From Candidatus Latescibacterota bacterium (GTDB lineage Bacteria > Latescibacterota > UBA2968 > GCA-2709665), in the NCBI GenBank assembly GCA_965203805.1, contig OZ241917.1:3904001-3968000 (forward strand): a stretch of 64,000 nucleotides of DNA. Reading direction: 5' to 3'. Numbering within the stretch: the stretch's first letter is position 1; each line of letters begins with the position of its first letter. Positions 1-64,000 of this stretch are shown here, piece after piece. Below the pieces are notes generated by a model, which was given only the letters and a program-made list of their open reading frames with translations, was not told the DNA's origin and did not search any database. The position numbers were made by a program, and so were the translations under genes.

Positions 1-25
1 TGTAACCAAGGACAACATCGTCGAG

Positions 26-2086
26 ATGTCATTCTCGGCCTACAGATCGGTCCAAGAGTTGTTCGGTGGCGACGGAGATGGCGACTATGTATTTAGTTTC
101 GTACCCAAGACGTCTGAAGGCATGTCGATTTATTCTTCTCATTGGTCGAATTCTCAAGGACTACCCATGTATCCCCCCACACAAGAACGCTGGATTGTAG
201 TCGTTGAGAACCTAATTGATAGGTGGATTAGATTTCCCCCTTACCGCATGGTTTATTCGGAAAGTGATGATTTTTGGTTGTTGGATGGTATTAGGCGCTA
301 TTTTGGTTTGTATATATGTGAAAAGATCGGATTCTTAAATTCAAAACGTTATTTGACGATAGACTTTCAAGGCTTTATGGGAAGGGTCGCGGAATTCAAA
401 GCGGATCATATCTGGTTTCACAAGACCCAAAACGTGAACCCGGTCAGTGATGTGTCTGGTCTCTACGTCGATGATTCTTGGGGCCTCAAGACTACTCGAA
501 GGGCGGTAGCTCCATTCGTGGTTCGGTTTCTGGATGGGTTTATTCAAGAATACACAGATAAAACCCGCAGTCTTGGCGATGTATTGAAATATGAATATAA
601 AAAAAAGAGAAATCTAAATTTCATATTGGACATCAAAGAACATCTGGGAGAGCCGATCAGCAAGGAGATCGAATATTACTTGAACAACCTGCACGAGATC
701 CCAATGAAACTAAACATATCCCGCACCGTACCAAGTTTTCCGACAACTCATCTGCCCGATAAAAACAGTGAACACGCTGATACAATGAGGATAGTGATTA
801 CCGGAGACGTGCGTGGACACTTAGAACACTGCGGATGTAAGTCGAATCAGGATGGGGGTATCGCCCGCAGATCCAGCGTCATCGCTCAATATCGCGAAAA
901 ATACAAGAATCTCATTGTTTTGGACATTGGTAACATGTTCCCCCCCTCAAAGGGGGAGAATTTCCTGTCTGATCTAGATAAAGAAGAGTTGAAGGTCTTT
1001 CTGAGATCAATGAACGAAATGAAGTATGATTTCGCGGCTATATCCACCAGCGAGTTATTCTTTGGCTACGAATTTCTGAAAAGGAATATGCAGGTCGTAG
1101 ATTTCCCGTTCATATGCGCAAACGTACTCAGGAATGGCAATCCTATAGGACAGCCTTTCGTTTCGACCCGGACAGATGACTACCGTGTAGCATTCATAGG
1201 TATTTTTCAAGAGACTACGAATATATCTACGACGGGGAGCTATTTTTTTCAGGACCGAACTTCAGATTTGGAATTCCTGGATCCGGTTGTAGCGATTAGT
1301 CACTATCTGCCAATGCTGAGAAAAGACAATGACTTCGTATTCATAGTAGGTAATCTTGAGCCCGACCTTATTTTCGAGCGTCTTTTGCCGGTCGACGGAA
1401 TAGATGGCATTATCTCTCGGATTCGACCGAATTTCGATCTGTATGAGACCGAAAACGGACTCGTGCAGTCCAGTAATACAGTATCCGGTTTTCACGCTGG
1501 AAAGCCTGTTATTTTTGAATCCAACGGGCTCTATGGAATTGACTTATTCGAGATCATTTCGAATAGAGACCGGGAAATCGTCGCACTGCAGCGTAAAAGG
1601 ACCCGACTTCATGACGACATCCAAGAAGATACCGTAGTGCGGAGTATCATTGATGATCTATATAGCACGGTAATTGACGAAGATTTGCGCCCTTTATTGG
1701 ATTGGGATCAACGATTTGGACAGGATGAATATGTTGGCGTGCAGGCATGTGCGGCGTGTCATTCACGGCAATACACACAATGGAAGAACACGCGACATGC
1801 TACCGCCTTTAACACGCTCCTTGATGTGCGTAGGCAGTACCAACCCAAGTGCGTAATCTGCCATACGACAGGAATGGGATATGAAACGGGATATAAAATG
1901 GGTGAATTGAAACATCATCTTATCAATGTACAATGTGAAATGTGTCATGGTCCAGGGAATTTGCACGTTAGGAACCCCGGGTCAAAGATGATCCGGTCTC
2001 CAAAGATTAGGCTCTGCATTACGTGCCACGATAGTGAACATTCCGACTTTGATCCAGAGGAATACTATCCCAAAGTCGTTCATTAG
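26..2086 (+). CDS. UshA/5'-nucleotidase-like (CGC motif) domain fused to a C-terminal tetraheme cytochrome c554-like domain; probably truncated at the window's left edge
   Basis: TGDVRGHLEHCGC...GGIARR...LDIGNMF...YDFAAISTSEL...PFICANV follows the UshA metallophosphoesterase pattern. Four CxxCH motifs follow (CAACH, CVICH, CEMCH, CITCH). The frame is open back to position 2. Confidence 0.8.
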   Translation: MSFSAYRSVQELFGGDGDGDYVFSFVPKTSEGMSIYSSHWSNSQGLPMYPPTQERWIVVVENLIDRWIRFPPYRMVYSESDDFWLLDGIRRYFGLYICEKIGFLNSKRYLTIDFQGFMGRVAEFKADHIWFHKTQNVNPVSDVSGLYVDDSWGLKTTRRAVAPFVVRFLDGFIQEYTDKTRSLGDVLKYEYKKKRNLNFILDIKEHLGEPISKEIEYYLNNLHEIPMKLNISRTVPSFPTTHLPDKNSEHADTMRIVITGDVRGHLEHCGCKSNQDGGIARRSSVIAQYREKYKNLIVLDIGNMFPPSKGENFLSDLDKEELKVFLRSMNEMKYDFAAISTSELFFGYEFLKRNMQVVDFPFICANVLRNGNPIGQPFVSTRTDDYRVAFIGIFQETTNISTTGSYFFQDRTSDLEFLDPVVAISHYLPMLRKDNDFVFIVGNLEPDLIFERLLPVDGIDGIISRIRPNFDLYETENGLVQSSNTVSGFHAGKPVIFESNGLYGIDLFEIISNRDREIVALQRKRTRLHDDIQEDTVVRSIIDDLYSTVIDEDLRPLLDWDQRFGQDEYVGVQACAACHSRQYTQWKNTRHATAFNTLLDVRRQYQPKCVICHTTGMGYETGYKMGELKHHLINVQCEMCHGPGNLHVRNPGSKMIRSPKIRLCITCHDSEHSDFDPEEYYPKVVH

Positions 2087-2240
2087 ACTTATGTACGAAA
2101 CGCTTAGTTGGTTGACCGGATCGATCCTACTACGAGAGGCGAAAGTAGGGCACTTTACTTCTGGATACAGCAGGGACGATGACAAAGAGGTTGTACGCGT
2201 GGCGACACTAAAGTGAGAAATTCGAAAGGAGGTGAAAAAG

Positions 2241-2498
2241 ATGTCGAAAAAGTGCAGAATCCTGATCGTTTCAGCTGTGACTCCTGTTCTTGCGCTTTTA
2301 GCATCAATCTTGGTGCCAAGCAAAACGACAGTGGGACCGTACGCAGGATTCCTTGCTCCTGAAGCACATGCTGAAGCAACGTGTTACAGTAGATGCTATG
2401 GAACGGAATGTTCATACTGGCCGAGTGCCGAATATTGGTGCGAGGAACAAGGAAATGGATGCACCGAGTGGACTGATTCTGATAGTGGCTGCAGCTAG
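2241..2498 (+). CDS. Small exported Cys-rich peptide (85 aa)
   Basis: Near-perfect SD AAGGAGGTG at 2226-2234 before ATG 2241. Basic/hydrophobic N-terminus, AHA-EA processing-like motif, 39-aa C-terminus with 6 Cys. Confidence 0.7.
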   Translation: MSKKCRILIVSAVTPVLALLASILVPSKTTVGPYAGFLAPEAHAEATCYSRCYGTECSYWPSAEYWCEEQGNGCTEWTDSDSGCS

Positions 2499-2860
2499 TT
2501 TTCGTTTCCATTAGCTGCTCTAGCTATCAAATAAGTTTTTGGCTCGTCAAAGCACGGGAGTCACAAGGCATTTTGACCGGAAATCGAACTATAGGTCATT
2601 GTCAATTTATCCAACATTGTGGACCTTCCGTGCTTTTTTGCGCCGAGAGACTCCACCAGAGAAGTAAGTTCCTGCTGTATCGATTGACGCGCAGCCAGGC
2701 TCATTCTGTAACGGCATTGCGGTGAATCAAGAGGTTCGTGTTTTTTCGCTCCTTTACGTTTGTTCAAAAGGAATCTCCCAACAGCGCACCAGCAGCTTTA
2801 AACGGAATCTTTAGGGCTACTGATGCCGCTGCCCAGTCAACTAAACATACGCCTTGTCCT

Positions 2861-5362
2861 ATGGATCGAATTGTAATCATAGCCTTTTTCTTTGCCCAAT
2901 TCCTCTTCACGGGCTTTGACTCCGTTGCGATCGCTGGGAACTCACTTGATGCGACTATGATCGATTCCCTACATATCGAGGGTACGCGATTATTCAAGCA
3001 AGGCAAATTCGAATCAGCATTGGATATATTTCAGGAAGCGACCAGGATTGACGACGGGCATGCTCCTTCGTATGTAGGATTGGGCCATGTTTACTTGAAG
3101 CAGGATAGTCTATTGGCAGCGGAGCGGGCCTTTATGAAAGCCCGAAATGCAAACAACAAGTTTGCGCCAGCCCATAACGGGTTGGGTCTGGTTTACTGGA
3201 AGAAAAAGACGGGACGCCTGTGGGCGATTCAGTATTTCCGAACTGCTTACCAGCTTGACCGTAGGTACTCTGAGGCCTATTACAATGCGGCCGAGGTCTA
3301 CCGTGAGTTGGGCGATACGAAAGAGCTAGATACGTATGAGAGATTGGTGGACGCCTTTCCCGAACATCGGGACGCCTGGTTCAGGATTGGAGAGATACAT
3401 CGAACGGGTGGAGCCGGAAGGTATCCGAATTTGGCTGAAGCCGAGGCAGCCTATCGTCAACAACTCGCAGTGAATGCGAAACACGTGGCGGCGCGATCCA
3501 GTTTGGCCGACGTATTGGTCGTGCGAGGCAATATAGAGGAGGCATTAGCCTGGTTGGAGGGGCTTGAAGATACCTCGGGCGTGAAAATTCGCGAAGTTCT
3601 ATTACAACAGGCCAGGATCTATCAAGATCGCGGCGAGGCAGGAAGGGCTGAGGCGCGTTACGAGGAATACATCGAATCGTTGGATCCGGAGGAGCAACTT
3701 TGTTATTTCGATCTCAGCCTCGTGGCCGCCGGTGAGGTTCTGGACCGGTTCACCTCGGCGCCGAAGACGGAATGGGAGGAATTGTCGGACAAATTCTGGG
3801 CAGGACGGGACCCTGCGCCGGTGACCGCGGCGAACGAACGCCGTAACGAACATTTCCGCCGTGTAGCATTCTCTCGGGAGTCCTACGGCCAACACGCATT
3901 CCCATGGGATGTGCGAGGGGAAGTTTACGTCCGGTACGGGGAACCGGATCATGTCAGCAAGTCCGCCGATATCCAATTCGAGACAGCGCCCAGGGTCGTG
4001 GCTGTAAAGGAGCGCCTCGTTAATCAAGCCGGTGATGCAGTTTTTGCGTTAACGAAGAGCAGGAATGACGAGATGCTGGAATATATCGTCACGGAGACGA
4101 TAAGTTACGCTGACCAGGACCGGGAGATTCAAATAGGGCCGATGAGCTCCAGGCAAAGAGAGATAGAGGAAACCGGCAATAGCCGCACTTATACTGCTAT
4201 AGAAGACGACCCAATGGCGAAGATGCGAAAGAGTGGAATCAAGCGTGACAAATTCGGAAGCCTTCAGGTGGCGTCGTCCAGTATACTCGGATGGCCTGTA
4301 TACCCCGTACCGGGAAAGGTCTGGGAGTACTGGATCTACACCGACGTTGGGCAGGGAATTGAAATCACGTTTGTTCAGCCGTACCATCCCGGACCCTTCA
4401 CCTATGCGGATATGCCTCATGGTATTGGTGAGGGTGGCGGCAGCGTCTCTCGATCCTGGCGCGAGATGAATCCTGCGGTTGTGGTGAACAGGGCAATTGC
4501 GAAAGCTCCAGAGGTGTACAGACAGGATTTCGCAACCGCCCCACTGGATTTCTTCTATGATTTCGCCCGATTCAAGAGAAGCGACCGTACGGTCAACCTG
4601 GAGGTGTATTATGGCGTTCCAACACGTGACATCACCTACGTAACGGACAGGGACGGTCTATATACTGCACATTTGAAGCGAGGCGTTGCGTTGTACAATG
4701 CGGACGATCAGCAGATCTACAGGTCGGCGGAAGAAATGGAACTCTACGTGGAGGGGAGTTCCGAAACGTCGCGGAACGCTTTCGTCCCATTTATGGACCG
4801 AATATCGGTACGACCGGGCAATTACCGGATGGCGATCCAGATTCTGGATGTTTCATCCGGAAAGTCGCAGGTCTACAATCAGCGGGTAAGGCTGACGGCC
4901 TTCGGCAGCCGCTACTTGCGACTGAGCGATATACAACTGTCCGCGTCCATCCGATCAGCGGGTGATGGCAGGTTTAGAAAGGGTGATATCGACGTCGTGC
5001 CGAACCCGAGCCAGGCCTTCATTTCCGGACAACCAGTACATTTCTACTATGAGATGTACAATCTGAAGAAGGATGAATTCGGCGTGATACGTTATCGTGT
5101 TTCCTTTCAGGTCGAATCGATAGAGCAAAAGTCCATCGCCGTTCGAATTCTGGGAGGGATCGGCAAGTTGCTGGGCGGAAGGGAGGAGCGTGAGTCGATC
5201 ACAGTTGATTACGAGCATGTCGGACACCGGGCGGATGACCAGGGTTACCTGGAACTGGATATGACAAATAGCGATGCGGGGACGTACAGGCTGAATGTCA
5301 GTGTAACGGACGTAAACTCGCTGCAGAGCGCGGACGCGACCAAGTTATTCACAATAGACTAA
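2861..5362 (+). CDS. TPR + GWxTD-like domain protein (PWDVRG subfamily)
   Basis: Signal peptide from MDRIVIIAFFF, then TPR repeats. FWAGRDP...NERRNEHFRRV...PWDVRGEVYVRYGEPD core. C-terminal LSDIQL..VPNPS..YYEMYNL. The track ORF begins at 2738. Confidence 0.85.
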   Translation: MDRIVIIAFFFAQFLFTGFDSVAIAGNSLDATMIDSLHIEGTRLFKQGKFESALDIFQEATRIDDGHAPSYVGLGHVYLKQDSLLAAERAFMKARNANNKFAPAHNGLGLVYWKKKTGRLWAIQYFRTAYQLDRRYSEAYYNAAEVYRELGDTKELDTYERLVDAFPEHRDAWFRIGEIHRTGGAGRYPNLAEAEAAYRQQLAVNAKHVAARSSLADVLVVRGNIEEALAWLEGLEDTSGVKIREVLLQQARIYQDRGEAGRAEARYEEYIESLDPEEQLCYFDLSLVAAGEVLDRFTSAPKTEWEELSDKFWAGRDPAPVTAANERRNEHFRRVAFSRESYGQHAFPWDVRGEVYVRYGEPDHVSKSADIQFETAPRVVAVKERLVNQAGDAVFALTKSRNDEMLEYIVTETISYADQDREIQIGPMSSRQREIEETGNSRTYTAIEDDPMAKMRKSGIKRDKFGSLQVASSSILGWPVYPVPGKVWEYWIYTDVGQGIEITFVQPYHPGPFTYADMPHGIGEGGGSVSRSWREMNPAVVVNRAIAKAPEVYRQDFATAPLDFFYDFARFKRSDRTVNLEVYYGVPTRDITYVTDRDGLYTAHLKRGVALYNADDQQIYRSAEEMELYVEGSSETSRNAFVPFMDRISVRPGNYRMAIQILDVSSGKSQVYNQRVRLTAFGSRYLRLSDIQLSASIRSAGDGRFRKGDIDVVPNPSQAFISGQPVHFYYEMYNLKKDEFGVIRYRVSFQVESIEQKSIAVRILGGIGKLLGGREERESITVDYEHVGHRADDQGYLELDMTNSDAGTYRLNVSVTDVNSLQSADATKLFTID

Positions 5363-5734
5363 GGTGCTGAGAACTGGATTAGCTTTCTTTATGAAAAACG
5401 ATAGTTTCCTTGGTGGTTTCACCTTGACGCGTTTACTCCCACGGTCTAGTGCTTTACAACTGCGTACAGTGAATTTACTACGTCGTGTGGGTTTCCGCAA
5501 TCAACGCACTCCGAACTACCTCCTTCGTCAACGCCGTTCAGCCACGGTAACAGCAATCACGAATCAACATCATCGACCGCCACCTAAAGCGCTTATGACG
5601 TCAAGATTCTGACTCCGAGAATCGCACGTTCGGCAGATTTCGGTATCGTATGATTTACTTCCATCAACTCCCTTCCAAACCGTGAGGTACTTAAGTCGCA
5701 GTATCGTATCGATTATGTGCAGGAGTGTCGAAAC

Positions 5735-6763
5735 ATGCATTCGTTAGGAATTGCCTGTGTAGGTGCGGGAAATTGGGGTAGGAATCTGGTGCGTCACTTT
5801 GATGCCCTGAGCGCCTCCCGGTTAATAGTATGTTGTGACCTGAACGAGGATGTACTGAAGGACCTCTCGGCGCAATACGTTGATGTGACATTAACTCGTG
5901 ACTACCAAAGAGTTCTCCATGATCCGAGTATTGACGCCATAGTACTCGCATCTCCAGTCGAAATGCACTTTCCAATGGCCAAACAGGCATTGGAGGTGGG
6001 CAAACACGTCTTTGTGGAGAAGCCGCTTGCGCTCGAAGTGCAAGAAGCAGAAGCCTTATGTCTGATGGCAGAGGAGAAGGGCCTGATCTTGATGGTTGGG
6101 CACCTCCTTGAGTACCATCCTGCGATCCAAGAACTGAAGAATCTGGTCGATCTTGGCGCTCTCGGTGATATTCATTACATATACACCCAGCGAGTGAATT
6201 TTGGCATTATCCGAAAAAACGAAACCGCGCTTTGGAGCCTGGGACCTCACGATGTATCGATGGTGTGCCACCTGCTCAATGGACAACCGCAAACCGTGAA
6301 TGCCCGCGGGATGTCGTGTGTCCAGGACGGCATTGAGGATGTTGTGTTTGCCAATCTGAATTTCGACGATCAAGTCATGGCGCAGATTCACGTTAGCTGG
6401 CTGGATCCACATAAAATCCGGCGACTGACCATTGTCGGCAGTCAGCGGATGGCTGTGTTCGATGACATGGAGCCAGTTGAAAAAATCAGATTATATGAAA
6501 ACTACGCAAACCATGCCGACATTCCAGGGTGGGAACGAAGGGCGCGTTTGCATCACGGCCCTGTCGAGGTACCTGAATTCGACCGTAGCGAACCCCTCAA
6601 GCTGGAATGCGAACATTTCCTGGATTGCATTCGGTTTGGTCGGAGGCCGATCAGCGACGGCAACGACGGATTGCGCGTGGTGCGGGTGCTCGATGCCGCA
6701 CAGCGTTCGCTGGAAAGCGCGGGAATTCCAATCCGAATCAAGACGGCGCAACCAGACGCGTGA
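5735..6763 (+). CDS. Gfo/Idh/MocA family oxidoreductase (NDP-sugar dehydrogenase type)
   Basis: GAGNWG Rossmann motif, GKHVFVEKP, LGPHD, VSWLDPHKIR; SD AGGAG at 5721. Confidence 0.9.
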   Translation: MHSLGIACVGAGNWGRNLVRHFDALSASRLIVCCDLNEDVLKDLSAQYVDVTLTRDYQRVLHDPSIDAIVLASPVEMHFPMAKQALEVGKHVFVEKPLALEVQEAEALCLMAEEKGLILMVGHLLEYHPAIQELKNLVDLGALGDIHYIYTQRVNFGIIRKNETALWSLGPHDVSMVCHLLNGQPQTVNARGMSCVQDGIEDVVFANLNFDDQVMAQIHVSWLDPHKIRRLTIVGSQRMAVFDDMEPVEKIRLYENYANHADIPGWERRARLHHGPVEVPEFDRSEPLKLECEHFLDCIRFGRRPISDGNDGLRVVRVLDAAQRSLESAGIPIRIKTAQPDA

Positions 6764-6782
6764 ATAGTGCCCGAGGAATCAA

Positions 6783-7595
6783 ATGCCAGTTGGCGTGAAA
6801 AACTCGGATTTTGCGTTTCAAATCAGACGAATTGTGCTTGAGCAGTCGATGCGAGCGCGGGTTGGGCATATTGGATCGGCGCTTTCTATAGCTGACGTGA
6901 TTGCGGCGTTATATGCCGATGTACTTCGCATTCCCGATCCGGACGATTGGGATCGCGACCGTTTTGTCCTTTGCAAGGGCCACGCGGCCCTTGCTCTCTA
7001 TGCGGCGCTGTATCTGAAGGGATGGATCACAGACAGCGAGTTGAATACCTATTGTGGTGAAGGTAGTTTGCTGGGCGTGCATCCGGAACACTCGCTTCGG
7101 GGTATTGACTACTGCACCGGCTCGTTAGGGCACGGGCTCTCAATGGCGGTTGGGGCGGCGCTTGCTTCCAAGATGCAGGGGTCCGGCCGTCGGGTATTTG
7201 CCCTTTTAAGCGACGCGGAATGCAATGAAGGCGCGTTGTGGGAGGCTGCCATGTTCGCGGCTCACCATAGGCTCAAAAATCTCGTCGCAATTGTGGATCT
7301 GAACGGTCAACAGGCACTTGGCTATACCCGGGATGTGATGGATCTCGCGCCGATGGGCGAACGTTGGCGGTCATTTGGATGGGATGTGCATCAAGTCGAT
7401 GGACATAAACCGGCGGAAGTCACAGCCACAATCGAAGGATTAGATCCCGCTTCGGGACGCCCTCATGTGCTGATTGCGAATACAGTGTTCGGAAGAGGGG
7501 TGTCGTTTATGGAGAGCCGCATTGAATGGCATTATCTGCCAATGTCGGATGCCGAATACAGTCGGGCGATGATTGAGATTGGTGCACCAACATGA
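6783..7595 (+). CDS. Transketolase-like, N-terminal (TPP-binding) subunit
   Basis: GHIGSALS, DRFVLCKGHA, TGSLGHGL, SDAECNEG...N TPP motif. Confidence 0.9.
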   Translation: MPVGVKNSDFAFQIRRIVLEQSMRARVGHIGSALSIADVIAALYADVLRIPDPDDWDRDRFVLCKGHAALALYAALYLKGWITDSELNTYCGEGSLLGVHPEHSLRGIDYCTGSLGHGLSMAVGAALASKMQGSGRRVFALLSDAECNEGALWEAAMFAAHHRLKNLVAIVDLNGQQALGYTRDVMDLAPMGERWRSFGWDVHQVDGHKPAEVTATIEGLDPASGRPHVLIANTVFGRGVSFMESRIEWHYLPMSDAEYSRAMIEIGAPT

Positions 7596-8572
7596 GATCT
7601 GAATTTGTGAATACTCTAGTAGAGTTGGCTGAGTTCGACAAGCGAATTCTTTTGCTTACCGGCGACCTTGGATTCAGGGCCGTGGAACCATTCTCCGACA
7701 GGTTTGCGGACAGATTTATCAACGTCGGTGTGGCTGAACAGAATATGGTAGGGATGGCGACCGGACTGGCTGAGGCTGGCTTCGTGCCATTTGTGTATTC
7801 AATTGCCACGTTTGCATCGCTCCGGCCTTACGAGTTCATTCGAAACGGTCCCGTTCTGCACCACTCGAAAGTCCGCATCGTAGGTGTGGGTGGAGGATTT
7901 GAGTACGGCTCTGCGGGGATTACTCACCACGGATTGGAGGACGTTGGTGTGATGCGTGTGCAGCCCGGTTTGGCAGTGATTGTCCCAGCAGATTCACAAC
8001 AGACGGCAGCAGCCCTCCGGGCATCCTGGGATCGTCCGGGACCGATCTATTACAGAATAGGCAAGGACAATGACATGATCGTTCCTGGACTGAACGGTCG
8101 GTTTGAGTTGGGCAAGGCGGAGGTCGTTCGAGAGGGATCTGATTTGTTGTTGATTGCAATGGGAAGCCTGGCCAGTGAAGCGGTGGATGCGGCTGCCGAG
8201 TTATCCGTCGACGGAATCGATTGTACGGTTGCTGTGGTCGCCAGCTTGAATCCGCCGCCCACGGCGGATCTACAAGCGCTGATTTCTGAATTTTCAATCG
8301 TGGTCACGGCTGAAGGTCACTACGTTACCAGTGGTGTGGGTTCGCTGGTCTGCGAGACGGTCGCGGAACATGGCTTGTCCTGCCGGGTGGTGAGGGTTGG
8401 GGTTCGGAACCCGAGCAACGGGGTGACCGGCAGCCGGGATTATCTCCGACGAATCCACGGCTTGAACTGTTCCTCGCTGGCGCACATTATGCGCCGGGAG
8501 GCACAGCAAGGTGTGAAGTCTCCCGGCATTCCGTGTACCACTCATGGATTGCGCGTAAGCAACATTGCATGA
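7592..8572 (+). CDS. Transketolase-like, C-terminal (pyrimidine-binding) subunit
   Basis: RFINVGVAEQNMVG, RPYEFIR, GITHH..ED; ATGA overlap with the upstream subunit. Confidence 0.9.
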   Translation: MRSEFVNTLVELAEFDKRILLLTGDLGFRAVEPFSDRFADRFINVGVAEQNMVGMATGLAEAGFVPFVYSIATFASLRPYEFIRNGPVLHHSKVRIVGVGGGFEYGSAGITHHGLEDVGVMRVQPGLAVIVPADSQQTAAALRASWDRPGPIYYRIGKDNDMIVPGLNGRFELGKAEVVREGSDLLLIAMGSLASEAVDAAAELSVDGIDCTVAVVASLNPPPTADLQALISEFSIVVTAEGHYVTSGVGSLVCETVAEHGLSCRVVRVGVRNPSNGVTGSRDYLRRIHGLNCSSLAHIMRREAQQGVKSPGIPCTTHGLRVSNIA

Positions 8573-9261
8573 GCGAAACCCCTCAGGTATCAATTGTTCT
8601 GCCGGTATATAACCAGGCTGGCCATGTCGAGCATGTGGTAAGGGCATATGACAATGCTTTGAGTCGTATTCAAATCCGATACGAGTTGATCCTGGTAGTC
8701 AACGGCGCCGCGGACGATTCTTTGGCGGTCTGTCAGAAGATTGAAGCTGGTTGTAGTGCCGTTAAAACGGTATTCAGCCAGCGGGTTGGTTGGGGTGAGG
8801 CCGTACGAACTGGTATCAAGGTTGGCAGTGGATCGCTGATGTGTTTCGCGAACTCTGCGCGTACGGGTCCGGAAGATCTCGTACTGATGATTCTGTATGC
8901 GATTGCCAACCCAGGTAGGGTTATTAAGGCGAACCGCAGAAAGCGTGGCTCGCTTATTCGCAGAATGGGTTCGTTGTTCTACAATCTTGAGTGTCGTTTC
9001 TTGTTTGATATGCCGTATTGGGATATCAATGGCACGCCAAAGGTCTTTCCGTGTGAATTTGACAAGTTGCTTGGCATGCAACGCCCCGATGATCTGCTGG
9101 ACCTGGAGTTCAACCTTATTTGTCGATCAGAGGGTTATCCCATGCTCGAGGTGCCGATTTTTTCCACTCGGCGGTTCGGTGGCCGGTCGACGACTACGTT
9201 TTGGTCTGCGGTACGATTGTATGTGGGCGCATACAAGATCTGGCGAAAAAGATGCAGGTGA
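8569..9261 (+). CDS. Glycosyltransferase family 2 (DPM1-like)
   Basis: VSIVLPVYNQ, ELILVVNG..DDS, GWGEAVRTG, EVPI. Start chosen at the ATGA overlap. The usual DxD reads NSA, so it is atypical. Confidence 0.8.
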   Translation: MSETPQVSIVLPVYNQAGHVEHVVRAYDNALSRIQIRYELILVVNGAADDSLAVCQKIEAGCSAVKTVFSQRVGWGEAVRTGIKVGSGSLMCFANSARTGPEDLVLMILYAIANPGRVIKANRRKRGSLIRRMGSLFYNLECRFLFDMPYWDINGTPKVFPCEFDKLLGMQRPDDLLDLEFNLICRSEGYPMLEVPIFSTRRFGGRSTTTFWSAVRLYVGAYKIWRKRCR

Positions 9262-10454
9262 AGAATACAGAGACAGGCGATCGTGAGCCGACGCCTTTGG
9301 AGGCATCGTGGACGACACACTCCGAAAAGTGGCGTGACCCATCTCAAATAATCAGTCACTGGCGCGCACCCGATCGAATGAATCCAGTGCTGTTCAAATA
9401 CAAAGTAGAAGGCAAATGGTGGGACCTGCTGGACCAGGAAGGGATTACTCTACTGGTGAGTCGTGAGTATGAGCACCTGTTGATGGCAATGTGTGCGGAC
9501 GGCAAGGGTCCCCAGGTCTCGTATATGCCTCTTCCCCATCCATCCGGTTTGACTACAAACAGGGCTACGGGATCCGTATACGTTGCCAGTACCCGCAACC
9601 CCAATCAGGTTTACAACCTGGTGCCAGCGAAGGGAATCGTGCCACGGTCAGACCGCAAATGCGAGACGGCTGAAGGCGGGTTACTCTTTCCCAAGATTTC
9701 ACGATTTTACCCTGGATGCCTGTATATACATGATCTGGCTTTAATGGGCAATGTCCTGTATGCGAACGCAGTAGGTCAGAACGCGGTCGTACGTCTCAAT
9801 CCTGACGGATCATATGAACATGCCTGGTGGCCGAAATGTTTAGAGACGCCCGTTGGACGAGCATTCGATCAAAACTATCTGCAGTTGAATTCAATTGCGT
9901 CTGGCGGAAGCCTGGAGACGTCGTTTTTTACTGCGTCAACGGATAAGATCTCGGCTCGGCGCCCCGGTCATAGGAACTTCCCGGTAGACGGGCGAGGGGT
10001 CCTCTTTTCGGGCGCAACCAGAGAACCCTTTGTACGTGGCCTTACGCGACCTCATTCAGCCCGGATACTTGACGGATCAATCTGGTTGGGCAACAGCGGA
10101 TATGGTGAGGTCGGCTTCGTTGACGGCGACCTGTTTATGCCGATCGTGCGGCTTCCGGGATGGACAAGAGGGCTCTGTTTCTGTGGTCGGATCGCATTTG
10201 TCGGCGTATCTCGGGTGATACCGCAATATCGTCAGTATGCCCCGGGGTTGGATTCGACGAAAAGTCTGTGTGGATTGCGAGCCATCGATACGAAAACTGG
10301 CGAGGTCTTAGGCGGTTTGACTTGGCCCTCTGGTAATCAGGTTTTCTCGATTGATTGGGTACCTCGCAGTGTTTCAAGAGGATTTGTACTTTCAACGAAT
10401 GGAAGACGTGCAAGAGCCCGGGAAGAGTTGCTCTACTATAGATTCAAAATCTGA
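9252..10454 (+). CDS. TIGR03032/DUF4915-like beta-propeller protein
   Basis: IHDLAL, WWPK, LQLNSIA, GLTRPHSAR, NSGYGEVG, LPGWTRGLCF.G..AFVGVS, G.L..ID.KTG motifs. The start is uncertain (ORF open from 9120). Confidence 0.75.
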   Translation: MQVKNTETGDREPTPLEASWTTHSEKWRDPSQIISHWRAPDRMNPVLFKYKVEGKWWDLLDQEGITLLVSREYEHLLMAMCADGKGPQVSYMPLPHPSGLTTNRATGSVYVASTRNPNQVYNLVPAKGIVPRSDRKCETAEGGLLFPKISRFYPGCLYIHDLALMGNVLYANAVGQNAVVRLNPDGSYEHAWWPKCLETPVGRAFDQNYLQLNSIASGGSLETSFFTASTDKISARRPGHRNFPVDGRGVLFSGATREPFVRGLTRPHSARILDGSIWLGNSGYGEVGFVDGDLFMPIVRLPGWTRGLCFCGRIAFVGVSRVIPQYRQYAPGLDSTKSLCGLRAIDTKTGEVLGGLTWPSGNQVFSIDWVPRSVSRGFVLSTNGRRARAREELLYYRFKI

Positions 10455-10667
10455 TTCCATTGTGTGAATCTTCAGTCACAACGTGACAGTTTAGAACTGC
10501 CTGGTCCGGGTCCCTGTTTGCTTGTCTCAGAGTGGTTGATGGCGTTGGAGCTGGTGAACGGACCGCATATCTAACGAAGAGGCAGGATGAGGATCAATTC
10601 GATCCATGTTCGGCAGCTTCGAAGCCCAGGAGCGGAACATCGGTGACTTTCAGTTTCGACTAATGCC

Positions 10668-11612
10668 ATGAATGATCCAGCGATCAAATGTAAGTTTCAA
10701 CTGTTGATGATCAGTGCGATGTACGAGAATGGCGGCAATATGACTCACCGGTTTCTCGATGGACATCCACAGATGTCTGTCTATCCGTTTGAGTCACAAC
10801 TCGGCACGCGCCATGTGACAGACCATCTCACTTCGTTGTTTCCGGTCAAATATCGTTGGCCTGCATTTGATATGAACGCTACCGTGGCCGAAGATTACGA
10901 GGCGATCATCGACGAAGAGTGCCGGGTCCGAACGCGCACTCCACGGGTGAGCAAATTCCGTCATTTGTGCTTTGATTTTTCCGACGAGGAGCGGCTTGAA
11001 TGCTATCGTGCCATTGTCGAGTCCGCCGGCAGATCCCGCGCAAAAAACGTATCGGCCTTTTTTAGCGCTACTTTCACGTCCTGGAAGAACATGGCACGCA
11101 CCGGAGAGGAAGTCATTAGTGTAGGGTACAGCCCAGTGGTAGTTGTCGATACACCCCGCATCCTATGCGATTTTTTCGAAGCACATGTCCTGCACGTTGT
11201 CCGCAATCCGTGGTCCGCTTATTCGGATACAAAGAAGCGTCCCGTCCCGCTATCTCTTGAACACTACATGCTGGGCTGGACCGTGAACCAATATTACGCC
11301 ACGATGTATTATGAAATGTACCCCGGGCGAGTTCATATCGTGAGAGCGGAAGACATAATGGCTGATTCGCTTGCAGCTTTGAAACCGATATGTGAAAAGC
11401 TTGGATTGGAACCTTCAAAGTCTATAAAGACCGCGACCTGGAACGGTATCGAACTCCAGGAGATTTATCCGTGGGGTACGATCCGAGACGCGACGCCCGA
11501 TGCGAATAGCAGAACGGCATTAGAACTCTCCATATCTGAACGAGAAGCCATACGTCGCGCCGCTGGTGGGTACCTGGAGGAATTCGACTACAAGGATTTC
11601 GTAAGACCATGA
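10668..11612 (+). CDS. Sulfotransferase family protein
   Basis: RFLDGHP after a PSB-like loop, HVVRNPWSAYS 3'-PB motif, VRAEDI...ICEKLGL. Confidence 0.7.
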   Translation: MNDPAIKCKFQLLMISAMYENGGNMTHRFLDGHPQMSVYPFESQLGTRHVTDHLTSLFPVKYRWPAFDMNATVAEDYEAIIDEECRVRTRTPRVSKFRHLCFDFSDEERLECYRAIVESAGRSRAKNVSAFFSATFTSWKNMARTGEEVISVGYSPVVVVDTPRILCDFFEAHVLHVVRNPWSAYSDTKKRPVPLSLEHYMLGWTVNQYYATMYYEMYPGRVHIVRAEDIMADSLAALKPICEKLGLEPSKSIKTATWNGIELQEIYPWGTIRDATPDANSRTALELSISEREAIRRAAGGYLEEFDYKDFVRP

Positions 11613-12553
11613 AGCGTGTCTTGCTGACAGGTGGAACGGGTTTTGTGGGGGCCAATCTCGCGCGTCGATTGTTGTTGGACGGGCACGACGTGCACCTGCT
11701 CGTGCGACCCGGATATTGTGATTGGAGAGTTGAAGAAATACGTGATTGTGTTCGGTTTCACATTGTTGACCTCGGATCGGAAGAGGGTGTACTTGAAACC
11801 GTAAACGAGGTCCGCCCCGATTGGGTGTTTCATCTCGCGGTGTATGGTGCATATTCCGATCAAATCGACATTGGTACGATGGTACGAACCAACGTTGACG
11901 GCACGATCCATCTCGTTAGCGCATGCGAGAGCGTCGGAATTGACGCCTTTGTGAATACAGGTTCCTCATCCGAATACGGATATAAGGACCACGCACCGTG
12001 CGAGCGCGAATGGTTGGAGCCAAACAGTAATTATGCCGTGACCAAAGCATTTGCAACGCAATACTGCAGATGTGCGGCGCAAGAAAAGAGTTTGAACCTG
12101 CGTACATTGCGGCTGTATTCGGTCTATGGACCTTATGAGTCGCCGGGTAGACTTTTCCCTGCGGTAATCGACGCAGGGTTCAAGGGGCAGTTGCCTTCAC
12201 TCGCAGATGCAGATACATCCAGGGATTTTATATATGTGGAGGATGTAGTTGACGCATTCATCCTGGCTGCCTCCTGTCCCAAGGGAGACCCAGGTGAGGT
12301 GTATAATGTAGGAACTGGAATTCAGACAACATTGCGTGACGTTGCGGAACTTGCCCGGCGTTACTTCGGAATTTCAACGGAACCGCTATGGGGTACGATG
12401 CCGAAGCGCGCCTGGGATACGGACGTATGGGTGGCCGATAGTCATAAATTACGGGATAACTTGGGATGGCGTCCACGATTTACCGTCGAACTAGGATTTC
12501 ATAAAATGGTTGAGTGGTCGCGTATCCGGAAACATCCGCTACTTTCTGCATAA
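11609..12553 (+). CDS. NAD-dependent epimerase/dehydratase (extended SDR)
   Basis: TGGTGFVG, GSSSEYG, YAVTK, SVYGP, RDFIYVEDVV. Confidence 0.92.
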   Translation: MKRVLLTGGTGFVGANLARRLLLDGHDVHLLVRPGYCDWRVEEIRDCVRFHIVDLGSEEGVLETVNEVRPDWVFHLAVYGAYSDQIDIGTMVRTNVDGTIHLVSACESVGIDAFVNTGSSSEYGYKDHAPCEREWLEPNSNYAVTKAFATQYCRCAAQEKSLNLRTLRLYSVYGPYESPGRLFPAVIDAGFKGQLPSLADADTSRDFIYVEDVVDAFILAASCPKGDPGEVYNVGTGIQTTLRDVAELARRYFGISTEPLWGTMPKRAWDTDVWVADSHKLRDNLGWRPRFTVELGFHKMVEWSRIRKHPLLSA

Positions 12554-13637
12554 TACCTGTGCTATAGCTGAGGATCTGCGTAAGGTGGCGATCGAAAATG
12601 AAAATCAAGTCGCAGTCGACAAAGCCGGCATGCAGACCATTCCATGTATTTTCTGTGGATTGGGAAGCGACGACATCGTAGTTAAAGAAGACGGCTACAC
12701 GGCCAGGAAATGTCCCGGTTGCGGACTGGTCTATCTTTCACCCAGGCCAATTGCTCAAGCAGTAATCGACCTGTACGGACGGGATCATGCACATGTCTCC
12801 GCAGCGTCCCATTTGGCGGCAGGTGCGCTAAAACGCCTTTACGCGAAACATCATCTGTCCATTTTGAATCGGTATGTCAGGGTAGGTGGGTTATTGGAAA
12901 TAGGCGCAGGAGCCGGTTTCTTCCTGGATGAAGCGCGTAAGAAGGGGTTCGATGTACACGGAATCGAGGTGAATCCCGCGCAAGCGAGTCATGTGCGGCA
13001 CACTTTGAAAATTCCATGCGAAGACAAACCGCTGGAGATATGTTCGTTTGGTGAAAAGAAATTCGACGTCATTTACCACTGTGACGTAATCAGCCATTTT
13101 CATGATCCTATAGAAGAATTCCGGAAAATAAACCGCAAATTGAACCACAACGGTTTGTTGATTTTTGAGACGGGGAATTTTGGAGACGTGGAAGAGAAGT
13201 ATTACTCCGCGTACACCAGATTTCAGTTTCCAGATCACCTTTTTCTGTTTGGCGAGAGCAATCTGCGAGATCTCCTTGGTAGGTCTGGTTTCCATGTCGA
13301 ACACATATATCGGTTCTCGATATTGGCACAGTTATCGGTAATGAAATATACGGCGGCTCTCCGCCGTGTCTTGCGAAGTACTCAGATTCCAATTGTCTGG
13401 ATTTTGAGTAGAATTGGTGGCATTCCCTTCGCCCAGGGACCATTCATTATGGGCCAGCGTATGCCTCGAATTGGGAGATTCAGGAGAATATTGAAACAGA
13501 TAAGTCGCTACAGTATATACCTCATTCGTTACAGGATTGGATCTATCTTGCCGAAGCGAGGTCGACCTCTGACACTGATTGTGACGGCACGGAAACGGCA
13601 CCCAGAGATCGCCACCGACAAGGTACAGACGCGATGA
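12510..13637 (+). CDS. Class I SAM-dependent methyltransferase with N-terminal Zn ribbon
   Basis: CIFC...CPGCGLVYLSPRP, LLEIGAGAGFFL, FDVI...HFHDP, PDHLFLF. The true start is probably ATG 12630 or slightly upstream. Confidence 0.85.
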   Translation: MSGRVSGNIRYFLHNTCAIAEDLRKVAIENENQVAVDKAGMQTIPCIFCGLGSDDIVVKEDGYTARKCPGCGLVYLSPRPIAQAVIDLYGRDHAHVSAASHLAAGALKRLYAKHHLSILNRYVRVGGLLEIGAGAGFFLDEARKKGFDVHGIEVNPAQASHVRHTLKIPCEDKPLEICSFGEKKFDVIYHCDVISHFHDPIEEFRKINRKLNHNGLLIFETGNFGDVEEKYYSAYTRFQFPDHLFLFGESNLRDLLGRSGFHVEHIYRFSILAQLSVMKYTAALRRVLRSTQIPIVWILSRIGGIPFAQGPFIMGQRMPRIGRFRRILKQISRYSIYLIRYRIGSILPKRGRPLTLIVTARKRHPEIATDKVQTR

Positions 13638-14179
13638 ACAAAGACAGACACATTAGATTCCGAATTTACATCGGGATCGTTGCATTGTTCACAATCACGA
13701 TGGGCGTGGCACTGTATTACACATTGAAAAAGAACCGACCGTCGGATCAAGAATCGGGCCTTACAGTAGGTGCTCGCGCACCTGAGTTTGCTTTAAGAGA
13801 TTTACAAGGAAAGACGGTTCGCTTGACGGATCAGAAGGGTCAGGTCGTGTTGATTGACTTCTGGGCTACCTGGTGCCGGCCATGTAAGAAAGAATTGCCC
13901 CTTATTCAGCGGGCGTACGACCGATACAAAGAAAAGGGGCTTGTTGTGCTGACAATAAATACGGACCTCCAGCGAGAAGTCGTCCCGTACTATATGTCAG
14001 AAAATGGCTATACGTTTCCTGTCTTGTTTGCAGACGGCAAAATCCAGCTTGCTTATAATGTCCGCGGGATTCCAGCGCTCTTCATTATTGACGAAAACGG
14101 CAGCGTACGGTTTTATCGCCGTGGCTTTAACCCGGGCTTGCAAGAAGAGATCTCTCGGATGATGTCAAGGCTGTTGTAG
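13634..14179 (+). CDS. TlpA/ResA-like membrane-anchored thioredoxin
   Basis: N-terminal TM helix, APEFAL, DFWATWCRPC, GIPALFIID. Confidence 0.92.
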   Translation: MNKDRHIRFRIYIGIVALFTITMGVALYYTLKKNRPSDQESGLTVGARAPEFALRDLQGKTVRLTDQKGQVVLIDFWATWCRPCKKELPLIQRAYDRYKEKGLVVLTINTDLQREVVPYYMSENGYTFPVLFADGKIQLAYNVRGIPALFIIDENGSVRFYRRGFNPGLQEEISRMMSRLL

Positions 14180-14261
14180 TCATCAACCGGGATTTTCTCG
14201 CAATGCTTTGTTGGTACGTGCGCGTGATGTGAGCGGGTCATTGTATGTGAAGGGTCGGCTC

Positions 14262-15686
14262 GTGAGTTTTGTATCGTTTGCCTTCCTTTTTTTATTTCTG
14301 GTTGTTCTATCCTGCAGATTGACTTTCGGCCGGACAAAGACAGAGACACCATATTTATTCGTGCTGACGTGCGCCAGTATCGTCTTCTACGCCTGGCATA
14401 TCCCAGAATATCTGCTTGTAATTGCTCTCAGTACAATTGTCGACTACTTTGCTGGTTTAAACATCGTCCGTTTCCCAAAGGGAGGTCGGTTCCGCAAGAT
14501 CGTGCTTTCGCTGTCGTTGATCGTGAATCTGGGGATCCTCGCCCTTTTTAAATACGGCAGTTTTGCGCTTGAGAACGTAACGTGGTTGAGTCAATGGTTG
14601 GGATTTCGTGGCACGATGCCGTCGCTGAATTTGATTCTACCGCTCGGCATTTCGTTCTACACATTTCAATCGATGAGCTATACAATCGACGTATATCGGG
14701 GCACTTTATCACCGATTCGCAGCTTTTGGGATTTTTTCCTCTATGTAAGCTTTTTCCCGCAGTTGGTGGCTGGACCTATCGTCAGAGCGAAAGACTTTCT
14801 TTACCAGATCCACAGAAAGCGTCGGATTAATGCACGCGTCTTTATGGAGGGTAGCTATCTAATTATCCGGGGATTCTTCCTGAAGATGGTTATTGCGGAT
14901 AATCTGGCGGGGTTTGTCGATCGATATTGGGCAATCGGCGCCACATCCAGTGCAAACCCAACCATTTCGTTAATCGTTACTGTGTTTTTCGCTTGTCAGG
15001 TTTTCTGTGATTTCGCTGGATACTCCAGCATTGCGCGTGGGTTGGCCTATTTGCTTGGGTTCCGTCTGCCAGTGAATTTCAATTATCCATTCATCGCCTT
15101 TACATTTCGAAATTTCTGGGCGCGATGGCATATCACACTGTCGCAATGGCTGCACAGTTATCTTTACATTCCTTTGGGTGGCAATCGCAAATCCAGAAGA
15201 CGCATGTATTTCAACCTAACGCTTGTGATGTTGCTAGGCGGGCTGTGGCACGGTGCCGGCTATACTTACATCCTTTGGGGTGGTATTCATGGTGTCGCCC
15301 TTGCAGTTGAGCGACTCATGGGGTTCGATGACCTTGACAGCAGGGAACACTCAGGAAAGCTGGAGAGATTCATCTGGTATCTTCATGTTCAAGGCGTGTT
15401 TCTCGTTAGCCTATTGATATTCAGATCTACCGATATTTCGGAGACCCTCGCAATAATGCAGAACATCCTTACGGGTCGTTTTGAAGTCGTTAACGATGCC
15501 GGTCTTGTAAAAGGGTTGTTTTTCGTCATACCGGTCGCATTGATCCACCTGCGAGCCTATCTGGCCGAGAACCTGAAGACTCGGTTCACGAAATTCGATT
15601 TGAGGCCGGCCTGGGCGGCTTCGATGCTCTACCTGACGCTGACCTGCTATGGCAAGAATGAACCGTTCATCTATTTTCAATTCTAA
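14262..15686 (+). CDS. MBOAT family O-acyltransferase (AlgI/DltB-like)
   Basis: LPLGISFYTFQSMSY, FFPQLVAGPI, DFAGYS, FWARWHITLS, GLWHGA, terminal FIYFQF. GTG 14262 chosen as start. Confidence 0.92.
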   Translation: MSFVSFAFLFLFLVVLSCRLTFGRTKTETPYLFVLTCASIVFYAWHIPEYLLVIALSTIVDYFAGLNIVRFPKGGRFRKIVLSLSLIVNLGILALFKYGSFALENVTWLSQWLGFRGTMPSLNLILPLGISFYTFQSMSYTIDVYRGTLSPIRSFWDFFLYVSFFPQLVAGPIVRAKDFLYQIHRKRRINARVFMEGSYLIIRGFFLKMVIADNLAGFVDRYWAIGATSSANPTISLIVTVFFACQVFCDFAGYSSIARGLAYLLGFRLPVNFNYPFIAFTFRNFWARWHITLSQWLHSYLYIPLGGNRKSRRRMYFNLTLVMLLGGLWHGAGYTYILWGGIHGVALAVERLMGFDDLDSREHSGKLERFIWYLHVQGVFLVSLLIFRSTDISETLAIMQNILTGRFEVVNDAGLVKGLFFVIPVALIHLRAYLAENLKTRFTKFDLRPAWAASMLYLTLTCYGKNEPFIYFQF

Positions 15687-15702
15687 TTGAGGGCCTACGA
15701 GG

Positions 15703-16809
15703 ATGCGTTTTGGTTCAACTCTACGAACAGCGATGTTTGTCTCTTGCTTTCTTGCCCTGACGGTGGTTGGAATGTTCGCATCAATTTCGTTTCCGTCGTT
15801 GAACCCATTCCCTCAACTTCAAGACATATTGACATCGCCTGAACAGCAGTGGTACCTGGCGTGGGAACGTGAAATCAATCACCGGGACCACTATGTGCTA
15901 TACTACGATATCGGGGTATCTATCGACCATGCGCGCCGGTCAGATGTATTGTTCCTTGGTAATTCACGAGCCCTGTTCGGCCTGCCGCATGACGTGATGG
16001 CTCCTTTTTTTCAAGATGTGGGATTGCGTTACTTTAACCTGGCATTCGGGCACGGTGAGACCAACGTTTTTCCAATGCGTATAATTCAAAATTTCGATTT
16101 AAGGCCGAAAATTGTGGTTGTAAATGCGGATAGGTTTTTCACAGGCATACCAAGTGAATTCGCAGAATTGGTCATGCCAACGTACGGAAGTCAGGACTCG
16201 CACCAGGCTTCACGAAATGACGATACGTTTCCCCAGCGCCGTCCACTCTGGGAGGAATTCAAGGCGAATTTGGAAGTAAAGACGAGGTTCTTCGTTCAAG
16301 ATCGCCTTCAGGCTATTTTTCCCTACCTCATACCCCGAGGGAGGAGGCTGTCCGAGAGCCCACTCTTGTATCGTTCCTCTGTTCATGGATCTTGGAGTGC
16401 GTTAAATTGGCCTTCTCGTGATCTACCTATCCGTAACGGGAACAAGAAAGGCGATATCTCTGCAAGCGAAATGGAATTCGCCAGGGCATTTCAGATGGAA
16501 ATGTACCGCCGAAACGCATTCCTTGTTCTCATGTTGGTACCGGCAAATCAGGTATCTGCGTTAAGAGCGAGGCAATTGGCGGATGTCTTAAATGTGCCAC
16601 TTATTGCTCCTGAGTTGGACGGTCTCACAACAAGCGACGGCTCACACCTCTCGCCTGACAGCGCAAGACGATTCGCGTCAGCATTCCTTGAAGAATTCGA
16701 AAATCTGCCGTGTTTTGGCACGCTCGTGGGTACGATCCCGCATCGGTACTCACGAACAGACGATGCTTCGTTTCGCCCCAATCTGACGGGGGAACTCTAC
16801 ACCCGGTGA
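15703..16809 (+). CDS. SGNH-like periplasmic partner of MBOAT (AlgJ/DltD-like)
   Basis: N-terminal TM/signal, LFLGNSR block I, FNLAF, DGSHL block V; directly follows the MBOAT gene. Confidence 0.6.
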   Translation: MRFGSTLRTAMFVSCFLALTVVGMFASISFPSLNPFPQLQDILTSPEQQWYLAWEREINHRDHYVLYYDIGVSIDHARRSDVLFLGNSRALFGLPHDVMAPFFQDVGLRYFNLAFGHGETNVFPMRIIQNFDLRPKIVVVNADRFFTGIPSEFAELVMPTYGSQDSHQASRNDDTFPQRRPLWEEFKANLEVKTRFFVQDRLQAIFPYLIPRGRRLSESPLLYRSSVHGSWSALNWPSRDLPIRNGNKKGDISASEMEFARAFQMEMYRRNAFLVLMLVPANQVSALRARQLADVLNVPLIAPELDGLTTSDGSHLSPDSARRFASAFLEEFENLPCFGTLVGTIPHRYSRTDDASFRPNLTGELYTR

Positions 16810-16868
16810 TACAGAGTGCCTTCATAGAATTCAAAAAAACGCCGATCAAGATAGGATTTCAGTGAGGA

Positions 16869-17816
16869 TTGAGAACAGTGAGAAAGGTAGTGATTCCGAT
16901 CGCCGGTCTTGGCACCCGGCTTTTTCCTACGACAAGGGCATTGCCAAAAGAGATGTTACCCTTGGGCAAATTTCCGGCGATACAGCTCGTCGTTGAGGAA
17001 ATGGTGGCGGCTGAACTGGATAAATTCCTCTTTATTACATCCCGTCGCAAGACAATCATAGAAAACCAGTTCGACAACAGCCTGGATATCGATAATCTTG
17101 CGAATCAAAATGGGCAGTTGCAGAATTCGGTAAATCTCGACTATAGTAAGCGCGGCATAGAATTCTTCTATGCTCGCCAGCAAAAGCATCCAGGCGCGTC
17201 AAAACCAGCGGGTACGGGTGCCGCCATTGCCTCCGCCGAGAGCTTCGTAGACGACGAACATTTCGTGGTCGCCTATGGCGACACTGTCATTGGATCGACG
17301 TTGCGACCGAACTTCGTCCAGCGAATGATCGAAGCGCACGTCAAGTACAATGCGACGTGCACAGTGGGTGTGCGTTTCGTCCCTTCGACGCTGGTCAGCC
17401 GGTATGGCATCGTGCAGGCCGCTCTCGGAGAAGACATTGATGCCGACGGTTTCTTGCTTGAAGACGTCGTGGAGAAACCTGCCCCAGAGCTCGCGCCGAG
17501 TTCTATGGCCGTGAGCGCACGTTACGTCTTCGGCCCGGAGATTTTCAATGAAATAAGAAAGCTCCATCCTTCTTCCGCCGGCGAAATCGGAATTACGGAC
17601 GCTATCAAGGGCCTTATTCGTTCAGGACATGCGGTCAGGGCGGTAAGAATGAAGCAGGATGAGAAACGTTACGACATCGGAAATCACGAAAGTTATTTCA
17701 AGGCCTTCATCGATTTCGCTCGCGCCGATGCCGATTGTGGTGAGGCTATACAACGGTATATGGCGTCGTGTGTACGGGAATACGCAGCCGAAACTCTTGA
17801 GGGGTATGTAGTATAA
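16869..17816 (+). CDS. galU: UTP-glucose-1-phosphate uridylyltransferase-like nucleotidyltransferase
   Basis: VIPIAGLGTRLFPTTRALPKEMLP, YGIV, VEKP, GEIGITDAI, RYDIG; TTG start after GAGG. Confidence 0.8.
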   Translation: MRTVRKVVIPIAGLGTRLFPTTRALPKEMLPLGKFPAIQLVVEEMVAAELDKFLFITSRRKTIIENQFDNSLDIDNLANQNGQLQNSVNLDYSKRGIEFFYARQQKHPGASKPAGTGAAIASAESFVDDEHFVVAYGDTVIGSTLRPNFVQRMIEAHVKYNATCTVGVRFVPSTLVSRYGIVQAALGEDIDADGFLLEDVVEKPAPELAPSSMAVSARYVFGPEIFNEIRKLHPSSAGEIGITDAIKGLIRSGHAVRAVRMKQDEKRYDIGNHESYFKAFIDFARADADCGEAIQRYMASCVREYAAETLEGYVV

Positions 17817-18016
17817 GCCATCCCGCTTATCAGATCGATGGGCTGAACTCTGGCGGTCCGCAATCAACCGAAAATGCGTTTCAGGGACGGTTTGATTTCA
17901 TAGTTGGACACCGGACTCTATGGGAATCATAAGTTGTTCGACACATTTCATCGTTCAGAATTGATTCGCGTGGGTCAATTATGGACGTCCTGTAGCCCGT
18001 TAAATGGAGGAACACG

Positions 18017-18335
18017 ATGGCGGAAGCGGCTTGGAAACAAAGACGACTCCTGGTAACGAGCCTCTTTCCCGACGAAAGAAATCCGCATCGCCTTCAGGCT
18101 CGACGTGCAGACAGAGCCGCTTGAAGACTTTACTGACAACTTGGTCTTCCGCACGTGGGACTACCAGAAGGAGGCGATATTCTGCCTCGACCACGATCTG
18201 AAGGAACAGACGATCGCCAAACTTGAAGGCGTGGAAAGCATCTTTGTGTGCATTGAGGAAGCCCTAAATATGGTGACGAAATGGAATCTCCGAGCAGGAT
18301 TTGGGGAAAGCTTTGTGGCTTTCGAGGCCAATTGA
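18017..18335 (+). pseudogene. Small hypothetical gene upstream of DUF4297, apparently frameshifted near 18063-18070
   Basis: SD GGAGG + ATG 18017 gives MAEAAWKQRRLLVTSLFP. Removing one base joins it to the frame ending at TGA 18335, one base before the DUF4297 ATG. Confidence 0.4.
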
Positions 18336-18336
18336 G

Positions 18337-19575
18337 ATGACTACGCCGTCACACAGTCGCGATGCAACAGCTACCATACGTGGGTACATGTATCAATTCG
18401 ACGCGACTATCCGTGCGATTCTCCAACTGCCGGAAGACGAGCACCTTGACGTTGAGGGTATAGAGGACTTCGATATCGGTGGCGACGAACCTACCGATCT
18501 TTTCCAGTGCAAGTACAGTGCTGCTAAACGCCTGACGCCAGCAGAACTCCGAGATGCGGTTTTGCCCATGTTGAAAGGGTATCTCACTCTCGACGTATCG
18601 GCGCGAAAGACGAGGCGATTTCATCTGTACGGGTACTACAAGGACTCTGCTCGCGGCGTTTCGCACCCAACGCTTCAAAAGTTGAAAGCCGCGCTCGTCC
18701 AGAGGAAGCGCGTCCCGAGGGCTGGCGGCAAGACCCACACGCAAGTCACTAATCTCCAGGCGACGCTTGGAGCAACCGATGCTGACCTGCAGGACTTCGC
18801 GAAGAAACTGACTATCCACATCGGTGAAGAATACGAGAAACACAAACAGGAAACCGTCGCTAGGTTGAAGGGCGAAATGGCGGTGACCGAGGTTGAGGCG
18901 AAGGAGCACTTGTATCCTTCGGCGTTCACTTTAGTTACCGCCCTGGCTACCGAAGACTCGCGGGCAAAGCGACGGACAACGAAGGCCGAATTCTGCTCGC
19001 AACTCATACCTTCTCGAACGCTCCTCAGCGCTTGGTTACTGAAGGAGTTGGGAAATGCCGCGTTTTGCCGTGACATGAGACAGTGCCACTTCAGTAAACA
19101 AAACATCGATGCGGCACATCGCTTCTTCATCGTTGACTGTACTCACCTAGCCACAAAGGCCGACCTATTGTCACTGCTGTACGCCCTGCGCCGTAAGTGG
19201 AGCAGCCACACAGTCCGTCGGAAGCCCGATGCCGAACGCTATGCACCGTACATCTATTTTCGTGGCCTCAATGAAAGTACCCTTATCGCGCTCAAGACGT
19301 CACTCCAAAGTGATGGTATCCGGTTCGTCGATGGTTTTGCTTTTGCCGGTGCAAGCTTCAAGGTTGAGCAACTTGCCACACCGCAGACATACGCGAACAA
19401 GATATCTCTCAGGTTTCTAAACTGCGAGGAGGACATGATTGCCACCCTGTCTTTCGTCAAAGGGCAGCGCGTCATCTACGAGTTCTTTCTCAATGCGCCG
19501 TTGTTGGTTGATGTCGGTGTGCGGTACACCGCATTGCCTGTGAACTCGATATCCATGATTGAGCGGATCATATAG
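18337..19575 (+). CDS. DUF4297 family anti-phage nuclease (PD-(D/E)xK type), HerA partner
   Basis: RDATATIRGYMYQFD...VEGIEDFD...QCKY N-terminus, ERYAPYIYF, FVDGFAFAGASF; directly upstream of herA. Confidence 0.8.
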   Translation: MTTPSHSRDATATIRGYMYQFDATIRAILQLPEDEHLDVEGIEDFDIGGDEPTDLFQCKYSAAKRLTPAELRDAVLPMLKGYLTLDVSARKTRRFHLYGYYKDSARGVSHPTLQKLKAALVQRKRVPRAGGKTHTQVTNLQATLGATDADLQDFAKKLTIHIGEEYEKHKQETVARLKGEMAVTEVEAKEHLYPSAFTLVTALATEDSRAKRRTTKAEFCSQLIPSRTLLSAWLLKELGNAAFCRDMRQCHFSKQNIDAAHRFFIVDCTHLATKADLLSLLYALRRKWSSHTVRRKPDAERYAPYIYFRGLNESTLIALKTSLQSDGIRFVDGFAFAGASFKVEQLATPQTYANKISLRFLNCEEDMIATLSFVKGQRVIYEFFLNAPLLVDVGVRYTALPVNSISMIERII

Positions 19576-19585
19576 GAGACTTTCG

Positions 19586-21335
19586 ATGCCCGACGACAAA
19601 CCAGCCGTTAATGCAGAAGTAATCGCCGTATACCCAAACCGTGTACGGATATCCGTAGACGATCTGTCGTCGTTCCGATATGCGGAAGAGAGCCTCCGTG
19701 TCGGCTCCTATCTCAAGGTTTCCGACAACGAAAACGTCGCGCTCATGTGTATAATCGAGAGTTTCTCAATTGAGGTGAGTGAGAGCCAGGAGGGGAAGAC
19801 GGACCGCCGCTACGTAATCGATGCTTACCCCCTAGGAACGCTCAGCGATGGTGAGTTTCGGCGTGGCGGCGATGAACTTGCAATCCCGCCCAAGAAAGTC
19901 GTTCCTGCGGCTAGTGCAGAAGTTGGGGCGATTTACACAAATGCCTTCGAAACTGGCAAGCGTTTCTCGTTCTCGACATTGGGTCGTAAACGCGAGATTG
20001 ACGTTCCCGTACATGGTGACAGGTTCTTTAACAAGCATATTGCAATCGTTGGTGCGACTGGATCTGGAAAATCGCATAGCATCGCAACGATAGTGCAGGA
20101 GGCTGTAGATGCCCGGCAGGGCGACTACAAGGGACTAAACAACGCCCACGTAGTTCTCTTCGACATCCACTCGGAGTATCGATCCGCATTCCCGAATGCA
20201 AGGGTCTTGGGAGTCGAGGACTTGACGCTTCCGTATTGGCTACTAAACGAGGATGAAATGGAGGAGATGTTCCTCGAATCTGGTGATCGTAACAACTACA
20301 ACCAGGAATCGATCCTCCGAACTGTCGTTACGCTCTGCAAAAAGTCAAAGAACCCTGAGGCGGAAAGGATCTACTTCGATAGTCCTCTCAAGTACGACAT
20401 TCAGGAGGTTGTCAACTGTTCTGATGAATCTTACGCGGGAAACAAAGGACGCTGAAGATCCCTTGCATATCGTCACCTCCGAAGGCGACAAGACATTCAA
20501 CGAGGAAGAGAACAAGCTACGGTGGTATTGCGTCAAACGTCGCACTTTTGCTTCCCCACAAAGGGCCTCAAAGGAGAAGACCGGCATCAATAAGGGCGCT
20601 TACGCCGACGGAAGCATCGACAAGTTTGTGCGGCGGCTTTCCGCAAAGATTGGCAACCCACGCCTAGACTTCATTTTTGGGAAGAAAGCCTCCGGCATGG
20701 AGTTTGAAGCCGTACTGGAGCAACTAATGGGGTACGGGGACGACAATTCAGCCAACGTGACAATTCTGGATCTGAGCGGAATTCCCTTTGAAGTCATTAG
20801 CATTACCGTGTCCTTAATCACGCGTGTCTTGTTCGACTACGGGTACTACTTCCGACGCTCCAAGCAACGATGCGATACGCCGCTTCTACTCGTGTATGAG
20901 GAAGCCCACAAGTACGCACCCAAGAGCGAATTGGCACGATTCAGAGCTTCTTTGACAGCGATAGAGAGAGTGGCAAAGGAGGGGAGGAAATACGGCGTCA
21001 GCCTGCTGATTTCCAGCCAGCGTCCGTCAGAGATTTCTGAGACGATCTTTGCTCAATGCAGCAACTTTCTAGCGATGAGGCTGACAAACCCAGATGACCA
21101 AGCGTATGTCCGCAGATTGCTCCCGGACACGCTCGGCAACCTGACGTCAGGACTTCCGGCTCTTGAGTCGGGGGAGGCGTTGCTTATCGGAGATGCTACG
21201 ATCATGCCCTGCGTTGTGTATGTAAGGCCCTGCAACCCCGCGCCTTCATCAAGCGACATACCTTATTATCAGATATGGCAAGAGGCTTGGAAGTCGGTCG
21301 ATTTCGGAAGCGTGACGACGGAATGGCGCAGGTAG
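19586..21335 (+). pseudogene. herA: HerA/FtsK-like anti-phage helicase, split by a +1 frameshift at about 20420
   Basis: The 5' part has a HAS-barrel-like AEVIAVYPN..VGSYL and Walker A GATGSGKS. The 3' part has Walker B VYEEAH, EGRKYG, SQRPSE and RLTNPDDQ. Deleting T20420 gives continuous ..VVNC-LMNLTRETK.. Confidence 0.85.
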
Positions 21336-21625
21336 AGCGTGCGAATTTTTCTTCAGGAATAGTGAATGACCTCATATCAGAAACGGAGTGTGAAGCAGTG
21401 CCCTTCGCAATTGGCTTGCAGCCTCTAGCCTGCTTGGTTGGCGAAATTTGTAGCATTTGAGTCAAGTTTCATGCTGAGACCGCTCAAATGGGGCCTGTTT
21501 TAATGACACAGACACGCTCTTGCAACAACACGTCTCGGCGGTCTGAGGCGAAGCCTCGTTAGAACTTTGTTTGACATCGCGTATTATAAAAACCACAACA
21601 TAGAGTCTAAATAGGGAGATTTCGA

Positions 21626-22228
21626 ATGCGCGCATTTATCGTTACTCTATTTTTGCTTTGTTCGACAGCCGAAGGGTATGGACAAACTCGTGATGGTTTT
21701 TACCTTCGCCTAAACTCAGGATTGGGTAATTTGCGAGCCTCGGAGAAAGCAATTGAGGATGAGTTTACTTTAACGGGTGTTTCGGGTATTTCGTCGATCG
21801 CTGTTGGACATTCTGTTGCAACAAATTCGTTTATTAATGTTGACGTATTCGCGGGTGTTGTTTTGGACCCAAGTTTGGATTTTAATAGGGCTGCGTTAGG
21901 TAGGTTGACAGATGCAGAGATGTCAGTTGCGGGAATAGGTGTGGGAATTACTCATTACTTCATGCCGGCCAATTTCTATATTGCTGGTTCCCTTGGATTA
22001 GCTACAGCGGAGTTGAGTTACGCAAATACAACTATTGAAACAGATTCGGGTTGGGGGATAAATGCTGTAATTGGTAAAGAATGGTGGGTAAGCAAGTCTT
22101 GGTCATTAGGGTTGTCGGGTCAATATTTCTATGTTGTAGTGCCTGACAAAAGTATCAATTCTAATGCGACTTTTGATTTGAAAGCTCGTAGTTTTGGGAT
22201 TCTATTGTCAGCTTCATTTAATAAATGA
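21626..22228 (+). CDS. Small outer-membrane beta-barrel protein
   Basis: Signal peptide, RDGFYLRL, alternating beta strands, GKEWWVS, terminal SASFNK; AT-rich relative to its neighbours; SD GGGAG. Confidence 0.75.
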   Translation: MRAFIVTLFLLCSTAEGYGQTRDGFYLRLNSGLGNLRASEKAIEDEFTLTGVSGISSIAVGHSVATNSFINVDVFAGVVLDPSLDFNRAALGRLTDAEMSVAGIGVGITHYFMPANFYIAGSLGLATAELSYANTTIETDSGWGINAVIGKEWWVSKSWSLGLSGQYFYVVVPDKSINSNATFDLKARSFGILLSASFNK

Positions 22229-22278
22229 TCGAGATGTACGTGCTGTCGGTATCGAAAAATGAACTTAGTGGCGCGATT

Positions 22279-22311
22279 GGAGCCCGGAAGAAACACGATC
22301 CGGGCTCCTTT
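22279..22311 (+). terminator. Intrinsic terminator-like hairpin
   Basis: GGAGCCCGGA-loop-TCCGGGCTCC followed by TTT, downstream of the beta-barrel gene. Confidence 0.6.
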
Positions 22312-22323
22312 GCTATGTTTTTT

Positions 22324-22350
22324 TGAACCCATTGCGCCCGGCCCGTGTCT
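22324..22350 (+). promoter_or_regulatory. Putative ECF-sigma promoter TGAACC-N17-GTCT
   Basis: The same boxes and spacing recur at 59189-59215 upstream of another GWxTD gene. Confidence 0.45.
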
Positions 22351-22420
22351 TTTGGGAAGGACGGGCTTTGGACATCAACCTCATTCAGATCTCCTCGAAG
22401 CGAGAGTAAGACGTCTTGCA

Positions 22421-24844
22421 ATGCCATCCCTGATAATTCGTCAAACGCGATGTTGCCGCGCAGGATTGGGTTCTTTCATGTTCGCGGTGCTGTGCCTCGG
22501 ACTCTGTGTCACGACACCGATTGCCGCTGGCGTGACACAGGTTGCCGACAGGCTCTATGAGTCAGCTCTAAAACAGGTCGGTCGCGTCACCGTCGAGGAG
22601 AGCCTGAAGGCATTTCGTGAAGTATTGAAGGCGGACCGGGACTTTGCGCCGGCCCATTACGAGATCGCGAAGCTATATATGTCGCTTGATACGCCCATGG
22701 ATCGCCAGAGCGCGCGCAGCTCGTTGGACGCGGCGATTCGGCTGGATCCTCGCAACGCGGATTATCAACTCACGCTCGGTGAGTTGCTCGGCAAGCAGGG
22801 ACTTTGGTTGAAGGCGGAACGGCATTACGAAAAGGTTTGTGAGACCTATCCTGAAAAACACGCCCAGGCGGCATATATGGTGGGCTTTTTCGCAATGCAA
22901 GCCTTCTTTAAGTACATAGATATGGAGCATATAGACGTAACCGCTGGGGCGGGCGGCCCCTCATATCACCTGTTTCGATGGGAGGAATTCGGTTCGCGAG
23001 ACCGCGAGAAAGCACTGGCATTCCTCACCAAAAGCATCGACGCCGATCCTGGCTTTCGGGAAGCTTATTATGATCTGGGACTGATTCACTATGAGAGCAA
23101 GAACCCGAAAGGATTGGTAACGGCATCAAAGCTATGTCTGGACCAGTATCCCGAGGACAAAGACGCGTTGCTCTATTGTGGATTGGGATACCAGGGGATG
23201 GGTGAATGGGAAACGGCTCATAGGTATTACAGGCGTGCCCTGGAGCGAATGTCTGCGGAGGAACGCGCGTTAATGGAGTCGGTGGACGTGATTGCAAGCC
23301 AGAAGGAACTATCGGTGATTGATTCAAATGCGACGTCCGATGCGACCCGAAACGGATGGACGGAAAGCCCTGAGCTTGTCCGGTTCTGGCGGAAACGTGA
23401 TCCACTTTACCTGACGGCGTTCAGCGAACGGCGGATGGAGCACTATGGACGCGTGGCGTATGCCAATCTCCGGTATGGGCAGCGACTGAAGGGAATACCA
23501 GGATGGAAGACAGACCGCGGGAAGGCATATATCAAGTTTGGGCGGTATCTCAAAAAGAAAGCAGAGCGTCCTGAAATCGAAGGCGGTGTTGACTCGTTCG
23601 AGGGCAGCTTCCGCCGAGATTTCCACGGCGGTGACGAAACGTGGATCTATGAGGGATTTACGATTTCCTTTGTCAATAGCGACGGGCTGGATTCGTGGCG
23701 TTTCGATACCCGTCCGGGTCGGACATCGAGTCGGTACGTGTTCAATCATCAGCCTACCCATTTCATGGACCCTTATGGTCGTTTCAAATACCGAATCCCA
23801 TTCCAGATTGCAATCTTCAAGGACGGCGACAGCCGCCGCCTTGAACTGGCCTATGCGCTGCCCGAGTACAACGTAAGCCTATCGAATTCGGACCGGACTA
23901 TTGCTATTGAGAATGGAGTGTTTGTGTTTGACGAGGAGTGGGAGGAAGTGTATCGGAAGCATTCCGATCTCGAACTGAAGTGGCCCGAGTTGACACCCAC
24001 CGGGTATCCCGATGCAGACAGCTTGCGTAAAAATCATCTGGTGTTTCAGTTGGCCTTTGAGGTGCCGAATGGTAGTTACAACTTGGTTGGCGAGGTCCGC
24101 GACCTGAATCGCGGGTCGATAGGTACGTTTCGGGAAAGGCGCAGGTCCGAGACAGTAGATTCTTTGTTGTCAATGAGCGATCTGTTGCTGGCCACGCATA
24201 TCGAATCGCGAACACCGTTTCCGGAAGGAAGGAGCGATCTCACGATCGTGGCGAATCCACTGCGGACGTACCATCGGGCGGAGCCCGCGTTCATCTACCT
24301 GGAGGTTTACAACCTGAAGCGTGACAGATATGGACAAGCGGAGTACGAGATCTCGTATCAAATCGGCCGTCCGAAACAGAAGGAAATCGATCCGTTTCTG
24401 TTCCTGGCACAGCGGTTGCCGCATGGTGACGTTCAATTGGAAATGACACGTGCGCGAGGGATACACGGGGGCGAACCAGGTCTTCCGGCACGGCTCACTA
24501 TGGATGAAGATCAGACTCCAACGGGTGTCTTCATACCTGGCCGAAACGTGAGCCCGGACCTATTCGAACGGGGACGAGAAGACGAGGTGACGTACCGCGT
24601 TAGGTACGTCTTTCCGAAAGAAGATGAACTTGCCAGCCGGATCAAGGAGATGGGCCGGAGCAAAGAGGGTGTGGAGACGACAATCACGGCGCGCTATGAG
24701 GGCAGCCGGGAGGATGACTTCACGTATTTGCAGATTGACCTGAGCCACGTGCCTGCGGGAGTGCACCTCCTATCGGTGCGGCTGAAAGACATGCATACCG
24801 GTCAGGAAGCGTCGCGGGATGCGTTGTTCCGGGTAATTGAGTGA
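22421..24844 (+). CDS. TPR + GWxTD domain protein (array copy 1)
   Basis: Signal peptide, TPRs, FWRKRDP...ERRMEHYGRVAYAN...GWKTDRGKAYIKFG. The track ORF begins at 22259. Confidence 0.9.
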   Translation: MPSLIIRQTRCCRAGLGSFMFAVLCLGLCVTTPIAAGVTQVADRLYESALKQVGRVTVEESLKAFREVLKADRDFAPAHYEIAKLYMSLDTPMDRQSARSSLDAAIRLDPRNADYQLTLGELLGKQGLWLKAERHYEKVCETYPEKHAQAAYMVGFFAMQAFFKYIDMEHIDVTAGAGGPSYHLFRWEEFGSRDREKALAFLTKSIDADPGFREAYYDLGLIHYESKNPKGLVTASKLCLDQYPEDKDALLYCGLGYQGMGEWETAHRYYRRALERMSAEERALMESVDVIASQKELSVIDSNATSDATRNGWTESPELVRFWRKRDPLYLTAFSERRMEHYGRVAYANLRYGQRLKGIPGWKTDRGKAYIKFGRYLKKKAERPEIEGGVDSFEGSFRRDFHGGDETWIYEGFTISFVNSDGLDSWRFDTRPGRTSSRYVFNHQPTHFMDPYGRFKYRIPFQIAIFKDGDSRRLELAYALPEYNVSLSNSDRTIAIENGVFVFDEEWEEVYRKHSDLELKWPELTPTGYPDADSLRKNHLVFQLAFEVPNGSYNLVGEVRDLNRGSIGTFRERRRSETVDSLLSMSDLLLATHIESRTPFPEGRSDLTIVANPLRTYHRAEPAFIYLEVYNLKRDRYGQAEYEISYQIGRPKQKEIDPFLFLAQRLPHGDVQLEMTRARGIHGGEPGLPARLTMDEDQTPTGVFIPGRNVSPDLFERGREDEVTYRVRYVFPKEDELASRIKEMGRSKEGVETTITARYEGSREDDFTYLQIDLSHVPAGVHLLSVRLKDMHTGQEASRDALFRVIE

Positions 24845-24877
24845 ACGCGAGCAAATAGAAGTTCACGAGGTGCTGTT

Positions 24878-27202
24878 ATGGCATTTCGAATATTTCGTCA
24901 CATCCAAAGATGGTTTAGGAGGTTTACTTCCTATGTAGTTGTACCTTTTTGCCTTGGATTCTCTGTCATTTCACCACTCGAAGGCACGATGAAGCAGTAT
25001 GCCGATACGATTTTCGAGTCAGCGCTGGAACAGGTCGGTGATGTTGCCATCGAGCAGAGCCTGCAGGACTTCCGAGCCGTATTGAAGGTGGACCCGGACT
25101 ACGCACCGGCTCACTACGAGATGGCGAAATTGTATATGTCGATGAATACGCCGCTTACCCGCCAGAGCGCGCGCAAGTCGCTGGACGAGGCGATTCGGCT
25201 GGAACCGGGCAACGGAGACTATCAACTGATGCTCGGTGAGTTGCTCGGCAAGCAGGGACTTTGGTTGAAGGCGGAACGGCATTACGAAAAGGTTTGTGAG
25301 ACCCATCCTGAAAGACTTGCCGAGGCGGCGTATAGGGTAGGCTTTTTTTCCATGCAGGCGTTCCTGAAGTATATCAATCTGGAGCACGTGGATATCGTCG
25401 ACGGGGGGGGGGCGGGCCCACCAACGTATCACCTGTTTCGTTGGGAAGAACACGCTACGCGGGATCGGGAGAAGGCGTTGGCATTCTTGATAAAGAGCAT
25501 CGTGGCAGATCCTAAAAATCGTGACGCGTATTACGATTTGGGGCTGATCCATTATGAAAGCAAGAACCCTGAAGGACTCGTGAAGGCATCAAAGCTATGC
25601 ATGGATCAGTATCCCGAGGATAAGGACGCGCTGCTCTATTGTGGCTTGGGATACCAGGGGATGGGTGAATGGGAGACTGCCCATGAGTATTATATGCGCG
25701 CGTTGGAGCGAATGTCGACTGAGGAACGCGCTCTGATGGAGTCCGTGGACCTGATTGCAAGCCAGGAGGAACGATCGGTACTTGATTCGATTGCGACGAC
25801 CGATACGACCCGAATCGGATGGACGGATAACCCTGAGCGGGCGCGATTCTGGCGGAAAGGTGATCCACTTTACCTGACGCCATTCAGCGAGCGGCGGATG
25901 GAGCACTATGGACGCCTGGCGTATGCCAATCTTCGATATGGGCGGCGACTGAAAGGGAAACCGGGATGGCAGACGGACCGCGGGAAAGCACACATAAAGT
26001 TCGGGCCTGCTCTCAACAGGAAGGCAAGGCGGCTTGAGATCCCAGGAGGTGTTGACTCGTTCGAAGGCAGGTTCGGCCAAAATATCCAGGGCGGTGACGA
26101 GGAGTGGTACTATGAGGGATTCTCGATCTCGTTTGTCAACAGCGACGGTCTGGATTTGTGGCGTTTCGACACCCGTCCGGGTCGGACATCGGGACGGTAT
26201 ACGTTCAATCATCGACCAACACACTATATGGACCCGTTTCGTCATCACAAATACAGAATCCCATACCAGGTGGCAAGCTTCAAGGATGGTGACAGCGTCC
26301 GCGTGGAACTGGCGTATGCGCTGCCGAAATACAATGTATCTGCCTCGGATGCGGACAGTGGTTTTGTATTGGAAAACGGAGTATTTGTGTTTGACGAGAA
26401 CTGGGACGAGATATATCGGAAGCGGTCGGATCTCAACCTGAGTTGGCCTGAGTTAACGCCCAGCGGGTATCCTGCTGCGGACAGCTTGCGGAATAGTCAC
26501 GTGGTGTTTCAGTTGGCATTCAGGGTGGCCCCCGGCACGTACCTTCTGGTCGGCGAGGTGCGGGAGCGGAAGCGCGGGTCGATAGGTACGTTCCGTGAGG
26601 AGCGTGGCTTTGCGACCGCGGATACAGTGTTGTCGCTGAGCGATCTGCTGTTGGCCACGCAAATTGAGACGGGGTCGCCTTTTCCGGAGAAGAGAAGTCA
26701 CCTCAACGTCGTTGGGAATCCGCTGCGGACCTACGATCGGTCGGAGCCCGCGTTCATGTACCTGGAGGTTTACAACCTGAAGCGAGATGAGTACGGACGC
26801 ACGGAATATGAGATCTCCTATCGCATCGGGCGGCTTGGCAAAGAAGAGATCGATCCGTACGAGTTCATAGCGGAGCGATTGCCGGGGAATGGCAAGCCGT
26901 CGGGTGCTGCACAGGTGCATGTGACACGCAACGAACGACTTGAGGTGACAGAGGTGGAAGAGGTTCGGGAGGGCGAGGACGATGAACGGGCCAGGCGGAT
27001 CAAAGAAGCGGGACCCAGCGGAGAGGAGTTGGAGACGACGGTAACAAGCCGATATGAGGGACAACGAGAGGATGACTTCACGTATCTGCAGATTGACCTG
27101 GGTCACGTCCCTGTGGGTGTACACCTGCTGTCAGTTAGGGTCAAAGACGTGAAAACCGGACAGGTGTCTACGCGTGAAGAGACGTTCCGTGTGATCGAGT
27201 GA
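24878..27202 (+). CDS. TPR + GWxTD domain protein (array copy 2)
   Basis: GWQTDRGKAHIKFG; paralogous throughout to copy 1. Confidence 0.9.
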   Translation: MAFRIFRHIQRWFRRFTSYVVVPFCLGFSVISPLEGTMKQYADTIFESALEQVGDVAIEQSLQDFRAVLKVDPDYAPAHYEMAKLYMSMNTPLTRQSARKSLDEAIRLEPGNGDYQLMLGELLGKQGLWLKAERHYEKVCETHPERLAEAAYRVGFFSMQAFLKYINLEHVDIVDGGGAGPPTYHLFRWEEHATRDREKALAFLIKSIVADPKNRDAYYDLGLIHYESKNPEGLVKASKLCMDQYPEDKDALLYCGLGYQGMGEWETAHEYYMRALERMSTEERALMESVDLIASQEERSVLDSIATTDTTRIGWTDNPERARFWRKGDPLYLTPFSERRMEHYGRLAYANLRYGRRLKGKPGWQTDRGKAHIKFGPALNRKARRLEIPGGVDSFEGRFGQNIQGGDEEWYYEGFSISFVNSDGLDLWRFDTRPGRTSGRYTFNHRPTHYMDPFRHHKYRIPYQVASFKDGDSVRVELAYALPKYNVSASDADSGFVLENGVFVFDENWDEIYRKRSDLNLSWPELTPSGYPAADSLRNSHVVFQLAFRVAPGTYLLVGEVRERKRGSIGTFREERGFATADTVLSLSDLLLATQIETGSPFPEKRSHLNVVGNPLRTYDRSEPAFMYLEVYNLKRDEYGRTEYEISYRIGRLGKEEIDPYEFIAERLPGNGKPSGAAQVHVTRNERLEVTEVEEVREGEDDERARRIKEAGPSGEELETTVTSRYEGQREDDFTYLQIDLGHVPVGVHLLSVRVKDVKTGQVSTREETFRVIE
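25403..25412 (+). repeat. G10 homopolymer inside GWxTD copy 2
   Basis: GAC GGG GGG GGG GCG; not present in the paralogs. Confidence 0.85.
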
Positions 27203-27234
27203 TTTGGGCAGATGTAAGTTCAGGAGGTCTCGTA

Positions 27235-29658
27235 ATGTCATTCCGAATAGTTCGTCACATCCAACGATACTGGAGAGGGTTACCTCCTACTGGTTTTGCG
27301 TTTATATGCTTCGGGTTCTATGTACCAATGCCGCTCGAAGCCACAACACAGCAATACGCCAATGAGCTATATGAAACTGCGGTAGAGCAGGTCGGTCGCG
27401 TCACCGTCGAGGAGAGCCTGAAGGCATTTCGTGACGTATTGAAGGCGGACCGGGACTTTGCGCCGGCCCATTACGAGATCGCGAAGCTGCATATGTCGCT
27501 TGACACGCCTATGGATCGTCAGAGTGCGAGAAAGTCGCTGGATGAGGCGATTCGGCTGGAGCCGGAAAATGGGGATTATCAACTGGCGCTCGGCGAGTTA
27601 CTCGGCAGACAGGGGCTCTGGATGATTGCGCAGCGGCATTACGGGAGCGTCTACGAAAAGCACCCGGAAAAACGCGCCGAGGCGGCATACATGGCGGGAT
27701 TTTTCGCAATGCAGAACTTTCTGAAGTATATCGATTTGGAGCATGTAGATATCGTTCAAGGAATGATGGGCGAACCTGATACGTATCATCCATTTCGCTG
27801 GGAGGAATACGGTGGGCGCGATCGCGAGAAGGCACTGGAATTCCTTATAAAGTGTATCGAAGCCGATCCTGGTTATCGACAAGCACATTACGATTTGGGC
27901 TTGATCCACTATGAGAGCAAGAACCCCAAAGGATTGGTAACGGCATCAAAGCTTTGTCTTGATCAGTATCCCGAGGATAAGGACGCGCTTCTGTATTGCG
28001 GTCTGGGATACCAGGGGATGGGAGAATTGGAGGCTGCCAATGAGTATTACATGCGCGCGTTGGAGCGAATGTCGGCGGAGGAACGCGCGCTAATGGAGTC
28101 GGTGGACCTGATTGCAAGCGAGGAGGAACTGTCGGCGCTTGATTCAATTTTGACGAGCGAAACGACCCCAAACGGATGGACGGATGACCGTGAACGGGTG
28201 CGATTCTGGCGGAAACGCGACCCACTTCACCTTACGGTATTCAGCGAACGGCGGATGGAGCACTATGGACGCGTGGCGTATGCCAATCTCCGGTATGGTC
28301 GACGATTGAAGGAAATGCCTGGATGGCAAACAGACCGAGGGAAGGCACACATCAAATTCGGGCACGCGGTTAAAAAGAGGGCAAGGCGACTTGAGATCCC
28401 AGGAGGTGTTGATTCATTCAACGGCGAGTTCGGCCGAACGATCCAGGGCGGTGATAAGGTCTGGTTCTATGAGGGATTCTCTATCTCGTTCGTCAACAGC
28501 GACGGTCTGGATTCGTGGCGTTTCGACACCCGTCCGGGCCGTGTTTCGGGTCGATATACGTTCGATCAGGAAGAACCCCATTTTCGTGATCCTTATCGAC
28601 TAAGCAAATACAGAGTCCCGTATCAGATTGCAAGCTTCAAAGACGGGGACCGTTACCGCATCGAACTGGCGTATGCACTGCCGAAATACAATGTGTCCGC
28701 CTCGGATGCGGAAATCGGTCTTGATTTGGAGAATGGCGTTTTTGTGTTTGACGAGGACTGGGCCGAAGTGTATCGCAAGCGTTCAGATATTAGCCTGAGA
28801 TGGCCAGAGTTGACACCGAGCGGGTATCCCAATGCGGACAGCCTGCGCATAAGTCATCTGGTGATCCAGTTGGCGTTCGAGGTGCCGCCAGGCAGGTACA
28901 ACTTGATAGGCGAGGTGCGGGACCGCAAGCGGGGGTCAATAGGGACATTCCGTGAGGAGCGTGGCTTAGCGACCGCGGACTCTGATCTGTCGATGAGCGA
29001 TCTGCTGTTGGCGACGCAGATAGAGACCGGGTCGTCTTTTCCGGAGAAAAGAAGCCACCTCAACATAGTAGCGAATCCGCTGCGGACCTATCATCGGTCG
29101 GAATCCGCGTTCATCTACTTGGAAATGTATGAACTGAAGCGGGACGAATTCGGTCGAACGGAGTATGAGATTTCCTATCGCATCGGTCGACCCGTAGGAG
29201 AAGAAATAGACCCGTACATGTTCATGTCTCAACAATTGCCTGTTGGCGGCGAGCAAATTGAAGTGACTCACGTTCTTGGGTCACACGAGTCGAGCATGCG
29301 CCAACGAATGCGAGTGTCGGAGGAAGAAGAACAGCAGCATCATGGCTTGTCGGTTGCGTCGCAAGAGGTCGTTCAGGGTAATCTCAAGAGCAAGGATGAA
29401 TTAACGTACCAGGCAAAGTTTATATTTCCGGATGAGGATAAACTTGCCAGCCGGATCAAGGATTTGCATCCAAACGAGGAAGGGGTAGAAACAACAATTA
29501 CTGCACGATATGAGGGACACCGTGAGGATGACTTCACGTATCTGCAAATCGACCTGAGTCACGTGCCAGTGGGCGTGCATCGGTTGTCGGTTAGGGTCAA
29601 GGACATGCATAACGGACAGATGACGGCACGGGAAGAACTGCTGCGTGTGATCGAGTGA
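27235..29658 (+). CDS. TPR + GWxTD domain protein (array copy 3)
   Basis: SD CAGGAGG, GWQTDRGKAHIKFG. Confidence 0.9.
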   Translation: MSFRIVRHIQRYWRGLPPTGFAFICFGFYVPMPLEATTQQYANELYETAVEQVGRVTVEESLKAFRDVLKADRDFAPAHYEIAKLHMSLDTPMDRQSARKSLDEAIRLEPENGDYQLALGELLGRQGLWMIAQRHYGSVYEKHPEKRAEAAYMAGFFAMQNFLKYIDLEHVDIVQGMMGEPDTYHPFRWEEYGGRDREKALEFLIKCIEADPGYRQAHYDLGLIHYESKNPKGLVTASKLCLDQYPEDKDALLYCGLGYQGMGELEAANEYYMRALERMSAEERALMESVDLIASEEELSALDSILTSETTPNGWTDDRERVRFWRKRDPLHLTVFSERRMEHYGRVAYANLRYGRRLKEMPGWQTDRGKAHIKFGHAVKKRARRLEIPGGVDSFNGEFGRTIQGGDKVWFYEGFSISFVNSDGLDSWRFDTRPGRVSGRYTFDQEEPHFRDPYRLSKYRVPYQIASFKDGDRYRIELAYALPKYNVSASDAEIGLDLENGVFVFDEDWAEVYRKRSDISLRWPELTPSGYPNADSLRISHLVIQLAFEVPPGRYNLIGEVRDRKRGSIGTFREERGLATADSDLSMSDLLLATQIETGSSFPEKRSHLNIVANPLRTYHRSESAFIYLEMYELKRDEFGRTEYEISYRIGRPVGEEIDPYMFMSQQLPVGGEQIEVTHVLGSHESSMRQRMRVSEEEEQQHHGLSVASQEVVQGNLKSKDELTYQAKFIFPDEDKLASRIKDLHPNEEGVETTITARYEGHREDDFTYLQIDLSHVPVGVHRLSVRVKDMHNGQMTAREELLRVIE

Positions 29659-29691
29659 TGGCGTGCACATGTAAGGTCAGGAGGTCTTGTA

Positions 29692-32010
29692 ATGTCATCC
29701 CTGATTGTTCGTCACATCCAAAGATGGTTTAGAAGGTTCACTTCCTATGGAGTTGTACCTTTTTGCCTTGGATTCTCTGTCATTTCACCACTCGAAGGCA
29801 CGACGAAGCAGTATGCCGATACGATTTTTGAGTCAGCTCTGGAACAGGTCGATCGCGTCACCGTCGAGCAGAGCCTGCAGGACTTCCGAGCTGTATTGAA
29901 GGCGGACCGGGACTACGCGCCGGCTCATTACGAGATCGCGAAATTGTATATGTCGCTTGACACGCCTATGGATCGCCAAAGCGCGCGCAGGTCGTTGGAC
30001 GCGGCGATTCGATTGGAACCGGGTAATGGGGACTATCAATTGAAGCTCGGTGAGTTGCTCGCCAAACAGGGACTCTGGTTGAGGGCTGAGCGCCAATATG
30101 AAAAGGTGTGCGAAACCCACCCCGAGAGGATTGCCGAGGCAGCATATATGGTAGGGTTTTTTTCCCTGCAGGCGTTCTTGAAGTATATCGATATGGAGCA
30201 CATAGATATTATTACTGGCGGCGGGCCACCTACATATCACCTGTTTCGTTGGGAAGAATTCGGTGCGCGCGATCGGGAAAAAGCACTGGCATTCCTTATA
30301 AAGAGCATCGAGGCCGATTCTGGGTTACGTGATGCCTATTTTGATTTGGGACTGATCCATTATGAGAGCAAAAACCCCAAAGGGCTCGTAACAGCATCAA
30401 AGCTCTGCCTGGATCAGTATCCTGAGGATAAGGACGCGTTGCTCTATTGTGGGTTGGGCTACTTGGGGATGGGTGAATTGAAAACTGCCCACGAGTATTA
30501 TATACGCGCGTTGGGGCGAATGTCGGCGCAGGAACGCGCTCTGATGGAGTCGGTGGACCTGATTGCAAGCAAGAAGGAACTATCGGCGCTTGATTCGATT
30601 GCGACAATCGATACGACCCGATACGGATGGACGGATAACCTTGAGGGGGTGCGATTCTGGCGGAAACGTGATCCACTGTATCTGACGGCATTCAGCGAGC
30701 GGCGGATGGAGCACTATGGACGGGTGGCTTATGCCAATCTAAGATATGGGCAGCGGTTGAAGGGGATACCGGGATGGCAGACGGACCGCGGGAAGGCATA
30801 TATCAAATTCGGGCGGTATCTCAGCAAATCGGCGACGCGGCTGGAGTTGCCAGGCGGTGTCGATGGAGCGAGCACCAGCATTAGTAGAGTCGTTCAGGGT
30901 GGGAATGAAGAGTGGTATTATGATGGTTTTTCAATTTCGTTTTTCAACAGCGACGGTCTGGATTCGTGGCGTTTCGATACCCGTCCAGGGAGGGTCTCTG
31001 GTCGATATACGTTTAATCATGAACCGACTCACTATAGGGACCCGTATCGCCATCGCAAGTACAGAATTCCTTACCAGGTTGCGAGCTTCAAGGACGGGGA
31101 CAACTACCGGGTGGAACTTGCATACGCGCTGCCGAAATACAATGTATCTGCCTCGGATGCGGACAGTGGTTTTGTATTGGAAAACGGAGTATTTGTGTTT
31201 GACGAGAACTGGGACGAGATATATCGGAAGCGGTCGGATCTCAACCTGAGTTGGCCTGAGTTAACGCCCATCGGGTATCCTGCTGCGGACAGCTTGCGGA
31301 ATAGTCACGTGGTGTTTCAGTTGGCATTCAGGGTAGCGCCTGGCACGTACAATCTGGTCGGTGAGGTGCGGGACCGGAAGCGGGGGTCTATAGGTACGTT
31401 TCGTGAGGAGCGCGGCTTTGCGACCGCGGATACAGTGTTGTTGCTGAGCGATCTGCTGTTGGCCACGCAGATTGAGACGGGACCGCCTTTTCCGGAGAAG
31501 AGAAGCCACCTCAACGTCGTTGCGAATCCACTGCGGACCTACGATCGGTCGGAGCCCGCATTCATCTACCTGGAGGTTTACAACCTGAAGCGAGATGAGT
31601 ACGGACGCACGGAGTATGAGATCTCCTATCGCATCGGGCGGCTTGGAGCAGAAGAGATCGATCCGTACGTGTTCATAGCGGAGCGATTACCGGGGAATGG
31701 CAAGCCGTCGGGTGCGGCACAGGTGCATGTGACACGCAACGAACGACTTGAGGTGACAGAGGTGGAAGAGGTGCGGGACGGCGAGGACGATGAACGGGCC
31801 AGGAGGATCGAAGAAACGGGACCCGGCGGAGAGGGATTGAAGACGACCGTAACAAGCCGATATCAAGGACACCGAGAGGATGATTTCACATATCTGCAGA
31901 TTGACCTGGGTCACGTCCCTGTGGGTGTACACCTGCTGTCGGTTAGGGTCAAAGACGTGAAAACCGGACAGGTGGCTACGCGTGAAGAACTGCTGCGTGT
32001 GATCGAGTGA
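29692..32010 (+). CDS. TPR + GWxTD domain protein (array copy 4)
   Basis: SD CAGGAGG, GWQTDRGKAYIKFG; long near-identical tracts shared with copy 2. Confidence 0.9.
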   Translation: MSSLIVRHIQRWFRRFTSYGVVPFCLGFSVISPLEGTTKQYADTIFESALEQVDRVTVEQSLQDFRAVLKADRDYAPAHYEIAKLYMSLDTPMDRQSARRSLDAAIRLEPGNGDYQLKLGELLAKQGLWLRAERQYEKVCETHPERIAEAAYMVGFFSLQAFLKYIDMEHIDIITGGGPPTYHLFRWEEFGARDREKALAFLIKSIEADSGLRDAYFDLGLIHYESKNPKGLVTASKLCLDQYPEDKDALLYCGLGYLGMGELKTAHEYYIRALGRMSAQERALMESVDLIASKKELSALDSIATIDTTRYGWTDNLEGVRFWRKRDPLYLTAFSERRMEHYGRVAYANLRYGQRLKGIPGWQTDRGKAYIKFGRYLSKSATRLELPGGVDGASTSISRVVQGGNEEWYYDGFSISFFNSDGLDSWRFDTRPGRVSGRYTFNHEPTHYRDPYRHRKYRIPYQVASFKDGDNYRVELAYALPKYNVSASDADSGFVLENGVFVFDENWDEIYRKRSDLNLSWPELTPIGYPAADSLRNSHVVFQLAFRVAPGTYNLVGEVRDRKRGSIGTFREERGFATADTVLLLSDLLLATQIETGPPFPEKRSHLNVVANPLRTYDRSEPAFIYLEVYNLKRDEYGRTEYEISYRIGRLGAEEIDPYVFIAERLPGNGKPSGAAQVHVTRNERLEVTEVEEVRDGEDDERARRIEETGPGGEGLKTTVTSRYQGHREDDFTYLQIDLGHVPVGVHLLSVRVKDVKTGQVATREELLRVIE

Positions 32011-32042
32011 TTTGGGCAGATGTAAGTTCAGGAGGTCTCGTA

Positions 32043-32818
32043 ATGTCATTGCGAATAGTTCGTCACATCCAACGATACTGGAGAGGGTTACCTCCTACTG
32101 GTTTTGCGTTTATATGCTTCGGGTTCTATGTACCAATGCCGCTCGAAGCCACAACACAGCAATACGCCAATGAGCTATATGAAACTGCGGTAGAGCAGGC
32201 CGGTCGCGTCACCGTCGAGCAGAGCCTGGAGGCTTTCCAGCGAGTATTGAATTCGGACCGGGACTTTGCGCCGGCCCACTACGAAATCGCAATGCTTTAT
32301 ATGTCCCTTGACACGCCCCTGGATCGCCAGAGCGCACGCAGGTCGCTGGATGATGCGATTCGGCTGGAGCCGGGCAACGGGGATTATCAACTGATGCTCG
32401 GTGAGTTGCTCGGCAAGCAGGGACTCTGGCCAAATGCCGAAGGGCATTATGAGAAGATATACGAGAACTTTCCTGAACATCGCGCCCAAGCAGCTTACAT
32501 GGTTGGATTTTTTCCGTGCAAGCTTTCCTGAAGTATCTTGAGATGGAGCCTGTAGAAATCGTCGCAGGTGGAGTAGGGTCGCCAACGTACCGCCATGTCC
32601 GCTGGGAAGAACACGGAACGCGGGATAGAGATAAAGCACTGGCATTCCTGATAAAAAGCATCGAGGTCGATCCTGAAAATCGAGACGCGCATTACGACTT
32701 GGGACTGATACACTATGAGAGCGAGAATCCGAGGGGGTTGGTATTGGCATCAAAGCCGTGCCTGGATCAGTTTCCCGAGGACAAGGACGCGTAGCTCAAT
32801 TGTGGGTTGGGGTACCAA
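32043..32818 (+). pseudogene. Truncated GWxTD-family array copy 5 (signal + TPR part only)
   Basis: The 5' end is near-identical to copy 3. T6 at 32508-32513 (T7 in copies 2 and 4) shifts the frame, and TTG has become TAG at 32792. Homology ends after CGLGYQ at about 32818. Confidence 0.85.
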
Positions 32819-32889
32819 TGCAAACTCGACTTCCGGTTCAGGATAGCAATGGTCCGATTTGCATTTTTGAATGGCAGGAAGGTAACGTC

Positions 32890-35800
32890 ATGCGGTTGAT
32901 CATTTGGAGTATTCTCGTATTCGCATTCTGCATTCTGGCAACCCCCTGTCTTGTCGAAGCGTCGGACCGTGATTATCTCACGGTAACGTCAGTGGCCGGG
33001 GATCAAGCAATTGCAGTCCAACGTGGCAAGGGTGCCACTTCCGTCACTGAAATCTGGATTGTCTCGTTTGAGGACACCCAACCCAGGAGGATCAAAACCT
33101 ACCTTGGAGAACTGGGCGATCTCTTTTTTGATCCAGCTGGCGATACCTTAATTTATCTGGAACGAAGCCTGCGACATCACGCCTGGGCATCCTATTACTA
33201 TGGTGGGCTGTCTCTTCCGATTGCAAGGAACACGGTGTGGAAGTTGAGCTTGCACGGCGGCGAAGAGGAAGAGTGGCCCCTTCCGAAGGATCTTCAACCT
33301 CTCCAATTCGGGCTTTCTCCTGATGGACGGTCATTGGCGGTCATTGGTTATCGACGCAGTGCTTTCGAGCGCACAAGACACGGCCTCTGGACAGTCGACA
33401 GACGGGGAGACATCAGGCTTTTGTTTGCTGGTAACGTAAGTGGGCCTGTCGATTGGTCAGATGATGGAAAAACTGTTTCATGCGGTGTCAAGGACGACGG
33501 GGAGGCGATCCGTGTTCACGTGGAGACGGGCGAAACTGTTCCGTCGATTCCGAAGGAAGGAATTCCTGCGAACGGAAGACAAGATCGAGATTCCTTGTCC
33601 AGGGCGAGGCCCACGAACGCTTTGCGTCAGTCCGATTCGTCAGATATCCCCCTACGTTTGATCAGTTCCGGCCTGAACCTATACATACGCGGCAGAAATG
33701 CCCTCCACAGAGGAAACGAAGACAATGCGAAAGAACTGTTCGAGCATGCCAGACGCGAATTCAAGAGACTCTACGATCAGGCCGCGACGTACGGATTGTC
33801 GAGGAATAGTTGCGCAAGATATATCAAAGCTTGTGAGATTTGGATCAAAGCAGACGCCAGGAAGGCCGACAGACGCAACTGCCAGGAGCGCTTGACGGGG
33901 ATGCTCCGGCTGATGGACGAATTCAAGCGCGCCCGGAACAACAACGAACCCGCGGACCTTGCTGAATTGCATCAGTGGGCAACGCGGAGGATTGTTGCAG
34001 ACGCGCCGGCAGGAAAGGAACTGGATGACAGGAAAGCGATCCTTGGCGTGCTGTTCTCGTGCCCGTCAAACCGGGACTACACATTTCTCAGCGATTATCT
34101 GTATAAGCACCAGGGATTGCCAGGCGCGCCGGCCCTGGCCTGTTTATGGCACCGCGGCGAGCAGATCGACGGTGTCGCGGACCTCAAGGGCGGTCACACG
34201 GAAATTTCGCGCATACCCGCAGCACGGGTCGACAGCCTGGCATCCACCGGGCGCCGCGCCATGGACGCGAATGAGCTGGACCGGGCGCGCCTGATCTACC
34301 GGAACGTCGCGCGTCAACGGCCGAGGGATCCCGACGCGTTTATCCACCTGGGTCACATTCTTCTGAAATTGAGACGATTCGAGGAATCGAAGGACGCGTT
34401 TTACCGCGCCATGATCCTCGGCAGCAAAGCGCTGGCGCACCACGGCCTGGGTATGCTTTACGCGATGTGGCCGATGCAGCGGCATTTCGCGATTCACCAT
34501 TTTACCGAAGCGTTGATCAAGGACCGGGACTTCGTGGACGCGCGATATCGGATGGCCAAAGTTCGTTATGAGATGAAACAGCGTGACGCGGAGCTGGAGC
34601 TGAAACGGGTTCTGAAAATGGACCCCGGCCACGCGGACGCTTATCTGATGATTGCGGACTATTACCTGAACCTGTCCTGGGAATTCGAGAAGGCCGTCGT
34701 GTGGTATACGAAATACCTCGCGCTTCGCCCGGAAGACGCGGCCGCGCAGCGCCGGCTGGGCGTTGCGTACCTGAAGGTGAGGGACTATTCGAAGATTATG
34801 GGCCACCTGCTGGACTTTGTCAGGAAACATCCGGAGTCCATCGAACTGATGCCGATCGTCGCTATTTCTGCCATCGAACAGGACAGTCTGGATATGGCAA
34901 TGAGGTTTTTCGAAGGCTACGTTGCCAGGGTTTCGCCCGATGTACGGCGTCGGTACGAAGATATATCACTCGTTGCTTCCAGGGATGAACTCAGGACCCT
35001 TGACGAAGCCGCGAATGCCCATCGCGAGACGTATTTGAGTCGTTTCTGGAATGGAAAGGACCCGGACCTGTCCACGTCCGTGAACGAGCGTCTGCTGGAA
35101 CACTACCGACGGGTCTGGTACGCGCTGACGGATTTTTCGGAGGGCAGGCAACCATGGGACGCGAGGGGCGAGGTCTACATTCGATTCGGGGAACCCGACC
35201 ACCGGTCCAGGTCGGACGACCCAAACTTCAGACAGAGCCTGGCGGTGCAGCGGGTCAAGGAGCGCCTTGCAATCAACATTTACAAGGGCGACGTACGGGC
35301 GCATACGTTCGTGGGTCCTGTTTATCCCATCCGCAGCATCAAACAGCTGGACGGCGCGTGGTACGACCTGAAGGACATCGGAATTGGAAACCCGAACGCA
35401 TCGGCGCGTGAACCGGGGGACGACGAGACTGGCACCCCCGACGACATGGGAAGAAGCTCTTCGGGTGATGAAGGAGTCACAGAGTCGTCGCCCGCACCAA
35501 ACGATACCGTCCGGTTCGGCATTTTGTCCTTGGACGAGCGCTTGGGATTCGGCGACTATCACCCGGTTACAGCTGGTGATGATCCGAGTACAGTGCCTTG
35601 GGAAACGTGGGTTTACACCGATGTGGCAGGCGGAGTTGAAATCACCTTTACCGACGAAATCGGTTCCGGGACCTACGATTACGCGCCCATGCCGCCCAAC
35701 CAGGGTGACATAGAGATCCGCCAGACCACTGCATTGAGAAGCCACTCACCAAGAGAGATCTACAAGAGAGCGGCACGTATAGCACCCAATTACTATCCGG

Positions 35801-36636
35801 CGGAATACGAGAATTCGCATCTTGACTTCCACTATTCACTGGCCGACTTCCGAGGTGAGGGCGACAAGAGCCTTCTCGAAATCTACTACGGCGTCCCGAT
35901 TTCCCCGGCCCACTACCAGGCGGACGAGGACGTCACGCGCCTGGTTCTGACGCACCACGCAGCACTGATTTCATCCGCGCTGGACACGGTCTATCGGAAG
36001 ACAAATGAGATTGACTACAAGGCTGAGGGTAATCAGGCCGGTGAAGGTCAGCTGGTGCCTGACGTGCTGAAATTGAACCTGCCGCCCGGCGCTTATCGTT
36101 TAGAGGTAAAGTCGCAGGATCGCGCAAAAGGGAGAATGGGCATCTATCAGCAACAGGTCGTGGTGGAGCCCTATGGCGGGGATGGATTGCAGATCAGCGA
36201 CCTGGAATTGGCCTGGAGGATTACTGCCGAAAAGTCGGAGGGCAGATTCGCCAAGGGAGATCTGCAAGTAATACCAATGCCTTCCCGGACATACCGGAAA
36301 GGCCAAAGCGTTTTTGTTTACTACGAGGTTTACAACCTGAAAAAAGACGAATTCGGACAGACGAACTACAATGTCTCCTATACGATCACATCCAGTGACG
36401 CACCTCAACAGGCGAGCAATATCTCTCGTCTGTTCAGATGGGGAACGGGCACGAGGGAAGAATTGGCCGTTTCGTACGAACAACTGGGTGACGCTGCTCG
36501 AGAAGTGGAATACGTGGAACTGGCGCTGGACGATCAGGTTCCAGGCCGATATTCATTGAAGGTTTCGATAAACGACAGGAACAGCGGCACTTCGGTGGAG
36601 AAAGACGCGGTCTTTGTCATTGCTCGAAAGGATTGA
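32890..36636 (+). CDS. Large GWxTD-like protein: signal + TolB-like propeller + Cys/His pilin-like domain + TPR + PWDARG core
   Basis: MRLIIWS signal; LSPDGRSLAV and WSDDGK blades; C..CP..CLWH; FWNGKDP...NERLLEHYRRV...PWDARGEVYIRFGEPD. Confidence 0.85.
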   Translation: MRLIIWSILVFAFCILATPCLVEASDRDYLTVTSVAGDQAIAVQRGKGATSVTEIWIVSFEDTQPRRIKTYLGELGDLFFDPAGDTLIYLERSLRHHAWASYYYGGLSLPIARNTVWKLSLHGGEEEEWPLPKDLQPLQFGLSPDGRSLAVIGYRRSAFERTRHGLWTVDRRGDIRLLFAGNVSGPVDWSDDGKTVSCGVKDDGEAIRVHVETGETVPSIPKEGIPANGRQDRDSLSRARPTNALRQSDSSDIPLRLISSGLNLYIRGRNALHRGNEDNAKELFEHARREFKRLYDQAATYGLSRNSCARYIKACEIWIKADARKADRRNCQERLTGMLRLMDEFKRARNNNEPADLAELHQWATRRIVADAPAGKELDDRKAILGVLFSCPSNRDYTFLSDYLYKHQGLPGAPALACLWHRGEQIDGVADLKGGHTEISRIPAARVDSLASTGRRAMDANELDRARLIYRNVARQRPRDPDAFIHLGHILLKLRRFEESKDAFYRAMILGSKALAHHGLGMLYAMWPMQRHFAIHHFTEALIKDRDFVDARYRMAKVRYEMKQRDAELELKRVLKMDPGHADAYLMIADYYLNLSWEFEKAVVWYTKYLALRPEDAAAQRRLGVAYLKVRDYSKIMGHLLDFVRKHPESIELMPIVAISAIEQDSLDMAMRFFEGYVARVSPDVRRRYEDISLVASRDELRTLDEAANAHRETYLSRFWNGKDPDLSTSVNERLLEHYRRVWYALTDFSEGRQPWDARGEVYIRFGEPDHRSRSDDPNFRQSLAVQRVKERLAINIYKGDVRAHTFVGPVYPIRSIKQLDGAWYDLKDIGIGNPNASAREPGDDETGTPDDMGRSSSGDEGVTESSPAPNDTVRFGILSLDERLGFGDYHPVTAGDDPSTVPWETWVYTDVAGGVEITFTDEIGSGTYDYAPMPPNQGDIEIRQTTALRSHSPREIYKRAARIAPNYYPAEYENSHLDFHYSLADFRGEGDKSLLEIYYGVPISPAHYQADEDVTRLVLTHHAALISSALDTVYRKTNEIDYKAEGNQAGEGQLVPDVLKLNLPPGAYRLEVKSQDRAKGRMGIYQQQVVVEPYGGDGLQISDLELAWRITAEKSEGRFAKGDLQVIPMPSRTYRKGQSVFVYYEVYNLKKDEFGQTNYNVSYTITSSDAPQQASNISRLFRWGTGTREELAVSYEQLGDAAREVEYVELALDDQVPGRYSLKVSINDRNSGTSVEKDAVFVIARKD

Positions 36637-36978
36637 CATCCGAACACTTCGGGTATCCTGAATACAAAGTGAACCAGCCTGGATTTACTTGATTTACCTC
36701 AGATACGATATAGAGATGTTCACAAGTTCGATCATGAATGATAGCATCTGACAAGCTGATCGTTACCGTGAAGGATCTCTATACGGGGAAAATCGCGAAA
36801 CGGCACGTGGTGTTCCGGGTCGTGGCGTGAAATCGAAAAACCCCCGGCAGCGAGGCTCGAGCGGTAACGTGATCTTCGCATGCGTTGGAGGGCAAAGGAC
36901 CCCAAGCCAACCAACAACCGTCAATCGACACGGAAAAGCACGCCTTTGCTCTGTACAGGTTAGGGGTGGGAAACCTCT

Positions 36979-39483
36979 ATGATTCGGATTCTTTATCACT
37001 CAGTTCTGGTTGCCGGCATTGGATGGGTTTGTCATGGAGACGTCGTAGCGACGGAATTATCCCGACAGACCGAAGTTCGGGTGAATCGGCTGTATGATGC
37101 CGGAATGGAACTGTTGAAGCAGGGCCGCCTGGTCGAGTCGGGAAAACAGTTTCGAAATGCAATTGAAATTAACGGGAAACATGTGCCCTCTTTTGTCGGC
37201 TTGGGTCACGTATACTTGAGGCAAGATAGTCTGAAGGCTGCCGAGCACGCCTTTATGAATGCCCGACATGTAGATGAAGAGTATGCGCCGGCCTATAACG
37301 GGTTGGGTTTGGTCTACTGGAAGAAGAAGACGGGACGCCTGTGGGCTATTCAATATTTCCGCACTGCGTACCAGCTCGATCGCGGTTATTCGGAGGCCTA
37401 TTACAATGCGGCTGAGGTCTACCGCGAGTTGGGCGATACGAAAGAGTTGGATACGTACGAGAGATTGGTGGACGCATCTCCCGGGCATCATGACGCCTGG
37501 TTCCGCATAGGGGAGATCCATCGAACGGGCGGAGCAGGACGGTATCCGAACTTGCTTGAAGCCGAAACAGCCTATCGAAAACAGCTTGATTCGAACACCG
37601 GCCACCGTGAGGCAAGGATCGGTCTGGCCGACGTGCTTGCCGGGCGAGGCGAAACCGATGAAGCGCTGGCCTTGTTGGAGGCGTTTGAAGATACCTCGGG
37701 CGTGCAAAGTCGTGAAGTTCTGTTACAACAGGCCAGGATTCATCAAATTCGCCGGGAGCCGGACAGGGCTGAGGCGCGTTATGAGAAATACATCGAATCG
37801 TTGGATCCGGAGGAGCAACTGTGTTATTTCGATCTCAGCCTCGTGGCGGCCGGTGCGGACCTGGAACGGTTCAGGTCGGCGCCGAAGTCGGAATGGAGGG
37901 AACTGTCGAACAGGTTCTGGGCGGGCAAGGACCCGGCGCCGGTGACGGCGGCGAACGAACGCCGTAACGAACACTTCCGGCGTGTTGCATTCTCCCGGGC
38001 GTCCTACGGCCAACACGCATTTCCATGGGATGTGCGAGGGGAAGTCTACGTCCGGTACGGGGAACCGGATCATGTCAGCAAGTCCGCTGATATCCAATTC
38101 GAGACGGCGCCCAGGGTCGTGGCGGTAAAGGAGCGCCTCGTCAATCAGGCCGGTGATGCTGTTTTTGCGTTAACGAAGAGCAGGGATGACGAGATGCTGG
38201 AATATATCGTCACGGAAACGATAAGTTACGCTGACCAGGACCGGGAGATTCAGATTGGACCGATGAGTTCCAGGCAGAGAGAGATCGCGGAGACCGGCAA
38301 TAGCCGCACTTATACTGCTTTAGATGACGACCCGATGGCAAAGATGCGAAAGAGCGGAATTAAACGCGACAAATTCGGAAGTCTTCAGGTGTCGTCGGCC
38401 AGTATTCTCGGATGGCCTGTACACCCCGTACCGGGCAAGGTCTGGGAGTACTGGATCTACACCGACGTTGGCCCGGGCGTTGAGATCACGTTTGTGCAGT
38501 CGTACCATCCCGGACCCTATACCTATGCGGATATGCCTCACGGGATTGGCGAGGGCGGCGGCAGCGTCTCTCGATCCTGGCGCGAGATGAATCCAGCGGT
38601 TGTGGTGAACAGGGCAATTGCGAAAACTCCTGAGGTGTACAGGCAGGATTTCGCAACCGCCCCACTGGATTTCTTCTATGATTCTGCGCGATTCAAGAGA
38701 GACGACCGTTCCGTAAATCTGGAGGTGTACTATGGTGTTCCAACGGGAGACATTGCCTACGAAGCGGGCGAGGATGGCCGGCGAACCGCGCGTTTGAGAC
38801 GGGGCGTCGCGTTGTTCGACGAGGCCGGGCGTCAGGTATACAGGTCCGATGATGACATGGAACTCTACGCAAGCGGGGACCCGGACACAATGGGCAAAGC
38901 TTTCGTGCCTTTTATGGACCGGATTTCGACCGCGCCGGGCAGATACCGGATGGCCGTTCAAATCTTGGATGTCTCGTCAGGAAAGTCACAGGTGTACAAT
39001 CAGCGGGTAGCAATCACCGCATACGGCGACAGCTATCTGCGCATCAGCGACATACAGTTGTCCGCCTTCATCCGCTCCGGAAGTGAGGGCAGGTTCCAGA
39101 AGGGTGATATCGACGTCGTGCCGAACCCGAGCCAGGCCTACATTTCCGGTCAACCAGTACATATCTACTATGAAATGTACAATCTGAAGAAGGATGAATT
39201 CGGCGTGGTACGTTATCGTGTTTCCTTTCAGGTCGAATCGATAGAGCAAAAGTCCATCGCCGTTCGAATTCTGGGAGGGATCGGCAAGTTGCTCGGCGGA
39301 AGGGAGGAGCGTGAGTCGATCACAGTCGATTACGAACATGTCGGACACCGTTCGGATGATCCTGGGTACCTGGAACTCGACATGACCAAGAGCGAACCGG
39401 GGAGGTACGTGCTGAGGATTAATGTAACGGACATGAATTCACGCCATGAAGCGGTCGCTTCCAAGCTCTTTACAATCAGGTAG
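36979..39483 (+). CDS. TPR + GWxTD-like domain protein, close paralog of 2861-5362
   Basis: Long stretches of near-identical protein and DNA shared with 2861-5362; PWDVRGEVYVRYGEPD. Confidence 0.88.
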   Translation: MIRILYHSVLVAGIGWVCHGDVVATELSRQTEVRVNRLYDAGMELLKQGRLVESGKQFRNAIEINGKHVPSFVGLGHVYLRQDSLKAAEHAFMNARHVDEEYAPAYNGLGLVYWKKKTGRLWAIQYFRTAYQLDRGYSEAYYNAAEVYRELGDTKELDTYERLVDASPGHHDAWFRIGEIHRTGGAGRYPNLLEAETAYRKQLDSNTGHREARIGLADVLAGRGETDEALALLEAFEDTSGVQSREVLLQQARIHQIRREPDRAEARYEKYIESLDPEEQLCYFDLSLVAAGADLERFRSAPKSEWRELSNRFWAGKDPAPVTAANERRNEHFRRVAFSRASYGQHAFPWDVRGEVYVRYGEPDHVSKSADIQFETAPRVVAVKERLVNQAGDAVFALTKSRDDEMLEYIVTETISYADQDREIQIGPMSSRQREIAETGNSRTYTALDDDPMAKMRKSGIKRDKFGSLQVSSASILGWPVHPVPGKVWEYWIYTDVGPGVEITFVQSYHPGPYTYADMPHGIGEGGGSVSRSWREMNPAVVVNRAIAKTPEVYRQDFATAPLDFFYDSARFKRDDRSVNLEVYYGVPTGDIAYEAGEDGRRTARLRRGVALFDEAGRQVYRSDDDMELYASGDPDTMGKAFVPFMDRISTAPGRYRMAVQILDVSSGKSQVYNQRVAITAYGDSYLRISDIQLSAFIRSGSEGRFQKGDIDVVPNPSQAYISGQPVHIYYEMYNLKKDEFGVVRYRVSFQVESIEQKSIAVRILGGIGKLLGGREERESITVDYEHVGHRSDDPGYLELDMTKSEPGRYVLRINVTDMNSRHEAVASKLFTIR

Positions 39484-39938
39484 CAGACCGGAGCTAGAAG
39501 ATATCGAACCATTCTACCGCCGATTCATCCCGTCTCACAGCGTTGCCCACCCTCGCCGACGTTGCCTAAACCGCCTCGGTCAGGCGCATTTGCGAACCGG
39601 GCGACTCGTCAGCTGAATTCAAGCTACGTATTTCCGGGTCAGAACACTCGGAATATCACCCTCTATGTGCATTCTCAATTGTGGAACCGCTCCATCAACT
39701 TCCGCCATTTTGAAATATCGTCCCGATCTGTTGGAGTCCCTTTCCGTCGTCCCGTTCCTTTGGCAGGCTAGTACATCGAACCCAAACGACGTTATTTGAA
39801 ACTCTGCTGGTATTTCAATACAACATAATTTATGAAAATATCAGTCGCAATGCTGCTTTCGATTTCGGTCTGTCTGTCGGTCGAAATGTAAACGGTGCGA
39901 CCATCACATAACTAAACAAAGCGGCTCAAGGGAGCACG

Positions 39939-40988
39939 ATGCGACGATATATCCTTTTTGTAATGTGTGCAATTGGCGCACTGCTGGCTTTTTGTCAAGA
40001 TTCGTTCGCACAACCCGCCGGCAATGCCGATTTCGACGGCAATGGCATCGTGGATTTCGGGGACTTCATTCTCTTCGCCCAGGCCTTCGGGTCGAATCAA
40101 TCTCAATTCGACCTCGACGGCAACAATAACGTGGATTTCCCGGATTTCATCCTCTTCGCGAGCCGGTTTGGGGAAGGTATGCCTGAAGAGAAGATTACCG
40201 TTACGCTTCCGGGAGGCGAAAAGCTGGAGATGGTCTGGATCCAAGCGGGCAGGTTCCTGATGGGATCGCCCGTTTCAGAACCCGGGCGCAGGGATGACGA
40301 AGGTCCCCGGCATGAAGTCACAATCACACAGGGATTCTACCTCGGAAAATACGAAGTCACCCAGGCGCAGTGGCAGAGCGTGATGAATACGCGTCCGTGG
40401 GAGCGATTGGGAGCAACCGATGAACTTGAGAAGGCAAAATACCCGGCTCGCAGCGCACGTTGGGAGTGGATACAGTCATTCATTCGGAGATTAAACCAGG
40501 CGGAAGGACGGGATATTTTCCGGTTGCCGACGGAGGCGGAGTGGGAATACGCGTGCAGGGCAGGCACTACGACACCGTGGTTTTTCGGAGCCGACTCGAG
40601 CCGTATCGGCGATTATGCCCGCTATCGTGAGAACTCTCGGACGGCGACGGTGATGCCCGACGGCCGCACTGTCTATGGAAGCCGGGAGCCTCAGGAGACG
40701 GGAGGCGTATTGCCGAATCCGTGGGGCCTATACGATATGTATGGAAATGTTATGGAATGGGTTCAGGATTACTGGGCACCGTATTCAGGAGAGGCACAGA
40801 TCGATCCCAAAGGGCCGCACGAGCCTGCCGAGTTTGACAATGTCAATGCGGGATGGCAGGGGTCATTCCATGTTGCCAGAGGGGGCTATTTTTTCGACAC
40901 CGCTCTCAGAATGCGGTCGGCGATGCGTGTTCGCGGTGCGGGTGCGAGTCACCGAATTGGGTTTCGTTTGCTGATGGAACATCGGTGA
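39939..40988 (+). CDS. Exported EF-hand/dockerin-like + FGE/SUMF1 domain protein (copy 1)
   Basis: Signal peptide; DFDGNGIVDFGDF/DLDGNNNVDFPDF; F.MGS, YEVTQ, RLPTEAEWEYACRAG, NPWGLYDM.GN, RGG..RSA.R..GFR. Confidence 0.9.
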   Translation: MRRYILFVMCAIGALLAFCQDSFAQPAGNADFDGNGIVDFGDFILFAQAFGSNQSQFDLDGNNNVDFPDFILFASRFGEGMPEEKITVTLPGGEKLEMVWIQAGRFLMGSPVSEPGRRDDEGPRHEVTITQGFYLGKYEVTQAQWQSVMNTRPWERLGATDELEKAKYPARSARWEWIQSFIRRLNQAEGRDIFRLPTEAEWEYACRAGTTTPWFFGADSSRIGDYARYRENSRTATVMPDGRTVYGSREPQETGGVLPNPWGLYDMYGNVMEWVQDYWAPYSGEAQIDPKGPHEPAEFDNVNAGWQGSFHVARGGYFFDTALRMRSAMRVRGAGASHRIGFRLLMEHR

Positions 40989-41058
40989 GTCGCCTGACGG
41001 CAAATCAGAATCAAAGGGGAGAGATCTTCATGTTCAGGTAAGGCGGTGGACATCGCCT

Positions 41059-41087
41059 TTTACGGGACTTGACTTATATCATATAAT
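41059..41087 (+). promoter_or_regulatory. Sigma70-like promoter TTTACG-N17-TATAAT
   Basis: Perfect -10 box with canonical spacing, about 125 bp upstream of FGE copy 2. Confidence 0.5.
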
Positions 41088-41212
41088 CATTCTTCTTATT
41101 CTTGGTGACGGATCTTGCTGGTTTCGACGTACCTGGGCTCTCTGAGATTCGAGTCCCTTCCCGGGATTCCCGTGCCTTTTCGCGTTAAGCGGTTTAAAGG
41201 AGCCGTGGAGAC

Positions 41213-42244
41213 ATGAGACGGAATACGTTCTCGCTGATATTCGCCGTTCTAGGTATGCTGAGCCTGAACCAGCTTGTGATGGCGCAGTCTCGCGATGCTG
41301 ATTTCGACGCCAACGGAATCGTGGACTTTGGGGATTTCATTTTGTTCGCGCAGGCTTTCGGGTCCGATCAATCCCAATTTGACCTCGACGGCAACGGAAG
41401 CGTGGACTTTCCGGATTTTATCCTTTTCGCGAAGCAATTCGGTGAGGGTCAGCCGGAAGAGGATATTACGGTGACGTTGCCCGGCGGCGCGAAGCTGGAG
41501 ATGGTCTGGATCCAGCCGGGACGCTTCCTGATGGGGTCGCCCGATTCTGAGCCCGACCGGGACGATCACGAGGGTCCCCGGCATGAAGTCACGATTACAA
41601 CGGGATTCTACATGGGCAAGCACGAAGTCACGCAGTCGCAATGGGAGAGCGTGATGAATACGCGTCCGTGGCTTATGGGAGTGGTTTCTCAGGTTCCCGG
41701 GAAAGAGAACTTTCCGGCGAATAGAATGCGCTGGCGCGAAATCGAGACATTCATTCGTGAATTGAACGAGGCCGAAGGATCGGATATTTTCCGGTTGCCC
41801 ACTGAGGCGGAGTGGGAATACGCATGCAGAGCAGGCACCAAGACCCCGTGGTCGTTCGGAAACGACACGACCCGTATCGCCGATTACGCGCGATATTTCG
41901 GGAACTCACGCGGTGCCACCATTCTGGACGACGGGCGAAGAGTCTTTGGACCTCCGGAGGTGCAGGAAACAGGGGGCGTTTTCCCGAACCCGTGGGGCCT
42001 ATATGATATGCACGGAAATGTACGGGAACTCGTGCAGGATTACTACGGTCCGTATTCGGAAGCGCCGCAGGTCGATCCCAAAGGGCCCGACGGACCCGCT
42101 GGAGGACGCACTTCGGATGGCAGCCGCGTTGTGAGAGGAGGATCGAGTTTCGACCGCCCCCCGTGGATTCGGTCGGCTGCCCGTTCGTTCGGGTGGGTGC
42201 CGGACGCATTCACCGGGTTTCGTTTGCTGATGGAACATCGATAG
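41213..42244 (+). CDS. Exported EF-hand/dockerin-like + FGE/SUMF1 domain protein (copy 2)
   Basis: Same motifs as copy 1; ends MEHR*. Confidence 0.9.
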   Translation: MRRNTFSLIFAVLGMLSLNQLVMAQSRDADFDANGIVDFGDFILFAQAFGSDQSQFDLDGNGSVDFPDFILFAKQFGEGQPEEDITVTLPGGAKLEMVWIQPGRFLMGSPDSEPDRDDHEGPRHEVTITTGFYMGKHEVTQSQWESVMNTRPWLMGVVSQVPGKENFPANRMRWREIETFIRELNEAEGSDIFRLPTEAEWEYACRAGTKTPWSFGNDTTRIADYARYFGNSRGATILDDGRRVFGPPEVQETGGVFPNPWGLYDMHGNVRELVQDYYGPYSEAPQVDPKGPDGPAGGRTSDGSRVVRGGSSFDRPPWIRSAARSFGWVPDAFTGFRLLMEHR

Positions 42245-42373
42245 ATCAAGCGACGAAAGATACGTGGTTTCTTCCCGGTTGTCTGCGACGTACCTGGGCT
42301 CTCCGAGATTCGAGTCCCTTCCCGGGATTCCCGTGCCTTTTCGCGTTAAGCGGTTTAAAGGAGCCGTGGAGAC
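42230..42373 (+). repeat. Conserved inter-copy spacer of the FGE array
   Basis: ATGGAACATCGATAGATCAAGCGACGAAAGATACG..CGACGTAC..GATTCGAGTCCC..GGAGCCGTGGA. Repeated at 43391-43533 and 44551-44693; its 3' part also at 41125-41212. Confidence 0.85.
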
Positions 42374-43405
42374 ATGAGACGGAATACGTTCTCGCTGATA
42401 TTCGCCGTTCTGGGTATGCTGAGCGTGTACCAGCTTCTGATAGCGCAGTCTCGCAACCCCGATTTCGACGCCAACGGAATCGTGGATTTTGGGGATTTCA
42501 TTTTGTTCGCGCAGGCCTTCGGGTCGAATCAATCCCAATTCGACCTCGATGGCAGCAAAAGGGTGGATTTTCCGGATTTCATCCTCTTTGCCAAGCGCTT
42601 CGGGGAGGGTATGCCTGAAGAGAAGATTACGGTTACGCTTCCGGGAGGCGCAATGCTGGAGATGGTGTGGATCCAACCGGGCAGGTTCCTGATGGGTTCG
42701 CCTCTTACAGAAGGAGAACGAGATGACGACGAGGGTCCCCAACATGAAGTCACGATCACGAAGGGGTACTATCTAGGCAAATACGAAGTGACGCAGGCAC
42801 AGTGGGAAAACGTGGTAAACACACGTCCGTGGCTAGTGGGATCGACTTCCGAGGTAGCAGGGAGAGAAAACTTTCCGGCAAATAGAATGCGCTGGCACGA
42901 AGTCCAGACATTTTTCCAAAGATTGAACGAATTGGAAGGAACTGATGTCTACCGACTACCGACGGAGGCGGAGTGGGAATACGCATGCAGGGCTGGCACC
43001 ACGACTCCGTGGTCATTTGGAGCAGACTCGTCTCGTATTGCCGATTACGCGCGATATTATGAGAACTCCCGTTCGTCAGTCGTCCTTGAAGACGGGCGCA
43101 CAGTCTACGGAAGCCCAGAGGTACAGGAAACCGGGGGCGGATTCCCGAACCCGTGGGGCCTGTACGATATGCACGGGAATGTAAGGGAGCTCGTGCAGGA
43201 TTACTATGGACCGTATTTGGAAGCGCCACAGGTTGATCCCCAAGGGCCCGACGGCCCCTCTGGAAGACGATTTCCACAATACAGTCACGTCGAAAGAGGA
43301 GGTTCTGGTTTCGACCGCCCAGTGGGGATAAGGTCGGCTGCACGATCCCTCGGTTGGATACCCAATGCCTTCACCGGGTTTCGCGTTGTGATGGAACATC
43401 GATAG
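42374..43405 (+). CDS. Exported EF-hand/dockerin-like + FGE/SUMF1 domain protein (copy 3)
   Basis: Same motifs as copy 1. Confidence 0.9.
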   Translation: MRRNTFSLIFAVLGMLSVYQLLIAQSRNPDFDANGIVDFGDFILFAQAFGSNQSQFDLDGSKRVDFPDFILFAKRFGEGMPEEKITVTLPGGAMLEMVWIQPGRFLMGSPLTEGERDDDEGPQHEVTITKGYYLGKYEVTQAQWENVVNTRPWLVGSTSEVAGRENFPANRMRWHEVQTFFQRLNELEGTDVYRLPTEAEWEYACRAGTTTPWSFGADSSRIADYARYYENSRSSVVLEDGRTVYGSPEVQETGGGFPNPWGLYDMHGNVRELVQDYYGPYLEAPQVDPQGPDGPSGRRFPQYSHVERGGSGFDRPVGIRSAARSLGWIPNAFTGFRVVMEHR

Positions 43406-43533
43406 ATCAAGCGACGAAAGATACGAGGTTTCTTCCGGGTTGTCTGCGACGTACAGGGGCGCTCGGCGATTCGAGTCCCGCCCGCGATTCGGTGGCCGTT
43501 TCGGGATAAGCAGTTAAACGGAGCCGTGGAACC

Positions 43534-44565
43534 ATGAAACGAAAGTCGATCACGCTGATATTCGCCGTTGTGGGAATGCTGAGCGTGTACCAGCTTCTGA
43601 TAGCCCAGTCTCGAGATGCCGACTTCGATGCCAACGGAATCGTGGACTTCGGGGATTTCATCCTGTTCGCGCAGGCGTTCGGGTCGGATCAATCTCAATT
43701 CGATCTCGACGGTAGCGGAAGCGTCGATTTTCCGGATTTTATCCTGTTTGCGAAGCAATTTGGTGAGGGTCCGCCGGAAGAGGATATTACAGTGACCCTA
43801 CCTGACGGCGCAAAGCTGGAGATGGTCTGGATCCAACCCGGGAGGTTTCTGATGGGATCGCCCGATTCTGAGTCGGGTCGGTATGACGACGAGGGTCCCC
43901 AGCATGAAGTCACGATCACGAAGGGGTTCTACCTGGGCAAGTACGAAGTCACACGAGCGCAATGGGAGGGAGTCATGCACACACGGCCGTGGGCTTGGGC
44001 CGGCACTTTCGAAGATCCCAAGAAAGCCAAGTATCCAGCCGTCAACGTGGCCTGGCGAGCAGTTGAGACGTTCATTCGTAGATTAAACGAATCGGAAGGA
44101 AGGGAAATTTTCCGATTGCCCACGGAGGCGGAGTGGGAATACGCGTGCAGGGCTGGTACGACAACCCGCTGGTCGTTCGGGGAGGATTCGACCCGTATCG
44201 CGGATTACGCACGTTATAACGAAAACTCGCGGGCCGTGATCGTCAGAGATGACGGTAGCATAGCGTATGGAAGCCCGGAGGCACAGGAGACGGGTAGCGT
44301 CTTTCCGAACCCCTGGGGGCTATACGATATGCACGGGAACGCACGTGAGTGGGTGCAGGATTTCTATGGTCCGTATTCGGCACAGCCCCAAACTGATCCC
44401 ACGGGTCCAGAGTGGCCAACCGAAGGAAACGCACCGCAAGATAGCCACGTCGAGCGAGGGGGAGGATACAACGACCGCCCCGGATCGGTACGGTCTGCTG
44501 TCCGTTATCGCGGCTTGGGGCAGAGTATCCTAACTGGTTTTCGTGTGGTGATGGAACATCGATAG
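43534..44565 (+). CDS. Exported EF-hand/dockerin-like + FGE/SUMF1 domain protein (copy 4)
   Basis: Same motifs as copy 1. Confidence 0.9.
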   Translation: MKRKSITLIFAVVGMLSVYQLLIAQSRDADFDANGIVDFGDFILFAQAFGSDQSQFDLDGSGSVDFPDFILFAKQFGEGPPEEDITVTLPDGAKLEMVWIQPGRFLMGSPDSESGRYDDEGPQHEVTITKGFYLGKYEVTRAQWEGVMHTRPWAWAGTFEDPKKAKYPAVNVAWRAVETFIRRLNESEGREIFRLPTEAEWEYACRAGTTTRWSFGEDSTRIADYARYNENSRAVIVRDDGSIAYGSPEAQETGSVFPNPWGLYDMHGNAREWVQDFYGPYSAQPQTDPTGPEWPTEGNAPQDSHVERGGGYNDRPGSVRSAVRYRGLGQSILTGFRVVMEHR

Positions 44566-44693
44566 ATCAAGCGACGAAAGATACGAGGTTTCTTCCGGGT
44601 TGTCTTCGACGTACAGGGGCGCTCGGAGATTCGAGTCCCGCCCGCGATTCGGTGGCCGTTTCGGGATAAGCAGTTAAACGGAGCCGTGGAGCC

Positions 44694-45734
44694 ATGAAAC
44701 GAAAGTCGATCACGCTGATATTCGCCGTTGTGGGTATGCTGAGCGTGTACCAGCTTCTGATAGCCCAGTCTCGAGATGCCGACTTCGATGCCAACGGAAT
44801 CGTGGATTTTGGGGATTTCATTTTGTTCGCGCAGGCCTTCGGGTCGAATCAATCCCAATTCGACCTCGATGGCAGCAAAAGGGTGGATTTTCCGGATTTC
44901 ATCCTCTTTGCCAAGCGCTTCGGGGAGGGTATGCCTGAAGAGAAGATTACGGTTACGCTTCCGGGAGGCGCAATGCTGGAGATGGTGTGGATCCAACCGG
45001 GCAGGTTCCTGATGGGTTCGCCTCTTACAGAACGAGAACGAGATGACGACGAGGGTCCCCAACATGAAGTCACGATCACGAAGGGGTACTATCTAGGCAA
45101 ATACGAAGTCACGCAGGCGCAGTGGGAGAGCGTGATGCATACCCGGCCTTGGGCGAGGTTCGGAGCATCTGGTGATTCAAAAAAAGCGAACTTTCCGGCT
45201 TTCTACATGGAATGGAGGGAGGTACAGTCGTTTTTACGCAGATTGAACGAGAATGAGGGGAGGGAGGTTTTCCGATTGCCGACGGAGGCGGAGTGGGAAT
45301 ATGCGTGTAGGGCTGGCACGAAAACAACATGGTCGTTTGGAGAAGATGAGAGTCAGCTAGACAGTTACGCGCGCTATTACGAAAACTCACGGAGCGCCAC
45401 GGTTCTGGAGAACGGGATTATCGTGTACGGAAACAGAGAGCCCCAGGAAACAGGCGGCGCTTTTGCGAATCCGTGGGGTCTTTACGATATGCACGGAAAC
45501 GTATGGGAGTGGGTGCAGGATGTTTATGGCACGTATTCGGAACAGGCGCAGACCGATCCAACAGGACCTGATCATCCTTCTCACTCTGAATTGTCCGGGT
45601 ACACATATCCTGACGGATATATAGTTATAAGAGGGGGTTCCTATTTGGATGACGCCCAGGAAGTTCGGTCTGCTGTACGTAGGAGTGGTACACGTAGCCG
45701 CACTGGGTTTCGTGTGCTTATGGAACACCGATAG
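44694..45734 (+). CDS. Exported EF-hand/dockerin-like + FGE/SUMF1 domain protein (copy 5)
   Basis: Same motifs as copy 1. Confidence 0.9.
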   Translation: MKRKSITLIFAVVGMLSVYQLLIAQSRDADFDANGIVDFGDFILFAQAFGSNQSQFDLDGSKRVDFPDFILFAKRFGEGMPEEKITVTLPGGAMLEMVWIQPGRFLMGSPLTERERDDDEGPQHEVTITKGYYLGKYEVTQAQWESVMHTRPWARFGASGDSKKANFPAFYMEWREVQSFLRRLNENEGREVFRLPTEAEWEYACRAGTKTTWSFGEDESQLDSYARYYENSRSATVLENGIIVYGNREPQETGGAFANPWGLYDMHGNVWEWVQDVYGTYSEQAQTDPTGPDHPSHSELSGYTYPDGYIVIRGGSYLDDAQEVRSAVRRSGTRSRTGFRVLMEHR

Positions 45735-45847
45735 ATCGTACGTAGGTGGATACGCGGTCATTCTTAAGCAGATTCTCGTTGGCCAAATGTCCTGAAGTAT
45801 TGTGCTTCAGGATGTTCTTTTCGCAAGTTGTACCCGGGATAGGCCAA

Positions 45848-48800
45848 ATGGCCGATTCGAACATGCAAATCAACCGAAAGACCGCCCGGATGGCTCCCGG
45901 TTCCGGTCTGGCGGTTGTGACGGTATTGCTTGTCGCAACGCTGCTATGCCCTCGGCCCTCCTCGTCAGCGGAGGTTCGCCCCGTGTTGTCTCCAGCCGAC
46001 CGGATGCGCGCCTGGGCCGTCCAACGCGGCGAACGGAGGGCATTGCTGACGGAAATATGGGTGTCGCGAGACGGCGGCGCCAGTCGCGAAAGGATCAGGA
46101 CCTACCCCGGCGCCGCGGGCACCCTGGAATTCCTGCCGGATGCCAGCGCTCTGGTCTATCTCGAACGGAGCCTCAGATATCCCGCCTTCGGATCGTACCT
46201 CGCGGGCGGCCGCACCCTGCCGATTGTCAAGAACCGTATCTGGCTCGTCAACGCCGACGGTTCGGACGAGTCTCGCTGGCCGCTTCCTCCCGAACTCAAT
46301 CCGTCGGACGTTGCCGTCTCGCCTGACGGTAATTTTCTCGCGGTGCGAGGCGAGTGGGACGCCTCGGTGGACTGGGGTCAGCCCGGGCTATGGACGGCGG
46401 ACCGAACGGGAAAGACAACGCAACTCTTGAAACTCAGGACAACCGGCAACCTGCGGTGGTCTCGTGACGGAGCGAAGGTCTACTTCGTCGCGAGCGATAC
46501 GACGCCTGAAGAAATGAAGTTCGTACACGTGGAGACCGGCCTGGTGGACACGGAGACCGCCTCCGAAGTGGCCGGCATTCCTGTTGTCCCCGGGTCGGCG
46601 GCGCCCGGTTTCGACACCACGCTGTCCGCCGGCGAACAGGTCTCGCTGCAGCGGGCGCTTGGCGCGCTTCAAAGAGGATTGATTCGATACAGCCGGATGA
46701 ACTCGGCCGCGCATAGGGCGGACCGGCACAGGGAGAAGGACGCGCGAAAGGCCGTGGAGCGGATGTTCGAGGCTCTCCACAAGCGCCACAAGAAACTCGG
46801 CATCTCTAGAGCAAGTTGCCTTGCGTACGTGGCGACGCTGCGCGAACAGCAACTTCGACCGAAGACCGCCGCAAATGAACGTGTCTGCCTGGAACACATG
46901 CTCGTGTTGAACGACCTGGCGCGCGGGTACGCGAAAAAACACGACGCACTTCCTCCAGGCCACGCCACCCTCCAGGATTGGGTAAAACACAAAGCCGAAA
47001 TGCAGGCTACCAGCGAAGCGGAGCGCGAGAGAGACGCGGAAGTCCTCGACATTCTCTTCAGCTGTCCTGCAATTTCAGAATCGGACCCGCAGGTCAAGTA
47101 TCTCTACAGACCCCAGGCCGCGCCCGGCAGGCCGGTCCTGGCCTGTTTCTGGCATCGGGACCGGTATCTCCACCTGACGGAAACGGCAGACGACCGGCGG
47201 CTTGAAGCCGAGGACATGCGTTCCGATACGGTCGACTCTCTCTTCGCCGTCGTGCTGGAGCACACCCGGGAGGACCGGCTCAAGGAGGCGGCGGCCCTGT
47301 TCCGGCTTGTGGCCGTCCAGCGGCCGAAGGATGCGCCCCTCCACATTGAATTGGGACATGCGTACCACGAGGCGGAAGACTACGAGCGCGCGATGTGGGC
47401 CTTCAAGAAAGCCATCTCGCTACAGGGCGGCGCCAGAGCCTATTACGGGGTGGGCCTGGTGTATGCGGAACTTCCGAAGGAACGCAACCTGGCCATCCAC
47501 TATTTCCAGGAGGCGCTCGCCCGGGACCACGGGTACGTGGACGCCAGATATCAGATCGCCAGAATGCGATACCTGATGAATGAATACGACGTGGGCCGCG
47601 CGGTCGACCGGGTGCTGGAACTCGACCCGAACTACGCGGACGCATTCCGTCTGATGGGCAATTGGCACGCCGACTTCTGGAAGGACTACGAACAGGCCAT
47701 CATCTGGTACACCCGCTACATGGCGCTGCGACCCGGCGATTCCAGCCTTCGCAGCCGGTTGGGCATTGCGTACCTGATGATTGAAGACTACGACAAAATC
47801 ATGGCGAAGTTGCTGGGTTTCGTGGAGCAGAATCCGGATGCGATTGAACTCATGCCCATCGTGGCCCAGGCATCGATGAAACAGGAAAAGCCGGACATGG
47901 CGATGGAGTTTTTTCAGGACTACGTTTCGAAACTCCCCGCCGAAGAGAGGTTATTGTACGAAGATATCCGGCTTGTTTCGTCGTCCGAGGAAATTGATGA
48001 GTATAGAGATACTCCCGAGCCCGAACGCGCCGCGTACCTGAAACGGTTCTGGAACGACCGGGATCCGGACCTGTCCACGCCGGTAAACGAGCGCCTTCTG
48101 GAACATTACCGGCGCGTCTGGCACGCGCTCACGGAGTTCTCGGAGAACAAGCAGCCCTGGGACGTCAGAGGCGAGGTATATATCCGTTTCGGAGAACCGG
48201 ACCACCGGTCCAGGTCGGATCAACCCAACTACCGGCAGAGCCTCGCGGTCCAGCGGGTAAAGGAACGTCTGGCCGCGGGCATCTACGGCGCCGACGCAAT
48301 GGAGGCGACGTTTATGGGGCCGGTCTTTCCCATACGCGGCAAGCGGCGACTGGAAGGGTCCTGGTACGAGTTTCCCGACCCGGAGACGCCGAGATTCAGT
48401 CAGACGGGAGCAGGCGCGTCTGATGCGGGCGGGGGCCAAGAAGGTGGGGGCGATGCCTCTTTTGTGGGCGGCGGGGTGAGCGAAGCTGTACCGTCTGAGG
48501 ACGTCATGGATACGGTTAGGCTGGGAACCCTGCCTATGGACAAACGGCTGGGGTTCGGCAACTACCATCCGGTCACGTCGGGTGAAGACATGAGCACCAT
48601 CCCGTGGGAAACATGGATCTACACGGACGTGGGCGGCGGCATTGAAATCACGTTTACGGACGAATTCGGCGCCGGGACGTACGAATACGCCCCCATGCCG
48701 CCCAACCGGGGGGACATAGAGCTCCGGCAGACCGCAAAGTTGAGAACTCACTCTCCAAGAGAGGTCTACAAGAGAGCCGCGCGAGTAGCACCCAATTACT

Positions 48801-49636
48801 ATGCGCCCGAAGAGGAAGCGCCGCCGCTGGATTTCCACTATTCGCTGGCTGACTTCAAGGGCGAAGATGGCCGCAGCCTCCTGGAAATCTACTACGGCGT
48901 CCCTATCCTCCCTGCCCACTACAATTCGGAAGAGGACGTGACGCGGCAGGTACTCACGCATCACGCAGCGCTGATTTCATCGTCGCTGGACACGGTCTAC
49001 CGGCAATCGGACGGGATGACCTACGAAGCCGCCGGCAACCTGGCCGGAGAGGGTATCCAGGTCCCCGGTGTGCTGAAGCTGAACCTGCCGCCCGGCGCCT
49101 ACCGGCTGGAGGTGAGGTCGCAGGACCGGCTCAGGGGCCGCGCGGGCGCCTATCGACAGCACGTTGTCGTGGAGCCGTACGGCGACGATCGGCTGCAGAT
49201 GAGCGACCTGGAACTGGCCTGGCGGGTCGTCCGTGACGAAGGTGACGTCAGGTTTACGAAGGGCGATCTGTACGTCGTGCCGATGCCATCCCGAACCTAT
49301 AAAAAGGGACAGAGCGTCTTCGTCTACTACGAAATCTATAACCTGGCGAAGGACGAGTTCGGGCAGACGGATTACAATGTTTCATATACGATCACGTCCG
49401 CGGACGCACCCGTCACAATGAGCAACATCTCGCGCCTGTTCCGGTGGGATAGCGGCAAGAGAGAAGAACTGGCCGTCACGTACGAACAGCAGGGGGAGAC
49501 CGCGAAGGAAGTCGAATACGTCGAATTGGACCTCGCCGAGCAGATACCGGGTCGATATACGCTGAAGGTAACGATCAACGACAGGAACAGCGGCCAATTG
49601 GCGGAGAAAGACGCGGTCTTCGTCATTGCGCGATAG
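45848..49636 (+). CDS. Large GWxTD-like protein, paralog of 32890-36636
   Basis: Signal, VSPDG/WSRDG blades, C..CP..CFWH, TPRs, PWDVRGEVYIRFGEPD. The start is uncertain (45848-45890). Confidence 0.85.
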   Translation: MADSNMQINRKTARMAPGSGLAVVTVLLVATLLCPRPSSSAEVRPVLSPADRMRAWAVQRGERRALLTEIWVSRDGGASRERIRTYPGAAGTLEFLPDASALVYLERSLRYPAFGSYLAGGRTLPIVKNRIWLVNADGSDESRWPLPPELNPSDVAVSPDGNFLAVRGEWDASVDWGQPGLWTADRTGKTTQLLKLRTTGNLRWSRDGAKVYFVASDTTPEEMKFVHVETGLVDTETASEVAGIPVVPGSAAPGFDTTLSAGEQVSLQRALGALQRGLIRYSRMNSAAHRADRHREKDARKAVERMFEALHKRHKKLGISRASCLAYVATLREQQLRPKTAANERVCLEHMLVLNDLARGYAKKHDALPPGHATLQDWVKHKAEMQATSEAERERDAEVLDILFSCPAISESDPQVKYLYRPQAAPGRPVLACFWHRDRYLHLTETADDRRLEAEDMRSDTVDSLFAVVLEHTREDRLKEAAALFRLVAVQRPKDAPLHIELGHAYHEAEDYERAMWAFKKAISLQGGARAYYGVGLVYAELPKERNLAIHYFQEALARDHGYVDARYQIARMRYLMNEYDVGRAVDRVLELDPNYADAFRLMGNWHADFWKDYEQAIIWYTRYMALRPGDSSLRSRLGIAYLMIEDYDKIMAKLLGFVEQNPDAIELMPIVAQASMKQEKPDMAMEFFQDYVSKLPAEERLLYEDIRLVSSSEEIDEYRDTPEPERAAYLKRFWNDRDPDLSTPVNERLLEHYRRVWHALTEFSENKQPWDVRGEVYIRFGEPDHRSRSDQPNYRQSLAVQRVKERLAAGIYGADAMEATFMGPVFPIRGKRRLEGSWYEFPDPETPRFSQTGAGASDAGGGQEGGGDASFVGGGVSEAVPSEDVMDTVRLGTLPMDKRLGFGNYHPVTSGEDMSTIPWETWIYTDVGGGIEITFTDEFGAGTYEYAPMPPNRGDIELRQTAKLRTHSPREVYKRAARVAPNYYAPEEEAPPLDFHYSLADFKGEDGRSLLEIYYGVPILPAHYNSEEDVTRQVLTHHAALISSSLDTVYRQSDGMTYEAAGNLAGEGIQVPGVLKLNLPPGAYRLEVRSQDRLRGRAGAYRQHVVVEPYGDDRLQMSDLELAWRVVRDEGDVRFTKGDLYVVPMPSRTYKKGQSVFVYYEIYNLAKDEFGQTDYNVSYTITSADAPVTMSNISRLFRWDSGKREELAVTYEQQGETAKEVEYVELDLAEQIPGRYTLKVTINDRNSGQLAEKDAVFVIAR

Positions 49637-49740
49637 GATTGTCGATTTAGTGAAGGTCGATGGAAGTGCCGCGGTGTTCAACCACAGGTTGCCAAACCGT
49701 ATTCCAGAGTCTGAGATCAGCAGACGACGTGAGGCAGAAG

Positions 49741-51300
49741 ATGGGTCATCTAAAACGACACAGGGCATGGGGTTTCAATATCTGGCTGATCATAATAATC
49801 GGCGCCTGCGCCAGCTGCAGCGACAAGGGTACGCCACAGGGCCCGGCGCCATCCCAGGGCCCGGCTCAGTCGAGCACGTCTATCAGTCTCTCCCTCGGCG
49901 ATGTCAATCTGACGATGCGGGAAATTGTCTCACAGCACGATGACATGCGGGCGCTGCGACCCGCAGTGGATATTGCACAGGACATCCGGGTGACTCTGCA
50001 GGATAGCCTCATGATCTTTCCGCTTCCGGATTCGGGTTGGGGAGGCAGGCAGGAAAGTACGGGGTGGACGACGTCGTTTGTTACGATCAAATTAAAGCCT
50101 ACCCGGCTCGAAGTCGTCGAGACTCAGATCTTATCAGGGGAAATGCGTTTTGACATGCACAACAATATGCCGGAAAACGTACGGATAAAGCTGTATTTCG
50201 ATGACATCAAAAGGAACGAGGTCATAAACGTGTCCGATGTCATTCCTGCCAACTCCGTCAAGACTGTTCGATTACCCTTGGGAGGGACTGTCTTCAGACC
50301 TCAATTGAGTTCCAGCGGAAGCGATTTCATTAACAACATTTCAGGAAATATGGACGTAGAAACGACAGGCCTTCGTCTGCTCAGCGAACGGATGGTGGAT
50401 TGGTACTACGTTCCATCTCCAATCGCATTCAATACGCTGACGGGCCGTATCGTCGATATGCGAATCCCGTTTCAAACCGGACCTGTAGAGGTCTCGTTGC
50501 CACCGGACTTCCAGGGGATACAGTCTGCGACACTCGAGATCAATCTCGCCAATGGAATTATATTCTCGAAGGAATTGAACTTGACCCTTGTTGCTCGCGA
50601 GGATACGACCGGCGGGAGGTCCATGTCCCTGGATTTGCCCGAGGAACTTCGCCCACTCGTCGAAGGAAACCCCGATAATCCCGTGCTTGCGTCGCTTCGT
50701 CTCGACGAAACGAACTCCAACATTGTTGAGTTGCTTAACCTGAAGCCTGAAGTCATTGAAATCAACGGAGACATTCTCCTGGGCGGTGTCAGCCAGTCGG
50801 CGGTAAGGCGGACGGACGGCATCGATATTCAGGTGGCCATTCGCTCGCCGCTGGAAGCCGCATTCGAGGAACATACAGCAGTCTCCGAACCGAAAAACAT
50901 CAGTGTCAACACAGTCACCAGAGGAAGAATCGCGAAAGCCACGGTTGGAACACTCACTCTGGATTTCGCCAATGGTCTGCCCATTGGTGTCGGAGTCCGT
51001 GTTCTTTTGGGCACAGACGCCGAACGGCTCCTGGAGTCTCCGGCATTGAGGGTCCCTCGTGAGGGCGACATTACCGTTGGCGCGGCGCCGGTTGACGCTG
51101 CCACTGGCCTGGTCAGAGAACCCGCGGTTCACAGCGAACAGGTGACGCTCACGGCGGCAGAGGCGGCTTTGTTTTCCAGGTCGGGCCTCAAATCCCTGAT
51201 GGTGATCAAGACGGGATCCACGAACGGCCGCAAAATTCGCATCGTGGATAGCGATGCCGTCAAGATGTCTGTTCAGGCCAGGATACAAGTCACCGAATAG
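49741..51300 (+). CDS. Hypothetical beta-rich lipoprotein
   Basis: Basic N-region, IWLIIIIGACASC lipobox-like, Pro/Ser linker, beta-strand-rich body. Confidence 0.65.
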   Translation: MGHLKRHRAWGFNIWLIIIIGACASCSDKGTPQGPAPSQGPAQSSTSISLSLGDVNLTMREIVSQHDDMRALRPAVDIAQDIRVTLQDSLMIFPLPDSGWGGRQESTGWTTSFVTIKLKPTRLEVVETQILSGEMRFDMHNNMPENVRIKLYFDDIKRNEVINVSDVIPANSVKTVRLPLGGTVFRPQLSSSGSDFINNISGNMDVETTGLRLLSERMVDWYYVPSPIAFNTLTGRIVDMRIPFQTGPVEVSLPPDFQGIQSATLEINLANGIIFSKELNLTLVAREDTTGGRSMSLDLPEELRPLVEGNPDNPVLASLRLDETNSNIVELLNLKPEVIEINGDILLGGVSQSAVRRTDGIDIQVAIRSPLEAAFEEHTAVSEPKNISVNTVTRGRIAKATVGTLTLDFANGLPIGVGVRVLLGTDAERLLESPALRVPREGDITVGAAPVDAATGLVREPAVHSEQVTLTAAEAALFSRSGLKSLMVIKTGSTNGRKIRIVDSDAVKMSVQARIQVTE

Positions 51301-51449
51301 CAATCGCGGGAATGCGCAAACCGCAAACAGATTTGCAGAGAATTCTTGTAGCAGGAAGTAGGCCGGAAAACCCATTCCAGGTCTGCTTTGAGGACGGAGT
51401 ACATATTACAGAGAGCACTCTGCAGTTTACACTATTACACACCCTGGCT

Positions 51450-51530
51450 CCCTGAGCCGCTCCCTGAGCTTGTCGAAGGGTCGGCGAAGGGTCAAAAAAG
51501 CACCGAAACACGGGTGCCTCGACAAGCTCA
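51450..51530. repeat. REP-like palindromic cluster (CCCTGAGCTTGTCGAAGGG / TCGACAAGCTCA)
   Basis: An inverted pair, with one unit nested within CCCTGAGCCG...CGGCGAAGGG. Confidence 0.75.
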
Positions 51531-51545
51531 TCTAACGGAGGGTCT

Positions 51546-54500
51546 ATGAGATTTCTACTTGAACGCCTACGAACGATTCGACCTGCTCTGGTCACGTTTT
51601 TCGTCGGTATATCCGCGGTTATTTGCTCCATTGGCGACGTCGATGGAGAAACTCGCCGGCAGTCGATTTCCGTCACCAGCGATGGACAAACGGCCTGGGC
51701 CGTCTGGCTGGAAACCGGACCGGTCGCCGTTTCGGAGATCTGGGTCGCGACCGAAGGAGGCGCGCCACGTCGTCTGGGCATCTTTCCCGGTCTTCCGGGA
51801 AGCCTGGCGTGGGTACCGGAAGGGGACCGGCTTCAGTACCGCGAAACGACCCTTAATGTCGCGTTGTACAGTCTTTCAATCGCACCGAAGCGATCCGTCC
51901 CCCTGGTGTCGCCAGGAGCCTGGGAGATCTCGATCCGTAATGGATCCATCCGGCGTCTGGCGGGAATGGAAATTGATAAAACCGGAACGCCTTCGGATGC
52001 GAGGGTTGCGGGACCACCTCCCCCGAGCAAAGGCGCGGAATCAGTTCTGGCGGGCGTTGCGGCAGCATTCAAGGCCACGGCCCTGGCGTACAGCACCCTG
52101 CATCGATGAAATTTCGAAGAGGCAGAGGAACGGTACCGAAAGGCCGCGAAGTCCTGGGAGGCTCTTTCCGGGAGATTCAGCAAACACGGCCTGTATGAAG
52201 AGCCAGTGTCGGCCTACGTTAAAGCGCTTGGCGCAATGGCCGCGAAGGCCAGAGAACCGTCCGGCGCACGATGGGTCTGCCGGGACCATTTAACCGTTAT
52301 CGGAGACCTCCTGCAGGCCCACGAGCAGGGCCACGACGGCCGGCGGCCGGCGGATCTGGGCGCGCTGAGGGCGTGGGTTGAATCCCATACGTTGACGCGC
52401 GCTGACTCGATCGTCATGAAGACCCTGTTTCGATCACCGGCCGACCCCGAGGAAGACCGTCTGATCAGCTACACCCACGGATACCGCCGGGAAGCCGCCG
52501 CCGGAGAAGCCGCGCTCACGAGTTTCTTTCATGGCGGTCACCTGGTCGAATCCGTCCGCAGCGACACGGGCTACCAAACGATTGACCGGCGGGTGGGCCG
52601 GACGCAGATAGATTCGCTCTTGACCCTTGGGGTCGAATTCACCCAAAGAGATCCTCTGAGGGCCATTTCCACACTGGAGATTCTGGCCGGCGTGGCGCCG
52701 GACTTCGCCATCGGCCACAGCAAGCTTGGCTTCGCCTATCTTGAAGTCGGGAACCTGGTTCGCGCCATCCACGCGTTCGAAGGCGCGATCAAAGCCGACC
52801 ACACGCTCGCTGAGGCCTATTACGGACTGGGTCTTACCTTCCGAAGGTGGCCCAGGGGTTCCTACGACGCCATTCGCTACCTCCAGAAAGCCCTTCAGTA
52901 TAAGCGGGACTATGTCGAAGCCCGATACAATATCGCCGAGATCCGGCACAAACTGGAAGAACACGACGCCCGTCTCGACCTGGAAAAGGTGATGGCAATA
53001 GATCCCAGGTACGCCCCGGCCTACCTGCTGATGGGAAGATGGTATGAAGAATTCGAGAAGGACTTTGAAAACGCCGCGCTCTATTACGCCCAATATATCA
53101 GCCTGGCGCCCGAGGATCCCGAGGGCAGGAAGCGCCTTGCCGCGGTCTACCTGGAAACCCGCAACTTCGCGCGTATCGCCGAAATGTTGCAGGAATACGC
53201 ACTGGAACATCCCGACGACGTCCAGATCCTGCCGATTCTCGCGCAGGCCTGTGTCAGGTTGGAGGCCTTCGACAGGGCGGAAGCCTTTTTCAGGGATTTC
53301 CTTGAGTCGGCTGATTCTGCCGAGCGGACGCACTATGAGGATATCCGCCTGGTCGCCTCGTCGGAGACGATGGCGGCTTTTGAGCGGACACCCCGGTCGG
53401 ACAGAGGGGCATTTCTGGATTCGTTCTGGTCCGATCGAGACCCGGATCTGACCACGGCCGCTAATGAACGCCGGCTGGAGCACTACCGGCGGGTGTGGTA
53501 CGCGATTCAGAATTTCTCGGAAGGCAAGCAGCCGTGGGACCAGCGCGGGGAAGTCTACATCCGGTTCGGCGAGCCGGACCACCGGTCGCGATCCGACAAC
53601 CGGAACTTCCAGCAATCTCTGGCGGTCCAGCGGATTAAGGAGCGCCTTTCCGCAGCGCTTTACGGGGCGGCTGTATCCCCGCACATGTTTCTCAAGTCCG
53701 ATACCGATCTGGATGGAATTGGCAACGTCCGGGGCGACGTACCGATTCAGACTTCGGGCCCCGGTGCAACGTACGCCGGGCCGGTCTATCCTGTGCGAAG
53801 CCACAGTGCGGTGAGCGTGGGTGAGTCTCCGGGGTTCAGTGCGGAATATCAGGGTGATGGCATCAAAAGGAAACAAGCTGCCCGGATGGGGATTGACCGT
53901 ACGGAGCAGGAAGAACAGATACTCGGCGCCGGCAGGGGCAGCGGCAGGCCGGTTAACTTCAAACCCGTGACCAGCGCGGAGGATGCCTCCATCGTCCCCT
54001 GGGAGACATGGGTTTACGTGAACGTGGGCGGGGGTATCGAGATCACTTTTACCGATGAATTCCACAACGGCATCTACAACTACGCGCCCGCGCCGCTTGA
54101 CGCACGCATACCCAGCCGGCAGCAGGCCATGCTGACCCGCTACAACCCCCATAACGTATACCGGATGGCTGCCGCGGCAACCCCCGATTACTACGTGACG
54201 CCGGAAAACGAGGATCCAATGGAGTTCTACTTCGACTCGGCCGATTTCAGAAGCTACCAGGGTTACGATTCGGCCCTCGAAGTCTACGCGGGGATCCCGC
54301 GTCACGAGGGTCAATACCTGGACGCCGACGACCGCACGGAGATCGAAGCCGACCGGACAGTCGCCCTTCGCAATCGGACGACCGGAGCGGTTTACAGGAG
54401 CCGGGAACGGATACGCTTTGCGGCCAGAGGCGACCTGACCGCCGAAGGAAGCGCGTTCGTCCCGGACGTCGCTCGAATGGACGTGCCGGCCGGGCTCTAT

Positions 54501-55034
54501 CGAATGGAAGTCAAGATGAAAGACCGACTGTCCCCGCGGCACGCGCGTTACCGGCAGGACGTTGAAGTCGAATCCTACGGCAGCACGGGCCTTCAGGTGA
54601 GCGACCTGGAGATGGCCTGGCGGATTTCCCGGAGTAAGAGCGAGGACAAATTCAGCAAGGGCAGGCTTTGGGTCATTCCAATGCCCACGCGGACGTATGA
54701 AAAGGGCCAGAGCGTCTTCGTGTATTACGAGATCTATAATCTGACCCGGGATAAATTCGGGCAGACGAACTACGAGGTCTCCTACACGGTCACCTCAGAC
54801 GACAATCCGGTCGCAGTGGGCATCATTTCCAGCCTAACCCGGTGGAGGAAAGGCAAACGCGAAGAACTCTCGGTCACGTACGAGCAGCAGGGTACGTCTG
54901 CCCGGGAAGCGGAATTCGTGGAACTCGAGCTGGAAAACCGCCCGGCGGACAAATACCTATTGAAAGTAGCGGTCAGAGATGTCAACAGCGGCGAAACCGC
55001 CGAGAAGGACGCCGGGTTCGTCATCGCGGAATAG
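51546..55034 (+). pseudogene. Large GWxTD-like protein (third of its subfamily) interrupted by an in-frame TGA at 52107-52109
   Basis: ORFs 51546-52109 and 52206-55034 share one frame. The 32 intervening codons are open (NFEEAEERYRKAAKSW..) and align with the paralogs. PWDQRGEVYIRFGEPD core. Confidence 0.8.
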
Positions 55035-55039
55035 GATTG
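54971..55039 (+). repeat. 69-bp direct repeat, left copy (3' end of the GWxTD gene)
   Basis: Matches 56436-56504 with 4 mismatches by my count. Confidence 0.9.
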
Positions 55040-55113
55040 ACGGCGTTACGTGCGGGTCAATGGAAATTTCGTTTTAATCGGTTCAATACGAGGAGCGCCA
55101 GCAACAGACGATA

Positions 55114-55230
55114 CCTTGAGCTTGTCGAGGGATAGCGAAGGCGGGCATTTCGACACCCTTCGACAAGCTCACGGACCGAGCTCAATGCAGGCATGCTTAC
55201 TTCGGCAAGCTTGCTTCGACAGGCTCAGCA
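55114..55230. repeat. REP-like palindromic cluster
   Basis: TGAGCTTGTCGAGGG...CCCTTCGACAAGCTCA...CTTCGGCAAGCT..CTTCGACAGGCTCAG. Confidence 0.75.
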
Positions 55231-55297
55231 CCGGCAGTGCAAGCAGCACAGGCAATGACTACGCGCAGAAATATTAACATCGACAGAAAAACACCAA

Positions 55298-56395
55298 ATG
55301 ACCGGTAGAATCCTATCCGCGCTAATCATTGTCTGGAACATGACAGGCTGCGGCAGAGACGTGCCGACTTCTTCGGAGATTGGCACAGAACTGAAGGGGT
55401 TCAAGTTGGCGGGACGCATGAACTTTCAGCGTTTCTGGCCGGCGTCAGTTTTGCTTCAGGACGGAAGGATTCTGATCACCGGTGGTTCCCGGACGGACCG
55501 GCCCTACCATTCGTCGCGCGCGTTCCGTCATGCCTCAGCGGAGCTGTTTGATCCTGATACCGGAACGTCGACTGTAACGGGAAACATGTCGGTCAGTCGT
55601 TTCAGAGACCGTGCGATGTTGCTTCCGGACGGTCGGGTCCTCATTAAAGGTACCCCTTTTGATCCACCAGAAGTCTACGATCCACGGTCAGGAAGTTTTA
55701 TCGCGATGGAGGACAGGCCCGAACTGACAAGGGATGCAACGATTACGGCGCTTCCCACTGGTGATTTGCTAACGACGGACACACAAGGAAATGTGAGCCG
55801 CTTCGATCCCGATTCCTGGCAGTTCGAATTTCTGACGAAAATGGACGTTCCCCGCTCTGACCATTCCGCCACTTTGTTGCGGGACGGTCGAGTTCTGATC
55901 GTCGGTGGCGCCAATGCCACCGGCGCCCTCAAAAGAGCAGATTTCTACGACCCGTCGTCAAATACTCTTGTCCGGGTTGGCGATCTGCGGCACGAACGAT
56001 GGGGACACTGGGCTGTACTGCTTCCTGATGGCACGGTGTTGATTCTTGGCGGAGAGACAGGCAACGTAGATGATCCCGAGGACGAAACCGCCGCGGAGCG
56101 GTTTGACCCGGCTACGGAGTCGTTCACGCCAGCGGGAGGTCCACGCATCGCCCCACTACATGCAGTTGCCCTGTTGCCCACGGGTATTGTGTTTCTGATG
56201 GGCGGCATAAATGGCCATGTGATTCTCTACGATTCGAGTACCGATAGTTATCATCGCAACGGAGACAATGTCGGATATGAACGCATGTGGTATTCGGTGA
56301 CGGCCCTTCGGGATGCCCGTGTGCTCGTTTTCGGAGGGATGATCAACGGCGTATCCACAGATCAAGTCCTGGTGTACAGACCTCAGTCGTTGTAG
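55298..56395 (+). CDS. Kelch-repeat beta-propeller lipoprotein
   Basis: MTGC lipobox-like; repeated LL.DGRVLI.GG...AE.FDP units. Confidence 0.88.
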   Translation: MTGRILSALIIVWNMTGCGRDVPTSSEIGTELKGFKLAGRMNFQRFWPASVLLQDGRILITGGSRTDRPYHSSRAFRHASAELFDPDTGTSTVTGNMSVSRFRDRAMLLPDGRVLIKGTPFDPPEVYDPRSGSFIAMEDRPELTRDATITALPTGDLLTTDTQGNVSRFDPDSWQFEFLTKMDVPRSDHSATLLRDGRVLIVGGANATGALKRADFYDPSSNTLVRVGDLRHERWGHWAVLLPDGTVLILGGETGNVDDPEDETAAERFDPATESFTPAGGPRIAPLHAVALLPTGIVFLMGGINGHVILYDSSTDSYHRNGDNVGYERMWYSVTALRDARVLVFGGMINGVSTDQVLVYRPQSL

Positions 56396-56435
56396 CGACG
56401 GCGCCCGGTCACCTGACGAATAGAGATTCATGTAA

Positions 56436-56504
56436 GGTCAAGGATGTCATCAGCGGCGAAACCGCCGAGAAGGAAGCCGGGTTCGTCATCGCGGAATAGG
56501 ATTG
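56436..56504 (+). repeat. 69-bp direct repeat, right copy (orphan GWxTD 3' end, VKDVISGETAEKEAGFVIAE*)
   Basis: See 54971-55039. Confidence 0.9.
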
Positions 56505-56553
56505 GCAGACAAAACCCGTCGCGCGTTCGATCGGTCGGAAGGGAACAGTGACG

Positions 56554-58965
56554 ATGTTACGCAACTACATGACACTTGCTTTCAGAAGCATGTTCAAGAG
56601 CAAACTGGTTTCGTTGATCAATCTCGGAGGACTGTCCGTCGCGCTCGCATTCGGAATGCTTGCCGTTGTATTTGCATATAGTGAGTTGACCTACGATCAC
56701 TTTCATGTCAATGCAGAGCGCATCTATAGAATCAACCAGAAATTCGGCGATCGAAGCATGAGCCGGACAGCGTGGCCTCTCGGGCCCGCCACTGCGCATG
56801 AATTGCCGGATGTCACGGTGGTGCGGATTTTCAAGCGCAGCGGTTCTGTCGCGTTCGGGGAGAAATCGTTGAGGTTTCGGGTGAGTTACGTTGATCCCTC
56901 ATTTCTGGACGTCTTTTCGTTTCCGATGGTCTTGGGAGATGCGTCAACCGCGCTTCGCGACGTGCGTTCAATTGTGATCACCGAGAAGGTGGCGAGAAGA
57001 CTGTTTCCGGGCACAAACCCGGTAGGCGAGGTCATCACCATAGACAAGGGAAAGGCCTATACGGTCACCGGGGTGCTGTCAAGACTACCGGAAAACTCCA
57101 GTCTTGTGTTCGATTGTCTGATACCCTCCGATGCCGCGGATGAGTTACTGAATTCATGGGTGTCTGTAAACGTCCGTGTTGTTGCGAAGGAAGGGTCACC
57201 CTCCGATGCCGCACGTGAAACGCCAAATTTCGGTTTGTGGATGGTTCCCGTCGCCACGACCTTTGTCTTCATACCCGACCATATGGAGCCTCGAAATGTC
57301 GAGGAAAGGCTGCCCGATATCGTGCGGAGAGCGCAGGGGCTGCTGGCAACCATTCCGATAAGCATGTCGCTGCAACCTCTTAAGGAAATGCGTTTCGATC
57401 GGCACGCTTTCGGCGTTGAACGAGCAATCAATCCGGTGTACATCTACGTCTTTCTCGGAATCGCGCTCGTTGTGATTACGATTTCGAGCGTCAACTATGC
57501 TGCACTGGCCATTGGCCGCGGGTTATCTCGCGCTAAAGAAGCGGGCGTTCGCCGGCTTTTCGGCGCCGGAAAGCCTCAGTTTATCTCTCAGTTCCTCATG
57601 GAATCGATTTTGATGGCGCTGATGGCCCTTGTTGTCGGCCTTGGCTTTGTGAGTGCGATCCTGCCGCACTTCAATTCCCTTGTCGGGGCCAAAATCAGCA
57701 TGTCCGGGCAGTTGAGCGTTACAACGTTGTTGTTTGTGCTTCTTCTCACCATGGCGGTTGGCATAGGGGCTGGCCTTTATCCTGCCCTGGCGTTATCGCG
57801 CCTGCAGCCGGCCGACGTCCTCTATGCCCGTCCCAAGAGCGTGAATCCCGGTTTTCTCATGCGCATGCTACTCGTTATCCAGTTGGCAATGTCAATGATC
57901 ATGATGATGGGTGCCCTTGGGATGTCGGCCCAGCTCAATCTCCTTGTTAACAAAAACCCCGGATTCCGCACTGATGGCGTCATTGCTGTCAGAACCGGGG
58001 GATTGCGAGAATCTTCGCCGGGCCTGGTGGATGTATATGCGCGGAAAATAGGATCATATCCGAACATCATCGGGGTTGCCCGGGGACAACATCCACTCAG
58101 CAATCGAAAATCAATCGGCGGCTTTGCCGAAGCTGAGGGCAGGAAAGTCCATGGCGTGGAGACGATCGCTGTGGACTATGGTTTCTTGAAGACACTTGAG
58201 TTTCCGATGTTGGAGGGCAGGGATTTTTCCAGGTTGCTATCGACCGACCGCAACGCCGTCATTATCAATCAGGCCCTCATGAAACAGCTTGGATGGCAAA
58301 GCGCTGTAAACCGGGTCGTCGACTGGAACGGCAACGGAGACGCGCCAATCATCGGCGTGGTCAGAGACTTCCACTTCAAGTCCTTCCACCAGCAGGTGGC
58401 GCCCGCGGTTATCTTCCTGAAACCTGAGTTCTGCGACCTTTTGTTTGTCGTGCCGACGTCCGGCGAGAACGGGGACATACTTGATATTCTACGCGAGGAA
58501 TGGCATGAAATCGCGCCGTCTCAGCCCTTTCGGGCAGGGTTTCTCGAAGATGAACTGAGGGACCAGTACAAGAAGGATGAAAAATGGCTGAATGCCATTC
58601 GACTCCCCGCAATTCTCGCATTGGGTCTTGCGTGCCTCGGCGCCTTTGGTCTGACCTCTTTCTCCGTCGCCCGGAGGACAAAGGAAATTGGAATCCGAAA
58701 GGTGTTCGGCACGTCTATTTCCCGTCTGATGGCGCGGCTTTCGATTGACTTCACGAAGATCGTCATCCTGGCTGCCATCGGCGCCGGGCCTGTCGCGTAC
58801 TTCGCCCTGAGGGAGTGGCTTCAGAGTTTTGTCTATAGAATCGACCTGATCGCACCCATCCTCGCGGGCGGCGTGTTGGCGTCTGCTTTCGTGATGCTCG
58901 CGGTCAGCTGCAAGACCTATGTGGCCGCAACGCTGAATCCGGCCGACACGCTCAGAGACGAGTGA
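56554..58965 (+). CDS. MacB/FtsX-type duplicated ABC permease (no cognate ATPase in the window)
   Basis: LRNYMTLAFR..INLGGL, RAKEAGVRR.FGA, LACLGAFGL....RRTKEIGIRKVFG, terminal NPADTLRDE. Confidence 0.9.
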   Translation: MLRNYMTLAFRSMFKSKLVSLINLGGLSVALAFGMLAVVFAYSELTYDHFHVNAERIYRINQKFGDRSMSRTAWPLGPATAHELPDVTVVRIFKRSGSVAFGEKSLRFRVSYVDPSFLDVFSFPMVLGDASTALRDVRSIVITEKVARRLFPGTNPVGEVITIDKGKAYTVTGVLSRLPENSSLVFDCLIPSDAADELLNSWVSVNVRVVAKEGSPSDAARETPNFGLWMVPVATTFVFIPDHMEPRNVEERLPDIVRRAQGLLATIPISMSLQPLKEMRFDRHAFGVERAINPVYIYVFLGIALVVITISSVNYAALAIGRGLSRAKEAGVRRLFGAGKPQFISQFLMESILMALMALVVGLGFVSAILPHFNSLVGAKISMSGQLSVTTLLFVLLLTMAVGIGAGLYPALALSRLQPADVLYARPKSVNPGFLMRMLLVIQLAMSMIMMMGALGMSAQLNLLVNKNPGFRTDGVIAVRTGGLRESSPGLVDVYARKIGSYPNIIGVARGQHPLSNRKSIGGFAEAEGRKVHGVETIAVDYGFLKTLEFPMLEGRDFSRLLSTDRNAVIINQALMKQLGWQSAVNRVVDWNGNGDAPIIGVVRDFHFKSFHQQVAPAVIFLKPEFCDLLFVVPTSGENGDILDILREEWHEIAPSQPFRAGFLEDELRDQYKKDEKWLNAIRLPAILALGLACLGAFGLTSFSVARRTKEIGIRKVFGTSISRLMARLSIDFTKIVILAAIGAGPVAYFALREWLQSFVYRIDLIAPILAGGVLASAFVMLAVSCKTYVAATLNPADTLRDE

Positions 58966-59155
58966 GAGGATTTCACCGAATCCTGTCCGTTCGGATAGCG
59001 ACAACCTGTTCTTGTGCCGCTTCGCATTCATCATCACTACGAAACGATCGGTAGATAAGCCAGGTGGCCGCGCCTGATGCGTTGGTCCGTGCGACTGAAT
59101 AGAAAGGAGACGGCGCAGCCCCGGTTACCCAAAATTCATTGTCCAGGCGTGAAAA

Positions 59156-59189
59156 GAGTCCGGAAGACGCGGTTTCCGGGCTTTTTTTT
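59156..59189 (+). terminator. Intrinsic terminator
   Basis: GAGTCCGGAA-loop-TTCCGGGC followed by T8; homologous to 22279-22311. Confidence 0.7.
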
Positions 59190-59215
59190 GAACCCATGGC
59201 GCCAGGCCGGTGTCT
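59189..59215 (+). promoter_or_regulatory. Putative ECF-sigma promoter TGAACC-N17-GTCT
   Basis: Second copy of the motif at 22324-22350. Confidence 0.45.
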
Positions 59216-59304
59216 TTTAGGTAGGACGGGTACGGCGGAAATTAGTCTCAGTTATTAAAGGGAGCACTCTACAAATTACATTATTACACACCATTGGCCT
59301 GGCA

Positions 59305-59428
59305 CCCTGAGCCGCTTCCTGAGAATGCGGTGCCCTGAGCTTGTCGAAGCGTCGGCGAAGGGTCATAGAGGCATCGAAACGTGAGCGCTTCGACAAGCTG
59401 GTGGATCGCTGAGGTACTCGACAAAGCT
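59305..59428. repeat. REP-like palindromic cluster, nested
   Basis: CCCTGAGCCG..CCTGAG..CCCTGAGCTTGTCGAAGC..CGGCGAAGGG...CTTCGACAAGCT. Confidence 0.75.
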
Positions 59429-59552
59429 GTAGTATGACAAATGGCCATTCCTCGGATGGACGATTCGGGAGAATACGAAGCGGCTGATACCGCAATGGTT
59501 TGACGAAATCCGTCGCTATGGCACCTCGATACATCTTCGGAGGGTCAGGGTT

Positions 59553-61922
59553 ATGAGACATATAGTGGCTTTCATGTCGGTAGTACTGGCGACAAGCCAG
59601 GCACTCGCCTTGACGAAGCAGGCCCGAATGGATTCGCTTTTCAGGGAGGCATTGGCGCACGTCGGTCAGGTGCCGCCAGAAGTGAGCATCAAGGCACTCG
59701 AGCAGGTATTGAAGCTGGAATGGCATTACGCACCCGCTCACTACGAGATCGCGAAGCGGTACATGGAAATGAACACGCCGCTTACACGCCAGAGCGCCCG
59801 CAAGGCGCTGGATGAGGCATTGCGGCTCGACCCGGAGAACACGGACTATCAGATGGCCTTGGGTGAGTTGCTCAGCAGACAGGGTTTCTCCTACATTGCG
59901 GAACGGCAATATCGCAAGCTGTCTACGGACGATACCGGAAACGCGGAAGCGGCGTACTGGGCTGGATATTACGCTGTTCAGGAATATATCGCATTGATCG
60001 ACAAGAAGCAGTTTGTACGCCTTGACAAAGGTGGCAGGGGTGTGATGTACTACTGGAGGACTATCGCGGAGAATGCTTTGGAACGAGCAGAGAGATATCT
60101 AAATCGGAGCATCGACGCTGACCCCGAGTTCAAGAGCACTTACAACCTGCTAGGGCTTCTTCATGTCGAGACCGGAAAGCCGCAAGCATTGATTCTGTTG
60201 GCTAAGCGTCTTCTTGATCATGCGCCCGATGACAAGGACGCGCTGTTGTTCTGCGGTCTCGGGTACCATATACAGGGCAAAATGAACATAGCCTACAGTT
60301 ACTACAGGCGAGCTATTGAGCGAATGACCGGCGATGAGAGGTCTATGATGGAGTCGGTGGACATTATCGCGTCGGACGAACAGCGGACACGAATGGTGCG
60401 GGCGACTGCGTACCGGGACACTGACAGGGACAATTGGAGCATTGACAGACACACACGCTTTTGGCGTAGCCAGGATCCGCTCTTCCTGACGGAGTTTAAC
60501 GAGCGCAAGATGGAACACTACGCCCGGGTGGCATATGCAAATCTGAGATTCACCCGGCCTTTCAAGGGAATCGATGGGTGGCAGACAGACCCGGGAATGG
60601 CATTTATCAAATTTGGACGCTATGTCGGACGGGATGTCTTCGTTGCACGGAAGGCATGGTATTATGGTAAGTTCAGCATCTGGTTCGAGAACGGCGACGG
60701 ATTGGACGGCTGGCGCTTTGCACGAGGATCAGAAACGGGTAAAACCGCGCGAGAGTCGACTGAAACAATCTGGGTGCATGTGTGTGGTCGCATGTATAAG
60801 ATTACACGAATGCGAAACAGACCAGGCGATTTCTATTCCGGTAAGGACCGAAAGGAGGCTTTGTGGAGAACCCCTCGAACGGCTGCACGTCAGGTGTTTC
60901 ACGATACACCGCAGCGGTATATTGACCCCTATCGCGAACGCAGATATCGGATGCCCCATCAGGTTGCAGCATTTCGTCAAGGCGACAGTATTCGCGTGGA
61001 ATTCGCATACGCGATTCCCAAGGCACGGGTTCGGGTTTCCGATCCGGATGGCTTCATGGTTCTGGAAGATGGGGTGTTTTTATTTGATGAGCAATGGGAC
61101 CAGGTCTACGAACGGAAGACGTTAGTAAACATGCGGTGGCCGGTATTTGACCCGAACGTTGAGACAAAAAGCGACAGTCTGCGGCGTAACCATGTGGTGT
61201 CGTTTCGAACGGTGCAGGTTGCGCCTCGTCCCCATCGCATTGTCGTCGAGGTCCGGGACCGCGGCACTGGTTCTATCGGGACTTTCCGCGAATTGCGGGC
61301 ATTCGAAGCCGGGGATTCACTGTTGGTCGTCAGTGATCTTCTGCTAGCCTCCGACATCAAGCCGAAGACCTCGTTCCCTGAGGGTCGAGATGATCTTCAC
61401 GTCACGCCCAACCCGTTACACACCTACGCCCGATCAGAGCCGGTCTTCATCTATCTTGAAATCTACAATCTAAAGATGGACAGGTTTGGCCGAACCAAAT
61501 ACCGGATTTCCTACCGGCTGACCAACCCCGATAGCGAGGAAATTCGGCCCGAACGGTTTGCGGCCATAGACATGCCGAGCGTGGGCGCTAAGGTGCAAAT
61601 TCAGACCATCATCGAAGAGGGGATGGACGACACCGAAGACGAAATATGGGAGGATGAACCGAACGTAACGTATCGCGTAAAATACATCCTGCCGAAGCGA
61701 AATAAAATCTCCGAGGAGATTGAATCCGCGTCTCGTGCACGTAAAGGTGCGGAAACCACGGTGACCTCGAGTTACGAGGGATCCCAGAAGGATGATTTTA
61801 CGTTTCTGGAGGTCGACGTGAGCAGCGCCCCCGCCGGTTTCCACAAGCTGATCGTCAGCATGAAGGATCTTAACACGGGACATACCGCCGAACGGCACGT
61901 AGTATTCAGGTTGGTTGAGTAG
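59553..61922 (+). CDS. TPR + GWxTD domain protein (divergent member of the array subfamily)
   Basis: Signal peptide, APAHYEIAK, FWRSQDP...ERKMEHYARVAYAN...GWQTDPG, ends FRLVE*. Confidence 0.9.
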   Translation: MRHIVAFMSVVLATSQALALTKQARMDSLFREALAHVGQVPPEVSIKALEQVLKLEWHYAPAHYEIAKRYMEMNTPLTRQSARKALDEALRLDPENTDYQMALGELLSRQGFSYIAERQYRKLSTDDTGNAEAAYWAGYYAVQEYIALIDKKQFVRLDKGGRGVMYYWRTIAENALERAERYLNRSIDADPEFKSTYNLLGLLHVETGKPQALILLAKRLLDHAPDDKDALLFCGLGYHIQGKMNIAYSYYRRAIERMTGDERSMMESVDIIASDEQRTRMVRATAYRDTDRDNWSIDRHTRFWRSQDPLFLTEFNERKMEHYARVAYANLRFTRPFKGIDGWQTDPGMAFIKFGRYVGRDVFVARKAWYYGKFSIWFENGDGLDGWRFARGSETGKTARESTETIWVHVCGRMYKITRMRNRPGDFYSGKDRKEALWRTPRTAARQVFHDTPQRYIDPYRERRYRMPHQVAAFRQGDSIRVEFAYAIPKARVRVSDPDGFMVLEDGVFLFDEQWDQVYERKTLVNMRWPVFDPNVETKSDSLRRNHVVSFRTVQVAPRPHRIVVEVRDRGTGSIGTFRELRAFEAGDSLLVVSDLLLASDIKPKTSFPEGRDDLHVTPNPLHTYARSEPVFIYLEIYNLKMDRFGRTKYRISYRLTNPDSEEIRPERFAAIDMPSVGAKVQIQTIIEEGMDDTEDEIWEDEPNVTYRVKYILPKRNKISEEIESASRARKGAETTVTSSYEGSQKDDFTFLEVDVSSAPAGFHKLIVSMKDLNTGHTAERHVVFRLVE

Positions 61923-62337
61923 TGCCGGTTTCGTGAAAAGTACAACGTGTGGGGAGGGACGGTCCCCATCTCGACAGCGTTCGACACTGCCTGCTCGTCC
62001 ACCGTGTTAGACATCCTGATCGACAGCACCAGACAACAATGTCAGAGCCCCGATTCGTTGAAGTGCAGCAACGATTCACCCAGACATCCGTTACGCATAT
62101 TTGGCTGGTATGCGATCTCCTGAACTCGTAGGCTTGCGTAGACTCGTCAGAGTTCTCTATAGGCATTGGCTATGATATCGCGACAATCGTTGCGAATCAT
62201 TCGCCGCAGCTTTCGGACGAATTGGCACATTGCCACCCTTTTGGGTCATCCAGATTGGTGAATTGTAGGACTACTCACGCAGAAAGCACAACATGACTCT
62301 TGCCGCACGACACCGGATGTCGACGGGGAGGGAATTC

Positions 62338-64000
62338 ATGAAATCCAGGATACTCTATTCCATACCCGGTATACTCTTGCTGTGCTATTTCGGATGTTCA
62401 CCAAAGGAAACGGTGACCGTATCAGGCGCTGTGAGCCATCCTGGAGGCGTGGCTTACCGGCCTGAATGGAGGGTTCAGGACTACGTGACCGCCGCCGGCG
62501 GATACCTGGCCGAGGCGGATACAGGTCGCGTCGCTCTGGTCCGGTCGATGCCGGATAGCCTGACTACAGAGAAACGGACAAGTTCGGGTAGATGGATGTT
62601 AAAGGACGCCCCTGCTTTGATGCCTGGCGATCTGATTTCTGTGCCGCTGAAAGCATATCGGGTGAGGTTCGATACGGTGCTCGTGGTTGAGAATATGAGA
62701 CTGACATGGAATGAGCACGTTTATCGCCTGGAGCGCGGACGGGCTGTGCCCGTCATGACAACGCGGGGCGCCGTAGCTGCTGTGGTTTTCGGCAAGGGGG
62801 AGGTTGTCCGGGCGGCCACCGGGAAGGTGGTTGGTCCGTTCCAATATCTGTATCTGACGATGCATCCCGACAGTTACGAAGCGCTTGTACCGGCGTTGAG
62901 GAAGCCGGTCACGGATCGGGACGCGCAAGAAGATGCCGAAGCGTTGCACCGATCTTTGTTCCAAAAGTCAACGTTCTGGTACGGCAGCCTGGCGCAACTA
63001 CCTCCCCAAGGTCATTTTCGTGTCCAGGCCGGCGTCTGGCTCAAACCGAAAAATGATTCCTTTCCCGGAAGGGGCGTCCGCAAGCATCATTACGGGGACG
63101 GCCGAGTGTGGACGACGTTTCCTGATGGACGGCAGCGATGGCGATACCCGGACGGTCGTGTGGTGATGCGGTTTCGCGATAAGACTCGGGAAATGCGGTT
63201 TCCCGATGGCTCGGTCCGATTTGTGAACACGCTGGGTGGCGTGAAAACGACGTTTCCGGACGGACGGATGGTGTTCAATGACGCCGACGGCAATCAGCAC
63301 CGTATGTACAAAGACGGACGCCAGGAATGGAAGCGTGCGTCCGGGAACCGGATTACGATTTATCCCGACGGGCGCCGTGTGCATCGGTTTGTAAGCGGGA
63401 CTGTGCGTACGGTGCATCCGAATGGCGTGGAACGGACGTCATTCACGGACGGCACACGCCATGTTCTCTATCCTGGAGGAACGGTGGAAATCACGGTACC
63501 GGGCGGTGTACGGGAGACGCGTTATCCAGATGGAAGTGTCCTTGCAATCACACCTGCCGGGCATCGGATAAAGGTCTTCAGAGATGGGCGGGAGTTTACG
63601 CTAATGAATGACGGGACGACGATTGACCAGTTTCCGGATGGACGAAAAATACAGAAAAATCCCACCGGAGTGAAAGTGGAGATTTCTGCGGATCAATCCC
63701 GGCGGACCGTTTATCCGGACGGTTCGGAAACGGTACGTCGTCTCGATGGCGTGCGGGTTGCGCGGCTTGCAGACGGGACGGTGATCGAGGAGTTTACGGA
63801 TGGGAGGATTTTGCAGACCGATACATCAGGAGTACGAGTCGAGTTTCTTGCTCCTGATCGACATTTCGATACGGATCAAGGGGGGGACCGTGTACAGGAG
63901 CATGCTGATAGTACATCCGTGAGACAACTCGTGGAACCGTACCGGTACCGGGGCCCAATCCGGCGGGACCTGATCCGGCTGGAGCGTTTTCCGGAGCGCA
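62338..64000 (+). CDS. Lipoprotein with an SLBB-like domain and 9-aa (F/Y)PDG repeats; runs off the right edge (absent from the ORF track)
   Basis: Translated by hand. SD GGGGAGG, MKSRILYSIPGILLLCYFGC, VTVSGAVSHPG...DYVTAAGGY...LMPGDLISVP, then repeats from 63088. No stop before 64000. Confidence 0.85.
   Translation, partial: MKSRILYSIPGILLLCYFGCSPKETVTVSGAVSHPGGVAYRPEWRVQDYVTAAGGYLAEADTGRVALVRSMPDSLTTEKRTSSGRWMLKDAPALMPGDLISVPLKAYRVRFDTVLVVENMRLTWNEHVYRLERGRAVPVMTTRGAVAAVVFGKGEVVRAATGKVVGPFQYLYLTMHPDSYEALVPALRKPVTDRDAQEDAEALHRSLFQKSTFWYGSLAQLPPQGHFRVQAGVWLKPKNDSFPGRGVRKHHYGDGRVWTTFPDGRQRWRYPDGRVVMRFRDKTREMRFPDGSVRFVNTLGGVKTTFPDGRMVFNDADGNQHRMYKDGRQEWKRASGNRITIYPDGRRVHRFVSGTVRTVHPNGVERTSFTDGTRHVLYPGGTVEITVPGGVRETRYPDGSVLAITPAGHRIKVFRDGREFTLMNDGTTIDQFPDGRKIQKNPTGVKVEISADQSRRTVYPDGSETVRRLDGVRVARLADGTVIEEFTDGRILQTDTSGVRVEFLAPDRHFDTDQGGDRVQEHADSTSVRQLVEPYRYRGPIRRDLIRLERFPER

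Follow-up and report, generated by a model that had tools for sequence, protein, structure and literature searches.

We report a tandem array of five genes, lying within a 64,000-nucleotide stretch of bacterial DNA (the window), whose products are probably non-catalytic, lectin-like binders that would dock onto cohesins and are linked to a TPR/GWxTD gene directly downstream. We assign this reading, in which both the docking and the binding are inferred, a probability of about 0.55. The five genes belong to a multigene family restricted to one genus, from a lineage of marine, host-associated Gemmatimonadota, and the array that they form is an old set of paralogues, not a repertoire that is still diversifying. 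An earlier note on this DNA had proposed a repertoire of ligand binders, built by recombination and plugging into a common scaffold. Its architecture, the recombination among constant parts, the presence of cohesins in the genome and the absence of a DGR all stand, but the notion of a recombination-built repertoire with variable binding ends does not.

The array lies on the forward strand and codes for five proteins of 343-349 aa, each terminating in MEHR and a stop codon, with start-to-start distances of 1271, 1161, 1160 and 1160 nt (Table 1); the lengths, the endings and the spacing of about 1160 bp that had been described for the last four genes were thereby recovered. Each product comprises a signal peptide typical of Sec-type preproteins, an N-terminal two-repeat dockerin-like module and then an FGE-sulfatase domain. 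The other details in the earlier description that were checked, namely the motifs, the loss of cysteines and the mosaic structure, were likewise borne out.

Table 1. Features of the array and its flanking genes (positions are those of the window)
Feature	Position	Strand	Description
834-aa TPR + GWxTD protein	36979..39483	+	upstream of array
Copy 1	39939..40988	+	349 aa; signal peptide; dockerin-like module aa 30-78, nt 40026-40172; FGE-fold domain; type B
Copy 2	41213..42244	+	343 aa; dockerin-like module nt 41297-41443; FGE-fold domain; type G
Copy 3	42374..43405	+	343 aa; dockerin-like module nt 42458-42604; FGE-fold domain; type F
Copy 4	43534..44565	+	343 aa; dockerin-like module nt 43618-43764; FGE-fold domain; type D
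Copy 5	44694..45734	+	346 aa; dockerin-like module nt 44778-44924; FGE-fold domain; type C
Spacer, 128-129 nt	42245..42373, 43406-43533, 44566-44693	+	repeated before copies 3, 4, 5
Tract common to copies 2 and 3	41125..41250, partner 42286-42411	+	126 nt, 1 mismatch; spacer and signal peptide start
Tract common to copies 3 and 5	42470..42789, partner 44790..45109	+	320 nt, single mismatch at 42713
Tract common to copies 4 and 5	43404..43646, partner 44564-44806	+	243 nt, 4 mismatches; spacer, signal peptide, dockerin start
Variable segment 1, copy 3	42824..42943	+	aa 151-190: loop after TRPW and helix; same columns in all copies
Variable segment 2, copy 3	43223..43378	+	aa 284-335: RGG...RSAxR...GFR
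1296-aa TPR + GWxTD protein	45746..49636	+	starts 11 nt after copy 5

Type I dockerins consist of two tandem segments of about 22 residues, each a 12-residue calcium-binding loop followed by a helix, with D or N at loop positions 1, 3, 5, 9 and 12, glycine at position 6 and a hydrophobic residue at position 8. The paired EF-hand module that had been noticed in each copy was found in all five as the motif DFDxNGIVDFGDF...DLDGxxxVDFPDF. Its repeats, DFDANGIVDFGD+FILFAQAFG and DLDGSKRVDFPD+FILFAKRFG, follow the two-segment pattern of dockerin type I (Pfam PF00404), and the aligned modules display a duplicated D-x-D/N-x-D/N-G-x-V/I-x-x-x-D loop with a helix after each (aa 39-48 and 66-74 in the AF2 model of copy 3). 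None of the five array proteins is matched by Pfam Dockerin_1 at E<=0.01, and NCBIfam dockerin_GC reaches 22.4 bits on them, below its cut-off of 29. An HMM seeded on the five modules matched 61 of the 22,408 ORFs of the genome; the Pfam Dockerin_1 cut-off is passed at 13 other places in the genome, every one of which falls within this set of 61, and about 56 dockerin-tagged proteins lie outside the array. A dN/dS of 0.07 marks the module as the portion of the protein under the strongest constraint.

The remainder of each product (aa ~96-340) matches Pfam FGE-sulfatase in all five proteins, with E values from 2e-37 to 5e-41. The AF2 model of copy 3 (pLDDT 87.4) recovered TvpA (E 1.7e-18; TM 0.76 normalised by target), PvdO and human FGE (E 1.5e-15) as its top Foldseek matches; these Pfam matches and the first rank of TvpA agree with the architecture proposed at the outset, a dockerin-like module joined to a non-catalytic FGE/CLec domain. 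The array proteins have the Pfam domain and the core motifs RLPTEAEWEYA and NPWGLYDMxGNVxEW in common with SUMF1, PvdO and PorK/GldK, but they are without the Cys336/Cys341 pair and score far under the NCBIfam equivalog cut-offs of PvdO (95.2 bits against 500) and GldK (64.4 bits against 350). In a profile alignment, Cys336 of human FGE stands opposite I319 and Cys341 opposite S321 of copy 3; across the five copies these columns hold M/I/I/V/V and S, confirming that the catalytic pair is absent, and the stretch R320-S321-A322 is at least 90% conserved among 66 relatives. Without this copper-binding cysteine pair, the proteins are therefore not formylglycine-generating enzymes.

Variation among the five genes peaks at nt 443-560 and 863-1010 (aa 151-190 and 291-335), and the concentration of differences after TRPW and in the RGG...RSA.R...GFR terminus was thus confirmed on both the nucleotide and the amino acid level. 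In profile alignments the second of these segments matches the C-terminal stretch of TvpA and the region of human FGE that holds Cys336 and Cys341, in keeping with the view of the earlier note that this CLec segment is the one diversified by DGRs in FGE-fold targets; a published account places the VR of TvpA and Mtd in the C-terminal stretch (PMC5006420). A Pfam RVT_1 search of the 5.87-Mb genome returned a single match, 2.2 Mb from the array, and none in the window, from which an RT had already been said to be missing. This sole RT is a protein of 522 aa. In NCBIfam it comes nearest to Drt4 and group II RT, in each case far under cut-off, and the typing showed no DGR features in it. When the five genes were compared with the genome by blastn at word size 9, the off-array matches covered only the dockerin part and the conserved core, none of them touching nt ~860-1030 of the genes. 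Among VR/TR-like repeats within 8 kb of the RT there is one 75-nt repeat, with indels and mixed mismatches. A DGR at the array was rejected: the lone RT is distant and not DGR-like, neither a DGR RT nor a template repeat was found in the genome, and the repeat beside the RT has no adenine-specific pattern.

A related conception would have the array genes as relics of DGR targets, their retroelement since lost and their types frozen products of past mutagenesis. The top fold match is indeed a DGR variable protein, TvpA, and variable segment 2 aligns to the stretch that the same account gives as the VR site of TvpA and Mtd (PMC5006420). Nevertheless, we regard this origin as very improbable, because the 522-aa RT is 2.2 Mb away and its Drt4 and group II matches are far under cut-off, the genome contains nothing resembling a template copy of any C-terminus, a further variable segment falls outside the VR equivalent, the types are common to up to 7 genomes, and the repeat beside the RT carries indels and all kinds of mismatch. 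In comparison to TvpA of Treponema denticola and Mtd of the Bordetella phage, the array proteins display the same FGE-type CLec fold without catalytic cysteines, and variability in the equivalent C-terminal segment. However, they are accompanied by no RT, TR or adenine-directed mutagenesis, their diversity amounts to a few old types of germline paralogue, which are under purifying selection, and they add a second variable segment and a dockerin.

From about aa 140 on, 40 copies from 11 genomes of the same genus fall into eight types and one singleton. These types cut across genomes, with any one of them present in up to 7 genomes and each genome bearing 0-5; the five copies described here represent five different types, each nearer to copies from other genomes than to its neighbours in the array. 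Changes of type label along the gene number 25, 17, 9, 9 and 8, the segments aa 141-200, 201-280 and 281-343 each recovering the same types (9, 9 and 8 changes, with a minimum of 8), and entropy is 0.3-0.4 bits within a type as against 1.4-1.7 bits in total; as the labels were taken from the FGE-domain tree, both the counts and the low within-type entropy are partly circular. Across 82 within-type pairs, the core has a dN/dS of 0.12 and the two variable segments have values of 0.30 and 0.27, whereas dS between types is saturated, which bars judging positive selection at their origin. The types evolve under purifying selection. Given that recombination is absent from the variable ends and that the types are conserved within themselves, the diversity is therefore old and maintained, not made by shuffling, contrary to the recombination-built repertoire first envisaged.

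Recombination is nevertheless real among the constant parts, as an alignment of the copies, the tracts in Table 1, tree conflict and AU tests all indicate. The shuffling between copies 2/3, 4/5 and 3/5 that the earlier note had described could be located, the tract of copies 3 and 5 having the length and the one substitution claimed for it. This tract takes in the dockerin and the linker together with ~45 aa at the start of the FGE domain, and in runs X1 and X3 it came out as a contig of its own with raised depth. Recombination is limited to the spacer and, within each gene, to roughly the first 420 nt. The tree of the N-terminal part conflicts with that of the FGE part: the N-terminal data reject a type C clade (AU test, p 2.6e-10), and the FGE data reject copies 2-5 as one clade (p 6e-28). 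In a related strain the joints are at other positions. Thus, the leader, dockerin, linker, first fold strands and spacer are homogenised within each genome by gene conversion. Set beside tandem paralogue families with concerted evolution, the array has a 5' module homogenised by conversion within the genome and a 3' module orthologous across species; such evolution of a single module is a pattern of a general kind and not a defined system, and nothing in the array pointed to a mechanism of switching or to an expression site.

The array is flanked on both sides by genes for TPR and GWxTD proteins, and the orthologue of the downstream 1296-aa protein lies directly downstream of the array in all 11 loci fetched from 10 related genomes. 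A literature search for 'GWxTD' found no paper, and an Atlas search with the GWxTD neighbours returned only GWxTD or hypothetical clusters. Polysaccharide biosynthesis genes are also present in the same 64-kb window. The 3' part of the 128-129-nt spacer additionally precedes copy 2. An RNA element in these spacers was considered and rejected: Rfam has no match in the window, and the spacer folds no better than shuffled versions (z-scores -0.42 to +2.37). Sigma-70-like promoters (4 versus 3.8) and terminators (7 versus 5.8) occur at chance level.

The FGE fold is catalytic without the cysteine pair in several families, such as EgtB and OvoA, and PvdO is annotated as a dehydrogenase in NCBIfam; because of these precedents, an enzymatic role for the array proteins is possible. 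They could accordingly be periplasmic or secreted enzymes of the FGE/PvdO/EgtB superfamily with another active site, acting on a substrate such as the TPR/GWxTD neighbours or a polysaccharide, with the types as substrate-specific isozymes. The best PDB sequence match (PvdO, E 8.9e-17) and the best NCBIfam match (pyoverdine_PvdO, below its equivalog cut-off) point in this direction, as do the strict synteny with the downstream GWxTD gene in 11/11 loci, the polysaccharide biosynthesis genes in the window and the strong constraint on the fold core. We nonetheless hold such a role to be unlikely: the score of 95 bits is far from the PvdO equivalog cut-off of 500, the FGE cysteine pair is absent, the family varies most in the very region where FGE has its active site, an unusual pattern if a conserved catalytic centre lay there, and the columns invariant in 66 relatives correspond, in profile alignments, to motifs common to non-catalytic members such as TvpA and PvdO.

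A search of the genome for cohesin domains, as the earlier note had suggested, uncovered three cohesin-fold proteins, of 360, 266 and 1776 aa, with T9SS sorting domains: two matches pass the cut-off of Pfam Cohesin, and a family HMM recovers three proteins. The sorting domain TIGR04183 exceeds its cut-off in both cohesin proteins that were scanned, and in the genome scan the third has a match too, at its C-terminal end. All listed Foldseek matches of an AF2 model of the cohesin region are cohesins, and the genome codes for the translocon component SprA (621 bits). One scaffold-like protein bears a cohesin and a dockerin-like module together. Three dockerin genes lie within 5 kb of cohesin genes, against 0.39 expected; the array itself is 105 kb from the nearest cohesin gene, which counts against docking. 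Across the order, cohesin+CTD proteins and dockerin modules are both present in 41/41 genomes, with 24-123 dockerin module matches per genome. From these sequence patterns, a cohesin scaffold partner for the array proteins plausibly exists. A complex prediction of cohesin, dockerin and 2 Ca, run without controls, scored 0.13 and 0.11 against a mark of 0.32, which speaks neither for nor against binding.

TIGR04183 is over cut-off at 13 places in the genome and at none in the array; the lack of a sorting domain in the array proteins tells against a meeting of these Sec-exported products of a diderm cell with a surface cohesin, and they might be periplasmic. This bears on another explanation, whereby the dockerin-like module is a calcium-dependent tag for stability, folding or sorting that binds no cohesin, leaving the proteins free in the periplasm or the medium. 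In line with it, the five modules score below the curated dockerin cut-offs, about 60 modules are set against only 3 cohesin proteins in the genome, and there is no CTD to take the array proteins across the outer membrane. Yet the modules co-occur with cohesin+CTD proteins in all 41 genomes searched of the order, genes for dockerins are grouped near those for cohesins, no other part of the protein is as constrained as the module, and the scaffold-like protein combines both modules. On balance we find the free tag doubtful.

Cellulosome-like complexes in which a T9SS C-terminal domain anchors the scaffoldin are proposed for FCB-group bacteria (Cloacimonadota; PMC8542988, where Peer et al. 2009 is cited). 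Like these and the non-cellulosomal cohesin-dockerin systems, the genome combines signal-peptide proteins having a duplicated calcium-binding dockerin, cohesin-fold proteins ending in a T9SS sorting domain, and peptidases and glycan-active enzymes among the cargo. Here, in contrast, the dockerin of the array is N-terminal and carried by tandem-arrayed non-catalytic FGE/CLec cargo, the other cargo is mostly WD40, LRR, FG-GAP and NHL repeat proteins and not glycoside hydrolases, and, of the three cohesin carriers found, two are small proteins with a single cohesin and none has tandem cohesins. Judged by title, the literature searched yielded no paper on dockerin-FGE fusions, Gemmatimonadota dockerins or the dockerin/cohesin-T9SS pattern of the order.

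Hence, returning to cohesin-docked binders as the preferred reading, we posit that the dockerin docks each array protein onto the cohesin of a T9SS-sorted surface protein, where the FGE-fold domain would act as a non-catalytic binding module. Its specificity would be set by a type-specific surface, made up of the C-terminal segment equivalent to the DGR VR and of the loop after TRPW, and the array family would work with the TPR/GWxTD protein that is always found directly downstream. The putative ligand is most likely a host or matrix glycan or protein. A broader conjecture, which we judge quite improbable, is that the order runs a large T9SS-based cohesin-dockerin display, in which dozens to more than 100 Sec-exported proteins per genome without a sorting domain would be captured by small cohesin-plus-CTD carriers and either co-exported or docked at the surface. 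The FGE-fold types would then be interchangeable lectin-like receptors for host ligands of the sponge or coral matrix, with gene conversion keeping them compatible with their own cohesins.

Bacterial genomes very commonly encode non-catalytic FGE-fold domains, almost all of them uncharacterised. The combination of a docking tag, a few conserved types and synteny with GWxTD/TPR genes offers testable handles on both families, namely the cohesin, the ligand and the type. The array is also a clean case of a family in which gene conversion is confined to the common module and orthology persists in the specificity modules. The order-wide dockerin/cohesin-T9SS pattern may matter more, as it bears on the display of repeat proteins by host-associated marine bacteria.

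The array comprises five co-oriented genes for proteins of 343-349 aa, each ending in MEHR, with start-to-start spacings of 1271, 1161, 1160 and 1160 nt, much as the earlier note had described it (last four copies about 1160 nt apart). Mean column identity across the proteins is 80%. The N-terminus of an array protein (MRRNTFSLIFAVLGMLSVYQLLIAQS...), read by eye, resembles a Sec signal peptide lacking a lipobox Cys. The paired EF-hand-like motif reported for each copy lies in a block invariant across all five (DFDxNGIVDFGDFILFAQAFGS.QSQFDLDG...VDFPDFILFA); Pfam EF-hand models give only sub-threshold matches to these proteins, and Dockerin_1 gives none. Pfam FGE-sulfatase covers aa ~96-340 in every copy (E 2e-37 to 5e-41), and a T9SS C-terminal sorting domain (CTD) is absent from them.

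Coordinates of the array, its near-identical tracts and other features (window positions unless a contig, C, is named)
Feature	Position	Strand	Remarks
Copy 1	39939-40988	+	349 aa
Copy 2	41213-42244	+	343 aa
Copy 3	42374-43405	+	343 aa
Copy 4	43534-44565	+	343 aa
Copy 5	44694-45734	+	346 aa
Tract, copies 2/3	41125-41250 = 42286-42411	+	one mismatch
Tract, copies 3/5	42470-42789 = 44790-45109	+	320 nt, one mismatch (42713)
Tract, copies 4/5	43404-43646 = 44564-44806	+	four mismatches
TPR + GWxTD	2738-5362	+	
TPR + GWxTD	22259-24844	+	
TPR + GWxTD	24878-27202	+	
TPR + GWxTD	27199-29658	+	
TPR + GWxTD	29692-32010	+	
TPR + GWxTD	32758-36636	+	
TPR + GWxTD	36979-39483	+	
TPR + GWxTD	45746-49636	+	1296 aa, downstream neighbour of copy 5
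TPR + GWxTD	52206-55034	+	
TPR + GWxTD	59553-61922	+	
UshA-like (seleno)protein family match	26-2086		236 bits, cut-off 275
Sugar-nucleotide and polysaccharide genes	5717-17816		
DUF4297 family protein, then HerA	18301-21335		DUF4297 325 bits, over cut-off
HerA, first ORF	19559-20455		model positions 1-264
HerA, second ORF	20253-21335		model positions 255-576
Sixth dockerin + FGE-domain protein (L023)	C1:2081571-2082803		410 aa, outside array
75-nt repeat near RT	C1:1671429-1671502 and 1677805-1677877		84% identity, indels
Broken array copy (L068)	C1:1470124-1471150 of genome G009		in-frame TGA

An AlphaFold2 model of copy 3, made from a 66-sequence alignment (mean pLDDT 87.4, pTM 0.80), recovered the DGR variable protein TvpA as its top Foldseek match in the PDB (2y3c, E 1.7e-18), followed by PvdO, human and bacterial FGEs, ToxD, CalU17, PorK and EgtB. 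In a profile-to-PDB alignment, ...GGSYMCHRSYCyryRCAARS... of human FGE stands opposite ...RGGSGFDRPVGI, a three-column gap and RSAARS... of copy 3, with I319 facing Cys336 and S321 facing Cys341. Across copies 1-5 these columns hold M/I/I/V/V and S, which bears out the reported lack of the catalytic Cys pair; R320-S321-A322 is at least 90% conserved in the 66 relatives. The array proteins have kept the FGE fold and lost the FGE cysteines, and hence cannot perform the copper-dependent FGE role. They also score far below the NCBIfam equivalog cut-offs for PvdO (95 bits vs 500) and GldK (64 vs 350). Elsewhere in the genome, the FGE domain of L023 is nearer to EgtB/SenA-type models (98 and 93 bits, both sub-cut-off), so that this dockerin tag is also carried by another branch of the fold.

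Pairwise nucleotide comparison of the copies in sliding 60-nt windows recovered the shuffling of constant parts that had been noticed by eye, including the tract of about 320 bp with a single substitution. Identity is 98-100% for copies 2 and 3 (67 nt upstream to about nt +50), 96-98% for copies 4 and 5 (-127 to +110) and 100% for copies 3 and 5 (nt 143-410). Beyond nt ~440 every pair falls to about 90% or less in every window, with the lowest identity (31-75%) at nt 443-560 and 863-1010, in agreement with the two regions of concentrated variation proposed earlier. The 5' third of the array genes is thus a gene-conversion mosaic. No RNA fold in the spacers before copies 3-5 beats shuffled sequences, and these spacers show neither an Rfam match nor an excess of promoter-like or terminator-like sites.

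The best 60 protein-search matches are close relatives (339-363 aa, 61-94% identity), and those with organism names are all labelled Gemmatimonadota; remoter proteins of ~330 aa (47-50% identity) combine Pfam Dockerin_1 with FGE-sulfatase. Among 41 related genomes searched for full-length close copies, 10 of the 14 others of the genus have tandem arrays of 2-5 copies; no array was found at E<=1e-60 in the remaining four (G003, G007, G011 and G013; 92-99% complete), nor any such copy outside the genus. The TGA in L068 indicates that array copies can decay. In an FGE-part tree (from aa 85 onward) of 40 intact copies from 11 genomes, 8 supported groups and one singleton can be told apart, with genomes mixed in each group and the five copies studied here falling into five different groups, or types. 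In the tree of codons 1-90 the copies cluster by genome instead, with 22 genome-label changes (shuffles: mean 30.2, minimum 26) as against 34 in the FGE tree. AU tests on the N-terminal data reject a type C clade (p 2.6e-10) and do not reject a small type F clade (p 0.225), while those on the FGE data reject clades of copies 2-5 (p 6e-28) and of copies 3 and 5 (p 1.7e-33). Recombination among the copies is therefore borne out by discordant trees and AU tests, both free of type-label circularity. Type-label changes number 25 (aa 1-90), 17 (91-140), 9 (141-200), 9 (201-280) and 8 (281-343; minimum possible 8), the last three being partly circular as the labels come from the FGE tree; they place a recombination boundary near aa 140, with both variable segments inherited together. 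Overall column entropy is 1.4-1.7 bits in aa 151-190 and 291-335, vs 0.3-0.4 within types, with the same partial circularity.

Over 82 within-type pairs from different genomes, Nei-Gojobori dN/dS is 0.12 in the core, 0.30 and 0.27 in variable segments 1 (aa 151-190) and 2 (aa ~284-335), 0.07 in the dockerin and 0.48 in the signal peptide; in between-type comparisons the variable segments have saturated dS, with many pairs uncorrectable. Constraint on the variable segments is thus looser than on the core, yet they are clearly under purifying selection within types, and within-type dN/dS and entropy in the 40 copies from 11 genomes give no sign of ongoing diversification. Beyond its 5' third, the gene consists of old, conserved types.

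Contigs of sequencing runs X1 and X3 cover the window almost completely, with zero differences in the listed pieces; they end at repeats, the 320-nt tract forming its own contig of raised depth, and are weak evidence of homogeneity because contigs lose rare variants. Run X4 (labelled sponge metagenome) has pieces at 95-100% identity with other joints (43913 back to 42769; 39986 to 41291 with 33 other letters between), which weakly suggest alternative conversion mosaics in a related strain, since metagenome contigs may be chimeric at repeats. Contigs of X20, an RNA library labelled coral metagenome, match parts of copies 2 and 4 at 90-95% and show a relative's sequence in that library, not transcription of the array locus.

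The resemblance to TvpA raises the alternative of diversification by a DGR. The genome has a single RVT_1 match, in a 522-aa protein 2.2 Mb from the array, consistent with the reported absence of an RT from the window; its best NCBIfam scores are 82 bits for Drt4 (cut-off 450) and 72 bits for group II RT (cut-off 300). The sole repeat around it, of 75 nt, flanks the gene cluster beside the RT, and its indels and mismatches of every kind reject it as a TR/VR pair. A blastn search of the genome with the five genes as queries (word size 9) found no template copy of the variable C-termini, its off-array matches being confined to the dockerin part and two stretches of conserved core. The genome-wide search thus found neither a DGR RT nor a template repeat, and a DGR-diversified array is rejected. 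With the mosaic restricted to the 5' third and old types downstream, the earlier proposal of a recombination-built repertoire likewise falls, as does any hypervariable repertoire built by a retroelement.

A dockerin HMM seeded with the five array modules (one iteration) matches 61 of the 22,408 ORFs (80 aa or longer) of this 5.87-Mb genome, with the module placed either directly behind a signal peptide or at the very C-terminal end. All 13 places over the Pfam Dockerin_1 cut-off fall within this set, and 51 aligned rows share a duplicated loop-helix pattern, DFDGDGxVxFxDFxxFAxxFG, which agrees with the dockerin Ca-loop pattern. The 56 non-array carriers, scanned against Pfam, include 7 WD40-type propellers, 5 LRR proteins, 3 FG-GAP/ASPIC proteins, 2 S8 subtilases, 1 M10 peptidase, 2 heparinase II/III-like proteins, 1 GH5 cellulase, HmuY, Big_2 and Cache proteins, PD40/SGL/Vgb-type propellers and 1 further FGE-domain protein; 25 have nothing besides dockerin or EF-hand at E<=1e-5. 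Profile matches occur in 41/41 genomes of the order, at 24-123 per genome (62 in the genome studied).

Cohesin domains, the candidate partners, were found in three proteins: two over the Pfam cut-off (1776 aa, which also has a dockerin-like module, and 360 aa) and a third of 266 aa by a family HMM. Both Pfam-scanned proteins have a T9SS type A sorting domain (31.3 and 29.4 bits vs cut-off 23), and one of the genome's 13 T9SS sorting domains ends the 266-aa protein. The translocon SprA is present (621 bits), and no GldK equivalog exceeds its cut-off in the genome. The cohesin region, modelled with AF2 (pLDDT 84), has, among the matches listed by Foldseek, only cohesin modules (best 6kgc_A, E 9.4e-8; TM about 0.6-0.68), including non-cellulosomal ones of Archaeoglobus and C. 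perfringens. Counting outward from the cohesin genes, three dockerin genes are met within 5 kb (vs 0.39 expected; P 0.0065) and six within 20 kb (vs 1.21; P 0.001), these P values being generous because clustered genes are non-independent; the array's nearest cohesin gene is 105 kb away. Cohesin-plus-CTD proteins occur in all 41 genomes searched, so that dockerin modules and cohesin-fold T9SS cargo form a genome-wide and order-wide population. Each genome has several small proteins combining signal peptide, cohesin and CTD, and in several relatives a 639-aa dockerin protein is encoded ~2 kb from such a gene (e.g. G005 C38, G010 C14, G002 near 0.80 Mb). For Cloacimonadota, dockerin enzymes together with a scaffoldin anchored via a T9SS CTD have been proposed (PMC8542988), an arrangement comparable to the one seen here.

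The 1296-aa TPR/GWxTD gene begins 11 nt past copy 5, and its orthologue directly follows the last array gene at 11/11 loci in 10 related genomes (74-84% identity), making it a fixed downstream neighbour. The array is embedded among ten such paralogues (772-1296 aa); a literature search found no paper on GWxTD, and an Atlas search with these neighbours gave no functional lead. Upstream of this cluster lies a run coding for an oxidoreductase, a split transketolase, a glycosyltransferase, an NDP-sugar dehydratase/epimerase, a DltB-like MBOAT and GalU, and the UshA-like protein at the window start has a cytochrome-c-like C-terminal part. The DUF4297 family protein is anti-phage-associated and precedes an anti-phage HerA helicase split into two overlapping ORFs, which is a frameshift, a broken gene or an assembly error.

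The array is a real feature, a predicted non-cellulosomal dockerin cargo whose FGE/CLec fold is presumably non-catalytic, both kinds being already known. We posit that the dockerin-like module would dock onto the genome's cohesins, that the FGE fold may act as a lectin-like binder with specificity from its type-specific segments, and that conversion of the anchor would keep every type compatible with one partner. The order-wide cohesin-dockerin-T9SS pattern is a more interesting lead than the array itself.
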